Notes under the pieces: generated by a model
Databases searched by the model: none
What the model was told of the DNA's origin: nothing
Seen by the model: only the letters and a program-made list of their open reading frames with translations
Position numbers and translations under genes: made by a program
Part shown: piece by piece, positions 1 to 64,000 of the stretch
How the letters are laid out: every line of letters begins with the position of its first letter
Position numbering within the stretch: position 1 is the stretch's first letter
NCBI GenBank assembly: GCA_963764625.1
Contig: CAVXTH010000009.1
Span: 832,001 to 896,000, forward strand
DNA length: 64,000 nucleotides
Source: Candidatus Krumholzibacteriota bacterium
GTDB lineage: Bacteria; Krumholzibacteriota; Krumholzibacteriia; JAJRXK01
Direction: 5' to 3'

Positions 1-251
1 AGCAGGATCAGGCCCAAGACCAGAAACAGGAAAAACCCTCGGCGGCGCCGGATAGTACCATGCAACAGCCGACTCGACCCGACTCGACGCAGACCGCGAT
101 GTCCGATAGCATGACGACGAAGGTCGGAGTCATGAGCCCGGCGGAAGCCATGCGATTGCTCAGTGCCCTCGATCATGACGAGGAAGAACTGCGGCGTTCG
201 ATCCAACGACGACTACGCACGACGGAGAACAAGAGTAAGCATGAATGGTAG
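1..251 (+). CDS. batC: BatC-like protein, C-terminal fragment (5' truncated by window)
   Basis: Q/D-rich linker then 'MSPAEAMRLLSAL...KSKHEW', typical BatC tail; overlaps batD start. Confidence 0.6.
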   Translation, partial: QDQAQDQKQEKPSAAPDSTMQQPTRPDSTQTAMSDSMTTKVGVMSPAEAMRLLSALDHDEEELRRSIQRRLRTTENKSKHEW

Positions 252-2055
252 AGCGATAGCACCTACTCGGCGAATAATTCTCCTGGGTTTGGTGCTCAGC
301 ACGCTCTTGACCGCGAGCCTTCCTCTGCGAGCTCGAGCGGCTGTCTCCTGCCGTGCCGAAGTGGATCGTTCCCAACTGGCGGTGGGCGAGCAAGTAGTTC
401 TCACTCTGAATGTCGAAGGTGACGTCCGTAAGATCGAAGATCCCGAGCTGCCGGACTTCGGGCCGTTCGAGGTATACGGTGGAGGACAGAGCCAGAGCTT
501 CAGTTTCGTGAACGGCAAGGTACACGCCAGCCACAGCTACACCTGGTACTTGAGGCCGTTGGAGCCCGGCAACTTCGAGTTGCCGCCGATCACGGTGGTG
601 GCGGATGGGGCCAAGTATCACACGAAGAAGATTCCCCTGAGCGTTCAGCCGGCCGGATCCTCGAATTCGCCCGCCCCGCGGCAGAATTTCCCCGTGGCGC
701 CACCCACCCATGATTCCACTCGCAACAGGGGCACCCGCTCGGGCGGGCCGGGAGACGATTACTTCGTGAGCATGACGGTCGATCGGGACACGGTCGTGGT
801 TGGAGAGCAGGTGGTGCTCACGTTCACGTTCTACCGCGGGATGCGTGGCGGACTGTTCGACTCTCCGCAGTACACTCCACCGACCACCGAGGGATTCTGG
901 CGCGAGGATCTGCCCCCGGAACGACACAGTACCATGAACGTCCAGGGCTACCCTTACGACATCACCCAGATCCTCTACGCGCTCTTTCCCACCCGAAGCG
1001 GAGAACTGCGGATCGGTGAGGCGGTGGTGCGGATCCCGCAGGATCCCTTCGGCTCGTTCTTTCGCCGTCAGACGCCACGGGGCGACGTCACCCTCAGCGC
1101 TCCCTCGATCCCGGTGTACGTGAAGGAACTTCCGCCGCGGGCGCCGGCCGGATTCGACGGAACGGTGGGAAGCGAGCTGGAATTGAGTTTGAAGACCGAT
1201 CGCAAGAATCTCTCGGTGGGGGATGCCCTCACCGTGTCCCTTCAGCTCTCAGGGGGTGGGTATCTCGCGGCCGCGTCCAAACCCGAGCTTCCCCAGCTTC
1301 CGAGCTTCCGCCAGCACGACTCGGGCTCTTCTCTCGACTCCGGACCCTCGGGAGGAGAACTCCGGGGGAGCCTGAAAGTGGAGAAGCTCCTCATTCCGCA
1401 GAAGGAAGGGAACTACACCATTCCCTCGGTCTCCTACGTCTATTACGACACCAAGAGAAATCGCTATCGCCGCCTGACCACCGAGCCGGTCGAGATCGCG
1501 GTGTCCCCTTCCGACGAGGCGCCGGTTTCTTCCTTCGCCACCGGGGGAAAGACCGAGATCGCGATTCTGGGCCAGGACATTTTGCACATCCAGGCGGTGA
1601 GCGGAGTGCTCAGGCCCTATGAAGGGCCGCTGATCGCCCGGCGGACGACCTGGGTCTTGGGTGCCCTGGCCCCGCTCATCTGGCTGGCTTCGGTCCTTCT
1701 GGCCTCGAGGCGCCGACGGCTTCTGGCCGATCCTCTGGGACATCGCTCAAGCCGCGCGCGCAAGTTGGCCGCCGCCCGACTCTCCGGCGACGGGAGCGAC
1801 GCTGAGCGGGTGAGCGAGGCGCTCATGATCTGGTTCGGGGCCAAGGCTCGCCGTCCGGTCTCCGGATTCACCCGCAGCGAGTTGCTCGATTGGTTGAAAG
1901 AGAAGAAGGCTCCCGCAGAGCTCGTGGAACAGGTCGACACGATGCTCGACCACTGCGATCGAGCCCGATTCGCGGCAGCCGGAGAAGAGACGAGGCTCGT
2001 GGACGAAGCGAAGACCCTGCTGCTCGTGCTGGAAAAGGAGTTGGGCCGTGTTTGA
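241..2055 (+). CDS. batD: BatD family protein
   Basis: Signal peptide, repeated Ig-like BatD domains ('GQSQSFSFVNG', 'VVGEQVVLT'), C-terminal TM and 'CDRARFA'; start placed at ATG 241. Confidence 0.85.
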   Translation: MNGRAIAPTRRIILLGLVLSTLLTASLPLRARAAVSCRAEVDRSQLAVGEQVVLTLNVEGDVRKIEDPELPDFGPFEVYGGGQSQSFSFVNGKVHASHSYTWYLRPLEPGNFELPPITVVADGAKYHTKKIPLSVQPAGSSNSPAPRQNFPVAPPTHDSTRNRGTRSGGPGDDYFVSMTVDRDTVVVGEQVVLTFTFYRGMRGGLFDSPQYTPPTTEGFWREDLPPERHSTMNVQGYPYDITQILYALFPTRSGELRIGEAVVRIPQDPFGSFFRRQTPRGDVTLSAPSIPVYVKELPPRAPAGFDGTVGSELELSLKTDRKNLSVGDALTVSLQLSGGGYLAAASKPELPQLPSFRQHDSGSSLDSGPSGGELRGSLKVEKLLIPQKEGNYTIPSVSYVYYDTKRNRYRRLTTEPVEIAVSPSDEAPVSSFATGGKTEIAILGQDILHIQAVSGVLRPYEGPLIARRTTWVLGALAPLIWLASVLLASRRRRLLADPLGHRSSRARKLAAARLSGDGSDAERVSEALMIWFGAKARRPVSGFTRSELLDWLKEKKAPAELVEQVDTMLDHCDRARFAAAGEETRLVDEAKTLLLVLEKELGRV

Positions 2056-2821
2056 GCTTCTACGACGGCTGACGCTGGCCGGCATCGTTCTGTTTGCCGC
2101 GGCCGGGGCGCAGGCGGAAGACCTGGGACGTGCGCAGACCCTCGCGGCACAGGGCAACCACGCCTACGAAGCGGGGGACTATGATACCGCGGTGAAGGAC
2201 TATCAAGCCGCCATCGACGCTGGACTGGACCACGAAGTGTTGTTCTATAATCTGGGCAACGCCTGGTTCAAAATGGGGAGCGTGGGAAAGGCGATCTTGT
2301 CCTATCGTCGAGCTTTGCTGCGCGCGCCTCGGGATGCCGCTGCTCGCGCAAATCTCGCTCAGGCGAAGACCCTCATCAAGGACGAAGCGCTCGCTCCACT
2401 CTCGGTGCCCCTCTTCTTGAAACCTCTGGTCTGGTTGTATTCGCGCTTCAGCCTCAACGAGTGGACCGCGGCCGCTCTGAGCTTCTGGTTCGTTCTGGGC
2501 CTGGTGGGCGCGTTGCGTGCCTGGTGGCGTCCGTCGCGGCTCAGAGGCCGGGGAGTCATCTGGGGCCTCTGCACTGCGCTCGCGGTGTGTACGGTGATGG
2601 TGGGCATTCACGCTGACAACGAGCTTCGCCACCACGAGGCCATCGTGACGCAAACCGAAGTCGACGTACGGAGTGGACCTGGCGAGAACTACAATTTATC
2701 CTTTAAGATCCACGAAGGTTTACGTGTCTTCGTCGACACGCGCCGGGCGAAGTGGACTCGGATCCACCTGGGCGGAGACTTGATCGGCTGGGTTCCAGTG
2801 GCTTCGATCGAGGAGATCTGA
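2048..2821 (+). CDS. batE: BatE family TPR + SH3 protein
   Basis: TPR 'YNLGNAWFK..GKAILSYRRAL', two TMs, SH3 'VRSGPG..FKIHEG..GWV'. Confidence 0.85.
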   Translation: MFELLRRLTLAGIVLFAAAGAQAEDLGRAQTLAAQGNHAYEAGDYDTAVKDYQAAIDAGLDHEVLFYNLGNAWFKMGSVGKAILSYRRALLRAPRDAAARANLAQAKTLIKDEALAPLSVPLFLKPLVWLYSRFSLNEWTAAALSFWFVLGLVGALRAWWRPSRLRGRGVIWGLCTALAVCTVMVGIHADNELRHHEAIVTQTEVDVRSGPGENYNLSFKIHEGLRVFVDTRRAKWTRIHLGGDLIGWVPVASIEEI

Positions 2822-2924
2822 ACCGGCCAGCGGTTGCGCAGCGCGCAACCAGCCGCGCCCCTCGCCAGCGCGCGGTCCCAATCCACAACGAGTTTACGGA
2901 GATCGAGCCGAGGAGATAGCCCGG

Positions 2925-4444
2925 ATGAACCGATCGGAAATCAGCGATGCGCGGAGTCTCTCCGCGCCGGGAATCCAGAAGGGGCCGATCTGGCCCCTTC
3001 TCTTGCCTTTCGCACTCGGCACGCTGCTCCGGCTGTGGGCGCTGCCGTCGTCGGTGAACTTGCGGTTCTTCCCGCAGGCAGAGGGTTTGGCGGCGCCGGA
3101 CGGAACCCGAATCTTCTCCGCCATCCTCTTCGGGCTCGTGGTTCTCACCGTGGCCTGGATCTCCAGGGAGTTGGGGGGGGGTCTCGCCGGCTCTGAGCGC
3201 GGGAATCGTTCTGGCTCTGTGCTGGCCCGCGCTCATTTTGAGCGTCATGCAGTTGGGAAACGTGGCGCTCATTCTCGTCCTGATGATCGGTCTGGCCATC
3301 GTCAGCATCGGCGGCAGACTCTCCGGGTTCGGTTGGGCACTGTGGGCTCTTGCGGCTCTGCTCCTTGCGCTTCCCCTCCTGAGGGACTCGTGGCTGGGAA
3401 CCTCGGTTCTGCTTCCATCGCACCCAAGCGACGCGATCTTGCTCCTCTGGCGCCACGAGATCCCGCGCCTCTCAGCGCCGATCTTCTTGGGCAAGATCCC
3501 ACTCTTCGCGCTGGGACTGAGCAGTCTTCTCGTTTTGCGGGGACGACCGGGAGCGCGCGCGGTCGCGCTCTTTCTGTTGGTCCTCGTGCTGGTGGATTGG
3601 TTCTGGCCCCTGGGCCAGCAATCTCGATCTGGCCGTGTTGGCGCTCTTGGCCGTTCTCGGTGGGGTGTGGTTCGCCGCGCTGCGCGCTTCGTGGGGCGGG
3701 GGTCAGCGGAAAGCGCTTGCGGCCCTCTGCGTGTCGGTACTCGTCCTCTTGGCGGTGGGATCCTATTTCACCCGGGTGTCGGGCGATGCCCTGACGCGGG
3801 CTGAAGTCTCGCTCCGGCTGGAACGCGCCCATCAGGAGAACGACAAGGGGATGAGTCAGGCGGCCCTGGAGGACCTCGCCTGGATTCTCACGCGCGAGCC
3901 TCAAGACCACGACGCGCGTAATTTGCGGGCGTGGGTGCTTCTCGGGCAGCGGCAATTCAAGTCGGCCGCGGTCGCGTTCAAGGAAATGCTACGAGACTTT
4001 CCGGAATCAGCCGATTCGCAGCTGGGGGTCGGTTGGTCCAACTACTATCTGGGCAACTACGTGACCTCCAAGATGGCCTTCACCAGGGCCTTGAGCCTTC
4101 GGCCGGAAAACGCGAGCGCCATGGTCGGAATGGGTTTGGCGGAGTTCGCAGGGAACAACGATCTGGACGCGGGAGAAAAGCTCATCCGTGAGGGACTGAA
4201 GCTCGATCCGAAAATCGCCGAGGGCTATGCGGGGCTGGCCATGATCATGCTCAAGAGAGGAATCGAGACCCCCGAACAGACGAAGCAGCTGCGTGAGTAC
4301 GTGCACCAGGCGATCGTTCTGGACCCCAAGAACGAAGCCGCGCGTCGCTGGGCCAGGCGAAGGGGATGGTACGATCTCTTCCCCGAGAATGAGAGACCCG
4401 GCAACTGGAAAGAGCTCATGAAAGAGCAGCAGACCCAGCAATGA
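2925..4444 (+). CDS. Multi-pass membrane protein with C-terminal TPRs (split by about 2 frameshifts)
   Basis: Hydrophobic segments continue across ORFs 2925, 3238 and 3635; TPRs in the last piece; G homopolymer near 3172-3181; ATGA overlap with uvrA. Confidence 0.55.
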
Positions 4445-7284
4445 GGCAGAGAATCGTCGTCAAGGGCGCTCGCCAGCACAATCTGAAGAACGTCGACCTC
4501 GAGATTCCCCGCGATGAGCTCGTCGTCTTCACCGGAGTTTCGGGGAGCGGCAAGTCTTCGCTGGCGTTCGACACGCTTTATGCCGAGGGACAGCGGCGCT
4601 ACGTGGAGAGTCTCTCCTCCTATGCGCGTCAGTTCCTCGGACAGATGGAAAAGCCACACGTCGATCATATCGAGGGCTTGAGTCCCGCCATCTCGATCGA
4701 CCAGAAGTCACCCAGCCGCAATCCTCGTTCCACCGTCGGCACCGTTACCGAGATCCAGGACTATCTCCGCGTCATCTTCGCCAGACTCGGGGAGCAACAC
4801 TGTCATCGCTGCGGCAGGAAAGTGGGTCGCCAGACACCCGGACAGATGGCAAAGCGACTGCAGCAATTCGCGCCGGGCACCCGGCTCGTCCTCTACTCAC
4901 CGGTGGTGCGTGGCCGGAAAGGAGAGTATCAAGAACTGCTGCGCAAACTGCGCAAAGACGGTTTTTCTCGTCTGAGGATCGACGGAAACTACCTCGATCT
5001 CCAAGAACACGAAGCACCGCGCCTCTCCAAGACCATGACCCATGACGTGGAGGTTCTCATCGATCGGATCGTGGTGGGAAGAGTCTCCACCTCACGCCTG
5101 GTCGATAGCATCGAGACCGCGCTGCGCCTCTCCTTTGGTTTGCTTTTGGCCGAGAGCGAAGCCGGCGACGAAGTGCTCTTGGGGGAGGACTATGCGTGCG
5201 TCCATTGCGGAATCTCCTTCGAGGAGCTGATTCCTCAGCACTTCTCCTTCAACTCTCCCCGCGGCGCGTGTCCTGAGTGCAACGGCCTGGGGACCCTGTT
5301 GCAGGCCGATCCCGAGCGTCTCGTCCTGGATCCTGAGAAGTCCGTGATGGCCGGTGCTCTGGCGCTCATGGGGAACCTCGAGGAGAAAGACAGTCTCGGC
5401 TGGTGGAACCAACGGCTTCTCCAGATCGCGGATTACTACTCCATCGACTTGAATCGGCCCTGGAAGAAACTGTCCAAGCGCGATCGGAAACTCCTGCTCC
5501 ACGGCGACGCAAATACCACGCTCACGTACCGCTACGAGAGCAGTCACTTCCGTGGCGATTTCGAGGGAAGGGTGGTCGGAGTGGCCACCGAGGTCGAACG
5601 ACTCGTCCGTCAGACCAAGAGCGAACGCCGCCGCCGCTACTACAGTCAGTTTCTGCACGAGGGAGTCTGCCCCTCCTGCAAGGGTTTGAAGCTGCGTCCG
5701 GAAAGCCTGGCGGTCAAACTCGGCACTCTCAACCTCGCTCAACTGAATCAACTCTCGATCGAGCAGGCTCATCACTACATCACCACGCTGAAAGTGCCCA
5801 AGTCCAGAGCGCAGGTGGCCGAGGACGCGTTTCGCGAGGTCGCATCAAGGCTGAGGTTCCTTCTCGACGTGGGGCTGGAATACCTCACCCTCGACCGCGC
5901 TGCGCCGACCCTCAGCGGCGGCGAGAGCCAACGCATTCGCCTGGCGAGTCAGATCGGCTCACAGCTCGTCGGCGTGCTCTACATCCTCGACGAGCCTTCG
6001 ATCGGTTTGCATCAGCGGGACAATGCGCGCCTTTTGCGCACGCTCGAAGATCTGCGCGACATGGGGAATACCGTGATCGTGGTGGAGCACGACGCCGAAA
6101 CCATCGCTCACGCTGACCACGTGATCGATTTTGGCCCCGGAGCGGGAGTGAACGGGGGAGAGATCGTCTTCTCCGGCAGTGTCCCTCAGCTGCGTCGAGC
6201 GAGTTCGCGCAGCCTGACCGGGGCCTACCTGACGGGGAAACTGAAAATCGAAGTGCCTCGGCGTCGAAGGAAGCCGGGTCGCGCCGCAATCACGCTCAAG
6301 GGCGCGCGTCTGAACAATCTCAAGAGCCTGGACGTGTCGTTTCCCGTGGGTCTCTTCACCGCGGTCACCGGAGTGTCGGGCAGCGGGAAGAGCTCCCTGG
6401 TGAATGAGACGTTGTATCCCGCGTTGGCGAATGCGCTCTCGGATCGCCAGCTAAGAGTCGGTCCGTTCAAGCGCATCACCGGCCGCTCGAACATCGACAA
6501 GGTAATCGACATCAATCAGGATCCCATTGGACGTACTCCGCGCTCGAATCCCGCGACCTACGTGCAGGTCTTCACCCTGATCCGGGAGATCTTCGCTCAA
6601 CTGCCTCTCTCCAATGCGCGCGGGTATAAGCCCGGCCGATTCTCCTTCAACGTGAAAGGAGGGCGCTGCGAGGCGTGCGAGGGGCACGGTCAGAAGAAGA
6701 TCTCCATGCACTTCTTGGCCGATGTCTGGATCACTTGCGAAGTCTGCAAAGGACAGCGATTTCAGGCGGAGACCCTGCAGTGCCGCTACAAGGGGAAATC
6801 GATCGCCGACGTTCTGGACATGGACGTGCAGGAAGCGCTGGAATTCTTTCAGAATCAGCCTAAGATCAGCAAGATTCTGCAGACTCTTCACGACGTGGGG
6901 CTGGACTACATCAAGCTGGGCCAGCCGGCGACGACTCTCAGTGGGGGAGAAGCACAGCGAGTGAAACTGTCGCGCGAATTGGCAAGGCAGGCTACCGGCC
7001 GCACACTCTACGTGCTCGACGAACCCACGACTGGTTTGCACTCCCACGACATCAAGCGACTTCTTTCGGTGCTCCACCGACTGGTCGACGCCAAAAATAC
7101 CGTCGTCATCATCGAGCACAATCTGGACGTGATCAAAACCGCGGATTGGATCATCGATCTGGGGCCCGAAGGCGGCGAACGAGGCGGGCAGATCCTGGCT
7201 GAGGGTCCTCCCGAGGCCGTGGTGCGGGTCAAGAAATCCCATACCGGCCGCTATCTGGCCGGCGAACTGAATCGGTGTTCCTGA
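4441..7284 (+). CDS. uvrA: Excinuclease ABC subunit A
   Basis: Two 'GVSGSGKSS' Walker A motifs, 'LSGGE' signatures, zinc fingers, 'GARQHNLKN'. Confidence 0.98.
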   Translation: MRQRIVVKGARQHNLKNVDLEIPRDELVVFTGVSGSGKSSLAFDTLYAEGQRRYVESLSSYARQFLGQMEKPHVDHIEGLSPAISIDQKSPSRNPRSTVGTVTEIQDYLRVIFARLGEQHCHRCGRKVGRQTPGQMAKRLQQFAPGTRLVLYSPVVRGRKGEYQELLRKLRKDGFSRLRIDGNYLDLQEHEAPRLSKTMTHDVEVLIDRIVVGRVSTSRLVDSIETALRLSFGLLLAESEAGDEVLLGEDYACVHCGISFEELIPQHFSFNSPRGACPECNGLGTLLQADPERLVLDPEKSVMAGALALMGNLEEKDSLGWWNQRLLQIADYYSIDLNRPWKKLSKRDRKLLLHGDANTTLTYRYESSHFRGDFEGRVVGVATEVERLVRQTKSERRRRYYSQFLHEGVCPSCKGLKLRPESLAVKLGTLNLAQLNQLSIEQAHHYITTLKVPKSRAQVAEDAFREVASRLRFLLDVGLEYLTLDRAAPTLSGGESQRIRLASQIGSQLVGVLYILDEPSIGLHQRDNARLLRTLEDLRDMGNTVIVVEHDAETIAHADHVIDFGPGAGVNGGEIVFSGSVPQLRRASSRSLTGAYLTGKLKIEVPRRRRKPGRAAITLKGARLNNLKSLDVSFPVGLFTAVTGVSGSGKSSLVNETLYPALANALSDRQLRVGPFKRITGRSNIDKVIDINQDPIGRTPRSNPATYVQVFTLIREIFAQLPLSNARGYKPGRFSFNVKGGRCEACEGHGQKKISMHFLADVWITCEVCKGQRFQAETLQCRYKGKSIADVLDMDVQEALEFFQNQPKISKILQTLHDVGLDYIKLGQPATTLSGGEAQRVKLSRELARQATGRTLYVLDEPTTGLHSHDIKRLLSVLHRLVDAKNTVVIIEHNLDVIKTADWIIDLGPEGGERGGQILAEGPPEAVVRVKKSHTGRYLAGELNRCS

Positions 7285-8195
7285 TGGAAGAGTTGGCCTA
7301 CGTAGAGGGAATGGAAAAGACGCTGGACATCGGTGACCACCCGTTTCCTCTGGCCAAGTACTCGATTCTCACCCGCTTGCTTCGCGAGGAGCTGCAACTG
7401 CCCGAGGACCGGTTCCACGAACCGGTGCAGGTGAACGCGGAGGACATCGCCCGCATCCACACTCCGCGCTACGTCGCCGATCTGGAAGAGGCGCGCGAGA
7501 CCTGGGCCACCAGGAGCAGCGAGCTTCCCGTGACCAAGGAGGTCATCGGGTCCTTTCGCCGGCTCCTGGGAGCCAGCGTGCAGACGGTAAGGCTCGCTCT
7601 TTCACAGGGTATGGGTTTCTGCATCGGCGGTGGATTCCACCACGCTTGCCCGGATCACGCGGAAGGTTTCTGTTACTATCACGACATGGCGATCGCGGTG
7701 GAGAGCGCGCGCGCGGAGTCGGATCTCGAGCGGGTCCTCTTTCTCGACGTCGACGTGCATCAGGGAAACGGCACCGCTCTCATCTACGGACTGGACGAGG
7801 ACACCTTCACCTATTCGATTCATCAAGAGCGTAACTATCCCCTGAAGCAGCGCAGCGATCTCGATACTCCGCTTCCCGACGGAATCGGTGACGCGGAATA
7901 CTTGGAGAGGCTTCAGGCCGATCTGGAAATGATCGACGAGAGATTCGCGGCTCCTCAACTGGTGTGCTACGTGGCGGGAGTCGATCCCTACGAAGGAGAC
8001 CAGCTGGGGGGACTCGCGCTCACCCAGGAGGGCCTGCGCCGCCGCGATCACCTCGTTCTCTCGCGCTACGTCGAGGCCGAAGTGCCGATCGCCATTTTCC
8101 TGGCCGGAGGGTACGCCGGCAGCGCGGAGGAGACCGCTCGGCTTCATTTTGGAACCGCACAGGCGGCGGAAGACGTACTAGCCCAGAGACATTGA
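7284..8195 (+). CDS. Histone deacetylase family (Zn-dependent) deacylase
   Basis: 'GGGFHHA', 'GFC', 'DVDVHQGNGT', 'AGVDP', 'GGY' motifs. Confidence 0.92.
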   Translation: MEELAYVEGMEKTLDIGDHPFPLAKYSILTRLLREELQLPEDRFHEPVQVNAEDIARIHTPRYVADLEEARETWATRSSELPVTKEVIGSFRRLLGASVQTVRLALSQGMGFCIGGGFHHACPDHAEGFCYYHDMAIAVESARAESDLERVLFLDVDVHQGNGTALIYGLDEDTFTYSIHQERNYPLKQRSDLDTPLPDGIGDAEYLERLQADLEMIDERFAAPQLVCYVAGVDPYEGDQLGGLALTQEGLRRRDHLVLSRYVEAEVPIAIFLAGGYAGSAEETARLHFGTAQAAEDVLAQRH

Positions 8196-8218
8196 CTCAA
8201 CTCACCGGAGGTTGATTT

Positions 8219-8380
8219 GTGGAACTTGCAATCGGGATTCCTCTCTGGCTGCTCTTCGGAGTGTTGTCCGCCTGGATCGCAACCACCAAGGGCCGTAGCG
8301 GCTGCGGCTTCTTTTTTCTGGGGGCGATTCTGGGCCCCATTGGCCTGGTGATCGCGGCGGTGGTGGGCAAGAGACACTGA
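8219..8380 (+). CDS. Small two-TM membrane protein (53 aa; below ORF-track cutoff)
   Basis: GGAGG RBS, GTG start; MELAIGIPLWLLFGVLSAWIATTKGRSGCGFFFLGAILGPIGLVIAAVVGKRH. Confidence 0.75.
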   Translation: MELAIGIPLWLLFGVLSAWIATTKGRSGCGFFFLGAILGPIGLVIAAVVGKRH

Positions 8381-8386
8381 GTTGCC

Positions 8387-8755
8387 TCAGTCGGTCGGCC
8401 CCTCGAACACACAGCGCGCGCTACATGTCTCCTGCACCGTCACCCGGGAGAGCTGTGGAAGGCGAGGGATCAAACGCTTGTAGATCCAGGCCGCGAGGAC
8501 TTCCGAAGTGGGGTTTTCCAGTCCTTCGATCTCGTTGAGATAGTAGTGATCGAGGGTTTCGTGAAGCGGTCGAAACGCCTCGGCAATCTCCGCGTAGTCG
8601 ATCAGCCAACCCGTCTCGGCGTCGATCTCTCCCTCGATTTCCACGCGAATCTTAAAACTGTGCCCGTGCAGTCGGCCGCACTTGTGTCCGGCGGGAACGC
8701 GCGGGAGCCGGTGCGCCGCCTCGAAAGAGAAGTCCTTCACCAGCCGGGTTCTCAT
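8387..8755 (-). CDS. queD: 6-carboxytetrahydropterin synthase
   Basis: 'FEAAHRL', 'CGRLHGHS', 'LDH.YLN', 'NPTSE', 'ET'. Confidence 0.95.
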
Positions 8756-8868
8756 TCAGTCCTCCCCTTGACCCGCTCTTGGCCGCTTGCATACACTGCC
8801 CGCCGACGGTGCCTTCCCCGCTCTTCTGAGCTGGCACCACGAGGTCCTCAAACTAGCAGGAGAACTCG

Positions 8869-10206
8869 ATGGAGCAAGCGCGTGGACAGTGGGGTTCGAG
8901 CACGGGTTTCATCCTGGCCGCGGCCGGTTCGGCGATCGGGCTGGGAAATATCTGGCGATTCCCCTACGTAGCGGGCGAGAACGGCGGCGCTGCCTTCGTA
9001 TTGCTCTATCTGGCCTGCGTGATCCTCATTTGCCTGCCCTACCTCTTTGCCGAGCTCATTCTGGGCCGCTACAGCCACAAGAATCCCGTCGGAGCCATCG
9101 AGGCCATTCGGGGACGCCGCTCGCTCTGGGCCTGGGCCGGCGCCCTGGGCGTTCTCACTGGAGTGGGCATTCTGAGCTACTACGCGGTCATCGCGGGGTG
9201 GACGCTCGGATACATCTTCAAGGGTTTCGTGGCCCCTCACCTGGAGTTCGCAGCGTTCACGGGGAATGCGCTGCTGACGATTCCCTTGTTCGGCCTCTTC
9301 ATGCTGCTGACGATCGGGGTGGTGTTGGGAGGAGTCGAAACGGGCATCGAGCGGACCGCGAAGGTCCTCATGCCCGTCCTTTTGATTCTCATGCTGATCG
9401 TGATCGTCCGTGGTCTGACTCTGCCCGGTGCCATGGCGGGCCTCACCTTCTACCTGAAGCCGGACTTCTCGCAGGTCACGACGAGCACGGTCCTGACCGC
9501 CCTGGGGCAGGCCTTCTTCTCCTTGAGCCTGGGGATGGGGGCCATGATCACCTACGGCTCCTATTTGCCCAAGGACGCCGATTTGAGGATGGCTGGCTCC
9601 TTCGTGGCCTTCTTCGACACGCTCATCGCGGTCCTGGCCGGGTTCATGATCTTCCCCGCCGTCTTTGCCATGGGGGAGAGCCCGGACGTGGGTCCCTCGC
9701 TCGTGTTCGTGGTTCTTCCGAAGGTCTTTTCCTCGATGCCCATGGGCTCTTTGGTCTCGGTGGTGTTCTTCGTGCTTCTGGCCATCGCGGCCCTGACCTC
9801 CACCGTCTCCTTGCTCGAGGTGGTGGTGGCCTATTTCGTCGACGAACGGCACTGGTCGCGCAAGAAGTCGGCCTGGTCGGTGGGGGTCGTCACTTTCATT
9901 CTGGGATTGCCCGCCGCACTCTCGTCCGGAGCGTCGGACTTCTTCACCTCGATGCACATGTTCGGCAAGGAAAGCGTTCTGGGCATCATGGACTTCATCT
10001 GGGGAAACATCTCCCTCGCGCTCGGTGGGCTCCTCTTGAGCGTCTTCGTGGGGTGGATCTGGGGCGTGAAGAAGGCGGGGGAGGAACTGAAGCTCGGCTG
10101 CGGGATCACCGATTCCGGCGTCGCGTTCTGGGGCATCTTCATCCGTTACATCTGCCCCGTCGTGATCTTCGCGGTGCTTCTGGACGTCTTCGGCGTGTTC
10201 CGTTGA
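8869..10206 (+). CDS. Sodium-dependent transporter (NSS/SNF family)
   Basis: 'GSAIGLGNIWRFPY', 'GQAFFSLSLG'. Confidence 0.95.
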   Translation: MEQARGQWGSSTGFILAAAGSAIGLGNIWRFPYVAGENGGAAFVLLYLACVILICLPYLFAELILGRYSHKNPVGAIEAIRGRRSLWAWAGALGVLTGVGILSYYAVIAGWTLGYIFKGFVAPHLEFAAFTGNALLTIPLFGLFMLLTIGVVLGGVETGIERTAKVLMPVLLILMLIVIVRGLTLPGAMAGLTFYLKPDFSQVTTSTVLTALGQAFFSLSLGMGAMITYGSYLPKDADLRMAGSFVAFFDTLIAVLAGFMIFPAVFAMGESPDVGPSLVFVVLPKVFSSMPMGSLVSVVFFVLLAIAALTSTVSLLEVVVAYFVDERHWSRKKSAWSVGVVTFILGLPAALSSGASDFFTSMHMFGKESVLGIMDFIWGNISLALGGLLLSVFVGWIWGVKKAGEELKLGCGITDSGVAFWGIFIRYICPVVIFAVLLDVFGVFR

Positions 10207-10228
10207 TCGAACTCGCGAAGCGGCCGGC

Positions 10229-10816
10229 TCAGCTCTCGGCGCCCTCCTGGGCCTCTTCCTCCGGCGGTTCGAAGCAGTAGCGGCAACGCGCCTCGTACAT
10301 TCCCGCCGCCCCGATCTCGATGCGGTCGTGTCCTCCGGTGAGCTTCTGGGTGTAGGCGGCTGGCGCGCCGCAGACCATGCAGATCGCGAGGCTCTTGGTG
10401 ATGTATTCCGCGGTGGCAAGGAGTTGGGCCATCACTTCGAAAGTTTCGCCGCGGAAGTCGCGATCGAGTCCGGCGGCGATCACGCGCTTTCCCTGATTGG
10501 CCAGGCGATTGCAAACCTCGACCAGGCCTAGATCGAAGAACTGCACTTCGTCGATGCCTATGACCTCTACCCGATCGTCGACCCGTTGCATCAATGCCTT
10601 GGAATTCTCGACTGGCTCCGAGTGCAGCCTCATCTGACTGTGCGAAACGATGTGGTCTTCGGCGTAGCGGACATCCAATCCCGGTTTGAAGATCTGGACC
10701 CGCTGCCGGGCAATCTCCGCGCGCCGCAGGCGCTTGATGAGCTCTTCGCTCTTGCCGCTGAACATGCTGCCGGTGATGACTTCGATCCAACCGGACTTGG
10801 GATAGGGTCGCTGCAT
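10229..10816 (-). CDS. tdk: Thymidine kinase
   Basis: 'GSMFSGKSEEL', 'IDEVQF', 'AGLD.DF', C-terminal Zn Cys pairs. Confidence 0.95.
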   Translation of the reverse strand: MQRPYPKSGWIEVITGSMFSGKSEELIKRLRRAEIARQRVQIFKPGLDVRYAEDHIVSHSQMRLHSEPVENSKALMQRVDDRVEVIGIDEVQFFDLGLVEVCNRLANQGKRVIAAGLDRDFRGETFEVMAQLLATAEYITKSLAICMVCGAPAAYTQKLTGGHDRIEIGAAGMYEARCRYCFEPPEEEAQEGAES

Positions 10817-10997
10817 GACCCACCTCGGAGATTGAGATGACAAGCCCGCGCCCCCCGCTGGCAAGAGGGTGGGCGCCTTCGCGCGGGGGAACGCTTGGTT
10901 CGCCCACGGCCTTGGAGCATAGCCAGTAGGCTGCTGCTTCACAAGACCTCAAGCTGCCTCTGGTGGGGGCCGCCTCTCCCATGCTATCCTGCCCGCC

Positions 10998-11858
10998 ATG
11001 AGCACTCCACCGCAGCCTCTTGCGCGCGCTTCTTTCCACGAGCAACTCTGCCCACCGCTGGTGGGAATGATCCATTTGCCGCCGCTTCCGGGCGCCAGCG
11101 CGTACGCCGGGAACGGGGACCTCGCTCTCGAGCAGGCCCTGCGTGACGCGCAGGGCCTGGTGGAGTCCGGCTTCGGTGCGCTCATGGTGGAGAATTTCGG
11201 CGACGCGCCCTTTTTCGGCGCGAGAGTACCCGCGATCACCGTGGCCGCCATGACGAGAGTGGTGGAACGCCTGCGCCAGGAATGGCCCAAGGTGAAGTTG
11301 GGAGTGAATTGTCTGAGGAACGACGCCAGGGCGGCCCTGTCCATCGCCTGCGCGACGGGCGCCTGGGCCATCCGGGTCAACGTTCACACCGGAGCCACCC
11401 TCACCGACCAGGGCATTCTGCAGGGAGCCGCGGCAGAGACTCTTCGCATGCGGACACAGCTTTCCGCCTCTACCCTGATCCTCGCCGATCTGAGGGTGAA
11501 GCATGCCGCTCCTCTTGCGGCGCGGCCCTTGGCCGAGGAGGCGCTCGAGCTACGCCAGCGAGGCCGGGCCGACTGCGTGCTCATCACAGGCGGAGGAACT
11601 GGCCAGGCGGCCGATCCGGCTTTGGCCGATGAGCTGCGCGAGGTCCTGCCCGAGACGGCGATCCTCGTGGCGAGCGGCGTCAGCGCCGAAAACGCGGCTC
11701 TTTGGGCGAAGCGTGTCGACGGCGCCATCGTGGGCAGCGAGCTCATGCGGGACGGACGCGCCGGGGCCGGGGTCGACGTGGAGCGGGCCCGTCGGTTCAT
11801 GAGCGCGTGGAGCGAGGCTTCGACATCGTCTTTAGCGGGAGGAAGTGGGCAGAAATGA
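10998..11858 (+). CDS. BtpA/SgcQ family TIM-barrel protein
   Basis: 'GMIHLPPLPG', 'ENFGDAPF', 'GVN.LRND', 'DL.VKHA'. Confidence 0.9.
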   Translation: MSTPPQPLARASFHEQLCPPLVGMIHLPPLPGASAYAGNGDLALEQALRDAQGLVESGFGALMVENFGDAPFFGARVPAITVAAMTRVVERLRQEWPKVKLGVNCLRNDARAALSIACATGAWAIRVNVHTGATLTDQGILQGAAAETLRMRTQLSASTLILADLRVKHAAPLAARPLAEEALELRQRGRADCVLITGGGTGQAADPALADELREVLPETAILVASGVSAENAALWAKRVDGAIVGSELMRDGRAGAGVDVERARRFMSAWSEASTSSLAGGSGQK

Positions 11859-12586
11859 AAGGCGTCATTCTCGCCGGCGGACTGGGGACGCGGCTTCACC
11901 CCTTGACGAAGGTGACCAACAAGCACCTCCTGCCGATTTACAAGAAGCCGATGATCTACTATCCCATCGAAGCTCTGGTCGCGGCGGGAATCAGAGACAT
12001 TCTGGTCGTCACCGGTGGCAACAGCGCCGGCGACTTTCTGAAGCTGCTGGGCAACGGCAGCACATTCGGCCTTCCCGCGATCAACTACACCTACCAGGAA
12101 GGTGAGGGGGGAATTGCCGACGCGCTGCGGCTGGCGCGCTACTTTGCCGGCAGCGATCCGATCTGCGTCATCCTGGGTGACAACATCTTCGAAAAGAGCC
12201 TCCGTCCCGCGATCGAGTCCTACCATCAACGCGGAGGATCGGGCGCGCAGATCTTTCTCAAGAAAGTGAACGACCCCGGACGCTTCGGAGTTCCCGTCTT
12301 TCAAGACGAAAGGGTGGTGGGAATCGAGGAAAAGCCGAAGAAACCCCAGAGTAGCTATGCGGTGACCGGGATCTACGTGTTCGACCATCGGGTGTTCCAG
12401 ATCATCGAGACCCTGAAGCCCAGTCACCGCGGTGAGCTGGAGATCACCGATGTCAACAACGCCTACATCGAATGGGGAGAGATGCACTGGGCCGAGCTCG
12501 AGGGCTGGTGGACCGATGCCGGTACCTTCGATTCACTTCTCCACGCCAGCAAGCTGGTGGCCGAGAGCGGCGCCAACAACCCCTAG
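11855..12586 (+). CDS. rfbA: Glucose-1-phosphate thymidylyltransferase
   Basis: 'GVILAGGLGTRL.PLT...NKHLLP', 'RGELEITD', 'WTDAGT'. Confidence 0.9.
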   Translation: MKGVILAGGLGTRLHPLTKVTNKHLLPIYKKPMIYYPIEALVAAGIRDILVVTGGNSAGDFLKLLGNGSTFGLPAINYTYQEGEGGIADALRLARYFAGSDPICVILGDNIFEKSLRPAIESYHQRGGSGAQIFLKKVNDPGRFGVPVFQDERVVGIEEKPKKPQSSYAVTGIYVFDHRVFQIIETLKPSHRGELEITDVNNAYIEWGEMHWAELEGWWTDAGTFDSLLHASKLVAESGANNP

Positions 12587-12595
12587 GGTGAAGCC

Positions 12596-13606
12596 ATGAA
12601 GCTTTTCGTCACCGGGGGCGCCGGGTTCATCGGAAGCAATTTCATCCATCAGCTGCTTTCCGGTGGCTCGGAGCTGGAACTCGTCAATTTTGATGCGCTC
12701 ACCTACGCGGGGAATCTGGAGAATCTGGCCGAGCTCAAGGATGACCCGCGCTATCGTTTCGTGAAGGGAAGCATCGGCGATCCGAAGCAGGTAGCAAAGG
12801 CACTGGACGACAGCTTCGACGCGATCGTCCACTTCGCGGCCGAGAGTCACGTGGATCGCTCCATCGAGGGCGCGAGAATCTTTCTCGAAACGAACGTGCT
12901 GGGCACGCAGATCCTTCTCGAGCGCGCGAAGGAACTGGGCGGAATCCGATTCATCATGGTCTCGACCGACGAGGTCTACGGGAGCCTCGGCCCGCACGAT
13001 GATGCCTTCAATGAATCGACCTCTCTTGCCCCGAACAGTCCCTATTCAGCTTCCAAGGCTTCGGCCGATCTGCTATGCCGGGCGTATCACCACACCTTCG
13101 GACTGCCGGTCATCGTCACCCGGTGCAGCAATAATTACGGACCCTACCAGTTTCCCGAGAAGCTCATTCCGCTCATGATCTCCAATGCGCTCCAGGATGA
13201 GGCCCTCCCCGTGTACGGCGACGGGAAGAACGTGAGGGACTGGCTGTACGTGCGCGATCATTGCAGTGCCATCGAGGCGGTGCTCCGGAGGGGAGGACCT
13301 GGCGAGATCTACAACATCGGCGGCGACAGCCAGCGCGAGAACATTCAAGTCGTTCGACTCTTGCTCGAGATTCTAGGCAAGCCGGAGAGTCTCATCCGCT
13401 ACGTCGGTGACCGTTTGGGACACGACCGCCGCTACGCGATCGACGCTAGCAAGATCAAACGCGAGCTGAACTGGCGGCCACAGGTGAGCTTCGAAGATGG
13501 TCTGGCGGATACGGTGCAATGGTATCTCGATCACGGAAGGTGGCTGGACACCGTGCGCAGCGGAGAGTACCGCGCCTACTACGAGCGCATGTATTCGGGA
13601 CGTTAG
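12596..13606 (+). CDS. rfbB: dTDP-glucose 4,6-dehydratase
   Basis: 'GGAGFIG', 'AAESHVDRS', 'STDEVYG', 'YSASK', 'GHDRRYA'. Confidence 0.96.
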   Translation: MKLFVTGGAGFIGSNFIHQLLSGGSELELVNFDALTYAGNLENLAELKDDPRYRFVKGSIGDPKQVAKALDDSFDAIVHFAAESHVDRSIEGARIFLETNVLGTQILLERAKELGGIRFIMVSTDEVYGSLGPHDDAFNESTSLAPNSPYSASKASADLLCRAYHHTFGLPVIVTRCSNNYGPYQFPEKLIPLMISNALQDEALPVYGDGKNVRDWLYVRDHCSAIEAVLRRGGPGEIYNIGGDSQRENIQVVRLLLEILGKPESLIRYVGDRLGHDRRYAIDASKIKRELNWRPQVSFEDGLADTVQWYLDHGRWLDTVRSGEYRAYYERMYSGR

Positions 13607-14895
13607 CGCAGGGCGCGCTTGCGACGCGCCGCCATGAGTTCGATCCGCGAGATGGATCGTCTGGCTTCACGAGCGACCGACTCTCCGAACGCGTCGCGCT
13701 CGAGATCGAGCAGTCTTCCTTCCAGGTGCACGCGTACTCCCTCATCGCCCAGGGTTCCCAGATGGAACGCGGCCTCGCTGCGAACTCCGGCCGCGGTGTC
13801 ATAGAGAGCGCGGATCAGCTTTCCCTGCGCGCGATCTCCGAGGCTCTGGGCCAGGGCGGAGCAGGCGGAGATCCGAACCAAGGGGTCGGGATCGTCCAGG
13901 GCCTTCTCGAGGCTCACCAGGACTTCCCGCCCGCCGAGTCGTCCCAGGGCGAGGACCACTTCCTGACGGACGTCGGCGTTTTCGTCGTCCAGAAGAGCGT
14001 GGAGGCGATGCGCCGCCCTCGGATTGCCGATGGCGCCCAGGGCGTTCGCCGCCTCCTCCCGAATGATGGGATCGTGACTCTGGAGCAGACCCAAAAGTGC
14101 CATGAGGGCTCTCTGAGGATGAATCTTCCGTAGCGAGATGACCACATCCCGATGGAAAGAAGCCTCTTCGCGTCCCAGCATGTCCACCAGGCAGCGCACT
14201 GCGCTTCTGCTGCCGATCTCGCCCAGCGCGGCCACCGCGTCTCCTCGCACCGAGGCCCGCCTCTCGTGCCGGACGCAATTGATGAGCACCCGTTCCGCGC
14301 GCCGGGCCGGGTCTTTTCCCAGATCGGGCTCGAGGGCGCGATCCGCGATGCGGTGCAGGCACCGCACCAGAGAGTTGGGATGGGGGTGTGCCAGTTGCTT
14401 CACCAGAGGCCGGGCCAGATGACGCACGAATTCGCGTCCGTCGAGTCGATTCCGGTGACGCCTGAGTCCTTCGCTGGCGGCCTGGCGGACGGTCAGCTCG
14501 CCATGATCGAGGAGTTGGATCAAAAGCCGGGTGCTCTCGTCGTCGTCGACTTCGGTCAACACGCCGGTCAGCCAACGCGCGCCGTCCACATCGCGCAGAA
14601 TTTCTTCGAGGCGATACACCAGTCCGACGCACCCGCGCCGCTGGAGCAACTGAGCCGCGAGTTCCTGGGCTTCGGATTCGCGCGAGCGCCAGCTCGCGCC
14701 GAGGAATGCGTCCAGTTCGCGGTCATCCCAGGAGCAGAGCTCATCCAGCAGCGCCTCGGTCCCTTCGGAGTGCGCCAGAAGGAAATCCACGACGGCTCCG
14801 AACTCCCGGGCGGAGATCTCCTCTCCCCGTCGTTTGAACGGCCCGAGAAAACGCTGAGCGCTGCGGAGCACTCCCCTCTGTTCGAAATCGATCAT
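13603..14895 (-). CDS. HEAT/PBS-lyase repeat protein
   Basis: Repeated 'VR..A..ALG.IG' HEAT units. Confidence 0.8.
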   Translation of the reverse strand: MIDFEQRGVLRSAQRFLGPFKRRGEEISAREFGAVVDFLLAHSEGTEALLDELCSWDDRELDAFLGASWRSRESEAQELAAQLLQRRGCVGLVYRLEEILRDVDGARWLTGVLTEVDDDESTRLLIQLLDHGELTVRQAASEGLRRHRNRLDGREFVRHLARPLVKQLAHPHPNSLVRCLHRIADRALEPDLGKDPARRAERVLINCVRHERRASVRGDAVAALGEIGSRSAVRCLVDMLGREEASFHRDVVISLRKIHPQRALMALLGLLQSHDPIIREEAANALGAIGNPRAAHRLHALLDDENADVRQEVVLALGRLGGREVLVSLEKALDDPDPLVRISACSALAQSLGDRAQGKLIRALYDTAAGVRSEAAFHLGTLGDEGVRVHLEGRLLDLERDAFGESVAREARRSISRIELMAARRKRALR

Positions 14896-15072
14896 CGCGG
14901 AATCCCATTCCGTGGTGGTTTCTTGACCTGGCCGCTACGACCCGTCTAGTCTCGCAGTCGCCGGCAAAGGCCGACGCGACGAGAACTCTCCCCTAAAGAA
15001 TTCGCGGTAGGGGGGATTCTGTCAACCACCAGGCGTCAAGCCTCAGATCTCGCGAGATCGTCGAGAGCGAAA

Positions 15073-15765
15073 ATGTCAAGAAAAGACTTTCCAAACCCCT
15101 CGGTGGTATTCGGAGAAAGCCTGAGGGGGCGCGTTCGAGCGCGCGCCTTGTGGTACGATCGAGTGAGTGTCGATGAAAGCGACGGCGCCTTCGGAGAGTT
15201 GGAAGCATGCGCCGCGCAACTGCGGTCCTGCTACGCCGGCTGTACCGTGGGTCAAATCGAGGGTATCCTCCAAGCGCGCCGACTCTATCGCTCCTTCGGC
15301 ATCGATCCCACGAGCACCAGACCCTCCAGCGAGGCTCTTCTCAAACGCGCTCTGCAGGGGCGAGAACTCTACCACGTGAGTAACGTGGTCGACGCGGGGA
15401 ATCTGGCCTCACTGCGCACTCTTCTTCCCATCGGCCTCTACGACCGTGCCGCGATCGAGGGCGAGACGGCGACGATCCGTGAAGGCCGCGAAGGAGAGGA
15501 GTATCCGGGAATTCGCAAGGGCGCGGTTCACCTCACCGGCCGACTGTGCATCGCCGACGACCTCGGCCCCTTTGGATCTCCCACCAGCGATTCTCTGCGG
15601 ACTTGCGTCACCGCGAGCACTTCGTCGCTTCTGGCCATCGTCTTCGCTCCCGGTGAGTGCGAGCCAGAGCGCGTGCTCGCCACGGCGCATTCACTCACTT
15701 TCGGCTTCGAAGAGTACGCCGGGGCGCGTCTGGTGCGCGAACTGGAACTCGCTGAGGAGCTCTGA
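15073..15765 (+). CDS. Stand-alone B3/B4 (PheT editing-domain-like) protein
   Basis: 'GIDPT.TRPSSEAL.KR', 'VVD.GN..S....PIGLYD', 'GSPTSDS.RT'. Confidence 0.85.
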   Translation: MSRKDFPNPSVVFGESLRGRVRARALWYDRVSVDESDGAFGELEACAAQLRSCYAGCTVGQIEGILQARRLYRSFGIDPTSTRPSSEALLKRALQGRELYHVSNVVDAGNLASLRTLLPIGLYDRAAIEGETATIREGREGEEYPGIRKGAVHLTGRLCIADDLGPFGSPTSDSLRTCVTASTSSLLAIVFAPGECEPERVLATAHSLTFGFEEYAGARLVRELELAEEL

Positions 15766-15784
15766 GCCGCGGTCGCTGCGCCGC

Positions 15785-17110
15785 TCAATCGACCGAGCCC
15801 GGTCGCCACCGTCTCAGGACGAACTCTCTGGCGTCGTCGATCGATCGCATTCGCCCCTCGAGTTGCTGGTCTTCCACCGCGCGCAGAATGACGCCCAAGA
15901 GCGGACCCGCAGAGAATCCCATCGCGATCAGATCGCGGCCACTCAAGAGGGAAGGCGGTCGCAATCCCTCCTCGTTGAGGTGCTGCAGTTGCTGAAGACA
16001 GAAGTCGTAGAGCGACAGGTCGCCGTGGGAGGAGAGGCAATCGGCCCGGTGGAGAGCCAAATGATCCGCGAAGTTCTCCTGGCGCAGAAATCGTTTGAGA
16101 GTGGAGGGACGCATCTTCTTCACCGCGGCGAAACGCAGATGCTCGCGCACGAGAGCGACGACTCGTTCGATGGTGTCTCTGTCGCAGCGCAGACGACGCA
16201 GAATTCGCTCGGCGACTTCCATCCCCACCGGTACGTGGCGATCGAAACGGATGCGCTCTCCCTCGCTGTAGGTGAGAGGCTTCCCTACGTCGTGAAGCAA
16301 CGCTCCCCAGGCGAGAACCAAAGTCCTCGATTCGAGCGCTTCCAGAGCCATGCAGGTGTGGACGAACACGTCACCTTCGGGATGGAACTTCGCGGGCTGT
16401 TGCACTCCGATCGTGGCTTCGACTTCCGGGAGCACCACGGCCAGGATTCCACAGTAGTGGAGAATTCTCAGAGCCCGAGCCGGCCTGGGTCCCATGAGCA
16501 TCGACTCGAGTTCCGCTCGCACGCGCTCGGCGCTGATGCGCTCCAGTTTGGCTGCGTTCTCGTGGATGGCCCACCAACATTCGCTCTCGACGGTGAAATC
16601 GAGCTGCGCCGCGAAGCGCGCCGCCCGCAGGAGGCGCAGGTGGTCCTCCTGAAATCTCAGGCTCGGCTCTCCGATCGTCCGCAGCACCCTCTTCTCTAGA
16701 TCCTCCAGACCCCCCACCGGATCGATGATCTCGTTGCGCTGGGGATCAAAGTACAGACCGTTGATGGTGAAGTCGCGGCGCGCCGCGTCCGCCTCGAGGT
16801 CGGCGAATTCGACCTGTTCGGGATGGCGGCCGTCCCGATACCCGCTCTCGCGACGAAAGGTGGCAACTTGTATCGGCGTGTTCGCCTCGACCACGAGCAT
16901 GACCCCGAAGCGGGCTCCCACGGGATGGGAATGGGGAAAGAGCTCGGCAAGCTCTGAAGGAGTGGCGGAGGTCGCGAGATCGACGTCCTTCGGAGTCTGA
17001 CCCAGAACCGCGTCCCGGACCGCTCCACCCACCGCGAAGGCGCGAAAGCCGGCGTGGTGCAGCCGGGTCAGCACAGCGAGCGGAGCCGAAGGCAGGCTGA
17101 GGGTTCGCAT
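15785..17110 (-). CDS. cca: CCA tRNA nucleotidyltransferase with HD domain
   Basis: 'VGGAVRD', 'DVDLAT', 'RRDFTIN', 'EDHLRLLRAARF', 'HPEGDVFVHT', 'LLHDVGK'. Confidence 0.88.
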   Translation of the reverse strand: MRTLSLPSAPLAVLTRLHHAGFRAFAVGGAVRDAVLGQTPKDVDLATSATPSELAELFPHSHPVGARFGVMLVVEANTPIQVATFRRESGYRDGRHPEQVEFADLEADAARRDFTINGLYFDPQRNEIIDPVGGLEDLEKRVLRTIGEPSLRFQEDHLRLLRAARFAAQLDFTVESECWWAIHENAAKLERISAERVRAELESMLMGPRPARALRILHYCGILAVVLPEVEATIGVQQPAKFHPEGDVFVHTCMALEALESRTLVLAWGALLHDVGKPLTYSEGERIRFDRHVPVGMEVAERILRRLRCDRDTIERVVALVREHLRFAAVKKMRPSTLKRFLRQENFADHLALHRADCLSSHGDLSLYDFCLQQLQHLNEEGLRPPSLLSGRDLIAMGFSAGPLLGVILRAVEDQQLEGRMRSIDDAREFVLRRWRPGSVD

Positions 17111-17307
17111 GCGCCGCTTGAGAATCAATCGAAACTCCTCGGATAGGCGCCATCTAGCCTACGACGCCCCCCGGCAAAAGGCCAGAACGGCTGCGCTGGT
17201 CCCATGCGGCCAGATTAGCGTTGGACATCGGCCGCCGGCTCCACGAAACTGGGACCGGCATCGGATATTGTGATCTGATTAGCCAGTCGTGGTCTAGGGT
17301 CTAGGAG

Positions 17308-18630
17308 GTGTCCGTGAAAAAGCTGCTTGCCGCGATCGCATTCGTGGTCCTGCTCGCCCCCGTTCCACGCGTGCGGGCGGGTGGGTTCAACATCTACGAG
17401 ATGGGATCGCGCGCCACCGCTCTGGGAGGGGCGTTTACCGCCACCGCGGACGATCCCTCCGCGATTTTTTACAACCCAGCCGGCCTGGCCTTTCAGCCCG
17501 AGGGTTGGCAACTCTCCTTGAACGTCTCTCCTTTGCATCCGGAATCCAAGTTCACGAGGTCCTCGGGCGCCACGGCACTCACCTACCCCGGCGACCTCGA
17601 GAGCGGGACCGCCGGGAAGTGGTTCTTTCCCACCGGCGCGTACCTGAGTTACAAGAGGGGCGATTGGTCGGCCGGGTTCGGCGTGTTCACTCCCTTCGGC
17701 CTCGGAGTCGACTGGGATCGCAAGGACACTTTCGCCGGCCGGCCCATCTCCACCAACGCCGAGATCCAGGGCTACTATTTGAGTCCGGTCGTGAGCTACC
17801 AACCCAACCGACGCTTCGCGGTCTCATTGGGAGCGCACGCGGTGATCACTCACCTCACCCTCGAGAACATCGCCACCGCAAACCTGGGAACCGGTCTGGA
17901 CAATCTGAACATCGCCGACGTCAAGATCCAGGGCACCAGCAAGGTGGGCATGGGATTGGCGGCGGCCGCGATGTACAAGCCGACCGATGATCTGACCCTG
18001 GGCCTCAACTACAAGATGGGCGTGACCAACAAGTTCCGGGATCAAGACGCGACCGTCACGCAACGGTTCACCGGATCTCCGAGCATCGATGCGGCGGTCA
18101 CGGCGGCGTTGGGAACCAAAGCGGGAACCCAAAACGTGAGCGGGGATCTGGACTTCCCCGACCTGCTCGCCGGGGCGGTACGCTACGATTTTCAGGGGGG
18201 CTTCTCGCTGGAAGCAGATTATGTCTGGGTCGGTTGGTCGACCTTCGATGCGGTGACGCTCGAGTTCGCCGACGGCAGCAGCGAGACCCTCAAGGAGAAC
18301 TACAAGGATGCCTGGCAGATCCGCATCGGAGGAGAATACAGCTACTCCGATCAACTGCGGTTCATGGTGGGGTACTGCCACGATGAGACCCCGCAGCCCA
18401 AGGGCTCCATTTCCCCGATTCTTCCCGACGCGAACCGGAATGACTACAGCCTCGGCATCAGCTGGACCTCGGGCAGCGGGCGTTACGACCTGAACGCGGG
18501 TTACATGCTGGTGGAATTCGAGGATCGCGACACCCTGGAGGGCGGAGTGGGTCAGAATTACGATGGTCTCGACGGCGCGTACTCGAGTCGCGCCCACATC
18601 TTCACTCTCGGTTACACCCGCCGGTTCTAA
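17308..18630 (+). CDS. OmpP1/FadL family outer-membrane transporter
   Basis: Signal peptide, 'GGF.IYE.G', 'DDPSAIFYNPAG', 'PFGL', C-terminal F. Confidence 0.92.
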   Translation: MSVKKLLAAIAFVVLLAPVPRVRAGGFNIYEMGSRATALGGAFTATADDPSAIFYNPAGLAFQPEGWQLSLNVSPLHPESKFTRSSGATALTYPGDLESGTAGKWFFPTGAYLSYKRGDWSAGFGVFTPFGLGVDWDRKDTFAGRPISTNAEIQGYYLSPVVSYQPNRRFAVSLGAHAVITHLTLENIATANLGTGLDNLNIADVKIQGTSKVGMGLAAAAMYKPTDDLTLGLNYKMGVTNKFRDQDATVTQRFTGSPSIDAAVTAALGTKAGTQNVSGDLDFPDLLAGAVRYDFQGGFSLEADYVWVGWSTFDAVTLEFADGSSETLKENYKDAWQIRIGGEYSYSDQLRFMVGYCHDETPQPKGSISPILPDANRNDYSLGISWTSGSGRYDLNAGYMLVEFEDRDTLEGGVGQNYDGLDGAYSSRAHIFTLGYTRRF

Positions 18631-18641
18631 GGAGGTCCAGC

Positions 18642-20168
18642 ATGCGAACGCAGTCCATCATCCTCGCGCTGGCGGTGCTCATGGTTCTCACCGCCGGCAA
18701 TCTGTCCGGTTGCAGCGTCGATCAACCGGTTGCGCCGGACATTCCCCTCGGCAGCGCTGATCTACGCGTGGCGCGTCCTGTGGTTTCGATCGGAAACAGC
18801 CTCACCGCCGGATTCCAGAACGGTGGCTTGGCCATCACCGGACAGCTCGCGGGCTTCCCGCAGGTGCTCACCGCGCTGGTGGGCGGGCCGCGGATTTCCG
18901 CTCAGTTGCCGGTGTACATGCAGTTGCCGCTGGTCGGTACGGGGAACCCCGTGCAACAGACGGGCATCGGCAGCACGCCGGGGATGAGCTCCCTGTATGT
19001 GGATGGAGCAACCGGCGCGATCACCAGGGATTCGCTGACCGTCGATCCTTCGACTCTTCTGCTCAATGCGAGCTATCCCTTGCCCTACGACAATCTGGGA
19101 GTGCCCGGGGCAACCACGGCCGACGCGTACACCGCGCTCGACGCGGCCAGCAGTCAGGCGGGCAACAACTCGTTCTTCGATCTCATTCTGCGCAATTCCG
19201 CTCTGCCTCCTTTCGACACCACGCAGCTCGACCAGCTCGAGGCGCACTTCACGCGGGAGACGATCGTGGGACAGGACCCCGGCAGCGGCGCGCCGATCAA
19301 CGGCGTGAACGTGCCGAAGATCATCACCCTCTGGATCGGCAACAACGACATCCTGGGTGGCGTGCTCACCGGTAATCCGGTGGTGGGGGTGAATGTGACG
19401 CCCTCGAGCGTGTGGGAGGGAATGTACTCGAGCATCCTCGACCGGGTGGCCGCCTTCGCGCCCGACGCCCAGGTCGCGCTGGCCAATCTCCAGACCACGC
19501 TGCCCTACTTCAGCACGGTGCCTCTCGGGACCGACGTGCCCAACGTGGGCTTCGTACCCTGGACCACCGACGAAACCGACGTGGTGTTCGTGTTGCTTCC
19601 GGCGGCGAGTGAACTGAATCCGCCGCTGGGGCCCGACTATTTGCCGGGAGGCACCGCGAGCATTCCCGCCGAATACACCATCAGCCAAAGCGAATGGGAC
19701 GCGGTAAAGGCTCAGCTCGATGCCTACAACCAGATCATCGCCGATCAGGCGCTGGCGCGTGGGTGGGCCCTGGTGGACGCCGATGCGAATATGCTGGCGC
19801 TGCCTCGTGACCCTTACGCTCCGGCCACCTACGCCTCGCTCAACGGGGTCTTTCCCTGGCTCGACATGACCGGGGACGGGATTCCCGAGCAGAACGTGAA
19901 CAGCGCCTTCACCCTCGACGGCATCCATCCCAGCGAGAAGGGCTACAGCGCGATCGCCGAGTGGTTCGCGATGGCCCTGAACGCCACCTACGGGACGAGC
20001 TACACCGAGACAGCTCCCCCGGTCGACAACCTTGCCGGCTTCGAACAGGTTCAAGCCGCCGGCAAGCAGGCCACACGCGCCTCCAAAGCGACTCTGGGGG
20101 TTTCCTTCACCAGGGCGGGAGCGGCCGGTCTCGATGCGGCGGCTCGCCTGATGGGGGAGGGTCGCTGA
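18642..20168 (+). CDS. SGNH/GDSL hydrolase lipoprotein
   Basis: Lipobox LSGC, 'IGNSLTAG', 'NLGVPGA', 'WIGNND', 'DGIHP'. Confidence 0.88.
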   Translation: MRTQSIILALAVLMVLTAGNLSGCSVDQPVAPDIPLGSADLRVARPVVSIGNSLTAGFQNGGLAITGQLAGFPQVLTALVGGPRISAQLPVYMQLPLVGTGNPVQQTGIGSTPGMSSLYVDGATGAITRDSLTVDPSTLLLNASYPLPYDNLGVPGATTADAYTALDAASSQAGNNSFFDLILRNSALPPFDTTQLDQLEAHFTRETIVGQDPGSGAPINGVNVPKIITLWIGNNDILGGVLTGNPVVGVNVTPSSVWEGMYSSILDRVAAFAPDAQVALANLQTTLPYFSTVPLGTDVPNVGFVPWTTDETDVVFVLLPAASELNPPLGPDYLPGGTASIPAEYTISQSEWDAVKAQLDAYNQIIADQALARGWALVDADANMLALPRDPYAPATYASLNGVFPWLDMTGDGIPEQNVNSAFTLDGIHPSEKGYSAIAEWFAMALNATYGTSYTETAPPVDNLAGFEQVQAAGKQATRASKATLGVSFTRAGAAGLDAAARLMGEGR

Positions 20169-20195
20169 GACCGCAATCCTGAACGCAGACACAAG

Positions 20196-20229
20196 AAGGC
20201 TCCTCCCTTAAGGGAGGAGCCTTTTCCTT
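20196..20229. terminator. Probable bidirectional intrinsic terminator
   Basis: AAGGCTCCTCCC-TTAA-GGGAGGAGCCTT stem plus T-rich tail, between convergent genes. Confidence 0.85.
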
Positions 20230-20245
20230 CGAGTACGCGTCGACC

Positions 20246-22039
20246 TCAGTTCTCTTCGTTCGCGTACATCTCCGTGAGAAGCCCGGCGTAGCGCTCCTGA
20301 ATCACGCGCCGCTTCACTTTCATGGAAGGTGTGAGCTCTTCCTCTTCCTGGCTGAACTCGTGGTCGAGGAGCCGAAAGTATTTGATTTGCTCGTAACTGG
20401 GCCGGTTCTGGTTCACCTTGTCGATCAGATGTTGAAACAGCCCTTGCACCTCAACCGAGGCCAAGAGCTCGCCGCGTTCTGCATGCTTCAGTTCATGGCG
20501 CGCGGTGTACGCTTCGAGGCTCTCGAAGTTCGGGACCAAGAGCGCCACGATGTACTTGTGCTTGTCGCCGATCAGGCAGGCCTCAGTGACGTAACGACTG
20601 AGCTTGATTTCGTTCTCGATGGGTTGCGGAGCGACGTTCTTTCCGCCCGCGGTGACAATGATGTCCTTCTTGCGGTCGGTGATCTTCAGGAATCCATCTT
20701 CGCTGAGTTCTCCGATGTCCCCGGTGTGAAGCCAGCCGTCGACCAGGACTTCCGCCGTGTCTGTGGGGCGCTTCCAGTATCCCATCATCACCGAGGGGCT
20801 TCGGGTGAGGATCTCTCCGTCATGGGCGATTTTCACTTCCACTCCGAAAACCAGTGGACCGACGGTGCCAGGCCGGAAGGACTTCGCGTTGTTGACCGCG
20901 ATCACGGGCGAGGTCTCGGTGAGTCCATAGCCTTCGTAGATGACCATGCCCGCCGCGTAGAAGAACTCGGCAATTTCCTTGGCCAGAGGCGCCCCGCCGG
21001 AGATGAAGAAGCGGAGCCGTCCCCCGGTACGTTTCTGCAATTTGCGGAAGACCAGGAGATCGGCGAGACGTTTTTTTGCTGCCAGAAGAGGCGAAATTCG
21101 CGCGTGGGCCAACTTCTGCTTCGCCCATGCCTCGCCGGCTGCCTTGGCCCAAAAGAAGATCCCTCGTTTGATCGCCGAACCCGAGACCGCCAGCGAGAGG
21201 ACCCGTGCGTAGATCTTTTCGTAGAGCCTGGGGACCGAGACCATCACCGTCGGACGAACTTCCCCCATGTTCTCCGCCACGGTCTCGATCGATTCGGCGA
21301 AGGCGATGCCCACTCCGCTGTAAACCATGATGTAATAGCCGGCCATCCGCTCGAGCACGTGCGAGAGAGGCAGAAACGAGAGGCAGATGTCACTAGGGCC
21401 CAGCTCGAAACCCTTCAGAGCGTTGAGTACGTTGCTCACGATGTTCTGGTGGCTCAACATGACCCCTTTGGGATCGCCGGTGGTGCCGCTGGTGTAGATG
21501 AGAGTGGCGAGGTCGGTGGCCCGGATGCTTCTGCCTCGGGGATCGGAATCTTCGGGATGCCGTTCCATCTGGACTCGCCCGATCTCTCTGATCTGATCCA
21601 AAGCGTAGATGCCGGCGCGATCAGCCGGCTCGATGCAGATGATGGTGCGCAGATGGGGACAGCGCGGCCTTGCCGCTTCGACCTTCTCCAACTGCTTGGA
21701 ATCCTCACAGAAGATGGCCGTGGCCTCGCTGTCGCGCAGAATGAACTCGACCTGGTTGGGCAAGAGGGTGGGGTAGAGGGTGACCACCACTGACGAGAGC
21801 CGGAGAATCGCCTGGTCGGCGAGGACCCACTCGAAGCGGTTCTGGCTCAGAATCGCGATGTGCTCACCTTCCTTGACCCCCAGACTGGCCAGTCCCTCGG
21901 TGAGCTCCTGGACGGCATTCAGAGTCTCGTGACTCGAAACCCTGTGCCACGTTCCCTCACGTTTGAACGCGAACATGTCTGGGCGGGGGCGGTCGCGGAC
22001 CGCGGTCTCGAACAGATCGACGAGAGTCTCGACGGCCAT
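20246..22039 (-). CDS. fadD: Long-chain fatty acid-CoA ligase
   Basis: 'YTSGTTGDPKG', 'EGYGLTET', 'LHTGDIG', 'DRKKD', 'LTPSMKVKR'. Confidence 0.92.
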   Translation of the reverse strand: MAVETLVDLFETAVRDRPRPDMFAFKREGTWHRVSSHETLNAVQELTEGLASLGVKEGEHIAILSQNRFEWVLADQAILRLSSVVVTLYPTLLPNQVEFILRDSEATAIFCEDSKQLEKVEAARPRCPHLRTIICIEPADRAGIYALDQIREIGRVQMERHPEDSDPRGRSIRATDLATLIYTSGTTGDPKGVMLSHQNIVSNVLNALKGFELGPSDICLSFLPLSHVLERMAGYYIMVYSGVGIAFAESIETVAENMGEVRPTVMVSVPRLYEKIYARVLSLAVSGSAIKRGIFFWAKAAGEAWAKQKLAHARISPLLAAKKRLADLLVFRKLQKRTGGRLRFFISGGAPLAKEIAEFFYAAGMVIYEGYGLTETSPVIAVNNAKSFRPGTVGPLVFGVEVKIAHDGEILTRSPSVMMGYWKRPTDTAEVLVDGWLHTGDIGELSEDGFLKITDRKKDIIVTAGGKNVAPQPIENEIKLSRYVTEACLIGDKHKYIVALLVPNFESLEAYTARHELKHAERGELLASVEVQGLFQHLIDKVNQNRPSYEQIKYFRLLDHEFSQEEEELTPSMKVKRRVIQERYAGLLTEMYANEEN

Positions 22040-22136
22040 GCCAGCCTCCTGGGCAAAGGAGAGGGCCGATGGACGGACCTTGAGCGACGCCCTATATTCA
22101 CCGCCTCGAAGGAAGAGTGTCAACGGAGGATCTTCT

Positions 22137-23264
22137 GTGACGAGCGTCCCTACGCCAGCCTTCTCCTCTAGGCATGGCCGCGAGCTGAGCCAAACCCTCG
22201 TCGATTGGTATGAAGCGGAGCGGCGCGATCTCCCATGGAGACGTACGCGCGATGCGTACGCGATCTGGGTGAGCGAAGTCATGCTGCAACAAACGCGGGT
22301 GGAAGTGGTCCGAGGAAGGTGGGAACGCTTCCTGCGCCGCTTTCCCAGCCTGAGCTCCCTGGCGCGGGCCGATCTTCAAGAAGTCCTGGCCGAATGGGCG
22401 GGGCTGGGGTACTACCGCCGTGCTCGCCTTCTCCATGAGGCGGCACGCCGAGTCGAAGACGAACACGACGGTCGGCTCCCGGAAGACTACGCCACCCTGC
22501 TCGAACTCCCCGGCCTGGGCGCCTATACCGCGGCGGCCGTGGCCAGCATTGCCTACGACGAAGCCGTGCCCGCGGTGGACGGAAACGTAGAACGCGTTCT
22601 CTCTCGGCTTCTCGCGGTGGGAGGTGATCCCAAGCGAGGCGACACCGCGCGGGCGATTCGCGGTACCGCCAGGGCCCTTGTCCGGGAAGGCTCCCCTCGA
22701 CTCGTGAGCCAGGGGCTGATGGAACTGGGTGCGCTGGTGTGTCTACCGCGCCAGCCGCGTTGCGAGCTGTGTCCCTGGTCCAAGGCGTGTCGAGCCAGAA
22801 GAAGCGGAAGGGTCGAGGACTTTCCCGAGCGACCGGCTGCCCGCGAACCCAAGCGGGTTTCCGCTTACGCCGCGGTCCTGCGCAAGGGCGAGCGCGCCCT
22901 GTGGCGGTGCCGCCCCGCCGGCGGCCACAACGAGGGGCTGTGGGAATTGCCCACCACGGCGTGGCACGAGGGAGAGGCGGACGAGAAGGAGGCCCGCGAG
23001 CGACTTGAGGAACTCGGTCGCGAATTCCAGGGAGAGTGGCGCGTGAAGCAGCTGCTGGCCACCGTGAAGCACAGCATCACCCACCACCGTGTCACCGTCT
23101 GTGCCTTCGCGGTGGAGGGAGAGGCCGAGGGCGGCCACGACACCCTGCGCTGGGCGAGCCTCAAGAAGGCGCAGTCCTTCGGACTCACCGCCGCCGCCGC
23201 GAAACTCTCCCGGCACCTTGCCCAAGAGCAGCCCCAGAAGCGGGCCCAGAAAGCGGCGAATTGA
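22137..23264 (+). CDS. mutY: A/G-specific adenine glycosylase
   Basis: 'LPWR', 'SEVMLQQT', 'GLGYY.RA', HhH 'LPGLG.YTA', 'VDGNV', FeS C-x6-C-x2-C-x5-C; GTG start after GGAGGA. Confidence 0.95.
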   Translation: MTSVPTPAFSSRHGRELSQTLVDWYEAERRDLPWRRTRDAYAIWVSEVMLQQTRVEVVRGRWERFLRRFPSLSSLARADLQEVLAEWAGLGYYRRARLLHEAARRVEDEHDGRLPEDYATLLELPGLGAYTAAAVASIAYDEAVPAVDGNVERVLSRLLAVGGDPKRGDTARAIRGTARALVREGSPRLVSQGLMELGALVCLPRQPRCELCPWSKACRARRSGRVEDFPERPAAREPKRVSAYAAVLRKGERALWRCRPAGGHNEGLWELPTTAWHEGEADEKEARERLEELGREFQGEWRVKQLLATVKHSITHHRVTVCAFAVEGEAEGGHDTLRWASLKKAQSFGLTAAAAKLSRHLAQEQPQKRAQKAAN

Positions 23265-23364
23265 GACGTCCCGCAGCGTTGCCTTGCCCCGACGATGGCC
23301 TGGCAGTATGCTCCTCGAGAGACATACATCGAGACAACTCCTTTCCTCCCAAGAGATTGCCGAT

Positions 23365-26300
23365 ATGAATCCTGCGATTTCTCCCACTGCGAAGAAGCAA
23401 GCGGACTGGGCCGCCAATTCCTACAAACCCGAGAACCCCTTGCGCTTCGTGACCGCGGCAGGCCTCTTCGACGGGCACGATGCGGCGATCAACATCTTCC
23501 GCCGGCTCTTGCAACGATACGGCGCCGAGGTCATCCACCTGGGCCACAATCGAGCCGCGGAGGAAGTGGTGGACGCCACCATCCAAGAAGACGCGCAGGC
23601 CATCGCCGTGTCCTCCTACCAGGGCGGTCACATGGAATACTTCCGCTACATGCGGGAGCTTCTGGACAAGAAGGGCGCGGGCCACGTCAAGATCTTTGGA
23701 GGCGGAGGAGGAGTGATCGTTCCCGACGAGATCACGAGACTTCAGAGTGAAGGAGTGGAGCGAATCTACAGTCCGGACGATGGTCGCGCACTCGGGCTGG
23801 ACGGCATCGTCTTCGACATGTTGCGTCGCAGCGATTTTCTCTGTCCGGCTCCTCTGAATCCTCCCGATGAGAGCGAGGAGGGCGCAGCGCGTTGGACCAC
23901 GGTCGCCCGTTGGATTTCGTTGGTGGAGAGGGAAGGAGAGAACAGTGAGGCGATCCGTGAGGTGGCTTCCGTCCTCGACGAACGCCCCGCGGGGACCCTT
24001 GCGCCGGTGGTGGGTCTGACCGGAACCGGCGGCGCGGGAAAGAGCTGTCTGACCGATGAGATCGTGCGCCGTTTCCTGCTCGATTTCCCCGATCGCAACC
24101 TGGCGGTCCTCAGCGTGGATCCATCCAAGCGCCGCACCGGAGGCGCGCTGCTGGGCGACCGCTTGCGCATGAACGCGGTGCATCACGAGCGGGCGTACAT
24201 GCGAAGCCTCGCCACGCGCCAGAGCAAGGGTGAACTCTCGGGCGCCATCCGCGACGCCATCGCGGTGGTGCGCGCCGCCGGATTCGACCTCGTAATCGTC
24301 GAGACCAGCGGAATCGGACAGGGAGACGCGGGCATCGTCGAGGTCTGCGACATCCCGATCTACGTGATGACCAGCGAATTTGGAGCGCCCACTCAGCTCG
24401 AAAAGATCGAAATGCTGGATTACGCGAAGATCGTGGTCGTGAACAAATTCGACCGTCGGGGAAGCGAAGATGCCCTGCGCGACGTATGCAAGCAACTCCG
24501 TCGCGAGCGCGATTTTGACCCCGCGATGCCAGTGGAAGAATATCCGGTCTTCGGCACCATGGCCTCGCGTTTCAACGACGAGGGAGTCAATGCCTTCTAC
24601 AAGACGCTCATGCAGAATCTGGACGAGTTCAGCGGCGGAAAGTGGAAGAGCGCTCTGGACATCCCTTGCCGCCGTCAGACCGACGTCAAGACCCATGTCA
24701 TCGATCCCTCGCATCTGCGCTACCTCTCGGAAATCGCGGATGCTCTGCGCACGCACCACGACTATACCAAGCAGCAGGTCACCGCGGCCCGGCGGGTGGA
24801 TGCTCTACAGCGCGCGCTGGACGAGGTCGGAACCGAAAACGGCGCGGCGCTTTCCGCGAAGCTCGAGGAAGCGCGGGCCGAGCTCGACCCAATGATCGCG
24901 GCCGCCTTGGCGAGCTTCGACGAGTTGCGCGAGGCCTACCAGCGGGATGAGATGGTGGTGCGCATCCGGGACAAGGAGATTCGCAACCGCTTGAAGTCGC
25001 ATTCCCTGGCCGGCACTCCGATCGCGCGCGTGGTGCTTCCCCAAAGCTCAGACAAGGGCGAGCAGGTTCGCTTCCTCTTGGAGGAGAACGTGCCCGGAAA
25101 GTGGCCCTATACCGCGGGTGTTTTCCCCTTCAAACGACCTGAAGAAGAACCGGCGCGCATGTTCGCGGGAGAGGGGCCGCCCGAACAGACGAATCTCCGG
25201 TTTCACTATCTGAGCAAGGACAGCACGGCGAAGCGGCTTTCGACCGCCTTCGATTCGGTCACCCTGTACGGCGAGGACCCACATCACCGGCCGGACATCT
25301 ACGGAAAAGTGGGGGAGAGCGGCGTCTCGATCTGCAGTCTCGATGACATGAAGCGTCTCTACAGTGGCTTCCATCTGACCGATCCCACGACCTCGGTGAG
25401 CATGACCATCAACGGGCCGGCCCCCATGATTCTGGCCATGTTCCTCAACACCGCGATCGACCAGGAATGCGAGAGCTGGCTGAAGCAGAACGGCAATCTC
25501 CAGGAAGCGCGAAAGCGGCGCGATCGAATCCTTCAGGAAAGCGGCGCGAGCAAACCCAGCTATCTCGGCGAACTTCCGCCGTCACACGATGGTTTCGGCT
25601 TGGAGCTCTTGGGCGTCACCGGCGATAAGCTATTGCCGGAGGACGTGTACGCGAAGATCAAGGCGCACACCTTGAAGATCGTGCGCGGCACCGTCCAGGC
25701 CGACATCCTGAAGGAAGACCAGGCGCAAAACACCTGCATCTTCTCGACCGATTTCGCGCTGAAGATGATGGGCGACATTCAGCAGTATTTCATCGACCAT
25801 GAGGTTCGCAACTACTACAGCGTGAGCATCAGTGGCTATCACATCGCCGAAGCGGGTGCGAATCCCATTTCGCAACTCGCGTTCACACTGGCGAACGGCT
25901 TCACTTACGTCGAGCACTACTTGAGCCGTGGGATGTCGATCGACGAAGTCGCGCCCAACCTGAGCTTCTTCTTCTCGAACGGTCTCGATCCTGAATATTC
26001 CGTCATCGGCAGAGTGGCGCGGCGCATTTGGGCCGTGGCGATGAAGAAACGCTTCCAGGCCAGCGATCGCAGTCAAAAACTCAAGTACCACATCCAGACG
26101 AGCGGGCGTTCCCTGCATGCGCGTGAAATCGCGTTCAACGACATTCGCACCACGCTGCAGGCCCTGATGGCGCTGGCGGACAACTGCAACAGCCTGCACA
26201 CCAACGCCTACGACGAAGCGGTCACCACTCCGACCGAGGAAAGCGTACGGCGTGCATTGGCGATCCAGCTCATCATCAACCGCGAGCTCGGGCTCATGAA

Positions 26301-26787
26301 GAACGAGAACTTCCTGCAGGGTTCCTACTTCGTGGAGCAGTTGACCGATTTGGTGGAGGAGGCCGTCCTGGCCGAGTTCGATCGCCTCAGCGATCGCGGA
26401 GGAGTCCTGGGCGCGATGGAGACCCAATACCAGCGAGGGCGCATCCAGGACGAGAGTCTGCTCTATGAGACCAAGAAGCACTCCGGAGAGCTACCCATCA
26501 TCGGCGTGAACAGTTTCCTCGATCCCAACAAGACCGAGAACCAATTGGAGGCGGGTCTGCTCATCCGGGCCTCCAAGGAGGCGAAGGAGCGACAGATCGA
26601 CGGCTGCCAGCGCTTTCAGCGGCGTCATGAGAGCGAGGCCAACGCGGCTCTGCAGCGACTGCAGAGAGTCGCCATCGCCGGCGATAACGTCTTCGAAGAG
26701 CTTATGACGACGGTGAAGATGGCCACCCTGGGCCAGATCACGCACGCTCTTTACGAAGTGGGTGGCGAGTACCGTCGGATGGTTTGA
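23365..26787 (+). CDS. icmF: Fused isobutyryl-CoA mutase / MeaB-like GTPase
   Basis: B12-binding 'FDGHDAA', GTPase 'GTGGAGKS', mutase 'RMFAGEG', 'RLSTAFD', 'GYHIAEAG'. Confidence 0.93.
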   Translation: MNPAISPTAKKQADWAANSYKPENPLRFVTAAGLFDGHDAAINIFRRLLQRYGAEVIHLGHNRAAEEVVDATIQEDAQAIAVSSYQGGHMEYFRYMRELLDKKGAGHVKIFGGGGGVIVPDEITRLQSEGVERIYSPDDGRALGLDGIVFDMLRRSDFLCPAPLNPPDESEEGAARWTTVARWISLVEREGENSEAIREVASVLDERPAGTLAPVVGLTGTGGAGKSCLTDEIVRRFLLDFPDRNLAVLSVDPSKRRTGGALLGDRLRMNAVHHERAYMRSLATRQSKGELSGAIRDAIAVVRAAGFDLVIVETSGIGQGDAGIVEVCDIPIYVMTSEFGAPTQLEKIEMLDYAKIVVVNKFDRRGSEDALRDVCKQLRRERDFDPAMPVEEYPVFGTMASRFNDEGVNAFYKTLMQNLDEFSGGKWKSALDIPCRRQTDVKTHVIDPSHLRYLSEIADALRTHHDYTKQQVTAARRVDALQRALDEVGTENGAALSAKLEEARAELDPMIAAALASFDELREAYQRDEMVVRIRDKEIRNRLKSHSLAGTPIARVVLPQSSDKGEQVRFLLEENVPGKWPYTAGVFPFKRPEEEPARMFAGEGPPEQTNLRFHYLSKDSTAKRLSTAFDSVTLYGEDPHHRPDIYGKVGESGVSICSLDDMKRLYSGFHLTDPTTSVSMTINGPAPMILAMFLNTAIDQECESWLKQNGNLQEARKRRDRILQESGASKPSYLGELPPSHDGFGLELLGVTGDKLLPEDVYAKIKAHTLKIVRGTVQADILKEDQAQNTCIFSTDFALKMMGDIQQYFIDHEVRNYYSVSISGYHIAEAGANPISQLAFTLANGFTYVEHYLSRGMSIDEVAPNLSFFFSNGLDPEYSVIGRVARRIWAVAMKKRFQASDRSQKLKYHIQTSGRSLHAREIAFNDIRTTLQALMALADNCNSLHTNAYDEAVTTPTEESVRRALAIQLIINRELGLMKNENFLQGSYFVEQLTDLVEEAVLAEFDRLSDRGGVLGAMETQYQRGRIQDESLLYETKKHSGELPIIGVNSFLDPNKTENQLEAGLLIRASKEAKERQIDGCQRFQRRHESEANAALQRLQRVAIAGDNVFEELMTTVKMATLGQITHALYEVGGEYRRMV

Positions 26788-26796
26788 GCGCCGACT

Positions 26797-28536
26797 TCAG
26801 TTGTTGGGCTGGGTGATCAGTTCCAGACTGTCACTGGCCTGATCGAAAGCATCCGGAGACAAGAGACAGATGAGTTCATCTCCTTCCAGACAGACGGTGT
26901 CGGGGAAGGGATCGATGATCTCTCCCCTGCGCAGAATCGAAAGCAACTGGATGTGTGCTCCGAAGGGTCGCTCGCGCAGGGCCGTGCCCGCTCCGGGTGC
27001 GCCTTCGCGGACACTGCATCGGCACAGACTGCGACCGGTGCCACCGATGGGGATGGGCGTGCCCATCTGCAGGAGGTTCGCCAGGTGAGCCGGCGTCGCC
27101 TCGCGGGGGAGTCGAGCTCGTCCGGAGCGAATGAGATCCATCGCGCGCAGAGTGTATTCCTCGTGATGAACCGGTGAGTCGGCCCGCGTGGCCACCTGGG
27201 CTTCGTAGAGGCTGGGCCAGCGCCATCCGGTAGTGATCTTCGACTCGATGAGGTAGCTCAGGATGACCGCGAGCATGCTCGGAACGAGCAGTCCGTATCC
27301 CCCGGTCATCTCCATGACCATGAGCATGGTTGCGATGGGCACCCGCGCCGCCCCGGAGAAGAATGAGGCCATTCCCACCACCGCGAAGGCAGCGACGCTG
27401 CACTGCGAGGCGGGGAAGATCCGGTTCACCGCCAGGGCCAGGGCGGCTCCGAGAAATGTTCCCACGAAGAGGCTGGGCGCGAAGACACCCCCGGAACCTC
27501 CGGACGCCACCGTCAAGGACATCGCCAGCATCTTGGCCACCGCCAGAAGGAGCAGCAGTCCGATCGCGAGCTTGCCGTCCATCGCCATCTGCATCCAGCC
27601 GTACCCGCCGCCCAGGACCTGAGGCAGCGCCAGTCCCAGGATTCCCAACAGCAGGGCTCCCAGGGCCGGGCCGAGAAAGCGCGGCCCCGGCAGGGCCAGG
27701 AAGACCTGATGGGTCCGGTAGTAGAGCCAGGGCAGGGTGGCGGCCACCAGGCCGGTGAACACCCCCAAGACCGCGAACCAGAAGAGGGTGTCGATGTGAT
27801 CGAAGGTCAGTCCGGCCGGCAGGCTGAAGATGGGGTCGAAGCCGACGAAGATCCCGTTGACTGCGTAGGCGACGACCGCGGCCATGATGGTGTAGATGAG
27901 CGCGCGGGCCTCGAATTCCATGGTCGAGTAGAGCACTTCGACCGCGAAGACCGCCGTTCCCAGCGGGGAGCGAAAAATGGCCGAAAGTCCGGCCGCCACC
28001 CCCGCGAGGACCAGGAGCCGCCGCTCCCGAGGGGAGCACCCCAGCCACTCGGCCATGATCGAGCCGAACCCGGCACTGATCTGCGCTACCGGACCCTCGC
28101 GTCCCGCTGCGCCCCCTGAGCCAATGGTCAGCGCGGAGGAGATGGCCTTCACCAGGGGCACCCGGGCCCGCACGGCGCCGCCTTTTTCGTGGAAGGCACT
28201 GATGGCGGCGTCGGTCCCGTGGCCTTCTGCCTCGGGCGCGAAGCGGAAGACGATGAGCCCCGAAAGAATGCCCCCGATCGTGGTGGAGACGGGGATCAGC
28301 CAGAGACCTTGTCGCCCGATCACTTCCAGCCCGGAAGAGCCCTCCGAGACCAGTCCGGGAGGCACGTAGCCGGCGATCCCGAACAGCAGATAGTGGGAGG
28401 CGGTGCGCAGCATCCACATGAACGCGGGGGCGGCCAGGCCGCCGACGATCCCCACGATCGCCGACAAGAACACCAGGCGGCCGGTGGACCCCGAGCTGGG
28501 GCGGAGGAAAGATGCAGTGCGTTGGAACAAGGGCAT
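26797..28536 (-). CDS. ClC chloride channel/antiporter with C-terminal TrkA-C-like domain
   Basis: 'GHGT', 'GREGP', 'GGVFAP', 'SLYEAQ'. Confidence 0.9.
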   Translation of the reverse strand: MPLFQRTASFLRPSSGSTGRLVFLSAIVGIVGGLAAPAFMWMLRTASHYLLFGIAGYVPPGLVSEGSSGLEVIGRQGLWLIPVSTTIGGILSGLIVFRFAPEAEGHGTDAAISAFHEKGGAVRARVPLVKAISSALTIGSGGAAGREGPVAQISAGFGSIMAEWLGCSPRERRLLVLAGVAAGLSAIFRSPLGTAVFAVEVLYSTMEFEARALIYTIMAAVVAYAVNGIFVGFDPIFSLPAGLTFDHIDTLFWFAVLGVFTGLVAATLPWLYYRTHQVFLALPGPRFLGPALGALLLGILGLALPQVLGGGYGWMQMAMDGKLAIGLLLLLAVAKMLAMSLTVASGGSGGVFAPSLFVGTFLGAALALAVNRIFPASQCSVAAFAVVGMASFFSGAARVPIATMLMVMEMTGGYGLLVPSMLAVILSYLIESKITTGWRWPSLYEAQVATRADSPVHHEEYTLRAMDLIRSGRARLPREATPAHLANLLQMGTPIPIGGTGRSLCRCSVREGAPGAGTALRERPFGAHIQLLSILRRGEIIDPFPDTVCLEGDELICLLSPDAFDQASDSLELITQPNN

Positions 28537-28614
28537 GGCCGCCAGAGTAGTCGATTTTCGCCGGCTCACAAGTACCGTCTTGTTCCCACCCCACCTTGTG
28601 GTATCGTGCGGTTC

Positions 28615-29178
28615 ATGAAGGTAGCGTTCATCGGCACGCATGGAGTGGGAAAGACCACCCTCTGCTTCGATCTGGCAGCACGGCTCAAACGACTCGATCT
28701 CAACGTCGACATCGTCCGCGAAGTTGCGCGGCACTGCCCTCTACCCATCAATCAGGAGACGACGCTGGAGGCGCAGGCCTGGATCCTCCACACCCAGATC
28801 GCGCAGGAGATCGGCGCCGCCACCCTCTTCGGAGCCGTAATTTGCGACCGAAGTGTCCTGGACAACTACGTCTATCTCGTGCATCGGATGGGGCACCGGC
28901 CCGAGTACGATCCCCTGGTCGCCACCTGGGTGAAGACCTACGACGCCCTCTTCAAGGTCCCCATCCTGCAGCCCCCCAGCTTCGATGGCACCCGCGCGCT
29001 TTCCGCCACCTTCCAGAGCGAAATCGACGAACTCATCGACGAACTGGTGGAGGGTTTCGGAGCGAGTTCGCACCGGCTCGATCCCACGGATCGTCCGGGC
29101 TGGATCGACTTCGCCCTGAAGACCCTGGGTCTACCCCACGAGCCGCCTCAAATCGATCTCTTTGCTCCCGAATCGTAG
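28615..29178 (+). CDS. P-loop ATPase/kinase (NadR/Ttd14 AAA_28-like)
   Basis: 'GTHGVGKTT', 'EVAR', 'CDRSVLD.YVY'. Confidence 0.8.
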   Translation: MKVAFIGTHGVGKTTLCFDLAARLKRLDLNVDIVREVARHCPLPINQETTLEAQAWILHTQIAQEIGAATLFGAVICDRSVLDNYVYLVHRMGHRPEYDPLVATWVKTYDALFKVPILQPPSFDGTRALSATFQSEIDELIDELVEGFGASSHRLDPTDRPGWIDFALKTLGLPHEPPQIDLFAPES

Positions 29179-29194
29179 GGGTAGTGCTGAGTCC

Positions 29195-29845
29195 ATGGTG
29201 CACTGGCTAGAGTTCCCTACTCAGACGCAGACCTACACGCTGGTGGATGCACCAGCCGATCCCCGATGCATCATCTTGGGGTTCCACGGCTATGGCGAAC
29301 GCCCCGCCCATTGTCTGGAGGGTCTTCGCAAAGCGGGAGTCGAAGGCGCTCTCCTGGTGGGTCCCATGGGACAGCATCATTTCTACGATCGTAAGGGAAA
29401 GGTCGTGGCCTCGTGGATGACGCGCTTTGGCCGCGAGATTCAATCGGAGCAGATCCTCGAGTACGCGAGTGAACTGTTGAGGAGGTTGAAATCTTCGCAC
29501 GGAGAACTGCCTCTCTATATCTTTGGGTTTTCCCAGGGTGCGTCTACCGCTTACCGTGTAGCGAGTTTACCCGGTTCTCGACCTCGTAGGCTCTTCATCC
29601 TGGCGGGCGATTGTCCGCCGGATTTCAGGGCTCGCTTGTCGCTCCAAGTGGAGTTTGGGGTCACGATTCTTTGGGGAAGCGGCGACACCACGGTGCACCT
29701 TCCCGCATTGAAGGCGGACGAGGAATTTCTGCGCGGATTGGGTTGGCCGGTGGAACTCTTGGTACTGGCGGGCGAGCACGACTATTTCGACGAAGCCATG
29801 AAAGTGGTGGGGGAGAGAATCGAAGCGGATTTGGCCGCGGTTTGA
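29195..29845 (+). CDS. Alpha/beta hydrolase (phospholipase/carboxylesterase)
   Basis: 'FHGYG', 'GFSQG', 'G..D', C-terminal His. Confidence 0.85.
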   Translation: MVHWLEFPTQTQTYTLVDAPADPRCIILGFHGYGERPAHCLEGLRKAGVEGALLVGPMGQHHFYDRKGKVVASWMTRFGREIQSEQILEYASELLRRLKSSHGELPLYIFGFSQGASTAYRVASLPGSRPRRLFILAGDCPPDFRARLSLQVEFGVTILWGSGDTTVHLPALKADEEFLRGLGWPVELLVLAGEHDYFDEAMKVVGERIEADLAAV

Positions 29846-29922
29846 GTCGGATGGGCGAAAGCCCGACTTAGTGGTTCAGCTCGAGGAGCACGAGGGTTTT
29901 TTCTCGAGCGAGGGATTGGGGA

Positions 29923-30207
29923 ATGGAGATGGAACTCGAGCGGCTCTACCGCTATCTGAAGGAGAAACCGCGCGATGCGCGCTGGATGCTGCGCAAGGTG
30001 GGAGCTAGCTATCTAGAGACGGTGGAGGAGATGCGTCGCCGCGGATGGACAGTGGAATGCCGTCTCGAAGACGTCAATGGCTTGCATCGTGCGGTATACT
30101 GTGCCGACCTCCAGGGAGAGCTCTTTCTGGAGAAGAACTCGGCTCGCCCGGCGCCGCGACGACGACGGGCAAGGGCCGGGAGAGCTTTGGAGAAGCTGAG
30201 ACCATGA
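29923..30207 (+). CDS. Small hypothetical protein, possible winged HTH
   Basis: ATGA overlap with next gene; 'EEMRRRGWTVE' resembles wHTH helix-strand. Confidence 0.55.
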   Translation: MEMELERLYRYLKEKPRDARWMLRKVGASYLETVEEMRRRGWTVECRLEDVNGLHRAVYCADLQGELFLEKNSARPAPRRRRARAGRALEKLRP

Positions 30208-30965
30208 TTTGCGCTGGCGCCACCGACATCGGACAGGTCCGCAAGGTCAATGAAGACAGCATTCTTCTTCTGCCTCAGCACGGTCTCTTCGCGGTCGCAG
30301 ACGGCGTGGGAGGCAGCAAGGGGGGGAAGGTCGCTTCCCAGATGTTGACCGGAGAGTTAGCCCGCGCCGCCCTCTCATCCGCGCACGGACTCTCCTCCGA
30401 GGAGCTGCGCGCCGCCATTCACGAAGTGAACGAGAAGATCAACAAGCTCGGAGAACGCACGCCCTCGCTCTATCGAATGGGAACCACCTGCATCGCCGCG
30501 TCCATCCTGCAGGGAAGCATGGCGTTGGCGCAAGTGGGCGACTCCCGCGCCTATCTGTATCACAACGGAGTCGGCCGTCAGATCACCAATGATCACCGCC
30601 TCGTGCAGGAAATGGTGGACCGTGGAGAGTTGACGGTCCAGGAAGCCGATGATCACCCCATGCGCAACATCCTCACTCGTTGCGTGGGCGGTGCGATGGG
30701 AACCGAGGTCGATCTCTTCGATTATCAGCTACAAGCCGAAGACACGTTCCTGTTGTGCAGCGACGGACTCAGCGACATGGTTCGTCACGAGCAAATCCTC
30801 GATGCGATCTCCTCGGGAGAGCGGCCAGATCGTCTCGTGAACGAGATGATCCAGTTGGCCAACGACTTCGGCGGACAGGACAACGTGTCGGTCGTCGTGG
30901 TGCGCATGCAAGAGAGCGACTTTCTTGCTACGGCCGAGGATGATCCCTTAGCGTCGAAATCCTGA
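30204..30965 (+). CDS. PP2C-family Ser/Thr phosphatase
   Basis: 'R..NED', 'ADGVGG', 'VGDSRAY', 'LCSDGL', 'GGQDN'. Confidence 0.93.
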   Translation: MICAGATDIGQVRKVNEDSILLLPQHGLFAVADGVGGSKGGKVASQMLTGELARAALSSAHGLSSEELRAAIHEVNEKINKLGERTPSLYRMGTTCIAASILQGSMALAQVGDSRAYLYHNGVGRQITNDHRLVQEMVDRGELTVQEADDHPMRNILTRCVGGAMGTEVDLFDYQLQAEDTFLLCSDGLSDMVRHEQILDAISSGERPDRLVNEMIQLANDFGGQDNVSVVVVRMQESDFLATAEDDPLASKS

Positions 30966-31055
30966 TTGAACTGGAGGTCCGCGCACCTGCGCCGTATCAT
31001 CGGGGGGTCGACTGAACACGAACTCGATCCCCCCGTCTCGTGCACTGGAGTCAGC

Positions 31056-31691
31056 ATGCGAACCACAATGCTGCTTTCGTTTCTCTTGTTACTTTCAGCC
31101 TCGATCGCCGGTGCGCAGAGCACCACGCCGGCGCCGGACGCAAATGAGCCCGCGCAAGCACCTGAGACCCAGAAGAAGGAAACCGAGAGTCCAGCTCGAC
31201 TCGCGATCTACTTCGATCTCATCTCTCACTCCAGAAGCCTCGCGGCCAAGCCGGGCGAGCGCGTGAAATTCTCGGTGGTGGCGGAGTCGAGCGCCGGCGG
31301 CATCAAGGCCTGGGAAGCGCGCGTCGTTTTCGGTGAGGGCATCTCGGTCATCGATCGCCAGGCCGATGGCCTCAACCTGGGGGCCTCGCTCGACGAGTGG
31401 CGGGTGGGACTTGGCAAGCAATGCAAGCAGGAGCAGGAGATCGTTCTCGCCACCTACACCGTGACGGTGGCGCCGAATGCTGGTCAGGATCTGGTGTTGG
31501 GATTGGCGCCGGTTTCCAATGGGAGTTTCGATCCCCCAGCCCCGGGATATCTTGCATGCGAAGGGCTTCACGACCTGCGGGCATTCGCCTACGCGGATAC
31601 CGCGGCCGTGATCAATCCGGAGAAAGTCCGCCTCGATGATTCTCCTACGGCGGGGAAGACGCATTTCAAGATGGGGAAGGCCGGAGACTGA
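31056..31691 (+). CDS. Secreted hypothetical beta-sandwich protein
   Basis: Signal peptide 'MRTTMLLSFLLLLSASIAGA', beta-rich body, two Cys. Confidence 0.65.
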   Translation: MRTTMLLSFLLLLSASIAGAQSTTPAPDANEPAQAPETQKKETESPARLAIYFDLISHSRSLAAKPGERVKFSVVAESSAGGIKAWEARVVFGEGISVIDRQADGLNLGASLDEWRVGLGKQCKQEQEIVLATYTVTVAPNAGQDLVLGLAPVSNGSFDPPAPGYLACEGLHDLRAFAYADTAAVINPEKVRLDDSPTAGKTHFKMGKAGD

Positions 31692-31713
31692 TTCCAGGCG
31701 AGGATGCGGGACC

Positions 31714-33513
31714 TCAGTCCAGATGGGCCCGATCGCTGTCTCCCATGACGACCTCGCGCTCGGGGAAGTACTCCTTCCACCGACGGTCCACGCGGCGTGC
31801 CGTCTCCTCGTCGCAGAACAACTCTTGCGGAAACCCCGGTTTCAATCGCGCGTCCAGAACCACCGGTAGAGTGAACGAGGGGTGGAGACGCTCGAGCTCC
31901 ACTTCCGCTGCGTGAAGATCGGCCGCCGGTTCGAAACGGGTGAAGGTGGTCCAGAGGAAACGAGCCTCACTCGTGCTCGCTTTCTGGGCATCGTCGGCCA
32001 GAACCACAAGTGGCCAGCGAGAGAGGGCCTCGTGCCGCGCCACGCGAATCGCGGCCTCGGGCTCCGCCCCGAAGCTGGGCCCGCTCAGGACCAGACAACC
32101 GGGGCAGAATACGTTCGCCTGATCGAAGCCACGCGGAAGCTCGCCCTGAAAACTCTCGGGGAGATCGCGAATCGGCTTTCCCATCCCCAGAAGAACGCCC
32201 TTGGATCCCTCGTTCAGGCGCGGGCCGTTGTAATCCAGAGTGTCCATCGCCAGATTGTCGAATACGTAGAGATCGGTCGCGGGGTTGAAGCGCCGCAACA
32301 CGTGGCTCAGAGTACCCTTGAAATCCTTCAGATCCCGCTTCTCGTCCAATACGAGCAAGAACTTGGTCAACGAGAGCTGTCCCTCGCCGAGAATGCGAAA
32401 CGCGCTCATCATCGCCTCGCGCTTGTAACGCTCCTTCACCACCGCAGCCGCCAAGCTGTGGAAACCGGTTTCTCCGTAGCTCCAGAGATCTTCGACCGAG
32501 GGCATCACGAGAGGAAACACCGGAGAGAGAAGAGTCTGCAGATATTCGCCGATGTAGAAATCTTCCTGCCGCGGCTTTCCCACCACGGTCGCGGGATAGA
32601 TCGCGTCCTTGCGGCGCAGAACGGCCGAGCAGTGGAACACCGGGAATGGATGCTCGAGGGAGTAATAGCCGTAGTGATCGCCGAACGGCCCTTCGGGACG
32701 GCGCTCCTTGGGCCGCACTTCCCCCACCAGCGCGATCTCGCTGGTGGCGAGAATGGGGAGTGGACCGTAGGGGTTTTTTGCCATGGGCAATTTCTCTCCC
32801 GCGAGCATCGAGGCGAGAATCAACTCGGGGAGGTTCTCCGGCAGGGGAGCGATCGCGGCCAGAATGGCCGCGGGGGGGCCTCCCAAAAAGACGTTGACCG
32901 GAAGCGCTCTACCGCGCGACTCGGCCAGATGGTGGTGGAAGCCGCCTCCCTTGCCGATCTGCCAGTGGATCCCGCAGCGGTTCGAGTCGTGGCGCTGCAT
33001 CCGGTAGATTCCCAGATTGTGCGCCGCGGTTTCCGGATCTTCGGTGTAGACCAAAGGGAGGGTGAGGAAAGGTCCCCCGTCCTTCTTCCAGGTGGTGAGT
33101 ACGGGTAACTCGTCCAACCGGGCCGGACTCTGCTTCGACTGGAAGACCGGCCCCGTGCCACGCCGAAGCCCCAGCTTTCGCAGCTCACCGAAGAGCCCGC
33201 GCTGCGCCCAGAGCTTGCTCAGGGTCGGAGGCATGAGCTCCCCTGGGAGCTCGGCAATCCTCTCCACTAGACGACGGGGATGAGGACCGAAGGCCCGCTC
33301 GACGCGCTCGGCCGTGCCGAAAAGATTCGTCACCACCGGAAGTGTTCCCGAGGTGGGCCGGCGGAACAAGAGGACCGGTCCCTCCGCCGCGACGACTCTG
33401 CGATGGATCTCGGCCATCTCGAGATATGGGTCCACCGGCGCGTCGATCTCCACCACCTGTCCGTCGCTCGCGAGGGCGTCGAGAAAGGACCTGAGATCCA
33501 AATGAGAAGCCAT
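31714..33513 (-). CDS. UbiD family (prFMN) decarboxylase
   Basis: 'NLFGT', 'NLGIYRMQ', 'EGPFGDHYGYY', 'GKPRQED'. Confidence 0.92.
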   Translation of the reverse strand: MASHLDLRSFLDALASDGQVVEIDAPVDPYLEMAEIHRRVVAAEGPVLLFRRPTSGTLPVVTNLFGTAERVERAFGPHPRRLVERIAELPGELMPPTLSKLWAQRGLFGELRKLGLRRGTGPVFQSKQSPARLDELPVLTTWKKDGGPFLTLPLVYTEDPETAAHNLGIYRMQRHDSNRCGIHWQIGKGGGFHHHLAESRGRALPVNVFLGGPPAAILAAIAPLPENLPELILASMLAGEKLPMAKNPYGPLPILATSEIALVGEVRPKERRPEGPFGDHYGYYSLEHPFPVFHCSAVLRRKDAIYPATVVGKPRQEDFYIGEYLQTLLSPVFPLVMPSVEDLWSYGETGFHSLAAAVVKERYKREAMMSAFRILGEGQLSLTKFLLVLDEKRDLKDFKGTLSHVLRRFNPATDLYVFDNLAMDTLDYNGPRLNEGSKGVLLGMGKPIRDLPESFQGELPRGFDQANVFCPGCLVLSGPSFGAEPEAAIRVARHEALSRWPLVVLADDAQKASTSEARFLWTTFTRFEPAADLHAAEVELERLHPSFTLPVVLDARLKPGFPQELFCDEETARRVDRRWKEYFPEREVVMGDSDRAHLD

Positions 33514-33647
33514 GCGCACTCCGCCAGCTAGAGGGAAGCGTCAGCCTAGAACGCAACCGGGCCACGGGCAAGCGTTAGGCGATTGCCACCTCCACCGTAG
33601 AGAGTGTAGTTTAGAGGCAAGGAAACTCCCCGCCCGGAGAATTCACC

Positions 33648-34184
33648 ATGGTGAACATCACTCGATGCGCGGTGTGTGGGCGCACCATCCCGGCCAACGG
33701 CGAGGCCTGCGCATACTGCGAGAGCGAGCGCGAGCCGAGTGCCGAGCGCGCCTATCTGCCTCTCACCATGAAGCTCCTGCTCGTCCTCTACGGGGTTGAC
33801 ATCGTCGCTACCGCCATCGTGGCCGGGATCGGTTTCTTTCGCGCGGTCCTGCGCCCGAGTCCGACCATCCTCCTGCCTCTCGTGCTACTGCGGCTCGCTC
33901 TCGCGGTCGCGGCCGGCTGCGGTCTCCTCATGCGCAAGCGCCTGGGGATCTGGCTCGGGCTGGCCTTTCTCTCTCTGGAGATCTTCGGGGTTCTCCTCGG
34001 GTTGGCGCGCGCGATCGATTCCACCTACTGGGGAGAGCCTGGAATCTCGATCCTCTGGAGCGCTCTCTTCTTCTTCCTCTTGCTGCGAGACGAGGTGCGC
34101 GCGTACTTCGATCCCAAGTTCGCCGACCGCCAGGAAGTGCTCCACCTCTTGCGGAGCACCAGGACTCCTCGCTCGTGGAAGTGA
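33648..34184 (+). CDS. Membrane protein with N-terminal zinc ribbon
   Basis: CxxC-x9-CxxC then four hydrophobic helices. Confidence 0.7.
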   Translation: MVNITRCAVCGRTIPANGEACAYCESEREPSAERAYLPLTMKLLLVLYGVDIVATAIVAGIGFFRAVLRPSPTILLPLVLLRLALAVAAGCGLLMRKRLGIWLGLAFLSLEIFGVLLGLARAIDSTYWGEPGISILWSALFFFLLLRDEVRAYFDPKFADRQEVLHLLRSTRTPRSWK

Positions 34185-35780
34185 ACCGACGGGGCACTCT
34201 CCTCCGCGGCGGATTGCTGCGGACCATGGAGGAGACGATCGAAGGCGAGGCCCTTCTGGTTCGGGCGGGTCGCATCGAGGCCATCGGGAGCGAGAAGAGA
34301 CTTGCGCGCGCAGGCGCCCCATGCCGAGTTCGTCGATCTCGGCGGCGCCACGCTCATGCCAGGGTTCATCGATACCCACACCCACTTCTTCGAATGGGCG
34401 CGCAAGCTCTCGGGGATCGATCTGAGCGAGGCGACCACCCTCGAGCAGGTCGAGGCGCGGCTGAGAACCCACCAAGATCCGCATGCACCCCAGGGACTCT
34501 GGTTGGGGGGGAGCGGTTGGGATCCGCGGCTCTTGCGGGGCGAGAAGCGGCTCGATCGCGCGCTCCTGGACCAGATCTTCCCGCACCAGCCGGTGGCGCT
34601 GGAATCGCGCGACTTCCACACTCTGTGGTGCAATACCGCCGCTCTCAAGAGCGCGGGGATCTTCGACGGGGCCCAGGCTCCGGCTGGGGGAGAGATCGGG
34701 CGGAGAGAGGACGGCAGCCCCGACGGCCTCCTCTACGAGACCGCGTGGGAGCTCATCCTGGACGCTCGGCCCGCCGAGGCCGAGGAGATCAAAGAGCTTT
34801 GGTTGAAGAAGGCGATCGACACGGCTCACCGCTTCGGCCTCACCTCCTTTCATAGCATGGAGCCCCTTGGCGCCTTGAGGAGCTATCGCCGGCTCGCGCG
34901 CGAAGGCGAGCTCTGGATGCGCGTGGTCTACCATTCACCGGTGCGAAATCTCGACGAACGCATCGCCCAGAATCGACCCAGTTACCGCGATCGCGATCCG
35001 TGGCTGCGCTTTGGAGGAGTCAAGATCTTCGCCGACGGATCCTTGGGCTCGGCATCGGCTTACATGCTCGAGCCCTATCCCGATGGTAGCAAGGGCCGGC
35101 TCCTGGTGGACGAACCCACTCTGCGAGAGACCATCGTGCGAGCGGGCAGACACCAGATCGCGCCGTCCATTCACGCAATCGGAGACGCGGCGGTGCGGGT
35201 GGTGGTGAACGCGCTTGCCGGCGCGCGTGAGAGCCTGAGAAAAGAGGGTAAGGATCTTCCGCCACTGGCTCGCATCGAACACGCGCAGTGCGTGAGGCCA
35301 CAGGAACTGCGGCGCATGAAGGAGCTCGATCTCACCTGTGCGATGCAGCTGGTCCATCTCCTGGACGATTTTCCCCTGTTGCGCGAACTGTGGGGGGAGC
35401 AAGGACGCCACGCGTATCCCGCACGTGCCCTGCTGCAACAAGGCGTTCGCGTCGTTCTGGGAAGTGACGCTCCGGTGGCGAGCATCGATCCCAGGAAGGG
35501 GATCTGCACCGCGATGACACGACGCCTCCCGGGAATGAAACCCCAAGAGAGCTGGTTCGCCGAGGAGTCGCTGCGCGAGGAAGAAGCCCTTTTGGCCTAC
35601 ACCCGATGGGCCGCCGAATCGGCTGCTTGGGACGACGAATTGGGCTCCCTGAGGCCGGGGAAGCGAGCGGACCTCGTGGGGCTGGAGGCGCCGGCGCCGG
35701 ACGATGCCTTCGGCTGGCTAAAGGCGAGAATTCGCATGACGATGGTCGACGGGAGAATGGTCTACGAGGATCTGCCGTAG
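34181..35780 (+). CDS. YtcJ-like amidohydrolase (Amidohydro_3); frameshift near 34300
   Basis: 'PGFIDTHTH', 'KIFADGSLG', 'HAIGD', 'RIEHAQ', 'GSDAPV'; N-terminus lies in ORF 34175. Confidence 0.88.
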
Positions 35781-36985
35781 CGCCGCTCCACGTACTCGGT
35801 GAGCAGTTTGGCGAAGTCGTCGGCGATGTGATCGCCCTGCAGAGTGGTGAAGAGTTCCCCATCGACGTACACCGGAGCCCGGGGTGATTCGCCGGTGCCC
35901 GGCAGAGAGATCCCGATGTCGGCGTGCTTGCTCTCTCCGGGTCCGTTGACCACGCAGCCCATTACCGCCACATTCATCGCCTCCACTCCGGGATATTCCT
36001 TTCTCCACTGGGCCATCTTCACGCGTAGCTCGCCCTCGATTCGCGCCGCCAGCTCCTGGAAGTAGGTCGAGGTCGTGCGTCCGCAGCCCGGACACGCCGC
36101 CACCTGAGGAGTGAAATTCGCGAGTCCCATCGACTGCAGGATCTGTTGGCAGACGAAAACCTCCTCCGCGCGATCGCCTCCCGGTTGTGGAGTGAGACTC
36201 ACGCGAATCGTGTCGCCGATTCCCTCTTGAAGGAGGATCGCGATGGCGGCGGTGGAGGCCACCATGCCTTTCATCCCCATGCCCGCTTCGGTCAGACCGA
36301 GGTGGAGAGGATAGTCGCACCGGGAGGCGAGTGACTCGTAGACCGCGACGAGGTCCTGCAACGCACTGGTCTTTACGCTGAGGACAATCTGGTCGTGGCG
36401 GAGTCCTTCCGCCTCGGCCGCTTCTGCGCTGTCGAGCGCACTGCGCACCATGGCTTCGCGATACACCGCTCTGAAGTCCAGAGAATCGTCCCTGCCGGCG
36501 TTCTCATCCATGAGGGAGGTGAGCAGGTTCTGATCGAGCGAGCCCCAGTTTACGCCGATGCGGATGGATTTTCCGTGCGCGATGGCGGTCTGGACCATGG
36601 CCTTGAAGTTGAGATCGTGCGTGCGCGAAGTGCCCACGTTTCCCGGATTGATCCGATACTTGTCGAGGGTCTCCGCGCAGCCGGGAAACTCGGCGAGAAG
36701 GCGATGGCCGTTGTAGTGGAAATCTCCGATCAGAGGTACCTGTAGTCCTCGGTCCAGGAGCTTTTTTCTTATGGCGGGAACCGCATTCGCGGCTTGTGGC
36801 GTGTTGACCGTCACCCGCACCAACTGGCTGCCGGCCACAACGAGCTGCGCGATCTGCGCGGCCGTCTGCTCGACGTCCTCGGTGGGCGTGTTCGTCATGC
36901 TCTGCACCACGATGGGGTGGCAGGAGCCGATCGGAACGGAGCCGATCCAACAGCTCGGGGTTTCCCTTCTCGCTCGCGTCATCAC
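35762..36985 (-). CDS. ispG: HMBPP synthase
   Basis: 'VQSMTNT', 'RINPGN', 'RIGVNWGSL', 'HLGLTEAG', 'CPGCGRT', '[10 protein letters not shown]'. Confidence 0.97.
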
Positions 36986-39981
36986 TCTCCCATTTCGTCG
37001 CTTTCGGCCGGGGGCTCGATCCCGGGGGGGAGGATGACCCCGCGGCCGCTCTGACCGTCGATGCGCACCCTCACGGGGGACTTCGTGCGAATGTGCCGCA
37101 CCTGTTCAGTATCGCGTACCGTCGGCTGCGCGGCAAACCAGTCCCAATCGACTCGGCCGTCTCCGAGGTACGGGTTGATGGTGAAGTAGCCGATCCGCAA
37201 GGAGGTGATATTCTGGAAGAAGTGGGTTCCCTGCGAGGGCGTGACGCGGAAATTCTCGATCCCCGCTTCCACGATGACCCGAGCTTGTGAAATTTGCTCC
37301 CAGCTCACCGGGATTCCCAGCCAGGGATCGGCGGACCCCCAGCGTCCCGGGCCGATGAGAATGCAGGGGCGGTTCTCCTCGCGCAGCTGCTCGTTCATTT
37401 CGGCGACCGTCTTGGCGATCTTCATGGTGTGGGCGCTGTCGAATATCGTGGGATCGACGTACACGATGTCACAGATTCCATCGATCACTCCGTTGCCCAG
37501 TGCCTTTTCGCAGTACAACACCGATTTTTCGATCGTAGGCGCGTCGAGTCGGACGTCATCAGGCTCGCCCCCCACCACGAGGCGCCGGATCTGCAGGAAT
37601 CCGAACCAGGCGGGATCGGAGTTGAGGTCGACCGCGAATTCCATCTCGACCGGCGAGCCCATCTCTCGCTTCCCGAGATCGAGGAGACTGCGCAGAATCG
37701 CCGCCAGGGGAAAGGTCTCCGCCTTGAGGATCGGCGCGAAGGTGATGACGGGAGTGGCTCCCGCTCGCATTCCGTCGTAGATGACGTCGTTCTCCAGCGA
37801 GTAGCTGGAACAAACCGGCGCCAGGGTGTTGTCCTCCTTCGCCTCCTTCAGGCCCAGGCAGAGCAGGTTGCTCTCGCCCTCCATCATGGCGGGCATCAAA
37901 TGCGTCCGCCCCAGATCCAGAGCGTAGAAGCGACGCTGCGACGCGCGAAGAGTGGTCTGGGTGCTTCCGAATTCGGGGATGTGCCGGGGATGCACGGGCG
38001 AAAACCTGAGGGCGTCGGCGCCGCTGACCACCTGACGGCCCAGTCCCAGAGCCACCACTGCCAGCCCGTCTTCGTGTTGCATGGGCGCGATGGGATAGAA
38101 GTTGTGGGAGCGAGCGACGCCCGAGAAACTGGGGTAGTAGCGATCGCCGTGCGGGAACCCCACCAATCGCTGCAGAATCACCGCCATCTTCTCGTCCTCG
38201 ACTCGATAGGGCGTGTTCTCCATGTACCGTTTCGAGGCGGTGGAAAAGGTGGACGCATAGACCAGTTTGATCGCCTTGGACAGCTGGGCGAGCCGAACCG
38301 TGGGGTGCGTGTGGTTGTTGGGCACCATGTAGGTGTCGTAGATCCCGGCGAAGGGCTGGAATTGGGAGTCCTCCAACAGGCTGGAAGAGCGCACCGCGAG
38401 TGGATAATCAACTTGCGAAAGGAAGGAGGCGAGGTCGTCCTGGGCCTCGCGCGGCAGGCGTGCCGCCAGGAACGCTCTGGCAATGCGCCGATCGTCTTGC
38501 GCGGTGTAGGCGATCTCGAAGAGATGGTTTTGAGACATGAAGTCGTCGAAGATGTCCGTTCCGATGACCGCGGTTGGCGGAACCTCGATTCGGACCCCGG
38601 GGAACGCTCGCGTCATGCCCTGATGCAGGATGAGGTGGCTGGCGAAAGCGAGACCGCGGCCCTTGCCTCCCAGAGATCCGTGGCCGATGCGGACGAAAGA
38701 GCTGTCCTCGTCGAAACGCCGTGGTGAAAAATCGGCGATCACGCCTCGTTGCGTCTCGAGCCGATGCTGGTTGAAGGTCTTCACCAGATAGCGCCGCAGA
38801 TCGGACATCGACTCGAATTCGCTGACGCGTCGGGGACGAATGAGCGAGGCCAACCCGAATTCGGTGCGCGCTCTCAACCAGTTCGAAAAGTCGTTGCGGC
38901 GCGCGTGATACTCCAACGACGCATCCGGAATCCTCTCCATCTGCTCCTGCAGCGAGCGCAGATCGTTCGCGCGAGCAACCTCGCTGCCGTTGGGAAGTCG
39001 GAAGACGAAATCGCCGAAACCGAAGTTCTTCTCGATGAACTGTTGCAGATCGGTGAGAAGGCTCTGCGAACGCTTGTTGATGTAGTGACCGTTGACCGAC
39101 TCAGCCAGTAGCTGTCCGTTGGCTTGGCTCGATTGCAAAACCACCGGAAGCGTCGGATCCTCGGCGCGGATCGCGCGCACGAAATCGACTCCTGCCTCCG
39201 GGTCGGGCTTGCCGTTGCGAGGAAAACGGACATCACTGATCACGCCCAGCATGTAGCGTTTGTACTTCTGGTACAGCGCCGCGGCCTCTTCGTAGTTTCG
39301 CGCCAGGAGGATCTTGGGGCGTGCGCGCATTCGGAGCAGCCGGTGCGTCACGTTGATGCCCTCGTCCATGAGCGACTGGGTCTGCTTCATGATCTCCGTG
39401 TAGAGCAGAGGCAGATAGAGCGAGGTGAAGCGGATGGAATCCTCGATGAGGAGAATGGTACGGACGCTGGCGACCGAGGTGTCGTGGTCGACGTTCCAAC
39501 GATCTTCGAAAAGTTTGATGACGGCCAGAAAGAGGCCCGTGTCACCCGACCAGGTGAAGATTTCATCGTAGCCCTGCGCCGCGCGGTCGAGCTGGAGGCG
39601 CCGCACTTCACGGGCGTCGAAGGCGAACATCACGACGGGCACGCGGGGGTCGATCTGCTTGATCCGTAGTCCGAAGTCGAAAGCCTCCGCCGAGCCCGAC
39701 CAGAGCATGCTGAGTATCAGATTGAAGTGCTTCTTCTCGATGAATTCGAGCGCCTCTTCCGCCGACGAGGCCCGGGTGATGCTCGGGGCATAGGTCAGAT
39801 TGAGGCTGACATACTCGTTCAGAATCAGTTCGGTGAGGCGTCCGCCTTCCTCGAGGATGAAGGCGTCGTAGGAACTCGCGACCACGAGGATGTCGTGAAC
39901 GCGGTGGGGCATGAGACTGTCGAATGCGGCGGTGAGGTTCCGGATGTTCGCCGGGCCCCCGCCAGGGAGTAGGTCGTGCAT
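36982..39981 (-). CDS. Receiver-domain + PEP/pyruvate-binding (PPDK/PEP-synthase N-terminal) protein
   Basis: Two REC-like domains, '[12 protein letters not shown]', '[10 protein letters not shown]', 'GLG', C-terminal 'SQGTHFF'. Confidence 0.85.
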
Positions 39982-40012
39982 GCCGTCTCTCGCCAATCGA
40001 GGGCTTCTACGA

Positions 40013-40042
40013 ATCGAGGGGCACCCGGGGGCGCCCCTCGAT
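40013..40042 (-). terminator. Hairpin downstream of gdhA
   Basis: ATCGAGGGGC...GCCCCTCGAT 10-bp inverted repeat; weak U-tract. Confidence 0.45.
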
Positions 40043-40070
40043 CCACTCTAACCCAAGTGGCCGATTCCGA

Positions 40071-41429
<1,359 letters not shown>

Positions 41430-41698
41430 CTATGGGTTAGTGCGGGATGGTGGCTTTTGCGAAACACTTGGCGCAAGAGCCGCCCTCGACCACGTGTCAT
41501 GATGGCGCGGCAGCAGAATCACAAGGATCCGGGGATGGTCACCTCGGTCCCACCTGCCTCGCGGCAGCGGAAAAGGTATGTCCGCTCGGGGGGGAATCCA
41601 AGCTCCATCCGTCAGGAAATTGGCCTCAGGAGGAAAGCGAGCCGTGACACGAATTCACAGCTGGCGGGGTCGGGGTGAGCTTTCAAGATCAACGAGAA

Positions 41699-41730
41699 GA
41701 AAGGGCCATCGCGTCTGCGACGGCCCTTTC
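41699..41730 (-). terminator. Intrinsic terminator after tRNA
   Basis: GAAAGGGCC...GGCCCTTTC inverted repeat immediately 3' of tRNA CCA. Confidence 0.75.
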
Positions 41731-41733
41731 AAA

Positions 41734-41810
<77 letters not shown>

Positions 41811-41851
41811 CCAATTCCAGGGCGGCAAGCTAGCGAGGAATCCCGGGAGTG

Positions 41852-43683
<1,832 letters not shown>

Positions 43684-43915
43684 TCAAGCAGAGCCCCGAG
43701 GCGGATCAAACGCTTGACCGCCATTGGTTTATCGCGATTCTGGAGAGGCGGGCCGCGGCAGCGTCCCAGGGTATGAAACAAGCTCGAGCGCTCCGGCGTA
43801 GGGAAAGTCTGCCGCTCAGCGGGCCCAGCTCCTTGCGCCACAGTTCTTTGGGAGCGTGGGGAGGGGTCGCGACTTCGCGAGTGGTGGAGTCGCCTGTCCG
43901 CCGGGGGTAGGCACC

Positions 43916-44500
43916 TTGGAGAAAGATCGCCTGGTGATCGTCCGGGCCCGGCGCGGAGAGCAGAGCGCGTTCGCCGAGCTGCTCCGTCGCTATCGAGCAC
44001 CTGTCTTCAACTTGTGTCTTCGCATGTTGAAGAACCGCGACGACGCGGAAGACTTGACTCAGGACGTCTTCATCAAGGTGTTCTCGATGCTCGAACGATA
44101 CGACGATCGGTACGCGTTTCGCAGCTGGGTGTTCAAGATCGCCGCGAACCAGTGTATCGACTTCATCCGGAAGAACCGGGTGAAGCTCTGCGTCTCGACG
44201 AGCCGGTCCACTATCGGGGAGAGGAGATCGAGCGGCAGCTCCCGGACGAAGCGCCAGCTCCCGATGAAGAACTCCATCGGCGTGAAGTGGGGAAGCTTGC
44301 TGAGAGAATTGACGGATGAGTTGCCTCCGCATTACCGCGCCATCATCGTGCTGCGGCATCAGGAGCAACTCAGCTACGAGGAGATCGCCGAAATGCTGGA
44401 GCTCCCCTTGGGTACGGTCAAGGCACGCATCCATCGGGCGAGAGCGATGATGAAGGAAAAGCTGATCAAGCGGAGGATGCTATCGCGTCTTCTCCACTGA
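43916..44500 (+). CDS. ECF RNA polymerase sigma factor (SigW/RpoE-like); internal compensated frameshift
   Basis: 'DAEDLTQDVF', 'F.SW.FKIAAN', 'LSYEEIA..L.LPLGTVKARIHRAR'. Confidence 0.9.
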   Translation: MEKDRLVIVRARRGEQSAFAELLRRYRAPVFNLCLRMLKNRDDAEDLTQDVFIKVFSMLERYDDRYAFRSWVFKIAANQCIDFIRKNRVKLCVSTSRSTIGERRSSGSSRTKRQLPMKNSIGVKWGSLLRELTDELPPHYRAIIVLRHQEQLSYEEIAEMLELPLGTVKARIHRARAMMKEKLIKRRMLSRLLH

Positions 44501-44588
44501 AGGAGAGTCGGCATGAATGGTGCGACCAGGATGGAGCGGACGAGAGTTCGGACCAAGAGAAGGGCAAGGCATGGCAGTGGAGGTCGTC

Positions 44589-45245
44589 ATGAGTGACACT
44601 TACGAATTTGAGAGCAACCCGGATCGTTTGCTCCAGCGCTACCTCGATGGAGACCTCTCCAATCGCGAGGCCACGAGGATCTTCCTTCAGGCCGAGAAGG
44701 ATCCGAAGCTCGCGCGCGAACTCGCCGAGTACCGCCAGCTCTTCAAGCTTCTGGATCAGGATCCGCGCGACGAACCTTCGCCAGCGATGGATGCGAGAGT
44801 GATGCAGGCAGTTCCCTACGAGAGATACGCGAGCGCGCCGCGCCGAGCGCTGCCCGTGTTGATCCTGGGTTCGAAGATGCCGGGATTCCTGGTGAGAAGT
44901 CTGGGCCTGTTCCGTTCGGGAGTGGCTGCCCTCATGGTGGCCTACTCGCTGTTCTTGCTGGTCAGCCACAGCTTTCTCCAGCGGACGGTTGGGGGAGGAG
45001 CACTCGCGCTGCGGGACGCGCTCGACGGTTGGGCGGAGAATACGGTTCACGTACCGGTTTTCTCGCAGGTGGTGTCCTTCTTGGCTTCAGCCTACGACGC
45101 ATCGATCAGATTCGTCGCCCGCCTGAGCGAGACCTGGGGTACACCGGCGGTCACTCTCGCCCTGGGGCTCTTGCTCGCGGCCCTGGTTCTCGCGGTGGCA
45201 AGCAAGGGTCGGCGTGGTCTTCGGGACAAGGGGTCTCATGCCTGA
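44589..45245 (+). CDS. Putative membrane anti-sigma factor
   Basis: 'LLQRYLDGDLS' anti-sigma-domain-like N-terminus, TM helices, follows ECF sigma. Confidence 0.7.
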   Translation: MSDTYEFESNPDRLLQRYLDGDLSNREATRIFLQAEKDPKLARELAEYRQLFKLLDQDPRDEPSPAMDARVMQAVPYERYASAPRRALPVLILGSKMPGFLVRSLGLFRSGVAALMVAYSLFLLVSHSFLQRTVGGGALALRDALDGWAENTVHVPVFSQVVSFLASAYDASIRFVARLSETWGTPAVTLALGLLLAALVLAVASKGRRGLRDKGSHA

Positions 45246-46899
45246 AATCGAGCTCCGTGCTGAACGGAGTGGTCCTCGTTTCCCCAGCGGCCAAGTCGAT
45301 GGAGTTTTCCGCGAGAGAACTCTCGTGGGCATCGGTTTGTGCGTGCTGCTGGTTTCGTCGCTCTGGGGGAGCGCTCGGGCCACGTCGGCCCAGGCGGTGG
45401 CCGACAGTAGCGAGGGCTCCGCGTGGGCGGTGGCCGCCTCGCAAGCCGATTCCAGCACCACTCTGAGCGCCGCAGACCTCTATCGGCTCCTCTTCGAAAC
45501 CTCCACCCAGCTTTCACGCACCCAGGGGGCGGCGAAGCGCGATAGTCTGATTCGGGCGATTCACGAGCTCGAGGCCGAGGTTACCGCACTACGTGCAGCG
45601 CAACGCGCTCGCTCGTCCGTCGCGCCTGAACCAGACCCCAAACTGAATGATCTGGAAAAGCAAATCCACGATTCGGCCGCGCGAGGGGACTGGAAGAGCT
45701 TCAACCAGGATCTGGGAGAGTTCCTGGGACAGGTGGGAGAGGTGAGCGAGGAACTGGGGCAACAGTTGGGGCAAGTCCAGCTGGAGATAAGCTCCGAGCG
45801 CTTCCGCCTGGCCACCGAGGGTGGTGGCTACATCGACGTGCAGATCCCCGAGGAAGTTCGAGAAAATCTCAAGTCGGGCGTCATGGCGTTCAACGAAGGG
45901 CTGGGGCGAGTCCTGTCCGATTCGATGCTGCAGGAGTTGGGGCGCAGCATCGAGCAATACACGCAGAACGGAAAGGGACCGCGATTCATTTTGGGCAAGC
46001 TCGGGCATCGCGAAAAGGCCAAGCAGTGGAAGGTCATCGGACGCTCGGTCTTCAAGATGGGGTCCGACTTCGAGGTGGCCGACGACGAGTTGGTTCAGGG
46101 TGACGTCGTCGTCGTCGGGGGGACGCTCACCGTCTCGGGCAAGGTCTTGGGGAAAGCGGTTGCCGTCGCGGGCAATTTGAATATCGAAGACTCGGGGGAG
46201 GTCAAAGGCGACGCGGTGAGCATTGGCGGAAACGTGACGCGCAGCGGAAACGCGCAGATCTCGGGTCAGGAAATCGACTTCGGGCACTTGCTTCCCGGGG
46301 TGAGAGGAGTTCGGGAAGCGGCCCCGTATCTCAACATCGTCATGATCGCCCTGCGCCTTCTCATCATGGCAGTGCTGGCCTTGATTCTAATTGCTCTGAT
46401 GGGGGATCGCCTCGACCTCATGTGCGCTCAGTGCCATGAGGGCCTGCTCCGATCCTTCGCCATGGGCATGGTTTGGCTGTTGGTCACCCTCTTTCTCTTC
46501 ACGATCCTCTCATTCACTCTCGCGCTCACCATCATCGGAATTCCAGTGGTGATTCTGCTGGGCGCGATTCTCGCCGCGCTGATCCTTGCGGCCTATTTCG
46601 TCACCTGCCGCCTGCTCGGAGAACGCTTGCTGAAAGTACTGTGGCCCGAGAGGGAGGTTCTGAGCTGGCAGAGCATCCTCTTGGGAATGATCGTGCTCGA
46701 GGGTCCAGCCATCTTTCTGGTGATCTTCGCTCTGATCTTTGCTCCGGACGGAGCGAGCATGGCGCTGGCTCGAAACGTAGACCTCGGCCTCAAGTTCTTG
46801 GCCTTGAGCCTCGGCTTCGGTTGTGTGGTCCAGAGCCGCTTCGGTTCCTTCCGCCGACGCTCCATTCCCGTCGAGCTCGCGGCGGAGAGTCATTCCTGA
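45238..46899 (+). CDS. Membrane protein with bactofilin-like beta-helix repeats
   Basis: 'VQGDVVVVGG.LTVSG.V.G.AVAVAGNL.I....V.GDAV.IGG' repeats plus several C-terminal TMs. Confidence 0.7.
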   Translation: MPEIELRAERSGPRFPSGQVDGVFRERTLVGIGLCVLLVSSLWGSARATSAQAVADSSEGSAWAVAASQADSSTTLSAADLYRLLFETSTQLSRTQGAAKRDSLIRAIHELEAEVTALRAAQRARSSVAPEPDPKLNDLEKQIHDSAARGDWKSFNQDLGEFLGQVGEVSEELGQQLGQVQLEISSERFRLATEGGGYIDVQIPEEVRENLKSGVMAFNEGLGRVLSDSMLQELGRSIEQYTQNGKGPRFILGKLGHREKAKQWKVIGRSVFKMGSDFEVADDELVQGDVVVVGGTLTVSGKVLGKAVAVAGNLNIEDSGEVKGDAVSIGGNVTRSGNAQISGQEIDFGHLLPGVRGVREAAPYLNIVMIALRLLIMAVLALILIALMGDRLDLMCAQCHEGLLRSFAMGMVWLLVTLFLFTILSFTLALTIIGIPVVILLGAILAALILAAYFVTCRLLGERLLKVLWPEREVLSWQSILLGMIVLEGPAIFLVIFALIFAPDGASMALARNVDLGLKFLALSLGFGCVVQSRFGSFRRRSIPVELAAESHS

Positions 46900-46928
46900 T
46901 TCATTCTTTACTGGGGTTCGGCCCGCTC

Positions 46929-47997
46929 TCAGCCGCTCGATCGCGCGCGAGGCGAGGCCGAAGCGGAGCGATTTCGTCTCTGCACCAGCTGACCGCAGGC
47001 TGCCGCGACCTCACCGCCAGCGCTGTCTCTCACGGTGCAAACGATTCCCGCGGCCCACAGACGATCCGCGAAGCGCTTCACTCGTTCGGCGGAAGGCCGC
47101 TTGCCGCTGAAGCCCTCGATTTCGTTGAGGGGAATCAGATTTACCTTGAACAGACCTCCGCGCGCGAGAGCGGCGAGGCGCTCGGCCGCTTCCTCGTCGT
47201 CGTTGTCGCCGGCGATGAGGACGCACTCGAGGGTGAGCTTGCGGGCCGTGCGTCGCGCGTAAGCCGCGCCTAACTCGAGGACCTCATGCATCGCCTCCAC
47301 TCCGGCCACCGGCATCAGGCGGCGCCGGGCATCGGGCGAGGCGGTGGTCAGCGAAAGAGCCAGCCCGTAGGGCCGCTCTAGCTCGTGAAGTCGACGCATT
47401 CCCTCCAGCGGTCCGCTGGTCGAGATCGTGATGTGTCTGGCGCCGATGGCCAGCCCTTTGGGATGCGAGAGGATTCGCAGGGCCTTCTTCAGATTGTCGA
47501 AATTGTCGAGCGGCTCGCCCATTCCCATGAACACCAGATTCGCCTGGCGAGAAGTGGGATGAAGTCGCGAGAGATGGATCACCTGCGCCACGATCTCTCC
47601 CGGTTGCAGTTGGCGACGCAGGCCCATGCGCGCTGTCGCGCAGAACACACAGGCCATGCGACATCCCACCTGAGTGGAGAGGCAGAACGTCCGACGGCTC
47701 GTCTCCATCGCGATGGCCACCGACTCGATTCGCTGCTGATCTCGCGAGTTCGAAGAGGTGCTTCACCGTTCCATCCGCCGCTAGCTTCTGCCCGACCTGC
47801 CGGAGGCGAGTGAATCCGTACTCGCTCTCCAGTCGACTCCTCAAGCCCAGGGGCAGGGCGCTGAGTTCTTCGATCGACTTGGCTTTTCTCTGGTAGATTC
47901 CATGCGCGAGCTGTCGGCCGCGGTAGGGAGCCTCACCCAGCGAGACGAGGAGCTCTTCCAGCTCCTGGGGGTTGAGATCGTGCAGACGAGGAGGCAT
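46929..47997 (-). CDS. rlmN: Radical-SAM RNA methyltransferase RlmN; frameshift near 47735
   Basis: 'DGTVK.LF' (ORF 47284-47997) then 'CLSTQVGCRMACVFC', 'MGMGEP', 'AACGQL' (ORF 46929-47720). Confidence 0.9.
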
Positions 47998-48073
47998 GGT
48001 GAACTCGCGAGCCTTGACAGTCTCCGGGATGCAGGATCAAGTTGCTAGCAAACTCGAGGGAGAACTTTGGAAG

Positions 48074-48460
48074 ATGGCTAAGAGTATAGAAGGAACCAAG
48101 ACCAGCGGCGAGGACGGTCTGGCCCAGCTGCTGGCCGCGGCCGGAGACGATCTCCGCCTGAGGATCCTGGAATTCGTTGCCCGCGAGCCGAAGTCCGTCT
48201 CACAGATCTGCCAGGAGCTGGAGGCGGCGCAGCCGAGGGTCTCGCACCATCTGGGGATTCTGCGCCGCTGCGGCCTCTTGTCGGTAAAGACCAAGGGACG
48301 GCAACGAGTGTATCGGTGGGCGCAGCCGGGTGGCGGCTCGGCGGCGTTCGATCTACAGACTCTCTTGCGGCGATGGTTGGGCTTGCGCGAGGGCGCCCAT
48401 GCGAGGGCCGAAAAGCCCGGCGGGGCCGAGAGTCAGCAGCTCGAAGATTTTCTTCTCTGA
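48074..48460 (+). CDS. ArsR/SmtB family transcriptional regulator
   Basis: 'RLRIL', 'SVSQI...L...QPRVSHHL..LR..GL.....GRQRVY'. Confidence 0.85.
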   Translation: MAKSIEGTKTSGEDGLAQLLAAAGDDLRLRILEFVAREPKSVSQICQELEAAQPRVSHHLGILRRCGLLSVKTKGRQRVYRWAQPGGGSAAFDLQTLLRRWLGLREGAHARAEKPGGAESQQLEDFLL

Positions 48461-48475
48461 GAGTGGAGAGAGCGA

Positions 48476-49897
48476 ATGGATTCCAGGAAGGGACGGATCC
48501 TCATCGCGGATGACGACTCGGGACTGCGCGCGATGGTGCGGCAAGTCCTGGAATACGATGGCTTCGAAGTGGTCGAGGCCGAGGACGGTCCCCATGCGCT
48601 AAGGGAGCTGCGCAAGGGAATCTGCGAAGTCTTGTTGCTGGACGTCAAGATGCCGGGGATGGACGGCTTCGAGGTCATGAGCGCGATGCAGAGCGAAGGC
48701 CTCGATGTTCCGGTGGTGGTGATCTCCGCGCACGAGGCGGTCTCCAACGCAGTCGAAGCGATCCGGCGCGGGGCCTACGACTTCCTGGAAAAACCCTTCA
48801 AGCGGGAAGCGCTGAAGGTGCGGGTCCAGAAAGCGCAGGAGCACATGCGCCTGAAGCGGGCGAACCGGGAACTGGCCGAGTCTTCCGCCCGCGGCGGCGA
48901 GATCATCGGGGACGGCCCCTCCATTCGCCACGTGAAGGAACTGCTCGAGAAAGTCGCGCCAACTCCGGCCAGAGTTCTCATCACCGGAGAAAACGGAACC
49001 GGCAAGGAGCTCCTGGCCCGAGCGATCCACATGCGGTCCTCGCGCGCCAGTGGGCCGTTCGTGGAATTGAACTGCGCTGCGATTCCGGGCGATCTCATCG
49101 AGAGCGAACTCTTCGGTCACGAGCGCGGAGCCTTCACCGGAGCCGAACGCCGTCGGCTGGGCAAGTTCGAGAGGGCCGACCGCGGGACGATCTTCCTGGA
49201 TGAGATCGGGGACATGAGTCAGGCCGCGCAGGCGAAGGTCTTGCGCGCGTTGGAGACCTCGACCTTCGAGAGGGTCGGAGGGCAAGATCTGATCCACGTG
49301 GATGTCCGGGTGATCTCGGCCACGAATCGGGAGCTCCAGAATGAGAGCTCGGGTTTCAGGGAGGATCTGTTCTATCGACTCAACGTCATCCAGATCCACC
49401 TGCCTCCTCTGCGGGAACGCCCGGAGGACATCGAGGGTCTCTTCCTCCACTTCCTCAGGATCGCGGCACTGGAGATGGGACAGAGAGTGAAGGGGGTGGA
49501 CGATGGGGTGCTCGAGATCCTGAAGCGACAGCCGTGGCGGGGGAATATCCGTGAGTTGAGAAATCTGGCCGAGCGCCTGGCCATCGTGGCTCCGGACGAA
49601 AAGATCCACGAGGCGGATTTGAGCGTGCTGGCCGGGAGTGAGGCCACGAAAGGCGAACACGAGGACGTGTTCGCCAGCTCCACCTTCAACGAGTTCAAGG
49701 CGGCCAGCGAAGCCCTGTTTCTGCAGGGAAAGCTGCGGGAGTTCAGCTACAACGTGAGCCGAACCGCCGAGGAGCTGGAAATGCAGCGAAGCAATCTCTA
49801 TAAGAAGATCCAGCGCTACGACCTCGGACCTCCGGCTGAGCGATTTGTCCGGGGGCGCTTGACCCCGTGCACTGGAGCTACGTATTGTGTACACTAG
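48476..49897 (+). CDS. Sigma-54-dependent response regulator (REC-AAA+-HTH, NtrX/ZraR-like)
   Basis: REC 'IADDD..LLDVKMP', 'GENGTGKE', 'GAFTGA', 'FLDEI', Fis-type HTH. Confidence 0.93.
   Translation: MDSRKGRILIADDDSGLRAMVRQVLEYDGFEVVEAEDGPHALRELRKGICEVLLLDVKMPGMDGFEVMSAMQSEGLDVPVVVISAHEAVSNAVEAIRRGAYDFLEKPFKREALKVRVQKAQEHMRLKRANRELAESSARGGEIIGDGPSIRHVKELLEKVAPTPARVLITGENGTGKELLARAIHMRSSRASGPFVELNCAAIPGDLIESELFGHERGAFTGAERRRLGKFERADRGTIFLDEIGDMSQAAQAKVLRALETSTFERVGGQDLIHVDVRVISATNRELQNESSGFREDLFYRLNVIQIHLPPLRERPEDIEGLFLHFLRIAALEMGQRVKGVDDGVLEILKRQPWRGNIRELRNLAERLAIVAPDEKIHEADLSVLAGSEATKGEHEDVFASSTFNEFKAASEALFLQGKLREFSYNVSRTAEELEMQRSNLYKKIQRYDLGPPAERFVRGRLTPCTGATYCVH
49859..49888 (+). promoter_or_regulatory. 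Possible sigma-70 promoter for the peptide/activator pair
   Basis: TTGACC-N18-TATTGT about 105 nt upstream of ATG 49993. Confidence 0.35.
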
Positions 49898-49992
49898 ATT
49901 TGGGCAAGGGCCCGTGTGAGCGGAATTGGTCTGCCGTAGGCGATCGGGAGCTGTCGGCCAACGCCGACACGATTGCCTGAGGAGATTTGATC

Positions 49993-50343
49993 ATGATCAG
50001 CAATAGGAAAGCCCTGACGATCGTAAGCGCTCTCTTGATCTTCGCGACAGCGTGGCTGGTGACCCCGGCCAGCGCGAAGGAAATGAGTCTCCGAATCGAT
50101 GCGACCGACGGCGCTACATCCTACTCCGGCTCCGGGTAAGCACGACTGGGGGCGGCGGAAGTTTCATCAAGGGGACTCCGACGACGGAGAACGGAGATCC
50201 CGATGAGCTGACCGGAGGCAACCTGTCGGTCTGGGCTCCGACCAGCCCGAGCTTCGCAAGATTCGTCCGTGCTGGTGAGTCTTTGGCGGGGACTGGTTAG
50301 CTGGATCCAGGGCAGTGCAAACCGATTCGTGGAGGCACGCTAG
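49993..50343 (+). CDS. Small secreted pro-peptide (48 aa as read, to TAA 50139; about 116 aa if two compensating indels are corrected)
   Basis: GAGGAG RBS; signal peptide MISNRKALTIVSALLIFATAWLVTPASA; shifted-frame middle 'TTENGDPDELTGGN'; original-frame tail 'LVSLWRGLVSWIQGSANRFVEAR*'. Confidence 0.65.
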
Positions 50344-50419
50344 GACAGTACGAGTTCGAGGAATCTCGCTTTTCTCAAAGCGGTATCTCTAGTTGAACCC
50401 TTCTCGCCCAAGGGATGCC

Positions 50420-53400
50420 ATGCAGGAGTTTCGAGAGGGAGAAGAGGGCCACGGGCCTTCCTCCTCAAGTCCAAGCAATAGCGCTGAAAATCCCGCTCTG
50501 CTGCGGACCGAGCAGGTGGGGGATCTCCACTATGACGGCGCTGCTTACTCCTCAGCCATGGAGTATTACCGTTCTGCGCTCCGCAGCGGAGCGGAGTTGA
50601 GTAACGTGCCCGCCGAATCGGTCGCACGACTGCATCGCAAACTCGCCGATTGTTTTCTCCAACAGGGACTCCCCAGCGAAGCCGCGCGCGAACTGGGCCG
50701 GGCCGAGAGGCTTCTGCCCGACTCCGCCGGTCTCGCGCATGCCGTACTGCGGGTCCGTAGGGCCCTGGTGTGCTTTCGGCAAGGCCGGTACCGCAAGGCA
50801 CAGGCACTGGCCATGGAGGGGTTCAGGGAGCTGGCGACCTCCGACCGTCACCGCGAGGTCGGAAACGCCCAGATGATTCTGGGAAACTGCGCCATGCGGC
50901 TCGGGCGCCTGGAGAAAGCCGATGAGTTCTTTCAAGACGCGCTGGCCACCTTCCGGCGCGTGGACCTCCCGCTAGGACAGGCGCAGGCGCTCATCAACCT
51001 CGCGACTCTGGCCAAGAACGAATGCCGTTGGGCCAGCGCCCTGCAGCTCTTTTCCAAGGCGGAGGCCATCGTCAGAGATCGCGGACATTCTCACGAGCTC
51101 GCGGTGTTGCACAACAGCATGGCGGTGCTCTATCGCAAGATGGGACGCCGGGCCGAGGCCATGGCTCAGGTGGAACGCGGTCTCGAGTTGGGCCGCAATC
51201 TCGGCGATCAGAGTCGACTCACGCGCCTGCGCCTCTTGAAGGGGCAGATCCTGGTGGATGAGGGTCGCTTCGCCGAGGCCGAACAGAATTTGCTCGAGGC
51301 CCGGGTCCTGGCGGAGCGGAGACAGACCGGCCGTGATCTGGCACTTGCGGACGAGTTCTTGGGCGACCTCATGGCAGCGCAAGAGCGCTTCGAAGAGGCC
51401 GAACTCAACTACCGTCTGGCCGAAAAGCGCGCCCAGGCCATGGGTCCCGCCACCGACATCCAAGCCGAGGTTCTCAGACGCCGCGCCGAACTCGCGCTTC
51501 GTCAGGGCGACTCGAGCCGGGCCCTCTCCCTGGCGAACCAGGGCATCCGCGTCGCCGAGGCCTGTGGTGAACGCTTCGAGCTACCCTTCTTCGAAAGGGT
51601 GATCGGTCTCGCGCTCGCCGGGCGCGGGGAGTATCAGCCCGCCCGCGACGCGCTCGAATCGGCTCTGGCGCGCGTGAGTGAATACCGTCTTCCGGTGCAG
51701 ATGCGGAGGATCCTGCGGGACCTGGCCCATCTACACATGCGGCAGGAGGGCCGCGAGTCGCTGCTTCTGGCTCGCACCCGGTTGCGGGAAGTGTCGGAAA
51801 TCGCCGACGAGAACAGCGAGTACTCCCCCTGCCAGGTTCAGTTGGATCTCGCGCGCGTAGAGTTGAACCTGGGCGAGTTCGATGAAGCGCTCCTCGCGCT
51901 CTATGAGCTCGAGCGACTGTCTTGCATGGGAAGTCACGATGAACTCGCGCGGGACGTCCAGGCTCTGCGATCTGAGATCGAAGACGCCCTGTCCCAGGAC
52001 GCGGAGGACATCTCCTCGCACTATCAGGCTCTGGCGGATCTGCCCGAACTTCTGGATGGCGACAAACCGGACGCCGAGCGCAACTTGAGAACCATGCTGC
52101 TGGCTTTGGCCGATCGCCTCGCGGCGGATCGCGCGTTCTTGGCGATCCAGGAGGGCGACGGCGTCCCGCGGATTCTCTCGAGTCATCATCTGCCGCGCGG
52201 ACGGGCCGCGGGCATTGCGCGCCACGTGCTTTCTCTCTTGGATGCGGCCAGTGGTCCCAGAGTGTGGACGAATCCGCAGGCGGACGCGGCGTGGAGCGGG
52301 CTCGGCGCGGAGGAATTGCGCGAGATCCAGACCGCGGCGGCCCTCTCGCTGGGACGCTCCGGTACCCTTCAGGCCCTCATGTACTTCGACTGTCAGCCTC
52401 GCAAGGGGGCCCGGCGCGGCTTCAACAACGAAGCGCTCGCGGTGGCCGCGAGCTACGTCGAGCTCCTGCGCGCTCCGATCTTCGATCTCGCGCGCGGAGG
52501 ACGGGCCGCTACGGGCAACCGCGCGTTCCTGCTGGAAGAGGCCTTCGAGAACATCATTACCGAGAGCGACGCGATGGTGGAGGTCCTTCGTCTCTGCGCG
52601 AAAGTCGCGCCGACGCCGTACTCGGTTCTCTTCACCGGAGAGACGGGAACCGGCAAGGGCCTCTTGGCCTACGCGGTTCATCGCTTCAGCCCGCGCGGAC
52701 AGAAGCGCTTCGTCTCCTTGAACTGCGCGGCCATGCCGGAGAGCTTGCTCGAGAGCGAGCTGTTCGGACACGTGAAGGGCGCATTCACTGGAGCCAACCG
52801 GACCCACAAAGGGCTCATCCCGGGCGCCGACGGAGGTACGCTCTTCCTGGACGAGATCGGGAAGATGAGCTTGCCCATGCAAGCGAAGCTCCTGCATTTC
52901 CTCGACAGCAAGGAAGTGCGACCAGTCGGGGGCGGGGAGAGCCAGATCGTCGACGTGCGCGTGCTCAGCGCCAGCATGCGCGATCTGAAAGAGATGGTCC
53001 GGCAGGAACTCTTCCTGGAAGATCTCTACTATCGTCTTCTCGATTTCCCCATCGACGTGCCCCCGCTACGCGATCGCGCGGATGACATCCTCCTTTTGGC
53101 GCGGCATTACCTCGACCGCGTCTGTGGTGAGTTGGGCCGCCCGATTCCCCAGATGACGCGTGGGTTCGCGAGTGGCCTGAGGTCGTACTCGTGGCCGGGA
53201 AACGTTCGAGAGCTGGAGAAGGTGATTCGGCGCGCGGTCATTTTGAGCGTGGGCGAGGATCGCTTGCAGGCTAAGGATCTCCCCGACTCCTGCCGGGGCA
53301 AGCTCGCCGCCGAGGGAGAGGACCAGCCGGTCAATCCCATCCAGCCTCTGAAGGACGAAGTCGCCGAGTTCGAGAAAGTGCTGCTGGAGAGAGCACTCAC

Positions 53401-53503
53401 CAGTTGCGGGTGGAATCGCAGTGAGGCGGCGCGACGCTTGAAAATCAGCTATCCCACCATGCTGCAGAAGATCAAGCGCTACGGTCTGAGTATTCCCAAC
53501 TAG
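50420..53503 (+). CDS. Sigma-54 enhancer-binding protein, TPR-GAF-AAA+-HTH
   Basis: Long N-terminal TPR-like helical region, GAF-like segment, 'GETGTGKG', 'ESELFGHVKGAFTGA', 'FLDEI', 'WPGNVREL', Fis HTH. Confidence 0.92.
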   Translation: MQEFREGEEGHGPSSSSPSNSAENPALLRTEQVGDLHYDGAAYSSAMEYYRSALRSGAELSNVPAESVARLHRKLADCFLQQGLPSEAARELGRAERLLPDSAGLAHAVLRVRRALVCFRQGRYRKAQALAMEGFRELATSDRHREVGNAQMILGNCAMRLGRLEKADEFFQDALATFRRVDLPLGQAQALINLATLAKNECRWASALQLFSKAEAIVRDRGHSHELAVLHNSMAVLYRKMGRRAEAMAQVERGLELGRNLGDQSRLTRLRLLKGQILVDEGRFAEAEQNLLEARVLAERRQTGRDLALADEFLGDLMAAQERFEEAELNYRLAEKRAQAMGPATDIQAEVLRRRAELALRQGDSSRALSLANQGIRVAEACGERFELPFFERVIGLALAGRGEYQPARDALESALARVSEYRLPVQMRRILRDLAHLHMRQEGRESLLLARTRLREVSEIADENSEYSPCQVQLDLARVELNLGEFDEALLALYELERLSCMGSHDELARDVQALRSEIEDALSQDAEDISSHYQALADLPELLDGDKPDAERNLRTMLLALADRLAADRAFLAIQEGDGVPRILSSHHLPRGRAAGIARHVLSLLDAASGPRVWTNPQADAAWSGLGAEELREIQTAAALSLGRSGTLQALMYFDCQPRKGARRGFNNEALAVAASYVELLRAPIFDLARGGRAATGNRAFLLEEAFENIITESDAMVEVLRLCAKVAPTPYSVLFTGETGTGKGLLAYAVHRFSPRGQKRFVSLNCAAMPESLLESELFGHVKGAFTGANRTHKGLIPGADGGTLFLDEIGKMSLPMQAKLLHFLDSKEVRPVGGGESQIVDVRVLSASMRDLKEMVRQELFLEDLYYRLLDFPIDVPPLRDRADDILLLARHYLDRVCGELGRPIPQMTRGFASGLRSYSWPGNVRELEKVIRRAVILSVGEDRLQAKDLPDSCRGKLAAEGEDQPVNPIQPLKDEVAEFEKVLLERALTSCGWNRSEAARRLKISYPTMLQKIKRYGLSIPN

Positions 53504-53515
53504 CCTCGCCCTGAC

Positions 53516-53591
53516 CCATCAATTCTCTTGATAGGCGTTAAGTCCACTGTTCATAGGGCCTTGGTTCCAAGGCTCTTCTCCATCCTATCAA
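53516..53591. promoter_or_regulatory. Candidate upstream activator (enhancer) sites
   Basis: Dyad ATCAA-N5-TTGAT(AGG) at 53518-53535 and a matching half-site CCTATCAA at 53584-53591. Confidence 0.45.
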
Positions 53592-53704
53592 AGAACTTTC
53601 CAACCGAATCCCCGGGCGCGAGGCACCGCGATCCGAGCTGCGGACAGAGCTTGCAACTCATTGAATTCCAATGAGATAGGAATGCCGCTGCACGGCGGAC
53701 TCGC

Positions 53705-53720
53705 TGGCACGGGGACTGCA
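53705..53720 (+). promoter_or_regulatory. Sigma-54 -24/-12 promoter P1
   Basis: TGGCACGGGGACTGCA (GG-N10-GC); IHF-like CAACTCATTGAAT at 53654-53666. Confidence 0.8.
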
Positions 53721-53730
53721 ATGGGGAATG

Positions 53731-54115
53731 GTGGCTGGAGTCACTTAGGCAATCGTGGTCCGGTCGTCCAGTTGGCCCTTGGGGCCGCAAAGCTATCGGA
53801 GGACGGGGTGGGAACGCTCCTCTCCGTCAACCGGCTGAAAGAGGTTGTTTTCCATCAATTCGGTCCGTCGGTTCGTCAGCACGAGGTGGGGTCGGGCTGA
53901 GGATTTCGGCGGAAGCTAGGAAGACAGCGCTTTCACACCGTCCTCCGAAACATCCCATGGGATGCAGTGAGAGAGGTCAAGGAGAGATCCGACACGAGAC
54001 TCCCCGGCATCCAGGACTGGCGAGATCCTGGAGCGGCCAATCAGGGGAATGGTCTGGTGAACCACTCACCGAGATCCTATGGTTGCGAGAGCCGTCCCTG
54101 TGGGACGGCTCTCGT
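53731..54115 (+). ncRNA. Candidate sigma-54-dependent structured ncRNA
   Basis: No credible ORF; 23-bp long-range stem 53796-53818/53926-53948; small hairpins; perfect 13-bp closing hairpin 54086-54114. Confidence 0.55.
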
Positions 54116-54354
54116 GCGTCCGGTCCCCACCTCGCGCCGACACCGCAAGCCCTCGGGTTGCGAGCTACCGCCAGCCCCTGAGTGTCTCCTCCCGGAGACG
54201 ATTCTATGTCCCGATGGCGACAACTTCCGCCCCGCAGTCTCCTGGTCTTCATCCTTTCGGAGGGGGGGGGCGGCGTGATTGAGGATTTGAAACCATTGAA
54301 CAACAAGGGCTTATGAGCCTATCCGGGGTTGCAGCCGAGCCGACTCAGAGGCGG

Positions 54355-54370
54355 TGGCATGGCGGCTGCG
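54355..54370 (+). promoter_or_regulatory. Sigma-54 -24/-12 promoter P2
   Basis: TGGCATGGCGGCTGCG (GG-N10-GC); IHF-like CAACAAGGGCTTA at 54301-54313; 55 nt before ATG 54425. Confidence 0.65.
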
Positions 54371-54424
54371 AGGCATGGGGCAAGGGACGGGGATGCGGAG
54401 GGCCTTCGGACGAAGGAGAGAGCC

Positions 54425-55363
54425 ATGAACAGAGCCAGCAACAGACAGTCTCGAGCCCGCCGGTGGCCGCTTTCGAGCGCGGTTCTGGTGCTCTCGCTCG
54501 CGCTCTTGGGCCTCCTCTTCGCGGGATGCGACGAGAACGACGATCTGGTGGACGTCACGCCTCCGGCCATTCCCAACGGGGTGAGTTCGATCACCGGGGA
54601 TTCGGTACTGTGGGTGATCTGGAACGCCAACCGCGAGCCCGATCTGGCCGGTTACCGGGTCTACTCCACCACCCAAGTCGACGGGAATTACGATCCGGTG
54701 AACTGGCAGCTGCTGCTCGAGGTGGGCAGCCCGTTTCCGGACATCCCCAACCTGGTCAGCTACGAACCCAATGCGAACGAGGGAAAGCCCTATCTGGTCT
54801 TCGAGGATCACACCGTCGACAACGGCTATGACTACTATTACGCGATCAGCGCCTTCGACGACGCGGGCAACGAGAGCGCTCTCTCCACCGACTACGTGGT
54901 GGACACTCCGCGGCCGGAGGGCGAGATCACCCTCAGCGCGGCCAGCGTGGATTCCTCGCGCGCCGGATTCGACTTCAGCGAGGAGACGAGACGGTATCCG
55001 GCCGACGTGTTCAGCGATTGCAGCTTCGATATCGTCAACGGAATCCCTCTCTTCACGGCCCAGGCCCCCTGGGTGAGGATGCAGGATTATGGGGACGTGG
55101 ACTTCGACACCGCCAGCTGGGCTCCCGAGTTCGGCTGGTCACAGGCCGGCGTGATGGAGGCGATCGAAGGTCACAGCTACTTCTTCGAGATCGTAGATGG
55201 GCAGCAGCTCAACTACGCCAAGGTTTTCGTGGAGACCATTTCGCAAAACAACGGCACGATTAAATTGATGTGGGGCTACCAGCCCGTCGAGGGTCTACCC
55301 GAGCTCAAGCGGCCTCAGGCGGCTCTTCCGCCGCGAGGTTCAGGGAAGGAGAGCTCACAATGA
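54425..55363 (+). CDS. Lipoprotein with FN3-like domain
   Basis: Lipobox LFAGC; 'DVTPPAIP.G', 'W..N.EPDLAGYRVY', 'YYYAISAFD..GNES'. Confidence 0.82.
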   Translation: MNRASNRQSRARRWPLSSAVLVLSLALLGLLFAGCDENDDLVDVTPPAIPNGVSSITGDSVLWVIWNANREPDLAGYRVYSTTQVDGNYDPVNWQLLLEVGSPFPDIPNLVSYEPNANEGKPYLVFEDHTVDNGYDYYYAISAFDDAGNESALSTDYVVDTPRPEGEITLSAASVDSSRAGFDFSEETRRYPADVFSDCSFDIVNGIPLFTAQAPWVRMQDYGDVDFDTASWAPEFGWSQAGVMEAIEGHSYFFEIVDGQQLNYAKVFVETISQNNGTIKLMWGYQPVEGLPELKRPQAALPPRGSGKESSQ

Positions 55364-57206
55364 AAACGCGAATCCAAACCATGCTTTCCCTTTTTCTGAC
55401 GCTGATCATTTGGGCGCGCTATGCCCTCGACTTCGGTCGCCACCATGGTCACTCCAACCACCGTTCTCTCGCTCCAGAATGAACCCAAGGCCGGCGATTC
55501 CTCGGCCGACGAGGTCCGCTACGCTTCGCGCGAACTGAGGGTGAGGGTGTGGCACGACAAGGACGACGACGCGGTCTACGCCCGCGGCGAAGCCCTTCAG
55601 TTGTACTTTCGTACCAACGACGACGCGTACGTGGTGCTCTACTACATCGACGCCGACGGTTACACGGAGATCCTCTGGCCGCAGAGTCGCTTTGACGACG
55701 GATTCGTGTTTGGCGGACACACCTACTCCATTCCGGGACGTTCCGCCGATCAGGGGCTGTGGGTTTCGCAGTCCAAGGGCGTGGAGTACGTGGAAGCGAT
55801 TGCCAGCCAGTATCCTTTCGATCTGCGCGAGCTGGCGATCGACTTCCGCTACGGGCCGGACGAAACCGGCGAGTACGCGCACCGGGTGTCGGGGGATCCG
55901 TTCCTGGCGGTGAACGACATCAACTACGCGATCACCGGCCTCGACGAAGACGTGGACTGGCTGGTCACGGACTGGACACACATCTACGTCGACCAGAAGG
56001 TGGATTACCCGCGCTACACCTGCACGCAGTGCCACGCGGGGAACGATCCAAAGTATGCTCCCTACACCAGCACCTGCACTCAGGTGAACATCTACGCCGA
56101 CTGGGGTTGGTACTCGCACTGGTACGCGAGCTTCGGGTACTACCCGCTGTACTGCGACGCGCCCTACTACTACTGGGACCGTTTCCTGTACCGGCCCTAC
56201 TACTACAGCTACTACCCGATCTATTACTCCTGGCCCGGCTGGAACTGCTACGTGCGGTCCTATCCGGTGTACGCCTGGAGAACCCACCCACGGTATCGGG
56301 GGGACTACGTGACGCTCTACCAGAGGGGCGTGGTCAAGGATCGCCCGCTCTACGATCCGCGCGTGCGCGAACCCTCGTCGGTGCGCGGCCGGGATCCGAG
56401 CCGGATCCCTCCCAGCATCGCGCGCCGTGGGCCCGAGGACTCACAGCGTCCTAGGCGGGTGGACCGCGATCAACTGACACGGAACGAGATGCCGGTGCGG
56501 CAGCCACGAGACCGTACGCTGACTCCCTCCTCGGGGGGAAGCGGACGCGAGCGCGCCGGAGTGCGGCCCTCGCGCGCAAGGCCGACGAGGACCGTGCGCA
56601 GCCTGGATCCGAACGGTTCCACCAGCGAACGCTCCCACCGTCCGCGATCGAAATGCCGGTAGTGACTCAGGCGCCGCGAGCACGAGTCACGGGCGCCGCT
56701 GGACGCGGCCGGTCGTGCGCAACGCTCCGGCCAATCGCGTATCTCCAGCACCGAGGCAGAGCGAGGGGTCCAGGGCGCGACCGCGCAAGGGTAGCAGCGG
56801 CAGTGTGCGCAAGCCCGATTCACCGCGGCAGGGAGAGCGGCAGAAAGTCTCTCCTCCGCCTCGCCAGTCACAGCCGCGAAAGAGCCAGGCCGCGCCAAGG
56901 CTGAAATCCCGTGATACGAAGCAACGCTCGGGCGGCCGAGATTCCAAAGGCGCGCCACACGCGTCTTCGGTCAGGGCCCCGCGTTCGGGCGGTTCGCCGA
57001 GCCAAGGAACTCAGGTGCGACGGAGTCCGTCCGGCGCTTCATCGAGGCAAGGGTACTCCGCAGCCTCGAGGAGTCCGTCGCAGGGCGCCTCGAGGGCGCG
57101 CGTCACTCCGTCGCGAACTCCCTCGGCTCCGCGCCCGTCCGGCGGCGCGCGTTCGGGTGGATCACGGGGATCCAGTGGCAACGGACGCAGGGGAGGTCGC
57201 GGATAG
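55360..57206 (+). CDS. Secreted DUF4384-like protein with CxxCH, Tyr-rich region and R/S/G-rich tail (frameshifts near 55410 and 56650)
   Basis: ATGA overlap; 'VY..GE.LQLYFRTNDDAYVVLY.ID.DG...ILWP'; 'CTQCH'; tail continues in ORF 56715-57206. Confidence 0.7.
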
Positions 57207-57431
57207 CAACTCGCGATTGATTTGAGTGAGGGATTCCCACTCGGCCTGAATGGCGCGAGCGGGCCGCGAGTTCCTTCCCATCGATGGTTGGCAGCCGAAT
57301 GTGGGAGGGGGGAATCAGCGGACTTTGGGGGCCCTCTTGGGAGAGGGGCAAAAGGCCAAATTTGTCGATCAGGGGCGACGATGCAGGACCGGACGCTCCT
57401 CTCCCGCGACTTGGGGTGGTGGATGTGGTGA

Positions 57432-57469
57432 GAAGGGGCGGCGGTTGACCCTGCCGCCGTCTCCTTTTT
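57432..57469 (+). terminator. Intrinsic terminator ending a structured intergenic element
   Basis: GGCGGCGG-TTGACC-CTGCCGCC then TTTTT; 42 nt before ATG 57512. Confidence 0.7.
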
Positions 57470-57511
57470 ATACTCCCGGCTCCAATTCTCTCTGACCAGG
57501 AACGAGCACGC

Positions 57512-60500
57512 ATGACCTTCAGCCGCGGGTCTTGGGCCGCTCTGGCGCTCCTCACCCTCCTCCAGCTTCCGCTCTCTCCCGAGGTGGCGGCAAGCACCGA
57601 AACCAGGCCGTGGTTTCAATCCTCATCCCCGGCTTCCGCGATAGCCACGCGTCAGCTTCTCGCACGGGCCTCTCGCCCCATGCGCTTCAGCGGCGCCAAG
57701 CTGAGTCAGATCGACGCCTTCCAGTCGCACAAAGCGCCCGCCCTACTACGCATGCTCGTAGTGGGGTGCGACTTCTCCGACAGTCTGCTCTGGGGGCGTG
57801 ACCGCTCGCAGTTCGTCGGTTGGCCGGCTCCCGCCCGCCAGGGAAACTTCCTGTTCAACGACGAAGGAAAGGCGATCACCGACGCACAGGGGAATCCCAT
57901 CTACGAATTCGCCGCGCACGATTCCACCTACTTCGACCTCCAGATGCGCAAGACGGCGGACTACTTCACGACCGTCTCGCAAGGGACGTTCGACTTGCAG
58001 TGGCAGGCCCTGTCGACGCTGGTGAACCTGCCCGAGCCGATGGGTTACTACGGCGCCGACCAGGACAACAACGATCGGTTGGTGGAGATGGCCAAGGCGG
58101 TCGTGGAGGCGGTCGATTCCGAAGTGGATTTCAGCAGCTTCGACACCCTCGTACTCGTCCACGCCGGGGCGGGACGCGAGACGGATATCAACAACGACAG
58201 CCCCCAACAGCTCTTCTCGAACTATCTCGACCGTCGTGATTTCGAACAGGCCATGGCGGACACCGTATTGTCCGAGCCGGGAATCCCCACTCAAGACGGC
58301 GTGTTGATCCGCCACGTTCTCATTCTGCCTGAGTCGGAAACCCAGGACCCGGTCGTCTCCCTGGGTCTCAACGGTTTCTTCGGGATGCGTGGGGTCTATT
58401 GCTTCGAGGTGGGTCTGCGACTGGGGATGCTCAGCCTGGCCGATTTCACTCCCTCGGGCCGTCCCGACAGCCAGGGCATCGGGAACTACGGCCTGATGGG
58501 GTATGGGCTGTTCACCGGCTTGGGGATCGTGCCGGCCGAGCCGTGCGCCATGAATCGCATGCTCATGGGTTGGGTGGATGCGGTCGAGATCGACTCGGAC
58601 AGCGCGCGTCGAATTGCCTCCCATCGAAACCGGAGTGGGCGACACGCTTCTGGTCAAGGTGCCCATCACCGACCGCGAGTATTTCCTCCTCGAGTATCGC
58701 CTGCAGGATCCCGACGGGAGCTTCACCTTCACTTTCGACGACCTCAACGGAAATCGGGTGCCCGATTTCTACGACGCGGACAGCGACAGTCGATCGGAAT
58801 TTTCTCAATGGACAGCCGAGCTCGACCTTCGATCCCGCCACCGACACCTGGGAGAGCACCCAGGGGGCGGAGTGGGATTTCTTCATGAGCGAGTTTCCGG
58901 TGGAGGACTCGGATGGTCCGGGTAGGGGACCGGGGCGGGGCAACGGACTCTACGTGTGGCACATCGACGAGCGGGTCATTCTGGAATCGTCTACTCGCCG
59001 GCACGAACGACATCAACTCCGATCCCCATCGGAAGGGAGTCGATCTCGAAGAGGCGGATGGAGTCCAGGATCTCGACACTCTCAAGGCCTCTCGCTTTCT
59101 CTTGGGATGGGATCGCGACTGTTTTCGTGGGGAGGGAGTGCTGATCGGAGATGAGCTCTTCGGCACTCGCTTCGCGGACGACACGCTTCCCAACGCCCTG
59201 AGCGCCGACGGCGCCTCGATCGGGTTCTCCATCAGCGAAATCGACAGCGTGCAGTTGGGGGTCGAAGGCTGCGCCGTGGGACCTGACTGTCCTTTGGGCG
59301 GACGCTTTACCTGTACCGCGATCGCCTGGGCTTCACTCTCGGCTTCGCCCGGCCCTGCACGCTCCGGGGGTAACCCTCGCCGCGGCACAAAAGCTCGACG
59401 CGGACGGACCTCGCTACGAGGTGCGTCTGGCCGACCTCGACGGAGACGGGCGGCCCGAGATCCTGCTCGCCGGCGATCAGGGTGCGCTGCTCGCCTTCCA
59501 CGGCGATCTCACTCCCTGGCAGGCCGGGGCCGATCCTCAAAACCCTACGTGCTCGCGCGCGCCATGGGGCAAGACGGCCCCCCGCAGTGGCTGGGGGCCC
59601 CCGTGATCGGAGACCTGGATGGCAATGGCACTCCGGAGATCTTTCTCAGTGCGCGCGACGGGGTCTACGCGTTCGATCCCCAGGGGAATGAACTGCGGGA
59701 TGGCGACGCGAATCCCTCGACTCTCGGTCTGTTCTTGCTCCCGCCCGCACTCGACGCCGAGCCCACCGAGCTCTCCCACCCCTGCCTTCTCGCTCCTCAC
59801 GACGGTGACCTCGCGGTCTTCTCCCCGGTCGCGCGTGCGGACCTGGTCGTGATCGCGCGCGGCAAGCAGGAGGGGGCCAAGGTGGGCGCGAGTCTGGTGG
59901 AATGGGACGGCGTGAGCCAGCCCACCGTGCTCACCTCCTCGGACCGCTCGGACGGGACGGCACGCCGTGGCGTCCTGAGCCAAGGATCCACCGGGGCACT
60001 CTATCTGTCGGTGGGTGGGGGGATCCCGCAGAACTTCTCGGGGCGGATCCTGCTGCGCCCCCCCGCAAAAGCGGCCAAGGCAGCGTTCACTCCTCCGCCC
60101 CCGCCGATCGTGGAGACGCCTTCGGTGCTCTTGAGCATTCGTCTCCGCGGCGACGGGATCTACGATCTGGTGATGGTCGACACCCTGGGAGTCCCCCGAG
60201 TGCCGCTGGCGACGCACGGAAGCTCACTTCCCTCTCCCTGGTCGGCTCTGGTGGGAGGGCCGGAGCGGCAGAACGGCGCTCCTGTCCTGGCGCTGGCGGC
60301 GGGGGATGCGCTCTGGCTCCTGGACCGGAATCTCTCACAAAGGTCCGACGGCCCCTACCGGCCATCCTATTCCACCGCGCAACTGCAGGGCGGAGTTCCC
60401 GCCGCTCCTCTCCTGGTGGATCTCGATGGCGACGGGACGGTGGAGGCGATCTGGCACGATCGGGTCGGGCGGGTGCACGCGGTCGACCTGAACTCCCGGA

Positions 60501-61069
60501 GTCTGCCCGGATGGCCGTGGCAGGGTCCCGGCGAACCCTCGGGGTCGCCCGCGGTGGGCGATGTGAACGGCGATGGCAGCCTCGAGCTCGTTCTGGCGTC
60601 CGGATTCGACGCTCTTTTGGGGACGGACGCGGATGAGCGACTTCCGCTCACTCGGCGCATCGGTGAGCTGCGGGTGTATGCACTCCAGATTCCGAGCACG
60701 CGTTTCGCTCCCTGGACTCAGGGAGGCGCCAACGCCTGGGGCACGGGCCATCAGGCTCTCGCTTCGAGCGCCAGCGCGGCCGTCTCCGGCGGCGAGGCGT
60801 TCAGCAACGGGGATCTCTTCGTCTATCCCAATCCAGTAGATGGTCCTAAGGTCCATCTGCGCGTCCGGCTGAGTCGTACGGCCCTGGTGAGTTCGAGCAT
60901 TTTCGATCTCCAGGGACAGGTCGTCCGGCAGACCGGAATCATCCGCGGCGAAGGACCCGGCCAGTTGGAGTTCGAGTTTTCAGTGACCGGTCTCGCGGCC
61001 GGTCTGTATGTGGCCAAAGTGGAAACGGAGGGCAGCGTGGCCCTCAAGCCCTTTGCTCTCGTGCGATGA
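57512..61069 (+). CDS. Immune-inhibitor-A (M6)-like domain + FG-GAP repeats + T9SS-type C-terminal domain; several frameshifts
   Basis: 'DFSSFD...VHAGAG.E', 'GIG.YGLMG.G', 'EYFLLEYR', 'GLYVWHIDE', 'DLEEADG', 'DLDGDG' repeats, 'YPNP...IFDLQG..V...LAAGLY'. Confidence 0.78.
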
Positions 61070-61161
61070 GCTGGTGGACTTTGCCAAGGTCCGCGCGAGA
61101 GCTGTATACTCAATGCTCGAATCCGTGCCGCGCAATCGGCCTGAACGGTTGGGAGAGCTTC

Positions 61162-62094
61162 ATGCGCAATTCCTCGTGTATCGCCCTCGCGGCGCTTTTC
61201 ATTTTCCTGGCGAGCGTGCCTCCCTCGTGGGCAGGGAATCCAGGAGATGCCGGCTTTCTGTCCTTGAGGATGGGAATCGGCGCGCGCAACGGCGCGATGG
61301 GCGACGTTGGGGTGGCCGAATCGACCGGCGCCACCGCGATGTACTACAACCCGGCCAATCTCGTGTACACCTCAGGTACGGACGTCACTCTCCAGCACGT
61401 CGAGCACTTCAGCCTCTTTCGCCAGGAGGCGGCCGCGATCAGCCACCGGCTGCCCCGGGGCGCCGTAGGGCTCATCTTCAGCGGCTTTTACGTAAATGAT
61501 GCCATCCCCTTGACCACTCTGGATCGCATCGGGGTTTCCCAGGGCGATTTCCAACCCTACCAGCTCGCGGTGGGTCTGGGTTACGCCTACCAGTTCCACG
61601 ATTTCTCGCTGGGATTGGTGGGAAAGTTCCTCTACGAGCGCATCGAGTCCTACGGCGCGGCGGGCCTGGCGCTCGACTTCGGGATCAGCCATCGCAGCAA
61701 GATTCCAGGTCTCACCCTGGCCGCCGCGGTCGCCAATCTCGGCGGCCAGATGACGGTGAAAGAGGAGCCCTACGATCTTCCGTTCACCACGCGTCTGGGG
61801 GCCAGCTATACCCCCCACACCGAAGGGAAGGGACTCGCCCAGAACCTCACCCTGGCCACTGACCTGGTCCTGCCCAACGACGGAAACGGGCGGCTCCACG
61901 TGGGAGGAGAACTCCGCCTCCATTCCAGTTTCGCGGTGCGGGCCGGATATCGCTTCAACTACGATACCTACGGGCTCACCGCCGGCTTGGGCTTTCACAC
62001 GGGGAATTTGACGGTGGACTACGCGTTCATGGACAACGGAAACGAGCTCTCGGACGACCACCGCATCTCGCTGTCCTTCGCGTTCTTGCCGTAG
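61162..62094 (+). CDS. PorV/PorQ family outer-membrane beta-barrel
   Basis: 'FL.L..GAR..AMG', 'A.YYNPA', 'LP.T.RLG', 'R.GY', 'G.G.....DYA', 'HRISL'. Confidence 0.85.
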   Translation: MRNSSCIALAALFIFLASVPPSWAGNPGDAGFLSLRMGIGARNGAMGDVGVAESTGATAMYYNPANLVYTSGTDVTLQHVEHFSLFRQEAAAISHRLPRGAVGLIFSGFYVNDAIPLTTLDRIGVSQGDFQPYQLAVGLGYAYQFHDFSLGLVGKFLYERIESYGAAGLALDFGISHRSKIPGLTLAAAVANLGGQMTVKEEPYDLPFTTRLGASYTPHTEGKGLAQNLTLATDLVLPNDGNGRLHVGGELRLHSSFAVRAGYRFNYDTYGLTAGLGFHTGNLTVDYAFMDNGNELSDDHRISLSFAFLP

Positions 62095-62108
62095 GCAAAG
62101 CGCTTGGC

Positions 62109-62852
62109 TCAGGCGCTTCTCCCCTCTGATCCCGTGACGGGCAGAACCTCCAGGCGTCCTTCGCGCAGACGTCCGTAGGTGAAGTGCTGCACCCAGTCTC
62201 CCAGACAGACCAGACGCCACGAATCGAAGGGCGTGTTGCACGGGTGGTGGATGTGGCCGATCACCAGGTAGTCGACGTCCGAATGATCGTGGCGTCGCCC
62301 GTAGCTTTGGATCGCCTCGTCGAGCTGGGCGCCGTAGTTGCGCCCCTTCTTTCGTGAGGCATCGGAAATCCGGCTGGCCAGCCAATTCAGGATTTCCGGA
62401 TGAAGGGACTTGGCCAAGAACACCAGGACAGGGTTGCGCACCGCAGCGCGGAAGCCGCGGTAGAAGACGTCACCGGTGAGGATGCCGTCTCCGTGATCGA
62501 GCCGCAGGCGGCGCCCCTGTCGTTCGATCACCGTAGCATTGGGGAGCGAAGGGATGCCGAGCTCGTCGCGCAGGAACTCCGCGCACCAGATGTCGTGGTT
62601 TCCGCCCACGAAGGAGATCCGGACGCCCCGGTCCTGGAGCTTGCGGAGCCCGTAGAGAATCTCCAGGTGCGTCTTGGGCATGAAGGTGGGATAGTCCAGC
62701 CAGAAATCGAAAATGTCTCCCAGGAGAATCAGCTCGCACTCATCCTCTAGCCCTTGCAGCCAGAGGAGGAAGCGCTGGATCCGCTCCTGTTCCCTCTCCC
62801 GGGTGAGAGCGCCGAAGTGCGTATCACTGGCGAAATAGACGGTTTCTGTCAT
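62109..62852 (-). CDS. lpxH: UDP-2,3-diacylglucosamine diphosphatase (calcineurin-like)
   Basis: 'SDTH', 'LGDIFDFW', 'GNHD', 'HGD', 'GHIH', 'LGDW'. Confidence 0.78.
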   Translation of the reverse strand: MTETVYFASDTHFGALTREREQERIQRFLLWLQGLEDECELILLGDIFDFWLDYPTFMPKTHLEILYGLRKLQDRGVRISFVGGNHDIWCAEFLRDELGIPSLPNATVIERQGRRLRLDHGDGILTGDVFYRGFRAAVRNPVLVFLAKSLHPEILNWLASRISDASRKKGRNYGAQLDEAIQSYGRRHDHSDVDYLVIGHIHHPCNTPFDSWRLVCLGDWVQHFTYGRLREGRLEVLPVTGSEGRSA

Positions 62853-62961
62853 TATGAGATTCCTGGCTCGCGCCGAACGGCCGATTCCCTCACGCGCGGC
62901 GTGAACGCAGGGTAGACGAAGGCCCGGTGGCGGGCAACCGCGAGCGGGAAGGAGATTGCCG

Positions 62962-63369
62962 ATGAATTCGTGGGACGACGTCAAACAGAACATGGGGAAT
63001 TGGTTCCAGGGGGCGGCGCAGGGAACCGATCGACTGGCACGCCTCGGAATGCGGGCCTACGACCGGCATGGGATCGCGCGAGACCTCGAGCGGGACTACG
63101 CCCGTCTGGGACGGGTGGTTCACCGCCTCATGAGCGAGGACGAGAACGCGGTGCTCAGAGCTGACGCCACGGTACGGGCGGAAATGGGCCGGATCGCGCG
63201 CCACCGAGAGGAGCTGCACCAGGCCGAGCAGGAGATGGACGAGCTGCGCCGCGCCAAGTCGAAAGCCGCGGATGCCGAAGAGAGCGCCGGCGAGGCTGCT
63301 CCCGAAGAGGCGGCGACAGAGCCCACCCAGGCGTCCACCGAGAATTCAGGTGCCGAGCGTCCGGATTGA
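62962..63369 (+). CDS. Coiled-coil hypothetical protein
   Basis: GGAG RBS, helical body, acidic tail. Confidence 0.65.
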   Translation: MNSWDDVKQNMGNWFQGAAQGTDRLARLGMRAYDRHGIARDLERDYARLGRVVHRLMSEDENAVLRADATVRAEMGRIARHREELHQAEQEMDELRRAKSKAADAEESAGEAAPEEAATEPTQASTENSGAERPD

Positions 63370-63529
63370 CCGCTGACGCCTAAGCTGCTATTGTGAATGC
63401 AGAACGGGCTTGCCAGGAGTGTTCCCACCCTCCTCCGTTCCGCGACTGGACGATCGATCCGAGCTGCTTTTGCCCCCGGGCTTGGGATCAGGCCGAGGAT
63501 CAGGGTTTGCAGTAGGATGGTCGTGTTCG

Positions 63530-64000
63530 ATGCAATCTGAAGGCACGAGGAAGCAGCATACTTCCACCTCTCCGCCCTCGCGGCGGACCGGGGTGGTGCG
63601 TCGGGCTGGACTGCTCTGTTGTAGTCTGGTGGTGGCCTCGAGTTCCCTGCTCTTTTTGGCCCGTGCCGCTTCGAGCGCCGAAGGACCCGACTCCGGGCGC
63701 GAAGAACTCCACTCTCCTTTCGTCAAGGTCGCCGAACTGGTGACTCCAGCCGTGGTCGCGATTCGGACCGTCCATAGTTCGAGCGGGGACAGTGGCCTCC
63801 GCGAGATGTTCCGCGAGTTCTTTCCCAAAGGTCGCGACTTCCATCACCCCGATTTCGACGTACCCGGCGCGGGCTCGGGCTTCGTCGTCTCGGCGGATGG
63901 CTACATCGTCACCAATAATCACGTCGTCGCGAACGCCGATAACATCCACGTCAAATTGGCCGGGGTGAGCGAACCCCTGAGGGCTACCGTGGTCGGAACC
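63530..64000 (+). CDS. DegP/HtrA serine protease (3' truncated by window)
   Basis: Own translation: TM, 'FVKVAELVTPAVVAI', 'GAGSGFVVSADGYIVTNNHVV'. Confidence 0.9.
   Translation, partial: MQSEGTRKQHTSTSPPSRRTGVVRRAGLLCCSLVVASSSLLFLARAASSAEGPDSGREELHSPFVKVAELVTPAVVAIRTVHSSSGDSGLREMFREFFPKGRDFHHPDFDVPGAGSGFVVSADGYIVTNNHVVANADNIHVKLAGVSEPLRATVVGT

Follow-up and report, generated by a model that had tools for sequence, protein, structure and literature searches.

A predicted sigma-54 regulatory module with a structured RNA and a surface operon in the Krumholzibacteriota

The window, a stretch of 64,000 nucleotides from a MAG of the uncultured phylum Krumholzibacteriota, carries two sigma-54 activator genes, a small secreted protein gene, two -24/-12 promoters and a surface and secretion operon on one strand (Table 1). 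The locus raises the question of which activator serves which promoter, what lies between the promoters, and whether the small gene supplies a peptide signal to its neighbouring activator, as the original prediction had proposed.

Gene order and its spread in the phylum

Synteny was analysed by tblastn on 30 oriented loci from 8 families (31 loci when the window is counted); these loci are kin by descent, and counts across them are not independent. Their common order is an NtrC-type activator, a small secreted protein, a TPR-GAF-AAA+(GAFTGA)-HTH activator and P1, followed beyond P1 by an ORF-free structured region, P2 and a lipoprotein/DUF4384/M6-like (T9SS)/PorV-like operon. Every part is conserved. 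A check on homologues that had been set beforehand found the small upstream ORF in 29 of 30 relatives and the downstream promoter in all 30, so that neither is generally lacking. The TPR half of the activator was detected in 204 of the 208 genomes of the phylum, and the genome itself encodes rpoN (452.6 bits against a cut-off of 277). Judged from these sequence comparisons, the locus is a core circuit of the Krumholzibacteriota, a phylum-wide sigma-54 regulatory module.

Table 1. Features of the locus in window coordinates.
Feature	Position	Strand	Basis or remark
NtrC-type response-regulator sigma-54 activator (REC-AAA+-HTH_8), first of two in the locus	48476..49897	+	Pfam
Small secreted protein gene, ~117 codons, split over three frames in the assembly	49993..50343	+	Three-frame translation, DNA alignment
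Activator-gene leader, small predicted hairpin CCCUU/AAGGG	50386..50422	+	3' arm is the Shine-Dalgarno-like run; loop CUCGCC, complementary to loop B
TPR-GAF-AAA+(GAFTGA)-HTH_8 sigma-54 activator, 1027 aa from ATG	50420..53503	+	Pfam, translation, PDB profile hits, fold search
UAS1, two copies of palindrome TRTHAA-N5-TTDAYA	53517-53533, 53586-53602	.	-188 and -119 from P1
P1, sigma-54 -24/-12 promoter TGGCACGGGGACTGCA	53705-53720	+	Exact motif match, conserved position
Putative structured non-coding RNA, ~390 nt	53731..54116	+	Start predicted from P1; end at terminator-like hairpin 54085-54116
RNA core three-way domain	53794-53952	+	Predicted structure
Hairpin A, loop GGUGGGG	Loop 53885-53891	+	Covariation, invariant loop
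Hairpin B, loop GGCGAG	Loop 54019-54024	+	Covariation, invariant loop
UAS2, palindromes upstream of P2	54183..54222	.	TGTC-N10-GAC(A/G) 54183-54200; TGTCC-N6-GGACA, one mismatch, 54207-54222
P2, sigma-54 -24/-12 promoter TGGCATGGCGGCTGCG, heads the surface operon	54355-54370	+	Conserved position
Lipoprotein, lipobox LFAGC, no family match	54425..55363	+	Translation
DUF4384-domain protein, tail rich in Tyr and in Arg/Ser	55421..56662	+	PF14326, 62.2 bits
M6-like metalloprotease homologue, FG-GAP repeat and T9SS C-terminal sorting domain	57512..61069	+	NCBIfam, Pfam
PorV/PorQ-family outer-membrane protein	61066..62094	+	NF033709, 149.8 bits against cut-off 90

Two activators and a small secreted protein

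The first activator gene matched Response_reg, Sigma54_activat, AAA_lid_14 and HTH_8 in Pfam, and 25 of the 30 fetched loci have a homologue ahead of the TPR activator. All five loci without it there belong to family f3 (L043, L045-L048); in at least two f3 genomes (G021, G026) a homologue was found ~2.6 kb further upstream. For the second activator, the Pfam domains (TPR repeats, Sigma54_activat, AAA_lid_14, HTH_8) and the translation, with its intact GAFTGA, agree with the architecture first read from the sequence, and matches are near-full-length in 34 of 41 relatives. The GAF domain claimed for it is borne out as well, although Pfam did not find one: a profile of 22 orthologues matched solved GAF domains (3trc, 2.4e-5; Nlh2 4g3v, 1.5e-4; NifA 9qq6), and the best Foldseek match of the AlphaFold model (pLDDT 85) was the GAF domain of Nlh2. 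A GAF domain is the usual small-ligand sensor in activators of this sort; here it points to a small ligand, and the TPR domain to a protein partner.

Between the two activators, the original prediction placed a secreted pro-peptide of 48 aa as an RRNPP-style input to the TPR domain. Three-frame translation, together with a DNA alignment to the intact 117-aa genes of two relatives (L031, L032), showed that 49993-50139 covers only codons 1-48 of a gene of 117 codons. By calculation, the indels seen in contigs of relatives (at 50070-50146, 50254, 50305 and 50313) keep this frame open, and an intact ORF of 91-124 aa occupies the position in 29 of 30 relatives. The small secreted protein gene was therefore retained, and the 48-aa pro-peptide was rejected as the truncated start of its frame-broken copy. 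In the relatives the N-terminus of the protein resembles a signal peptide on visual inspection, and the protein also has a GD.DD motif and an amphipathic, aromatic helix. Its sequence is mostly of low complexity, with a mean column identity of 20%.

The full-length protein could still act as a pro-signal: after export, processing and re-import it would bind the TPR domain of an activator driving both P1 and P2. In 29 of 30 relatives the signal-peptide ORF sits right next to the activator gene, about 50-80 nt from the activator start, a 551-nt RNA-library contig (depth 7.67) bridges the small gene and the start of the activator, Opp/Dpp-type binding proteins are encoded at 3 loci in the genome, and the TPR region is long and conserved. 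An RRNPP pro-peptide, however, is short with a variable C-terminal signal, whereas this protein is 91-124 aa long and has as its sole invariant residues the G and D of the internal GD.DD motif, with motif and helix in swapped order in families f4 and f7. The presence of the module in 204 of 208 genomes comes with no sign of pherotype diversification, and the GAF domain already offers a conventional ligand input. Inspection of the translation revealed no membrane segment in the activator, so that a partner in the periplasm would have to be imported or to act through a transducer. The presence of two activators and two different palindromes also argues against a single activator for both promoters. 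Taken together, these points leave a peptide input of the RRNPP type unsupported and unlikely.

Two promoters and the RNA between them

The motif TGGCAY-N5-YTGCW, which has at least one match in 15 of 100 shuffles, matches the window exactly at P1 and nowhere else, and P1 is positionally conserved in all 31 oriented loci, 193-369 nt beyond the activator stop codon. For P2, 26 of 31 loci keep it at 529-814 nt beyond P1, and another 4 have it beside a displaced operon; both -24/-12 promoters of the original prediction thus hold up across relatives. Each is preceded by a palindrome, and the two palindromes are different. Counted in the same loci from which both motifs were defined, UAS1 (up to one mismatch) has at least one copy in the 330 nt before P1 in 25 of 31 loci, while the remaining 458 kb of the loci contain 5 matches, and TGTCC-N6-10-GGACA (up to one mismatch) precedes P2 by 136-244 nt in 21 of the 26 loci with P2 in the gap, with 23 other matches in the ~5 kb scanned per locus. 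Genome-wide, UAS1 has 11 matches in 3.57 Mb, two of them at this locus; UAS2 is a weak motif with 449 matches.

The region between the promoters had been described as structured and ORF-free, and both descriptions stand. Folding of 53731-54120 beat all 100 shuffles (z = -3.85), and the RNAalifold consensus of 9 sequences from one family contains 49 pairs, with compensatory changes at 25. Pairing stands at 83.5% in hairpin B, where shuffles give 57.0%, and double changes number 55 as opposed to 18.6; for hairpin A the figures are 76.8% and 59.9%, with 24 double changes as opposed to 9.5. Neither number of double changes was reached by any of 500 shuffles. A covariance model scored 168.9 bits on the sense and 30.5 bits on the antisense strand. 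The RNA had no Rfam match at E <= 1 and is single-copy in the genome. We take it to be a new, uncatalogued RNA family.

Could the interval instead code for one or more small proteins, its conservation being that of coding sequence? ORFs of 59-60 aa starting near P1 are common to the window and its two closest relatives, but the DNA of these three loci is itself some 85-90% identical. The ORFs are broken in the next genus, no ORF conserved across families was found in the P1-P2 region, the frame of the conserved blocks varies from locus to locus, and conservation tracks base-pairing, with G-U pairs and compensatory changes; a coding role is very improbable. Scarcely more than a trace of probability falls to the idea that the inverted repeats are protein-binding DNA sites instead of RNA helices. 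UAS1 and UAS2 are such palindromes in the same intergenic space, yet hairpins A and B have stems that vary with pairing kept around invariant loops, the opposite of a protein half-site, and use G-U pairs. In the model the sense strand also outscores the antisense strand by 138 bits, and the region is represented in an RNA library.

Linkage between the RNA and the activator is strict. Model R1, built from family f1 alone, had exactly one match per genome in 33 of 151 genomes (f1 9/9, f2 23/43), 9 of the 33 being the f1 loci used to build it. Outside the model, 21 of 24 matches could be placed, and 20 of these share contig and strand with the TPR match and are found 1.3-1.9 kb past it; in G009 the match is on another contig because the activator stops at a contig end. 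R1 had no match in the 98 genomes of families f3-f9, in which the RNA was recognised by motifs and position only. A 300-nt contig from a salt-marsh metatranscriptome (depth 9.5, 6 differences) falls entirely inside 53747-54046; this one contig from one run is the RNA-library support for the RNA, and such contigs carry neither strand nor ends. The activator body was covered only by contigs of ~2x depth, and no contigs fell on 54047-55638 or 56017-62100. The RNA is apparently switched on by the adjacent sigma-54 activator, and would be made as an independent transcript that ends at the terminator-like hairpin.

A long cis-acting leader (riboswitch or attenuator) of the lipoprotein operon, with P2 as a secondary internal promoter, would account for the adjacency of RNA and operon on the same strand in 25 of 30 loci, for the absence of a U-run on the window's terminator-like hairpin and for the sequence conservation that persists in part between this hairpin and P2. 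It fits poorly with the enhancer-like palindrome and full -24/-12 box between RNA and operon, and with the U-runs that follow the hairpin in f2, f3, f8 and some f1 loci. In 4 of 4 f3 loci with other genes inserted between RNA and operon (3-7 kb, ORFs on both strands), P2 remains with the lipoprotein gene, and L060 has P1 and the RNA region with no operon in the 10 kb fetched. The RNA-library contig, moreover, stops at 54046. We regard a leader role as improbable.

We favour, with rather better than even confidence, a two-unit sigma-54 module in which an activator drives the P1 RNA, P2 drives the surface operon and the RNA exerts feedback. Unit 1 would consist of the TPR-GAF-AAA+-HTH activator gene, two UAS1 copies beginning ~15 nt past its stop codon, P1 and the ~390-nt RNA, which would be the main, perhaps the only, direct target of the UAS1-binding activator. 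This activator is most likely the TPR-GAF protein, assigned by adjacency alone. In unit 2, UAS2 and P2 would drive the operon of lipoprotein, DUF4384 protein, M6-like T9SS cargo and PorV-like protein. Because UAS2 differs from UAS1, P2 is probably served by the NtrC-type response regulator of the locus. We infer these assignments of activators to promoters, as we do the signals and the feedback pairing described below. The sigma-54 sRNA output of the original prediction is kept as regards the conserved P1, the covarying RNA and a P2 before the operon; one TPR activator driving both promoters is unlikely, because the second activator is conserved and the palindromes differ. The output side resembles NtrC/NrsZ or LuxO/Qrr, which would make the locus a variant of a known design.

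Activator leader and surface operon

The small hairpin in the activator leader would sequester the ribosome-binding site of the TPR-GAF activator mRNA. It is predicted in members of f1, f2 and f3 with differing stem sequences, and CTCGCC lies directly 5' of the Shine-Dalgarno-like run in 19 of 31 loci. In the f1, f2 and f3 loci with a predicted hairpin, leader/loop B duplex energies range from -11.6 to -15.7 kcal/mol; shuffled leaders of single loci reached the same energy in 1 to 38 of 200 cases, and in 65 of 200 at L057. All 5 loci without hairpin B are also without the leader CTCGCC; in f7 and f8 hairpin B is present and CUCGCC is absent from the leader. Pairing of GGCGAG with CUCGCC at the ribosome-binding site, a complementarity of only 6-7 bp found post hoc among three leaders examined, suggests feedback. 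As loop B is complementary to the leader loop at this site, a loop-loop contact probably lets the RNA exert feedback on how its own activator is translated.

Beyond P2, a lipobox and matches in Pfam and NCBIfam support the lipoprotein, DUF4384-like, M6-like/T9SS-CTD and PorV genes of the original prediction, the M6-like match being weak. The lipoprotein had no significant match in Pfam or NCBIfam; 29 of 30 loci carry a homologue of it downstream, and in 25 the distance from the activator stop is 0.9-1.2 kb. The DUF4384 gene is frame-broken at its 3' end here, the contigs of relatives being one base shorter at 56625, and in relatives it probably extends past 56662. Overlapping frames place a break in the M6-like gene around 58600-59000 of the assembly. 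Both pieces weakly matched NF052323, 'T9SS-dependent M6-like inactivated metalloprotease' (97.3 and 71.7 bits against a cut-off of 600), and Por_Secre_tail (28.7 against 27) and FG-GAP_3 were also matched; the metalloprotease homologue is apparently inactivated. On the last gene of the operon, the PorV and PorQ equivalog models scored below their own cut-offs. The rlmN gene, upstream of the locus, is also frame-broken in this assembly.

A TPR-GAF sigma-54 activator and its conserved neighbourhood

The window comes from a 3.57 Mb genome (9 contigs, 62% GC; G000:C9:832001-896000 in genome and contig notation), the closest named relatives of which are MAGs that carry the title Candidatus Krumholzibacteriota. 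Of 41 relatives, 34 have a near-full-length orthologue of the TPR activator, and in one more it is cut by a contig end. The TPR half alone was present in 204 of 208 phylum genomes, a count that spans nine families all within one class, and in 124 of the 125 high-quality ones. The neighbourhood was then compared in 30 oriented loci from relatives, each fetched with 2.5 kb upstream and 10 kb downstream. A response-regulator activator precedes the TPR activator in 25 of these; the five loci where it is absent from the fetched stretch all belong to family f3 (L043 and L045-L048), and in two f3 genomes (G021, G026) an activator lies ~2.6 kb further upstream. Downstream, a lipoprotein homologue was present in 29/30 loci. 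In 25/30 it starts 0.9-1.2 kb past the activator stop and is followed by the DUF4384, M6-like and PorV-like genes, and both intergenic gaps keep their size across loci. Four f3 loci (L045-L048) carry an insert of 3-7 kb, with ORFs on both strands, between the structured RNA and the lipoprotein operon.

Features of the two-activator locus in the window, in local coordinates
Feature	Position	Strand	Basis
NtrC-type response-regulator sigma-54 activator	48476-49897	+	
Small ORF	49993-50139	+	
TPR activator, 1027 aa: TPR repeats, Sigma54_activat, AAA_lid_14, HTH_8, intact GAFTGA	50420-53503	+	Pfam, translation
Gap of ~920 nt between TPR activator and lipoprotein gene	53504-54424		
P1, predicted -24/-12 promoter	53705-53720		
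P2, predicted -24/-12 promoter	54355-54370		
Lipoprotein, lipobox LFAGC	about 54425-55363	+	translation
DUF4384 protein	55421-56662	+	Pfam
M6-like protein with FG-GAP and T9SS sorting domain	57512-61069	+	Pfam, NCBIfam
PorV/PorQ-family protein	61066-62094	+	NCBIfam

The original prediction had described the central protein as a TPR-GAF-AAA+-HTH activator with an intact GAFTGA motif, and this architecture was confirmed. As a bacterial enhancer-binding protein should, it matched PF00158 (Sigma54_activat, 210.8 bits) and, for a C-terminal Fis-type HTH, PF02954 (45.9 bits), and it carries GAFTGA in its translation; its TPR repeats were reported by Pfam and no membrane segment was seen on inspection of the translation. 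Pfam did not report a GAF domain in this protein. A profile built from the 180 residues that precede the AAA+ domain nevertheless matched solved GAF structures, namely 3trc (2.4e-5), Aquifex Nlh2 4g3v (1.5e-4), NifA 9qq6, 3e0y and 3hcy, and the AlphaFold model of the region (pLDDT 85.4) returned 4g3v_A as its top Foldseek match (E = 3.4e-6, TM 0.55-0.59). These PDB profile and fold matches place a GAF domain between the TPR repeats and the AAA+ core.

Two further observations concern this gene. The activator orthologues of L055 (G023), L059 (G018) and genome G144 each contain one in-frame TAG, which lies near the C-terminus in both of the fetched loci (G023, G018). In addition, metagenome contig depth rises to ~250x over the AAA+ core (52749-53155), and many loose ends cluster at 52788, 52826 and 52860. 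The jump comes from cross-mapping of this conserved domain from other organisms and is not a feature of the locus.

Predicted promoters and the structured RNA

The claim of two -24/-12 promoters, one before an ORF-free region and one before the surface genes, was borne out by their positions in relatives. A counterpart of P1 was found 193-369 nt past the activator stop in 31/31 loci (30 relatives and the window), and a counterpart of P2 lies 529-814 nt beyond P1, just before the lipoprotein gene, in 26/31. In the four f3 loci with the insert, a -24/-12 box precedes the displaced lipoprotein gene in 4/4, and in L060 P1 is kept and the operon is absent from the fetched stretch. rpoN is present in the window genome, and both elements have the TGGCAC-N5-TTGC-type spacing that marks them as predicted sigma-54 promoters.

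Each promoter is preceded by its own palindrome. Upstream of P1, the motif TRTHAA-N5-TTDAYA (UAS1), mostly present twice, near -190 and -120, was found in 25/31 loci (a stricter form in 21/31), with five matches in the other 458 kb of these loci; upstream of P2, TGTCC-N6-10-GGACA (UAS2) was found at -136 to -244 in 21/26 loci, with 23 other matches in the ~5 kb scanned per locus. Both palindromes were defined on the same loci in which they were counted, so these counts are descriptive. Genome-wide, UAS1 had only 11 matches, two of them at this locus, and UAS2 was rejected as a regulon marker because it is too common (449 matches). Since the locus holds two activators and two enhancer types, one activator per promoter is suggested, and by adjacency we favour the TPR-GAF protein as the one that would serve P1. 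By eye, an A/T-rich block resembling an IHF site (AATCAGTTGC, TAACAANNTTAC) was also spotted in the alignment at 53661-53690 and equivalent positions, ~15-45 nt upstream of P1 in many loci.

The region that follows P1 appears to be an RNA gene: it is free of ORFs, has its own -24/-12 promoter, lies directly after the activator gene and ends before the next gene. No ORF common to the families was found between P1 and P2, where conserved blocks fall in differing frames and the alignment consists of invariant words amid a variable background. In family f1, the core (window 53794-53952) forms a three-way domain of 49 pairs, 25 of which show compensatory changes, and the covariance model of this core scored 168.9 bits in the sense direction versus 30.5 in antisense. 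For the window RNA (53731-54120), the predicted folding energy is -183.1 kcal/mol (z = -3.85), and a 14-bp hairpin forms its 3' end (54085-54116); a U-run follows the equivalent hairpin in several relatives. RNA length is about 300-500 nt across families.

Two hairpins, A and B, are recognisable across families. The loop of hairpin A is GGUGGGG in 28/31 loci, with GUGUGGGG variants in the remaining three, and the loop of hairpin B is GGCGAG in 26/31. Pairing was scored on ungapped, loop-anchored alignments, in which slid registers score lower. The stem of hairpin A was 76.8% paired versus 59.9% in shuffled controls (24 versus 9.5 double-change cells), and that of hairpin B 83.5% versus 57.0% (55 versus 18.6); 0/500 shuffles reached the observed values in either case. 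The check on homologues proposed with the original prediction, for a downstream promoter and a covarying RNA, thus gave a positive result on both counts. In the two f8 loci (L049-L050), the RNA is ~150-200 nt longer, with a long stem and a U-run after the hairpin A domain and before the hairpin B domain; the longer form could represent two RNAs or an internal attenuator.

A search of Rfam over 49000-58000, on both strands and with permissive filters, gave 0 matches at E <= 1. The window genome has a single copy of the RNA. When its f1-trained covariance model, R1, was run over 151 genomes of the class, exactly one match was obtained in each of 33 (f1 9/9, f2 23/43), nine of which are the training loci. 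Of the other 24 matches, 21 could be placed by coordinates, and 20 of these lie on the contig and strand of the activator, 1.3-1.9 kb beyond the TPR match; in G009 the match is on a separate contig and the activator runs to a contig end. R1 returned no match at E <= 0.001 in the 98 genomes of f3-f9, which reflects the limit of a model trained on f1 and is not evidence of absence.

Transcription of the region is indicated by X16, a salt-marsh metatranscriptome. A 300-nt contig (depth 9.5, 6 differences) lies wholly within 53747-54046, and a 551-nt contig (depth 7.67) runs over the small gene into the 5' part of the activator gene. Across the activator body there were only read-sized contigs (depth ~2), and no X16 contig fell on 56017-62100. 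This uneven coverage, from one run of a related strain whose contigs show neither strand nor ends, fits RNA better than contaminating DNA.

Complements of loops A and B were sought in three leaders, those of P2, the small gene and the activator. Loop-complementary six-mers in the P2 leader (9/26) and the small-gene leader (7/29) were not above the background of 0.29 per 130-nt window, and the activator leader alone stood out. Here CTCGCC lies directly 5' of a Shine-Dalgarno-like run in 19/31 loci, comprising all f1, all f2 and 4/5 f3 loci, and two f4 loci have UCGCCA further upstream. In f1-f3, CUCGCC occupies the 7-nt loop of a small hairpin in which the Shine-Dalgarno-like run forms the 3' arm, and the stems of this hairpin differ (CCCUU/AAGGG, CCCG/CGGG and others). 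The five loci that have no hairpin B all lack CTCGCC as well; f7 and f8 have hairpin B without CTCGCC. Predicted duplexes between loop B and the leader range from -11.6 to -15.7 kcal/mol, energies that were reached by 1 to 38 of 200 shuffled leaders per locus, and by 65/200 in L057. Feedback of the RNA on translation of the activator by loop-loop contact is put forward tentatively, as a plausible reading that was made post hoc and involves short pairing.

The small exported protein and the surface operon

An ORF of 91-124 aa fills the gap before the TPR activator in 29/30 relatives. Its N-terminus is basic and hydrophobic with an AxA-like site, a signal peptide as judged by eye, and G, S, P and T abound in its middle. 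It also has a GD(P/A)DD motif and an aromatic amphipathic helix, and families f4 and f7 have the helix before the motif. Invariant residues are limited to G and D of this motif, and mean column identity is 20%. In the window, the gene is spread across three frames: codons 1-48 make up the small ORF originally predicted, the GDPDELTGGNLSV part is read in another frame, and the C-terminal SLWRGLVSWIQGSANRFVEAR, which ends at 50343, is back in the first. A gene with a putative signal peptide does exist upstream of the activator, and the 48-aa form in which it was first described is a frame-broken truncation of a longer gene.

Assembly error and a real pseudogene were both considered for this break. 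Related-strain contigs from three runs (2 DNA, 1 RNA) differ from the window by 73 letters in place of 75 at 50070-50146, one letter absent at 50254, a T added at 50305 and one letter absent at 50313; by arithmetic, these indels would keep the frame open in the related strains. The near-identical run X5, at a depth of only 2, agrees with the window at these sites but does not separate the two explanations, as X5 may itself derive from the source sample. Other frames in the window are also broken, in the M6-like gene and at the 3' end of the DUF4384 gene (56625). The housekeeping gene rlmN (46929-47997, -) is broken into a pair of ORFs that overlap in different frames (RlmN_N 47284-47997, Radical_SAM 46929-47720), which suggests indel errors in the assembly. 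Many indel errors of the long-read assembly are the likeliest cause of the frame breaks, and the putative pro-peptide ORF would exemplify how such errors in long-read MAGs can create misleading mini-genes.

Within the operon, single- or two-base indels separate the related-strain contigs from the window at 55420, 56625, 57327, 58991 and 59262-59547. They fall in the DUF4384 and M6-like genes, whose window frames break near 56662 and ~58600-59000. The stretch between these two genes holds a 163-aa ORF (56715-57206, +) composed almost entirely of Arg, Ser, Pro and Gly, perhaps the C-terminal tail of the DUF4384 protein in displaced form. Relatives have a comparable gap (~0.9 kb) there.

The M6-like protein carries the sorting domain of a T9SS type A cargo, matching PF18962 with 28.7 bits (cut-off 27) and TIGR04183 with 26.1 bits (cut-off 23). 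Both cargo pieces also match NF052323, 'T9SS-dependent M6-like inactivated metalloprotease', with 97.3 and 71.7 bits, far under its cut-off of 600. The last protein of the operon passes the broad PorV/PorQ family model (149.8 versus 90) and scored 56.3 bits against the 250 of the PorV equivalog NF033710; the PorQ and PorV2 equivalog models were likewise under their cut-offs. A cargo with a T9SS sorting domain next to a PorV/PorQ-family gene resembles the NF052323 and PorV-PorQ setting, and no record of sigma-54 control of the NF052323 family was found.

The small-gene product itself is conserved, probably exported, and apparently well expressed. The intact form from relative L031 matched no NCBIfam family and the 82-aa middle-frame piece of the window matched no Pfam family; in the ESM Atlas, unnamed ~110-aa clusters labelled Candidatus Eiseniibacteriota and low-TM structural rows were obtained as leads only.

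Comparison with known regulatory systems

A cytoplasmic TPR-type regulator encoded beside a gene for an exported small protein is reminiscent of the RRNPP peptide receptors, which include Rap, NprR, PlcR, PrgX and Rgg. The original prediction took this likeness further and proposed RRNPP-style input from a secreted pro-peptide, a claim that we do not uphold. In RRNPP systems, the adjacent gene encodes a short exported pro-peptide, the C-terminal part of which is the signal, and the mature peptide is imported (Opp) to bind its receptor. The neighbouring product here is 91-124 aa long, and its conserved GD.DD motif lies internally and does not change across the phylum; judged by its sequence, it is not a short pro-peptide. 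The effector of the Krumholzibacteriota protein is an AAA+ sigma-54 module and its host is a diderm of the FCB group, two further differences from RRNPP systems. The GAF domain of the TPR activator and the presence of a second activator at the same locus also count against peptide sensing. Import of a peptide would be possible, because Opp/Dpp-type binding proteins are encoded in the window genome. The predicted complex of TPR residues 25-560 with small-protein residues 30-117 scored 0.19 and 0.02 against a mark of 0.32, in runs made without controls and with an uncertain partner fold, and so weighs neither for nor against binding. Correlated distances would not discriminate, since the small protein and the TPR domain are vertically inherited in the same genomes. 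RRNPP-like sensing by the TPR activator seems quite unlikely.

On the output side, a LuxO/Qrr-style RNA circuit had been suggested. The layout of a sigma-54 activator with an RNA does stand, as a functional analogue; membership does not, either for the activator by NCBIfam or for the RNA by Rfam. The TPR activator is not a LuxO, reaching 242 bits against the NF041946 cut-off of 800 over its AAA+ half only, and its input involves no phosphorelay on the protein, unlike that of LuxO. Qrr RNAs gave no Rfam match here, and the Krumholzibacteriota RNA is present in one copy, as opposed to four or five, and is about four times longer. Qrr feeds back on luxO mRNA, which the complementarity between loop B and the activator leader would parallel. 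Vibrio LuxO is described as a sigma-54 activator driving small RNAs in the excerpt of bioRxiv 10.1101/2021.07.01.450815.

GAF also directly precedes AAA+ in the GAF-AAA+ sigma-54 activators Aquifex Nlh2 and NifA, and the Nlh2 GAF 4g3v is the best fold match. In the Krumholzibacteriota activator, ~540 residues of TPR repeats come before the GAF domain, and the NCBIfam NifA model covers only its AAA+/HTH half (285.6 bits versus 528.85).

The closest gene arrangements are those of NtrC/NrsZ and CbrB/CrcZ. The ~400-nt crcZ lies downstream of cbrB, an arrangement akin to that of ntrC and nrsZ. The P. aeruginosa NrsZ gene, with a TGGCAC-N5-TTGC promoter, directly follows ntrC, the gene of its sigma-54 activator, according to the excerpt of PMC4253122. 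On the basis of this excerpt, ntrC-nrsZ and the Krumholzibacteriota locus have in common that the activator gene is immediately followed by an RNA gene under a sigma-54 promoter. CrcZ works through Hfq sequestration, as stated in the excerpt of PMC4063720. No sequence or Rfam similarity was found between the RNAs of these systems and the Krumholzibacteriota RNA. NtrC and CbrB are plain response regulators, whereas the Krumholzibacteriota activator senses through TPR and GAF domains. Processing of NrsZ yields forms of ~40 and 140 nt, in contrast to an RNA of ~390 nt with a multi-helix core.

What is new is the RNA family itself, its size and structure, and the TPR-GAF sensor. Also new are the combination with another activator and a T9SS-linked operon, and the rank of the system as a core feature in a phylum that is uncultured. 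Few large conserved bacterial RNAs of unknown function are recognised, and such RNAs have repeatedly been a route to new biochemistry. The RNA described here is uncatalogued, large and highly structured, is apparently core to the whole phylum, and comes with a defined promoter, a neighbour as its probable controller and, on the mRNA of that neighbour, a candidate target site that can be tested. Two sigma-54 activators coupled to a T9SS-linked surface operon provide a first regulatory handle on Krumholzibacteriota. With two palindromes, two promoters and two activators, the locus is also compact enough as a parts set for reconstitution in E. coli. Among the matches listed in literature searches, those on Krumholzibacter and sigma factors were ecological by title, none joined Krumholzibacteriota with sigma-54 and none described a TPR-GAF activator with an RNA target. 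The locus fits the idea, put forward in the excerpt of PMC3162934, that the cell exterior is under sigma-54 control.

The locus could also be read as a self-contained envelope or cell-cell signalling loop, which we consider very unlikely when all of its steps are taken jointly. After export, the small GD.DD protein would undergo trimming at the surface, perhaps through the T9SS/M6-like operon machinery that is itself under control of the locus, and the TPR domain of the activator would receive a fragment of the protein or a report of its state. The output of the activator would be the large structured RNA, regulating targets and kissing the hairpin at the activator's ribosome-binding site. If true, the locus would give a diderm a sigma-54 riboregulatory circuit that senses a peptide or protein, for which no counterpart has been characterised.

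Minor observations relate to other genes of the window. No histidine kinase gene adjoins the response-regulator activator, and a gene for an ArsR-family HTH protein (47972-48460, +) lies directly upstream of it. On the opposite strand, 36982-39996 (-) encodes a 1004-aa protein with a weak receiver-domain match and a PPDK_N (PEP-utilising, ATP-binding) domain.

Follow-up and report, generated by a model that had tools for sequence, protein, structure and literature searches.

A complete sigma-54 promoter architecture that transcribes no protein raises the question of what its product may be. Such an arrangement was noticed in a 64,000-nt stretch of a Candidatus Krumholzibacteriota genome (contig CAVXTH010000009.1; hereafter the window, from whose first nucleotide all positions are counted), where a reading of the sequence alone had placed a candidate regulatory RNA at 53516-54115. 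We consider it reasonably probable, at roughly 60%, that a ~385-nt structured non-coding RNA from an undescribed Krumholzibacteriota family has an independent gene at this locus, that this gene is switched by an activator and that its product acts in trans. To our knowledge, the phylum has no cultured member. Both named Krumholzibacteriota records in our analysis are MAGs.

Promoter Architecture and Neighbouring Genes

The features that surround the RNA gene are the following.

48476-49897, + strand: response-regulator-type sigma-54 activator with REC, AAA+ and HTH_8 domains (Pfam), first of two tandem activators
50420-53503, + strand: TPR activator with TPR/MalT-like TPR, Sigma54_activat, AAA_lid and HTH_8 domains (Pfam)
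53516-53535, no strand assigned: palindrome 1a, CCATCAA-N5-TTGATAGG, candidate enhancer site, core dyad ATCAA-N5-TTGAT at 53518-53532
53584-53605, no strand assigned: palindrome 1b, CCTATCAAAGAACTTTCCAACC, second candidate enhancer, ~65 nt 3' of 1a (alignment of 12 loci)
53654-53666, - strand: putative IHF-like bending site, CAACTCATTGAAT, with the block AA.T.ATTG...A kept in 12 loci
53705-53720, + strand: sigma-54 promoter P1, TGGCAC-N5-CTGCA (TGGCACGGGGACTGCA), predicted transcript start ~53731
54183-54222, no strand assigned: two GC-type palindromes, candidate enhancer of promoter P2 (TGTCTCC-N4-GGAGACG at 54183-54200, TGTC-N8-GACA at 54207-54222)
54290-54313, no strand assigned: second IHF-like AT-rich block, conserved as AA..ATTG......CAA....TTR
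54355-54370, + strand: sigma-54 promoter P2, TGGCAT-N5-CTGCG, predicted from pattern and conservation
54425-55363, + strand: p312, a predicted lipoprotein, first gene after promoter P2, belonging to no Pfam or NCBIfam family

The strict sigma-54 pattern is matched once in the 64-kb window against 0.16 matches expected, and at least one match arose in 15 of 100 shuffles. The -24/-12 element of promoter P1 stands at the same place in the first nine loci compared, 8/9 by the strict pattern and one as the variant CGGCAT, and again in 20/21 additional loci, which amounts to 29/30 by pattern when the variant is counted. BLAST showed that DNA conservation among relatives starts at 53704-53705, namely at the edge of promoter P1, and rpoN is encoded in the source genome. 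Upstream, palindrome 1a is kept at the same position in the 12 aligned loci with the consensus CTATCAAA-N4/5-TTTGATAG and was seen in other families too, while the half-site CCTATCAA occupies 53584-53591. The reverse complement of CAACTCATTGAAT agrees at 8 of 9 specified positions with WATCAANNNNTTR, which we take to be the IHF consensus. The 12-locus alignment and Pfam thus place two AT-rich palindromes and the IHF-like site 5' of promoter P1, with two activator genes adjoining. The dyad, half-site, IHF-like site and promoter had been put forward together by the sequence-only reading as a sigma-54 architecture; all four were recovered in place and are conserved in relatives.

Both activators belong to the conserved surroundings. 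An orthologue of the REC activator is located directly upstream of the TPR activator in 5/5 loci from four families. The TPR activator ORF is open from a TTG at 50393, its probable true start being the ATG at 50420, and its orthologue ends ~200-300 nt upstream of the RNA promoter at all loci examined. On the other side, the motif TGTCCyC..GrGGACA is kept between the terminator and promoter P2 in all families inspected and differs from the palindromes of promoter P1. Promoter P2 follows promoter P1 by 620-690 nt in the first nine loci (9/9) and the start of the central RNA domain by 417-741 nt in the further ones (21/21); the 250-600 nt 3' of the terminator are otherwise unconserved. At locus L220, an insertion of ~1.2 kb with an ORF on the opposite strand separates the RNA from promoter P2, and both are retained. 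Homologues of p312 were found in 138 of the 151 genomes of the class, although Atlas, Pfam and NCBIfam gave for its identity 'hypothetical' only, with weak fn3-like leads. Proteins similar to p312 are also present in the neighbouring phyla Gemmatimonadota, Zixibacteria and Latescibacterota. As in the earlier reading, we infer that the RNA is the output of an adjacent activator; since the module has a pair of activator genes, and its two sigma-54 promoters differ in their palindromes, the driver could be either activator.

Structure of the Predicted RNA

The RNA gene and its elements were annotated as follows, the numbered families of the class being designated f1 to f9.

~53731-54120, + strand: non-coding RNA of ~385 nt, both ends predicted
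53748-53772, + strand: 5' conserved block GGCAAUCGUGGUCCGGUCGUCCAGU, invariant columns, specific to family f1
53774-53785, + strand: small hairpin (RNA helix P2), GGCC-CUUG-GGGC, with compensatory changes
53796-53948, + strand: central domain, closed by helices P3 and P3b
53819-53844, + strand: hairpin P3a, CCUCUCCGUC / GGCUGAAAGAGG, invariant tip ACCGGC
53876-53900, + strand: hairpin P6, invariant 7-nt loop GGUGGGG at 53885-53891
54009-54033, + strand: hairpin P7 (CCAGGA/TCCTGG), invariant loop CUGGCGAGA at 54017-54025
54086-54114, + strand: terminator hairpin, CGAGAGCCGUCC-CUGUG-GGACGGCUCUCG, a covarying GC stem

The consensus fold is multi-branched, with a central three-way domain and separate 5' and 3' hairpins, and comprises at least seven helices in three domains. 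In the long stem P3, 53796-53806 pairs with 53938-53948 through 11 perfect base pairs with G-U pairs beyond, and in P3b 53810-53817 pairs with 53927-53934. This is the long stem that had been drawn from the sequence alone, and relatives carry compensatory changes in it. The CCAGGA/TCCTGG hairpin and the 54086-54114 stem of the same proposal are likewise present and conserved with compensatory changes; its CATCCC/GGGATG hairpin (53951-53964) stands in the window and in its closest relatives, G002 and G003, the other alignment rows having no such hairpin. For the 5' block of f1 two competing pairings are predicted, a local hairpin and a long-range CCGG/CYGG pairing, neither of them clearly compensatory. 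In hairpin P6, 8/9 pairs covary, and its loop motif AGGUGGGGUC occurs in loci of f1, f2, f4, f5, f7, f8 and f9. The P7 stem has double-sided changes at all 8 pairs (12 sequences), and its loop is invariant in f1, f2, f4, f7, f9 and part of f8. The stem that closes the 3' domain keeps its sequence (AAGAGCC/GGCUCUU), an unusual trait if it were a terminator and nothing more. In the source genus GUGCGUCC comes after the terminator hairpin in place of a U-run, so that termination may be inefficient there; more distant homologues have runs of 4-7 T after the hairpin, and in most lineages it is a canonical terminator with 5-7 U.

Folding energy was better than that of shuffled sequences on the + strand (z = -3.85) and on the - strand (z = -4.28), with 0/100 shuffles as good on either, and for this reason strand cannot be chosen from energy alone. 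Compensatory changes were found at 38/86 predicted pairs among nine sequences and at 33/66 among 12; alignment A2 omits two metagenome loci that are near-duplicates of G002 and G003. The central domain of 33 homologues, whose alignment was fitted to covariance model R1 and therefore favours structure, showed double-sided change in 33/39 modelled pairs. In these sequences 91.8% of cells are paired (36.7-49.2% with slid partners), the covariation score is 0.561 (~0.09-0.13 with slid partners), and none of five structure measures was reached by the shuffles (0/500). Helix 1 (P3) alone presents double-sided change at 11/11 pairs, with 93.9% of cells paired in the 33 sequences. In the 3' domain of f2 (22 sequences), double-sided change affects 14/18 pairs of the P7 and closing stems combined. 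The 145 G-U cells against 20 A-C cells point to an RNA of the + strand; together with the strong covariation in homologues, they bear out the earlier idea, which had started from pairing that tolerates G-U, of structure at the RNA level. We regard this comparative evidence as the decisive support for the predicted promoter, upstream sites, stems and terminator.

A conserved reading frame was sought in the 33 homologues, and the best one is open in 17/33, in agreement with the proposal that the promoter transcribes no protein. Several homologues admit ORFs of 30-86 aa, while one has no complete ORF of more than 3 aa. In the alignment, indels within conserved blocks are not multiples of three.

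Comparison with Known RNA Families

No Rfam family matched 53400-54500 at gathering score or up to E = 10, and none matched the 12 homologous loci. The 6S gene is usually a single housekeeping copy, its product being a long rod that imitates an open promoter by means of a bubble at its centre. A canonical 6S RNA (55.7 bits, cut-off 46.4) was found at G000:C6:723021-723200, outside the window, and the genome also encodes RNase P (301 bits) and tmRNA (158 bits) at other places. The 6S-like rod that had been offered as an alternative was rejected (RF00013): its model does not match, the 6S of the genome lies elsewhere and the fold is multi-branched instead of a rod with a central bubble. A Csr/Rsm sponge, for which a check had been advised, was discarded as well, given that CsrA (PF02599) was not found in the source genome (96.4% complete), that Rfam gave no match and that the loops ACCGGC, GGUGGGG and UGGCGAGA are not GGA motifs. 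Hfq was not found in the source genome either. Homology with Qrr, GlmY/GlmZ or Pxr was sought through Rfam, and no family matched the window or the 12 homologous loci. Judged by these comparisons, this is an undescribed RNA family, absent from Rfam; it would work like regulatory RNAs under the control of sigma-54 and enhancer-binding proteins, without being a member of the Qrr, GlmY or Pxr families. Literature searches returned nothing on Krumholzibacteriota and sigma-54, and nothing on topic for non-coding RNA of the phylum among the matches listed, supplements aside.

Distribution and Synteny

Of the nine Krumholzibacteriia families, six contain the RNA according to covariance models R1 and R2. 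R1 gave one match per genome in most cases (f1 9/9, f2 28/43), and with filters off three of three 'negative' f2 loci yielded full-length matches, while R2 found the RNA in f4 (27/35), f7 (6/7), f8 (2/13) and f9 (1/1). The RNA is accordingly limited to part of one class. BLAST across the class retrieved nothing outside family f1, and this blindness made covariance models a requirement. Hairpins P6 and P7 are the only parts common class-wide; the central domain of f1 and f2 was not detected in f4, f5, f7, f8 and f9, P7 is missing in f5, and f4, f7 and f9 bear an extra hairpin with the loop AUGGACAUCCCCUCCGG. Across families three loops of 4-9 nt are invariant, and most other sequence has been replaced. 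The f3 and f6 loci have p312-like genes with other neighbours, and none of the hallmarks of the RNA was seen there.

Synteny study, from which locus L214 was left out as it ends at a contig edge, showed the activator upstream in 21/21 loci and a p312 orthologue downstream in 20/21. By our own reading, 29 of the 36 best R2 matches lie just upstream of a p312 homologue and on the same strand. At the loci examined, the RNA is placed between the gene of the TPR-type sigma-54 activator and the second sigma-54 promoter, the one that drives the lipoprotein operon. Searches with a loose pattern (CGGTCGTCC-N98-126-AGGTGGGGT) were of little use, since only 2 of the 119 stretches collected from genome contigs were real by nhmmer; a pattern scan of metagenomes gave 31 stretches, five of them real.

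Expression

Three salt-marsh metatranscriptome runs each contained a contig from the locus, 236 nt (53751-53986), 227 nt (53750-53976) and 303 nt (53748-54050) in length and covering nothing else. All three comprise the interior of the RNA without flanks and stop short of both predicted ends; a contig from a DNA run spans 53400-54350. The basis is assembled contigs, from which strand and level are not readable, and absence should not be read from stretches that the RNA runs leave uncovered. As all three runs come from one habitat and year, they may represent a single campaign. Contigs confined to the interior of the predicted transcript are a weak hint that the RNA is expressed. The sequence-only reading had itself named what would speak against an RNA gene, namely a lack of transcript or covariation, a conserved small ORF or a known housekeeping family; all were examined and none was encountered.

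A Possible Feedback on the Activator

One further feature suggests a target for the RNA.

50398-50422, + strand: mRNA leader of the TPR activator, with a CCCUU/AAGGG hairpin, CUCGCC (50403-50408) in or beside its loop and SD-like AAGGGA at 50410-50415

The GGCGAG(A) loop of P7 is complementary to CUCGCC, which immediately precedes the ribosome-binding site in the activator mRNA. CUCGCC is located 15-22 nt 5' of the activator ATG in 37/37 genomes of f1 and f2, within a variable flanking leader, and MFE folds of the leader have the SD paired in 25/37 and CUCGCC mostly unpaired in 22/37. In f4 the leader carries UUCGCC in a hairpin loop (3/3 genomes). The motif is missing in f7 (0/1), in f9 (0/1) and in the f8 genome G028 despite the GGCGAGA loop of the latter, and in G055, the other f8 genome, both loop and motif are lacking. 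The mean duplex z against the activator leader, in a set that leaves out G003, was -1.46 for the P7 loop (n = 27), compared with -0.19 for the P6 loop (n = 26) and -0.10 for the P3a loop; in f1 shuffled leaders give duplex energies as good as the real ones do (z of about -0.8 to 0). The P7/leader duplex measures 6-7 bp, with 0-2 extra pairs in 19 genomes, and because both partners are invariant there is no covariation between them. The match first came from a scan of 8 gene starts with 4 motifs, for which the chance, estimated post hoc, is a few percent and no lower. The three invariant loops gave no signal against the p312 leader (z around 0 in 31 loci), and the P6 loop GGUGGGG found no support as an SD mimic that might compete for the C-rich strand of the leader hairpin (mean z -0.19).

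The GGCGAG(A) loop might thus kiss CUCGCC, located in or next to the loop of a leader hairpin by which the ribosome-binding site of the activator would be sequestered. Such kissing would close a feedback on translation of the TPR activator, as Qrr does on luxO, the direction of the effect being unreadable from sequence. We treat the GGCGAG-CUCGCC feedback as a lead.

Weighing the Explanations

According to the explanation that we prefer, one of the neighbouring activators would bind the AT-rich palindromes and, once bound and aided by DNA bending, would open promoter P1, so that the RNA would be made when the activator is on; it would then act in trans via the invariant apical loops ACCGGC, GGUGGGG and UGGCGAGA. 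Tentatively, the RNA may be pictured as a class-wide modular riboregulator in a two-activator circuit, where one activator makes the RNA, the GGCGAG loop sets translation of the TPR activator, and GGUGGGG and ACCGGC reach other targets or a protein. If that were true, RNA, besides proteins, would gate a conserved operon linked to the envelope and to type-IX secretion. A fairly unlikely proposal is that the RNA binds or scaffolds protein, its loops being recognition sites for a protein of the module or for an activator, which would make it part of an RNP or a sequestering decoy. Three loops of 4-9 nt that stay invariant while most remaining sequence is replaced would suit protein recognition, as would hairpins gained and lost as modules (P7 absent in f5, the extra hairpin of f4, f7 and f9), the sequence-conserved closing stem AAGAGCC/GGCUCUU, the failure to find Hfq in the genome and a loop/mRNA complementarity that is short and fails in three families. 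Yet a search of the 96% complete genome did not find CsrA, with which sponge RNAs classically associate, the loops are not GGA motifs, and a loop complement at a fixed place of the leader in 37/37 genomes is simpler to understand as RNA-RNA pairing.

The position of the RNA directly upstream of the p312 operon, on the same strand, brings up a cis-acting leader, with promoter P1 as a second promoter of that operon and a terminator deciding read-through in the manner of a riboswitch or attenuator. Its terminator stem belongs to the conserved fold, the source genus has no good U-run, which makes read-through conceivable, and terminated leaders likewise accumulate as short RNAs. We nevertheless find this rather improbable: at every locus where both were sought, a conserved promoter P2, equipped with palindromes and an IHF-like site of its own, intervenes between terminator and operon, the 250-600 nt past the terminator are otherwise unconserved, the terminator is canonical with 5-7 U in most lineages, the ~1.2 kb insertion at L220 parts the RNA from promoter P2 with neither lost, and no single core fold runs through the class, unlike a ligand-binding aptamer. 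It is very unlikely that the region is a small protein gene, or just an extended spacer of regulatory DNA that yields no functional transcript, even though ORFs of 30-86 aa exist in several homologues and regulatory DNA sites flank the region; the best frame is open in 17/33 and one homologue offers no complete ORF above 3 aa, indels within conserved blocks break the triplet register, substitutions keep the pairs with the excess of G-U over A-C cells (145 vs. 20) that is a signature of RNA, and contigs from RNA libraries lie over the region. A 6S-like or other housekeeping RNA, or a Csr/Rsm sponge, would agree with a size of a few hundred nucleotides and with the strong predicted folding, but is hardly credible for an RNA limited to part of one class, with a multi-branched fold and no Rfam match, in a genome that holds its 6S, RNase P and tmRNA elsewhere and in which no CsrA was found.

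Comparison with Known Systems

A few proteobacterial systems (Qrr, GlmY, Pxr) are known to have sigma-54-dependent regulatory RNAs encoded beside the activator. The new family would be 3-4 times longer than this known kind, multi-domain and present in at least six of nine sampled families. Promoter, terminator, covariation, synteny and metatranscriptome signal together form a level of support that is rare for an uncultured lineage. The outcome is a defined module in which two activators and one RNA are combined with two sigma-54 promoters that differ in their enhancer motifs; all of it can be tested in E. coli reporters. Two covariance models (R1, R2) can in addition be used for annotating these genomes. 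More generally, non-coding RNA genes can be recognised where every element of a sigma-54 promoter is present but no ORF follows.

GlmY/GlmZ of Enterobacteriaceae, governed by GlrR, depend on sigma-54 and a response-regulator activator, with upstream activator sites and an IHF site. The RNA described here has no Rfam match to them and differs in size, fold and organism, and the decoy mechanism of GlmY is without an identified counterpart. RNAIII of Staphylococcus aureus is a long multi-hairpin RNA that encodes a peptide, is independent of sigma-54 and targets SD sequences with C-rich apical loops. The likeness lies in a length of several hundred nucleotides, many hairpins and conserved apical loops as proposed contacts near ribosome-binding sites; there is no homology, the loops of the Krumholzibacteriota RNA are G-rich or mixed, and it has no conserved ORF.

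Qrr RNAs are small, multi-copy and Hfq-dependent. The Krumholzibacteriota RNA differs in being mostly one copy per genome, 3-4 times longer and from a genome where no Hfq was found, with pairing proposed through a hairpin loop. According to the portion of the Qrr study consulted, these RNAs pair with luxO mRNA, that of their own activator, and the likeness would therefore extend from dependence on sigma-54 and an enhancer-binding activator to the feedback logic proposed for GGCGAG/CUCGCC (PMC3262071).

The Pxr gene of Myxococcus xanthus and other myxobacteria is located, in the parts of the two reports drawn on here, directly downstream of the sigma-54 activator gene nla19 and in the same orientation, with a predicted sigma-54 promoter in a spacer of ~260 nt and stem-loops that are partly conserved and partly variable (PMC5568312, PMC5684412). 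Within those parts, the two systems share an activator-adjacent gene in the same orientation, a predicted sigma-54 promoter and several stem-loops, whereas Pxr measures 108 nt with three stem-loops and the Krumholzibacteriota RNA ~385 nt with at least seven helices. The two belong to different phyla and have no similarity at the level of sequence or Rfam, and the conserved Krumholzibacteriota module further includes another activator as well as another sigma-54 promoter, whose palindrome differs.

Promoter and Secondary Structure of the RNA

Between the gene of a TPR-type sigma-54 enhancer-binding protein (TPR activator) and that of a predicted lipoprotein (p312), we find what we take, with a probability of about 0.9, to be a real and conserved sigma-54-driven gene for a structured non-coding RNA. 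The sequence-only reading had proposed a complete promoter architecture here, and each of its elements is present: the dyad ATCAA-N5-TTGAT (53518-53532), the half-site CCTATCAA (53584-53591), the IHF-like site CAACTCATTGAAT (53654-53666) and the sigma-54 promoter P1, TGGCACGGGGACTGCA (53705-53720). The strict sigma-54 pattern gives one match per 64 kb against 0.16 expected, and a looser pattern adds a second site in the window at 54355. Two copies of an AT-rich palindrome, CTATCAAA-N4/5-TTTGATAG, lie upstream of P1, and rpoN is encoded in the window's genome.

The helices proposed downstream are likewise present: 53796-53806 pairs with 53938-53948 in 11 perfect base pairs with G-U pairs beyond, and both the hairpin at 54009-54033 and the GC stem at 54086-54114 are in the sequence. 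RNAalifold predicted 86 pairs from 9 sequences (compensatory change in 38) and 66 pairs from 12 (compensatory in 33). The helices of the consensus fold, mapped to the window, are listed below.

Helices of the RNA
53774-53785, + strand, hairpin P2
closing the central domain, + strand, long stem P3/P3b
53819-53844, + strand, P3a, with the invariant tip ACCGGC
+ strand, helix P5
53876-53900, + strand, P6, with the invariant loop GGUGGGG
54009-54033, + strand, P7, with the invariant loop CUGGCGAGA
54086-54114, + strand, terminator hairpin

Covariation was assessed in the central domain with 33 aligned sequences, fitted to the covariance model R1 of this domain (153 positions) and thus biased toward structure: 91.8% of cells were paired vs. 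36.7-49.2% with slid partners, double-sided change occurred in 33 of 39 pairs, the covariation score was 0.561 vs. about 0.09-0.13 for slid partners, and none of 500 shuffles attained any of five measures. Independent MAFFT/RNAalifold runs concur. Folding of the 390-nt stretch gave -183.1 kcal/mol (z = -3.85 against shuffles) on the + strand and -161.8 kcal/mol (z = -4.28) on the - strand; because both strands beat the shuffles, fold energy alone leaves the strand undecided. The excess of G-U over A-C cells (145 vs. 20) identifies the + strand as the RNA. At the 3' end, 4-7 T follow the terminator hairpin in distant genera of f1 (the window's family among the nine sampled families, f1-f9, of the class Krumholzibacteriia) and in metagenome homologues, and the tail reads GTGCGTCC in the window's genus. 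A closing stem, (A)AAGAGCC/GGCTCTT(T), surrounds P7 and a small hairpin in f2 and is followed by a T-run; this 3' domain shows compensatory change in 14 of 18 pairs (22 sequences).

Coding Potential, Known RNA Families and Expression

No reading frame is conserved across the RNA homologues. Searched at the gathering score, Rfam matched nothing at the RNA locus; its sole match in the whole window is a tRNA gene at 41737-41810 (-). Within 53400-54500 two chance-level matches were returned (E = 1.6 and 5.9), and 12 homologous loci gave none. The canonical 6S RNA of the same genome lies elsewhere (G000:C6:723021-723200, 55.7 bits), as do its RNase P RNA and tmRNA, and neither CsrA nor Hfq was found in this genome, which is 96% complete. 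No previous description of the RNA was found in literature searches on Krumholzibacteriota with non-coding RNA or sigma-54.

Three salt-marsh metatranscriptome runs, possibly of a single campaign, yielded one contig each (236, 227 and 303 nt, spanning 53751-53986, 53750-53976 and 53748-54050), with identities of 95-99% or better; strand, level and ends are not readable from such contigs. The flanking genes had no contig in these runs, and a DNA run of that habitat has one contig spanning 53400-54350. This pattern, as expected from a discrete and relatively abundant RNA, is a weak hint of expression.

Homologues and Distribution

A BLAST search of 41 related genomes with 53500-54420 as the query gave matches in nine, including the window's own (eight of the nine without it), all in f1. 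The matches start at query base 205-206 (53704-53705), exactly at P1. A promoter at the P1 position is present in all nine f1 loci (one with a CGGCAT variant), and a second one follows 620-690 nt onward. A scan of metagenomes gave five further homologues, including three with new sequences. R1 gave a single full-length match per genome in 9/9 f1 and 28/43 f2 genomes and none among 98 genomes of the seven other families; a phylum-level sample left this picture unchanged.

Of 151 genomes of the class, 138 encode a p312 homologue. Twelve loci were taken from R1-negative genomes, of which one was dropped (contig end inside the locus). In nine of the other 11, a spacer of 0.84-2.1 kb lies between the TPR activator and p312; it measures 0.84-1.24 kb in eight and 2.1 kb in L220, where there is an insertion. 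Tandem sigma-54 promoters were found by pattern in six of these nine, and the exact AGGTGGGGTC hairpin in eight; L220 and L221 show UGUGGGGU there. The spacers of f4, f7, f8 and f9 also have a GGAATGGCGAGATCC hairpin, which stands with a further hairpin (loop AUGGACAUCCCCUCCGG) inside a closing stem with a T-run. With filters off, R1 matched the three f2 loci at full length (E = 2.8e-7 to 7.7e-4), and in f5 and f8 it scored the P6 hairpin and nothing else. R2, a second covariance model, made for this 3' domain, matched 27/35 genomes of f4, 6/7 of f7, 2/13 of f8, 1/1 of f9 and 6/43 of f2, with no match in f1, f3, f5 or f6. By our reading, 29 of the 36 best R2 matches lie on the same strand as a p312 homologue and a few hundred nt upstream of it; the other seven are on a different contig or in a genome without a listed p312 match. 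Matches of both models and inspection of loci thus place the RNA superfamily in at least six of the nine families by model, plus f5 by inspection, and P6 and P7 are the only helices common to the whole superfamily.

The f5 RNA (L216, L224) is without P7 and has a second GGUGGGG motif, and between its first promoter and the P6 hairpin stands a 5' hairpin, GGAAGUCAUCCCGUGCGUAAAUGAACUUCC, in common with f8. Second, lower-scoring copies of the 3' domain on another contig (G078:C39:4412-4523, G038:C49:4218-4327 and G050:C33:33696-33808; R2, 49-65 bits) may be paralogous RNAs; a fourth extra match, G142:C256:832-931, reaches just 24.4 bits (E = 0.006).

Neighboring Genes and the Second Promoter

Features around the RNA
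48476-49897, + strand, response-regulator-type sigma-54 activator, preceding the TPR activator
50393-53503, + strand, TPR activator ORF (TPR, Sigma54_activat, AAA_lid, HTH_8), upstream of the RNA
54355-54370, second promoter, a second complete sigma-54 architecture before the lipoprotein gene
from 54425, + strand, p312, 312-aa predicted lipoprotein of no family
after p312, DUF4384 protein (domain search)
57512-58888 and 58913-61069, adjacent ORFs, T9SS-dependent M6-like inactivated metalloprotease (NCBIfam), one with Por_Secre_tail
61066-62094, PorV/PorQ-family gene, after the metalloprotease-like ORFs

The TPR activator lies upstream in 21/21 further loci and p312 downstream in 20/21, the remaining locus being cut. 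In 5/5 loci from four families the two activators have the same order, response-regulator type before TPR type, and no histidine kinase was recognised near the tandem (48476-49897, 50420-53503). Before the second promoter stand GC-type palindromes at 54183-54222 (TGTCTCC..GGAGACG; TGTC..GACA; consensus TGTCCyC-N4-6-GrGGACA), unlike the AT-rich ones of P1, and an IHF-like block at 54290-54313; promoter, palindromes and block are conserved class-wide. Two palindrome motifs and two activators together suggest that each promoter has its own activator.

Upstream of the activators are a radical-SAM protein (46929-47720, -), with a homologue in the same place in 5/5 related loci, and an ArsR-type HTH protein (47972-48460, +), with one in 2/5. 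The metalloprotease-like ORFs cover the N-terminal (profile 75-328) and C-terminal (838-1027) parts of the same 1043-position model, and could represent one split gene or a pair of genes with shared domains. In L220 (G074, f2), ~1.2 kb with an opposite-strand ORF separates the RNA terminator from the second promoter (oriented positions about 1530-2720), flanked by inverted GTCCCTG...CAGGGAC-like ends. The metagenome locus L152 has a similar opposite-strand coding sequence directly past the terminator and no second promoter within the locus. This extra DNA may be an insertion element settling beside the terminator.

Possible Pairing with the Activator Leader

The invariant loops showed no pairing signal with the p312 leader. 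TCTCGCC at 50402-50408 is exactly complementary to the P7 loop; it is closely followed by an SD-like AAGGGA and by the ATG at 50420, the probable true start of the TPR activator. CUCGCC lies 15-22 nt upstream of this ATG in 37/37 f1 and f2 genomes (as UCUCGCC in 18) within an otherwise variable leader; in minimum free energy folds of the leader the SD is paired in 25/37 and the motif mostly unpaired in 22/37. UUCGCC occupies a hairpin loop ~31-33 nt upstream of the ATG in 3/3 f4 genomes. The motif was absent from the leaders of f7 (0/1), f9 (0/1), f8 (0/2) and f5 (0/1), the family whose RNA lacks P7 and whose leader has CUCGAGGGAA in place of the f1/f2 CUCGCCNRGGGA. Mean duplex z against the leader was -1.46 for P7 (n = 27; near zero in f1), vs. 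-0.19 and -0.10 for the other two loops. As loop and motif are both invariant, their pairing is beyond a covariation test. That the P7 loop may pair with the activator leader is a lead we consider rather unlikely to hold, for which the pairing of Qrr RNAs with luxO mRNA (PMC3262071) is a precedent.

Comparison with Known Systems

The explanation as a whole, including action of the RNA in trans, appears moderately probable. The nearest known arrangement is Pxr of myxobacteria. The RNA described here would work similarly to the Pxr kind, yet it falls outside every described family, being far longer, modular and part of a conserved module of two activators and two promoters.
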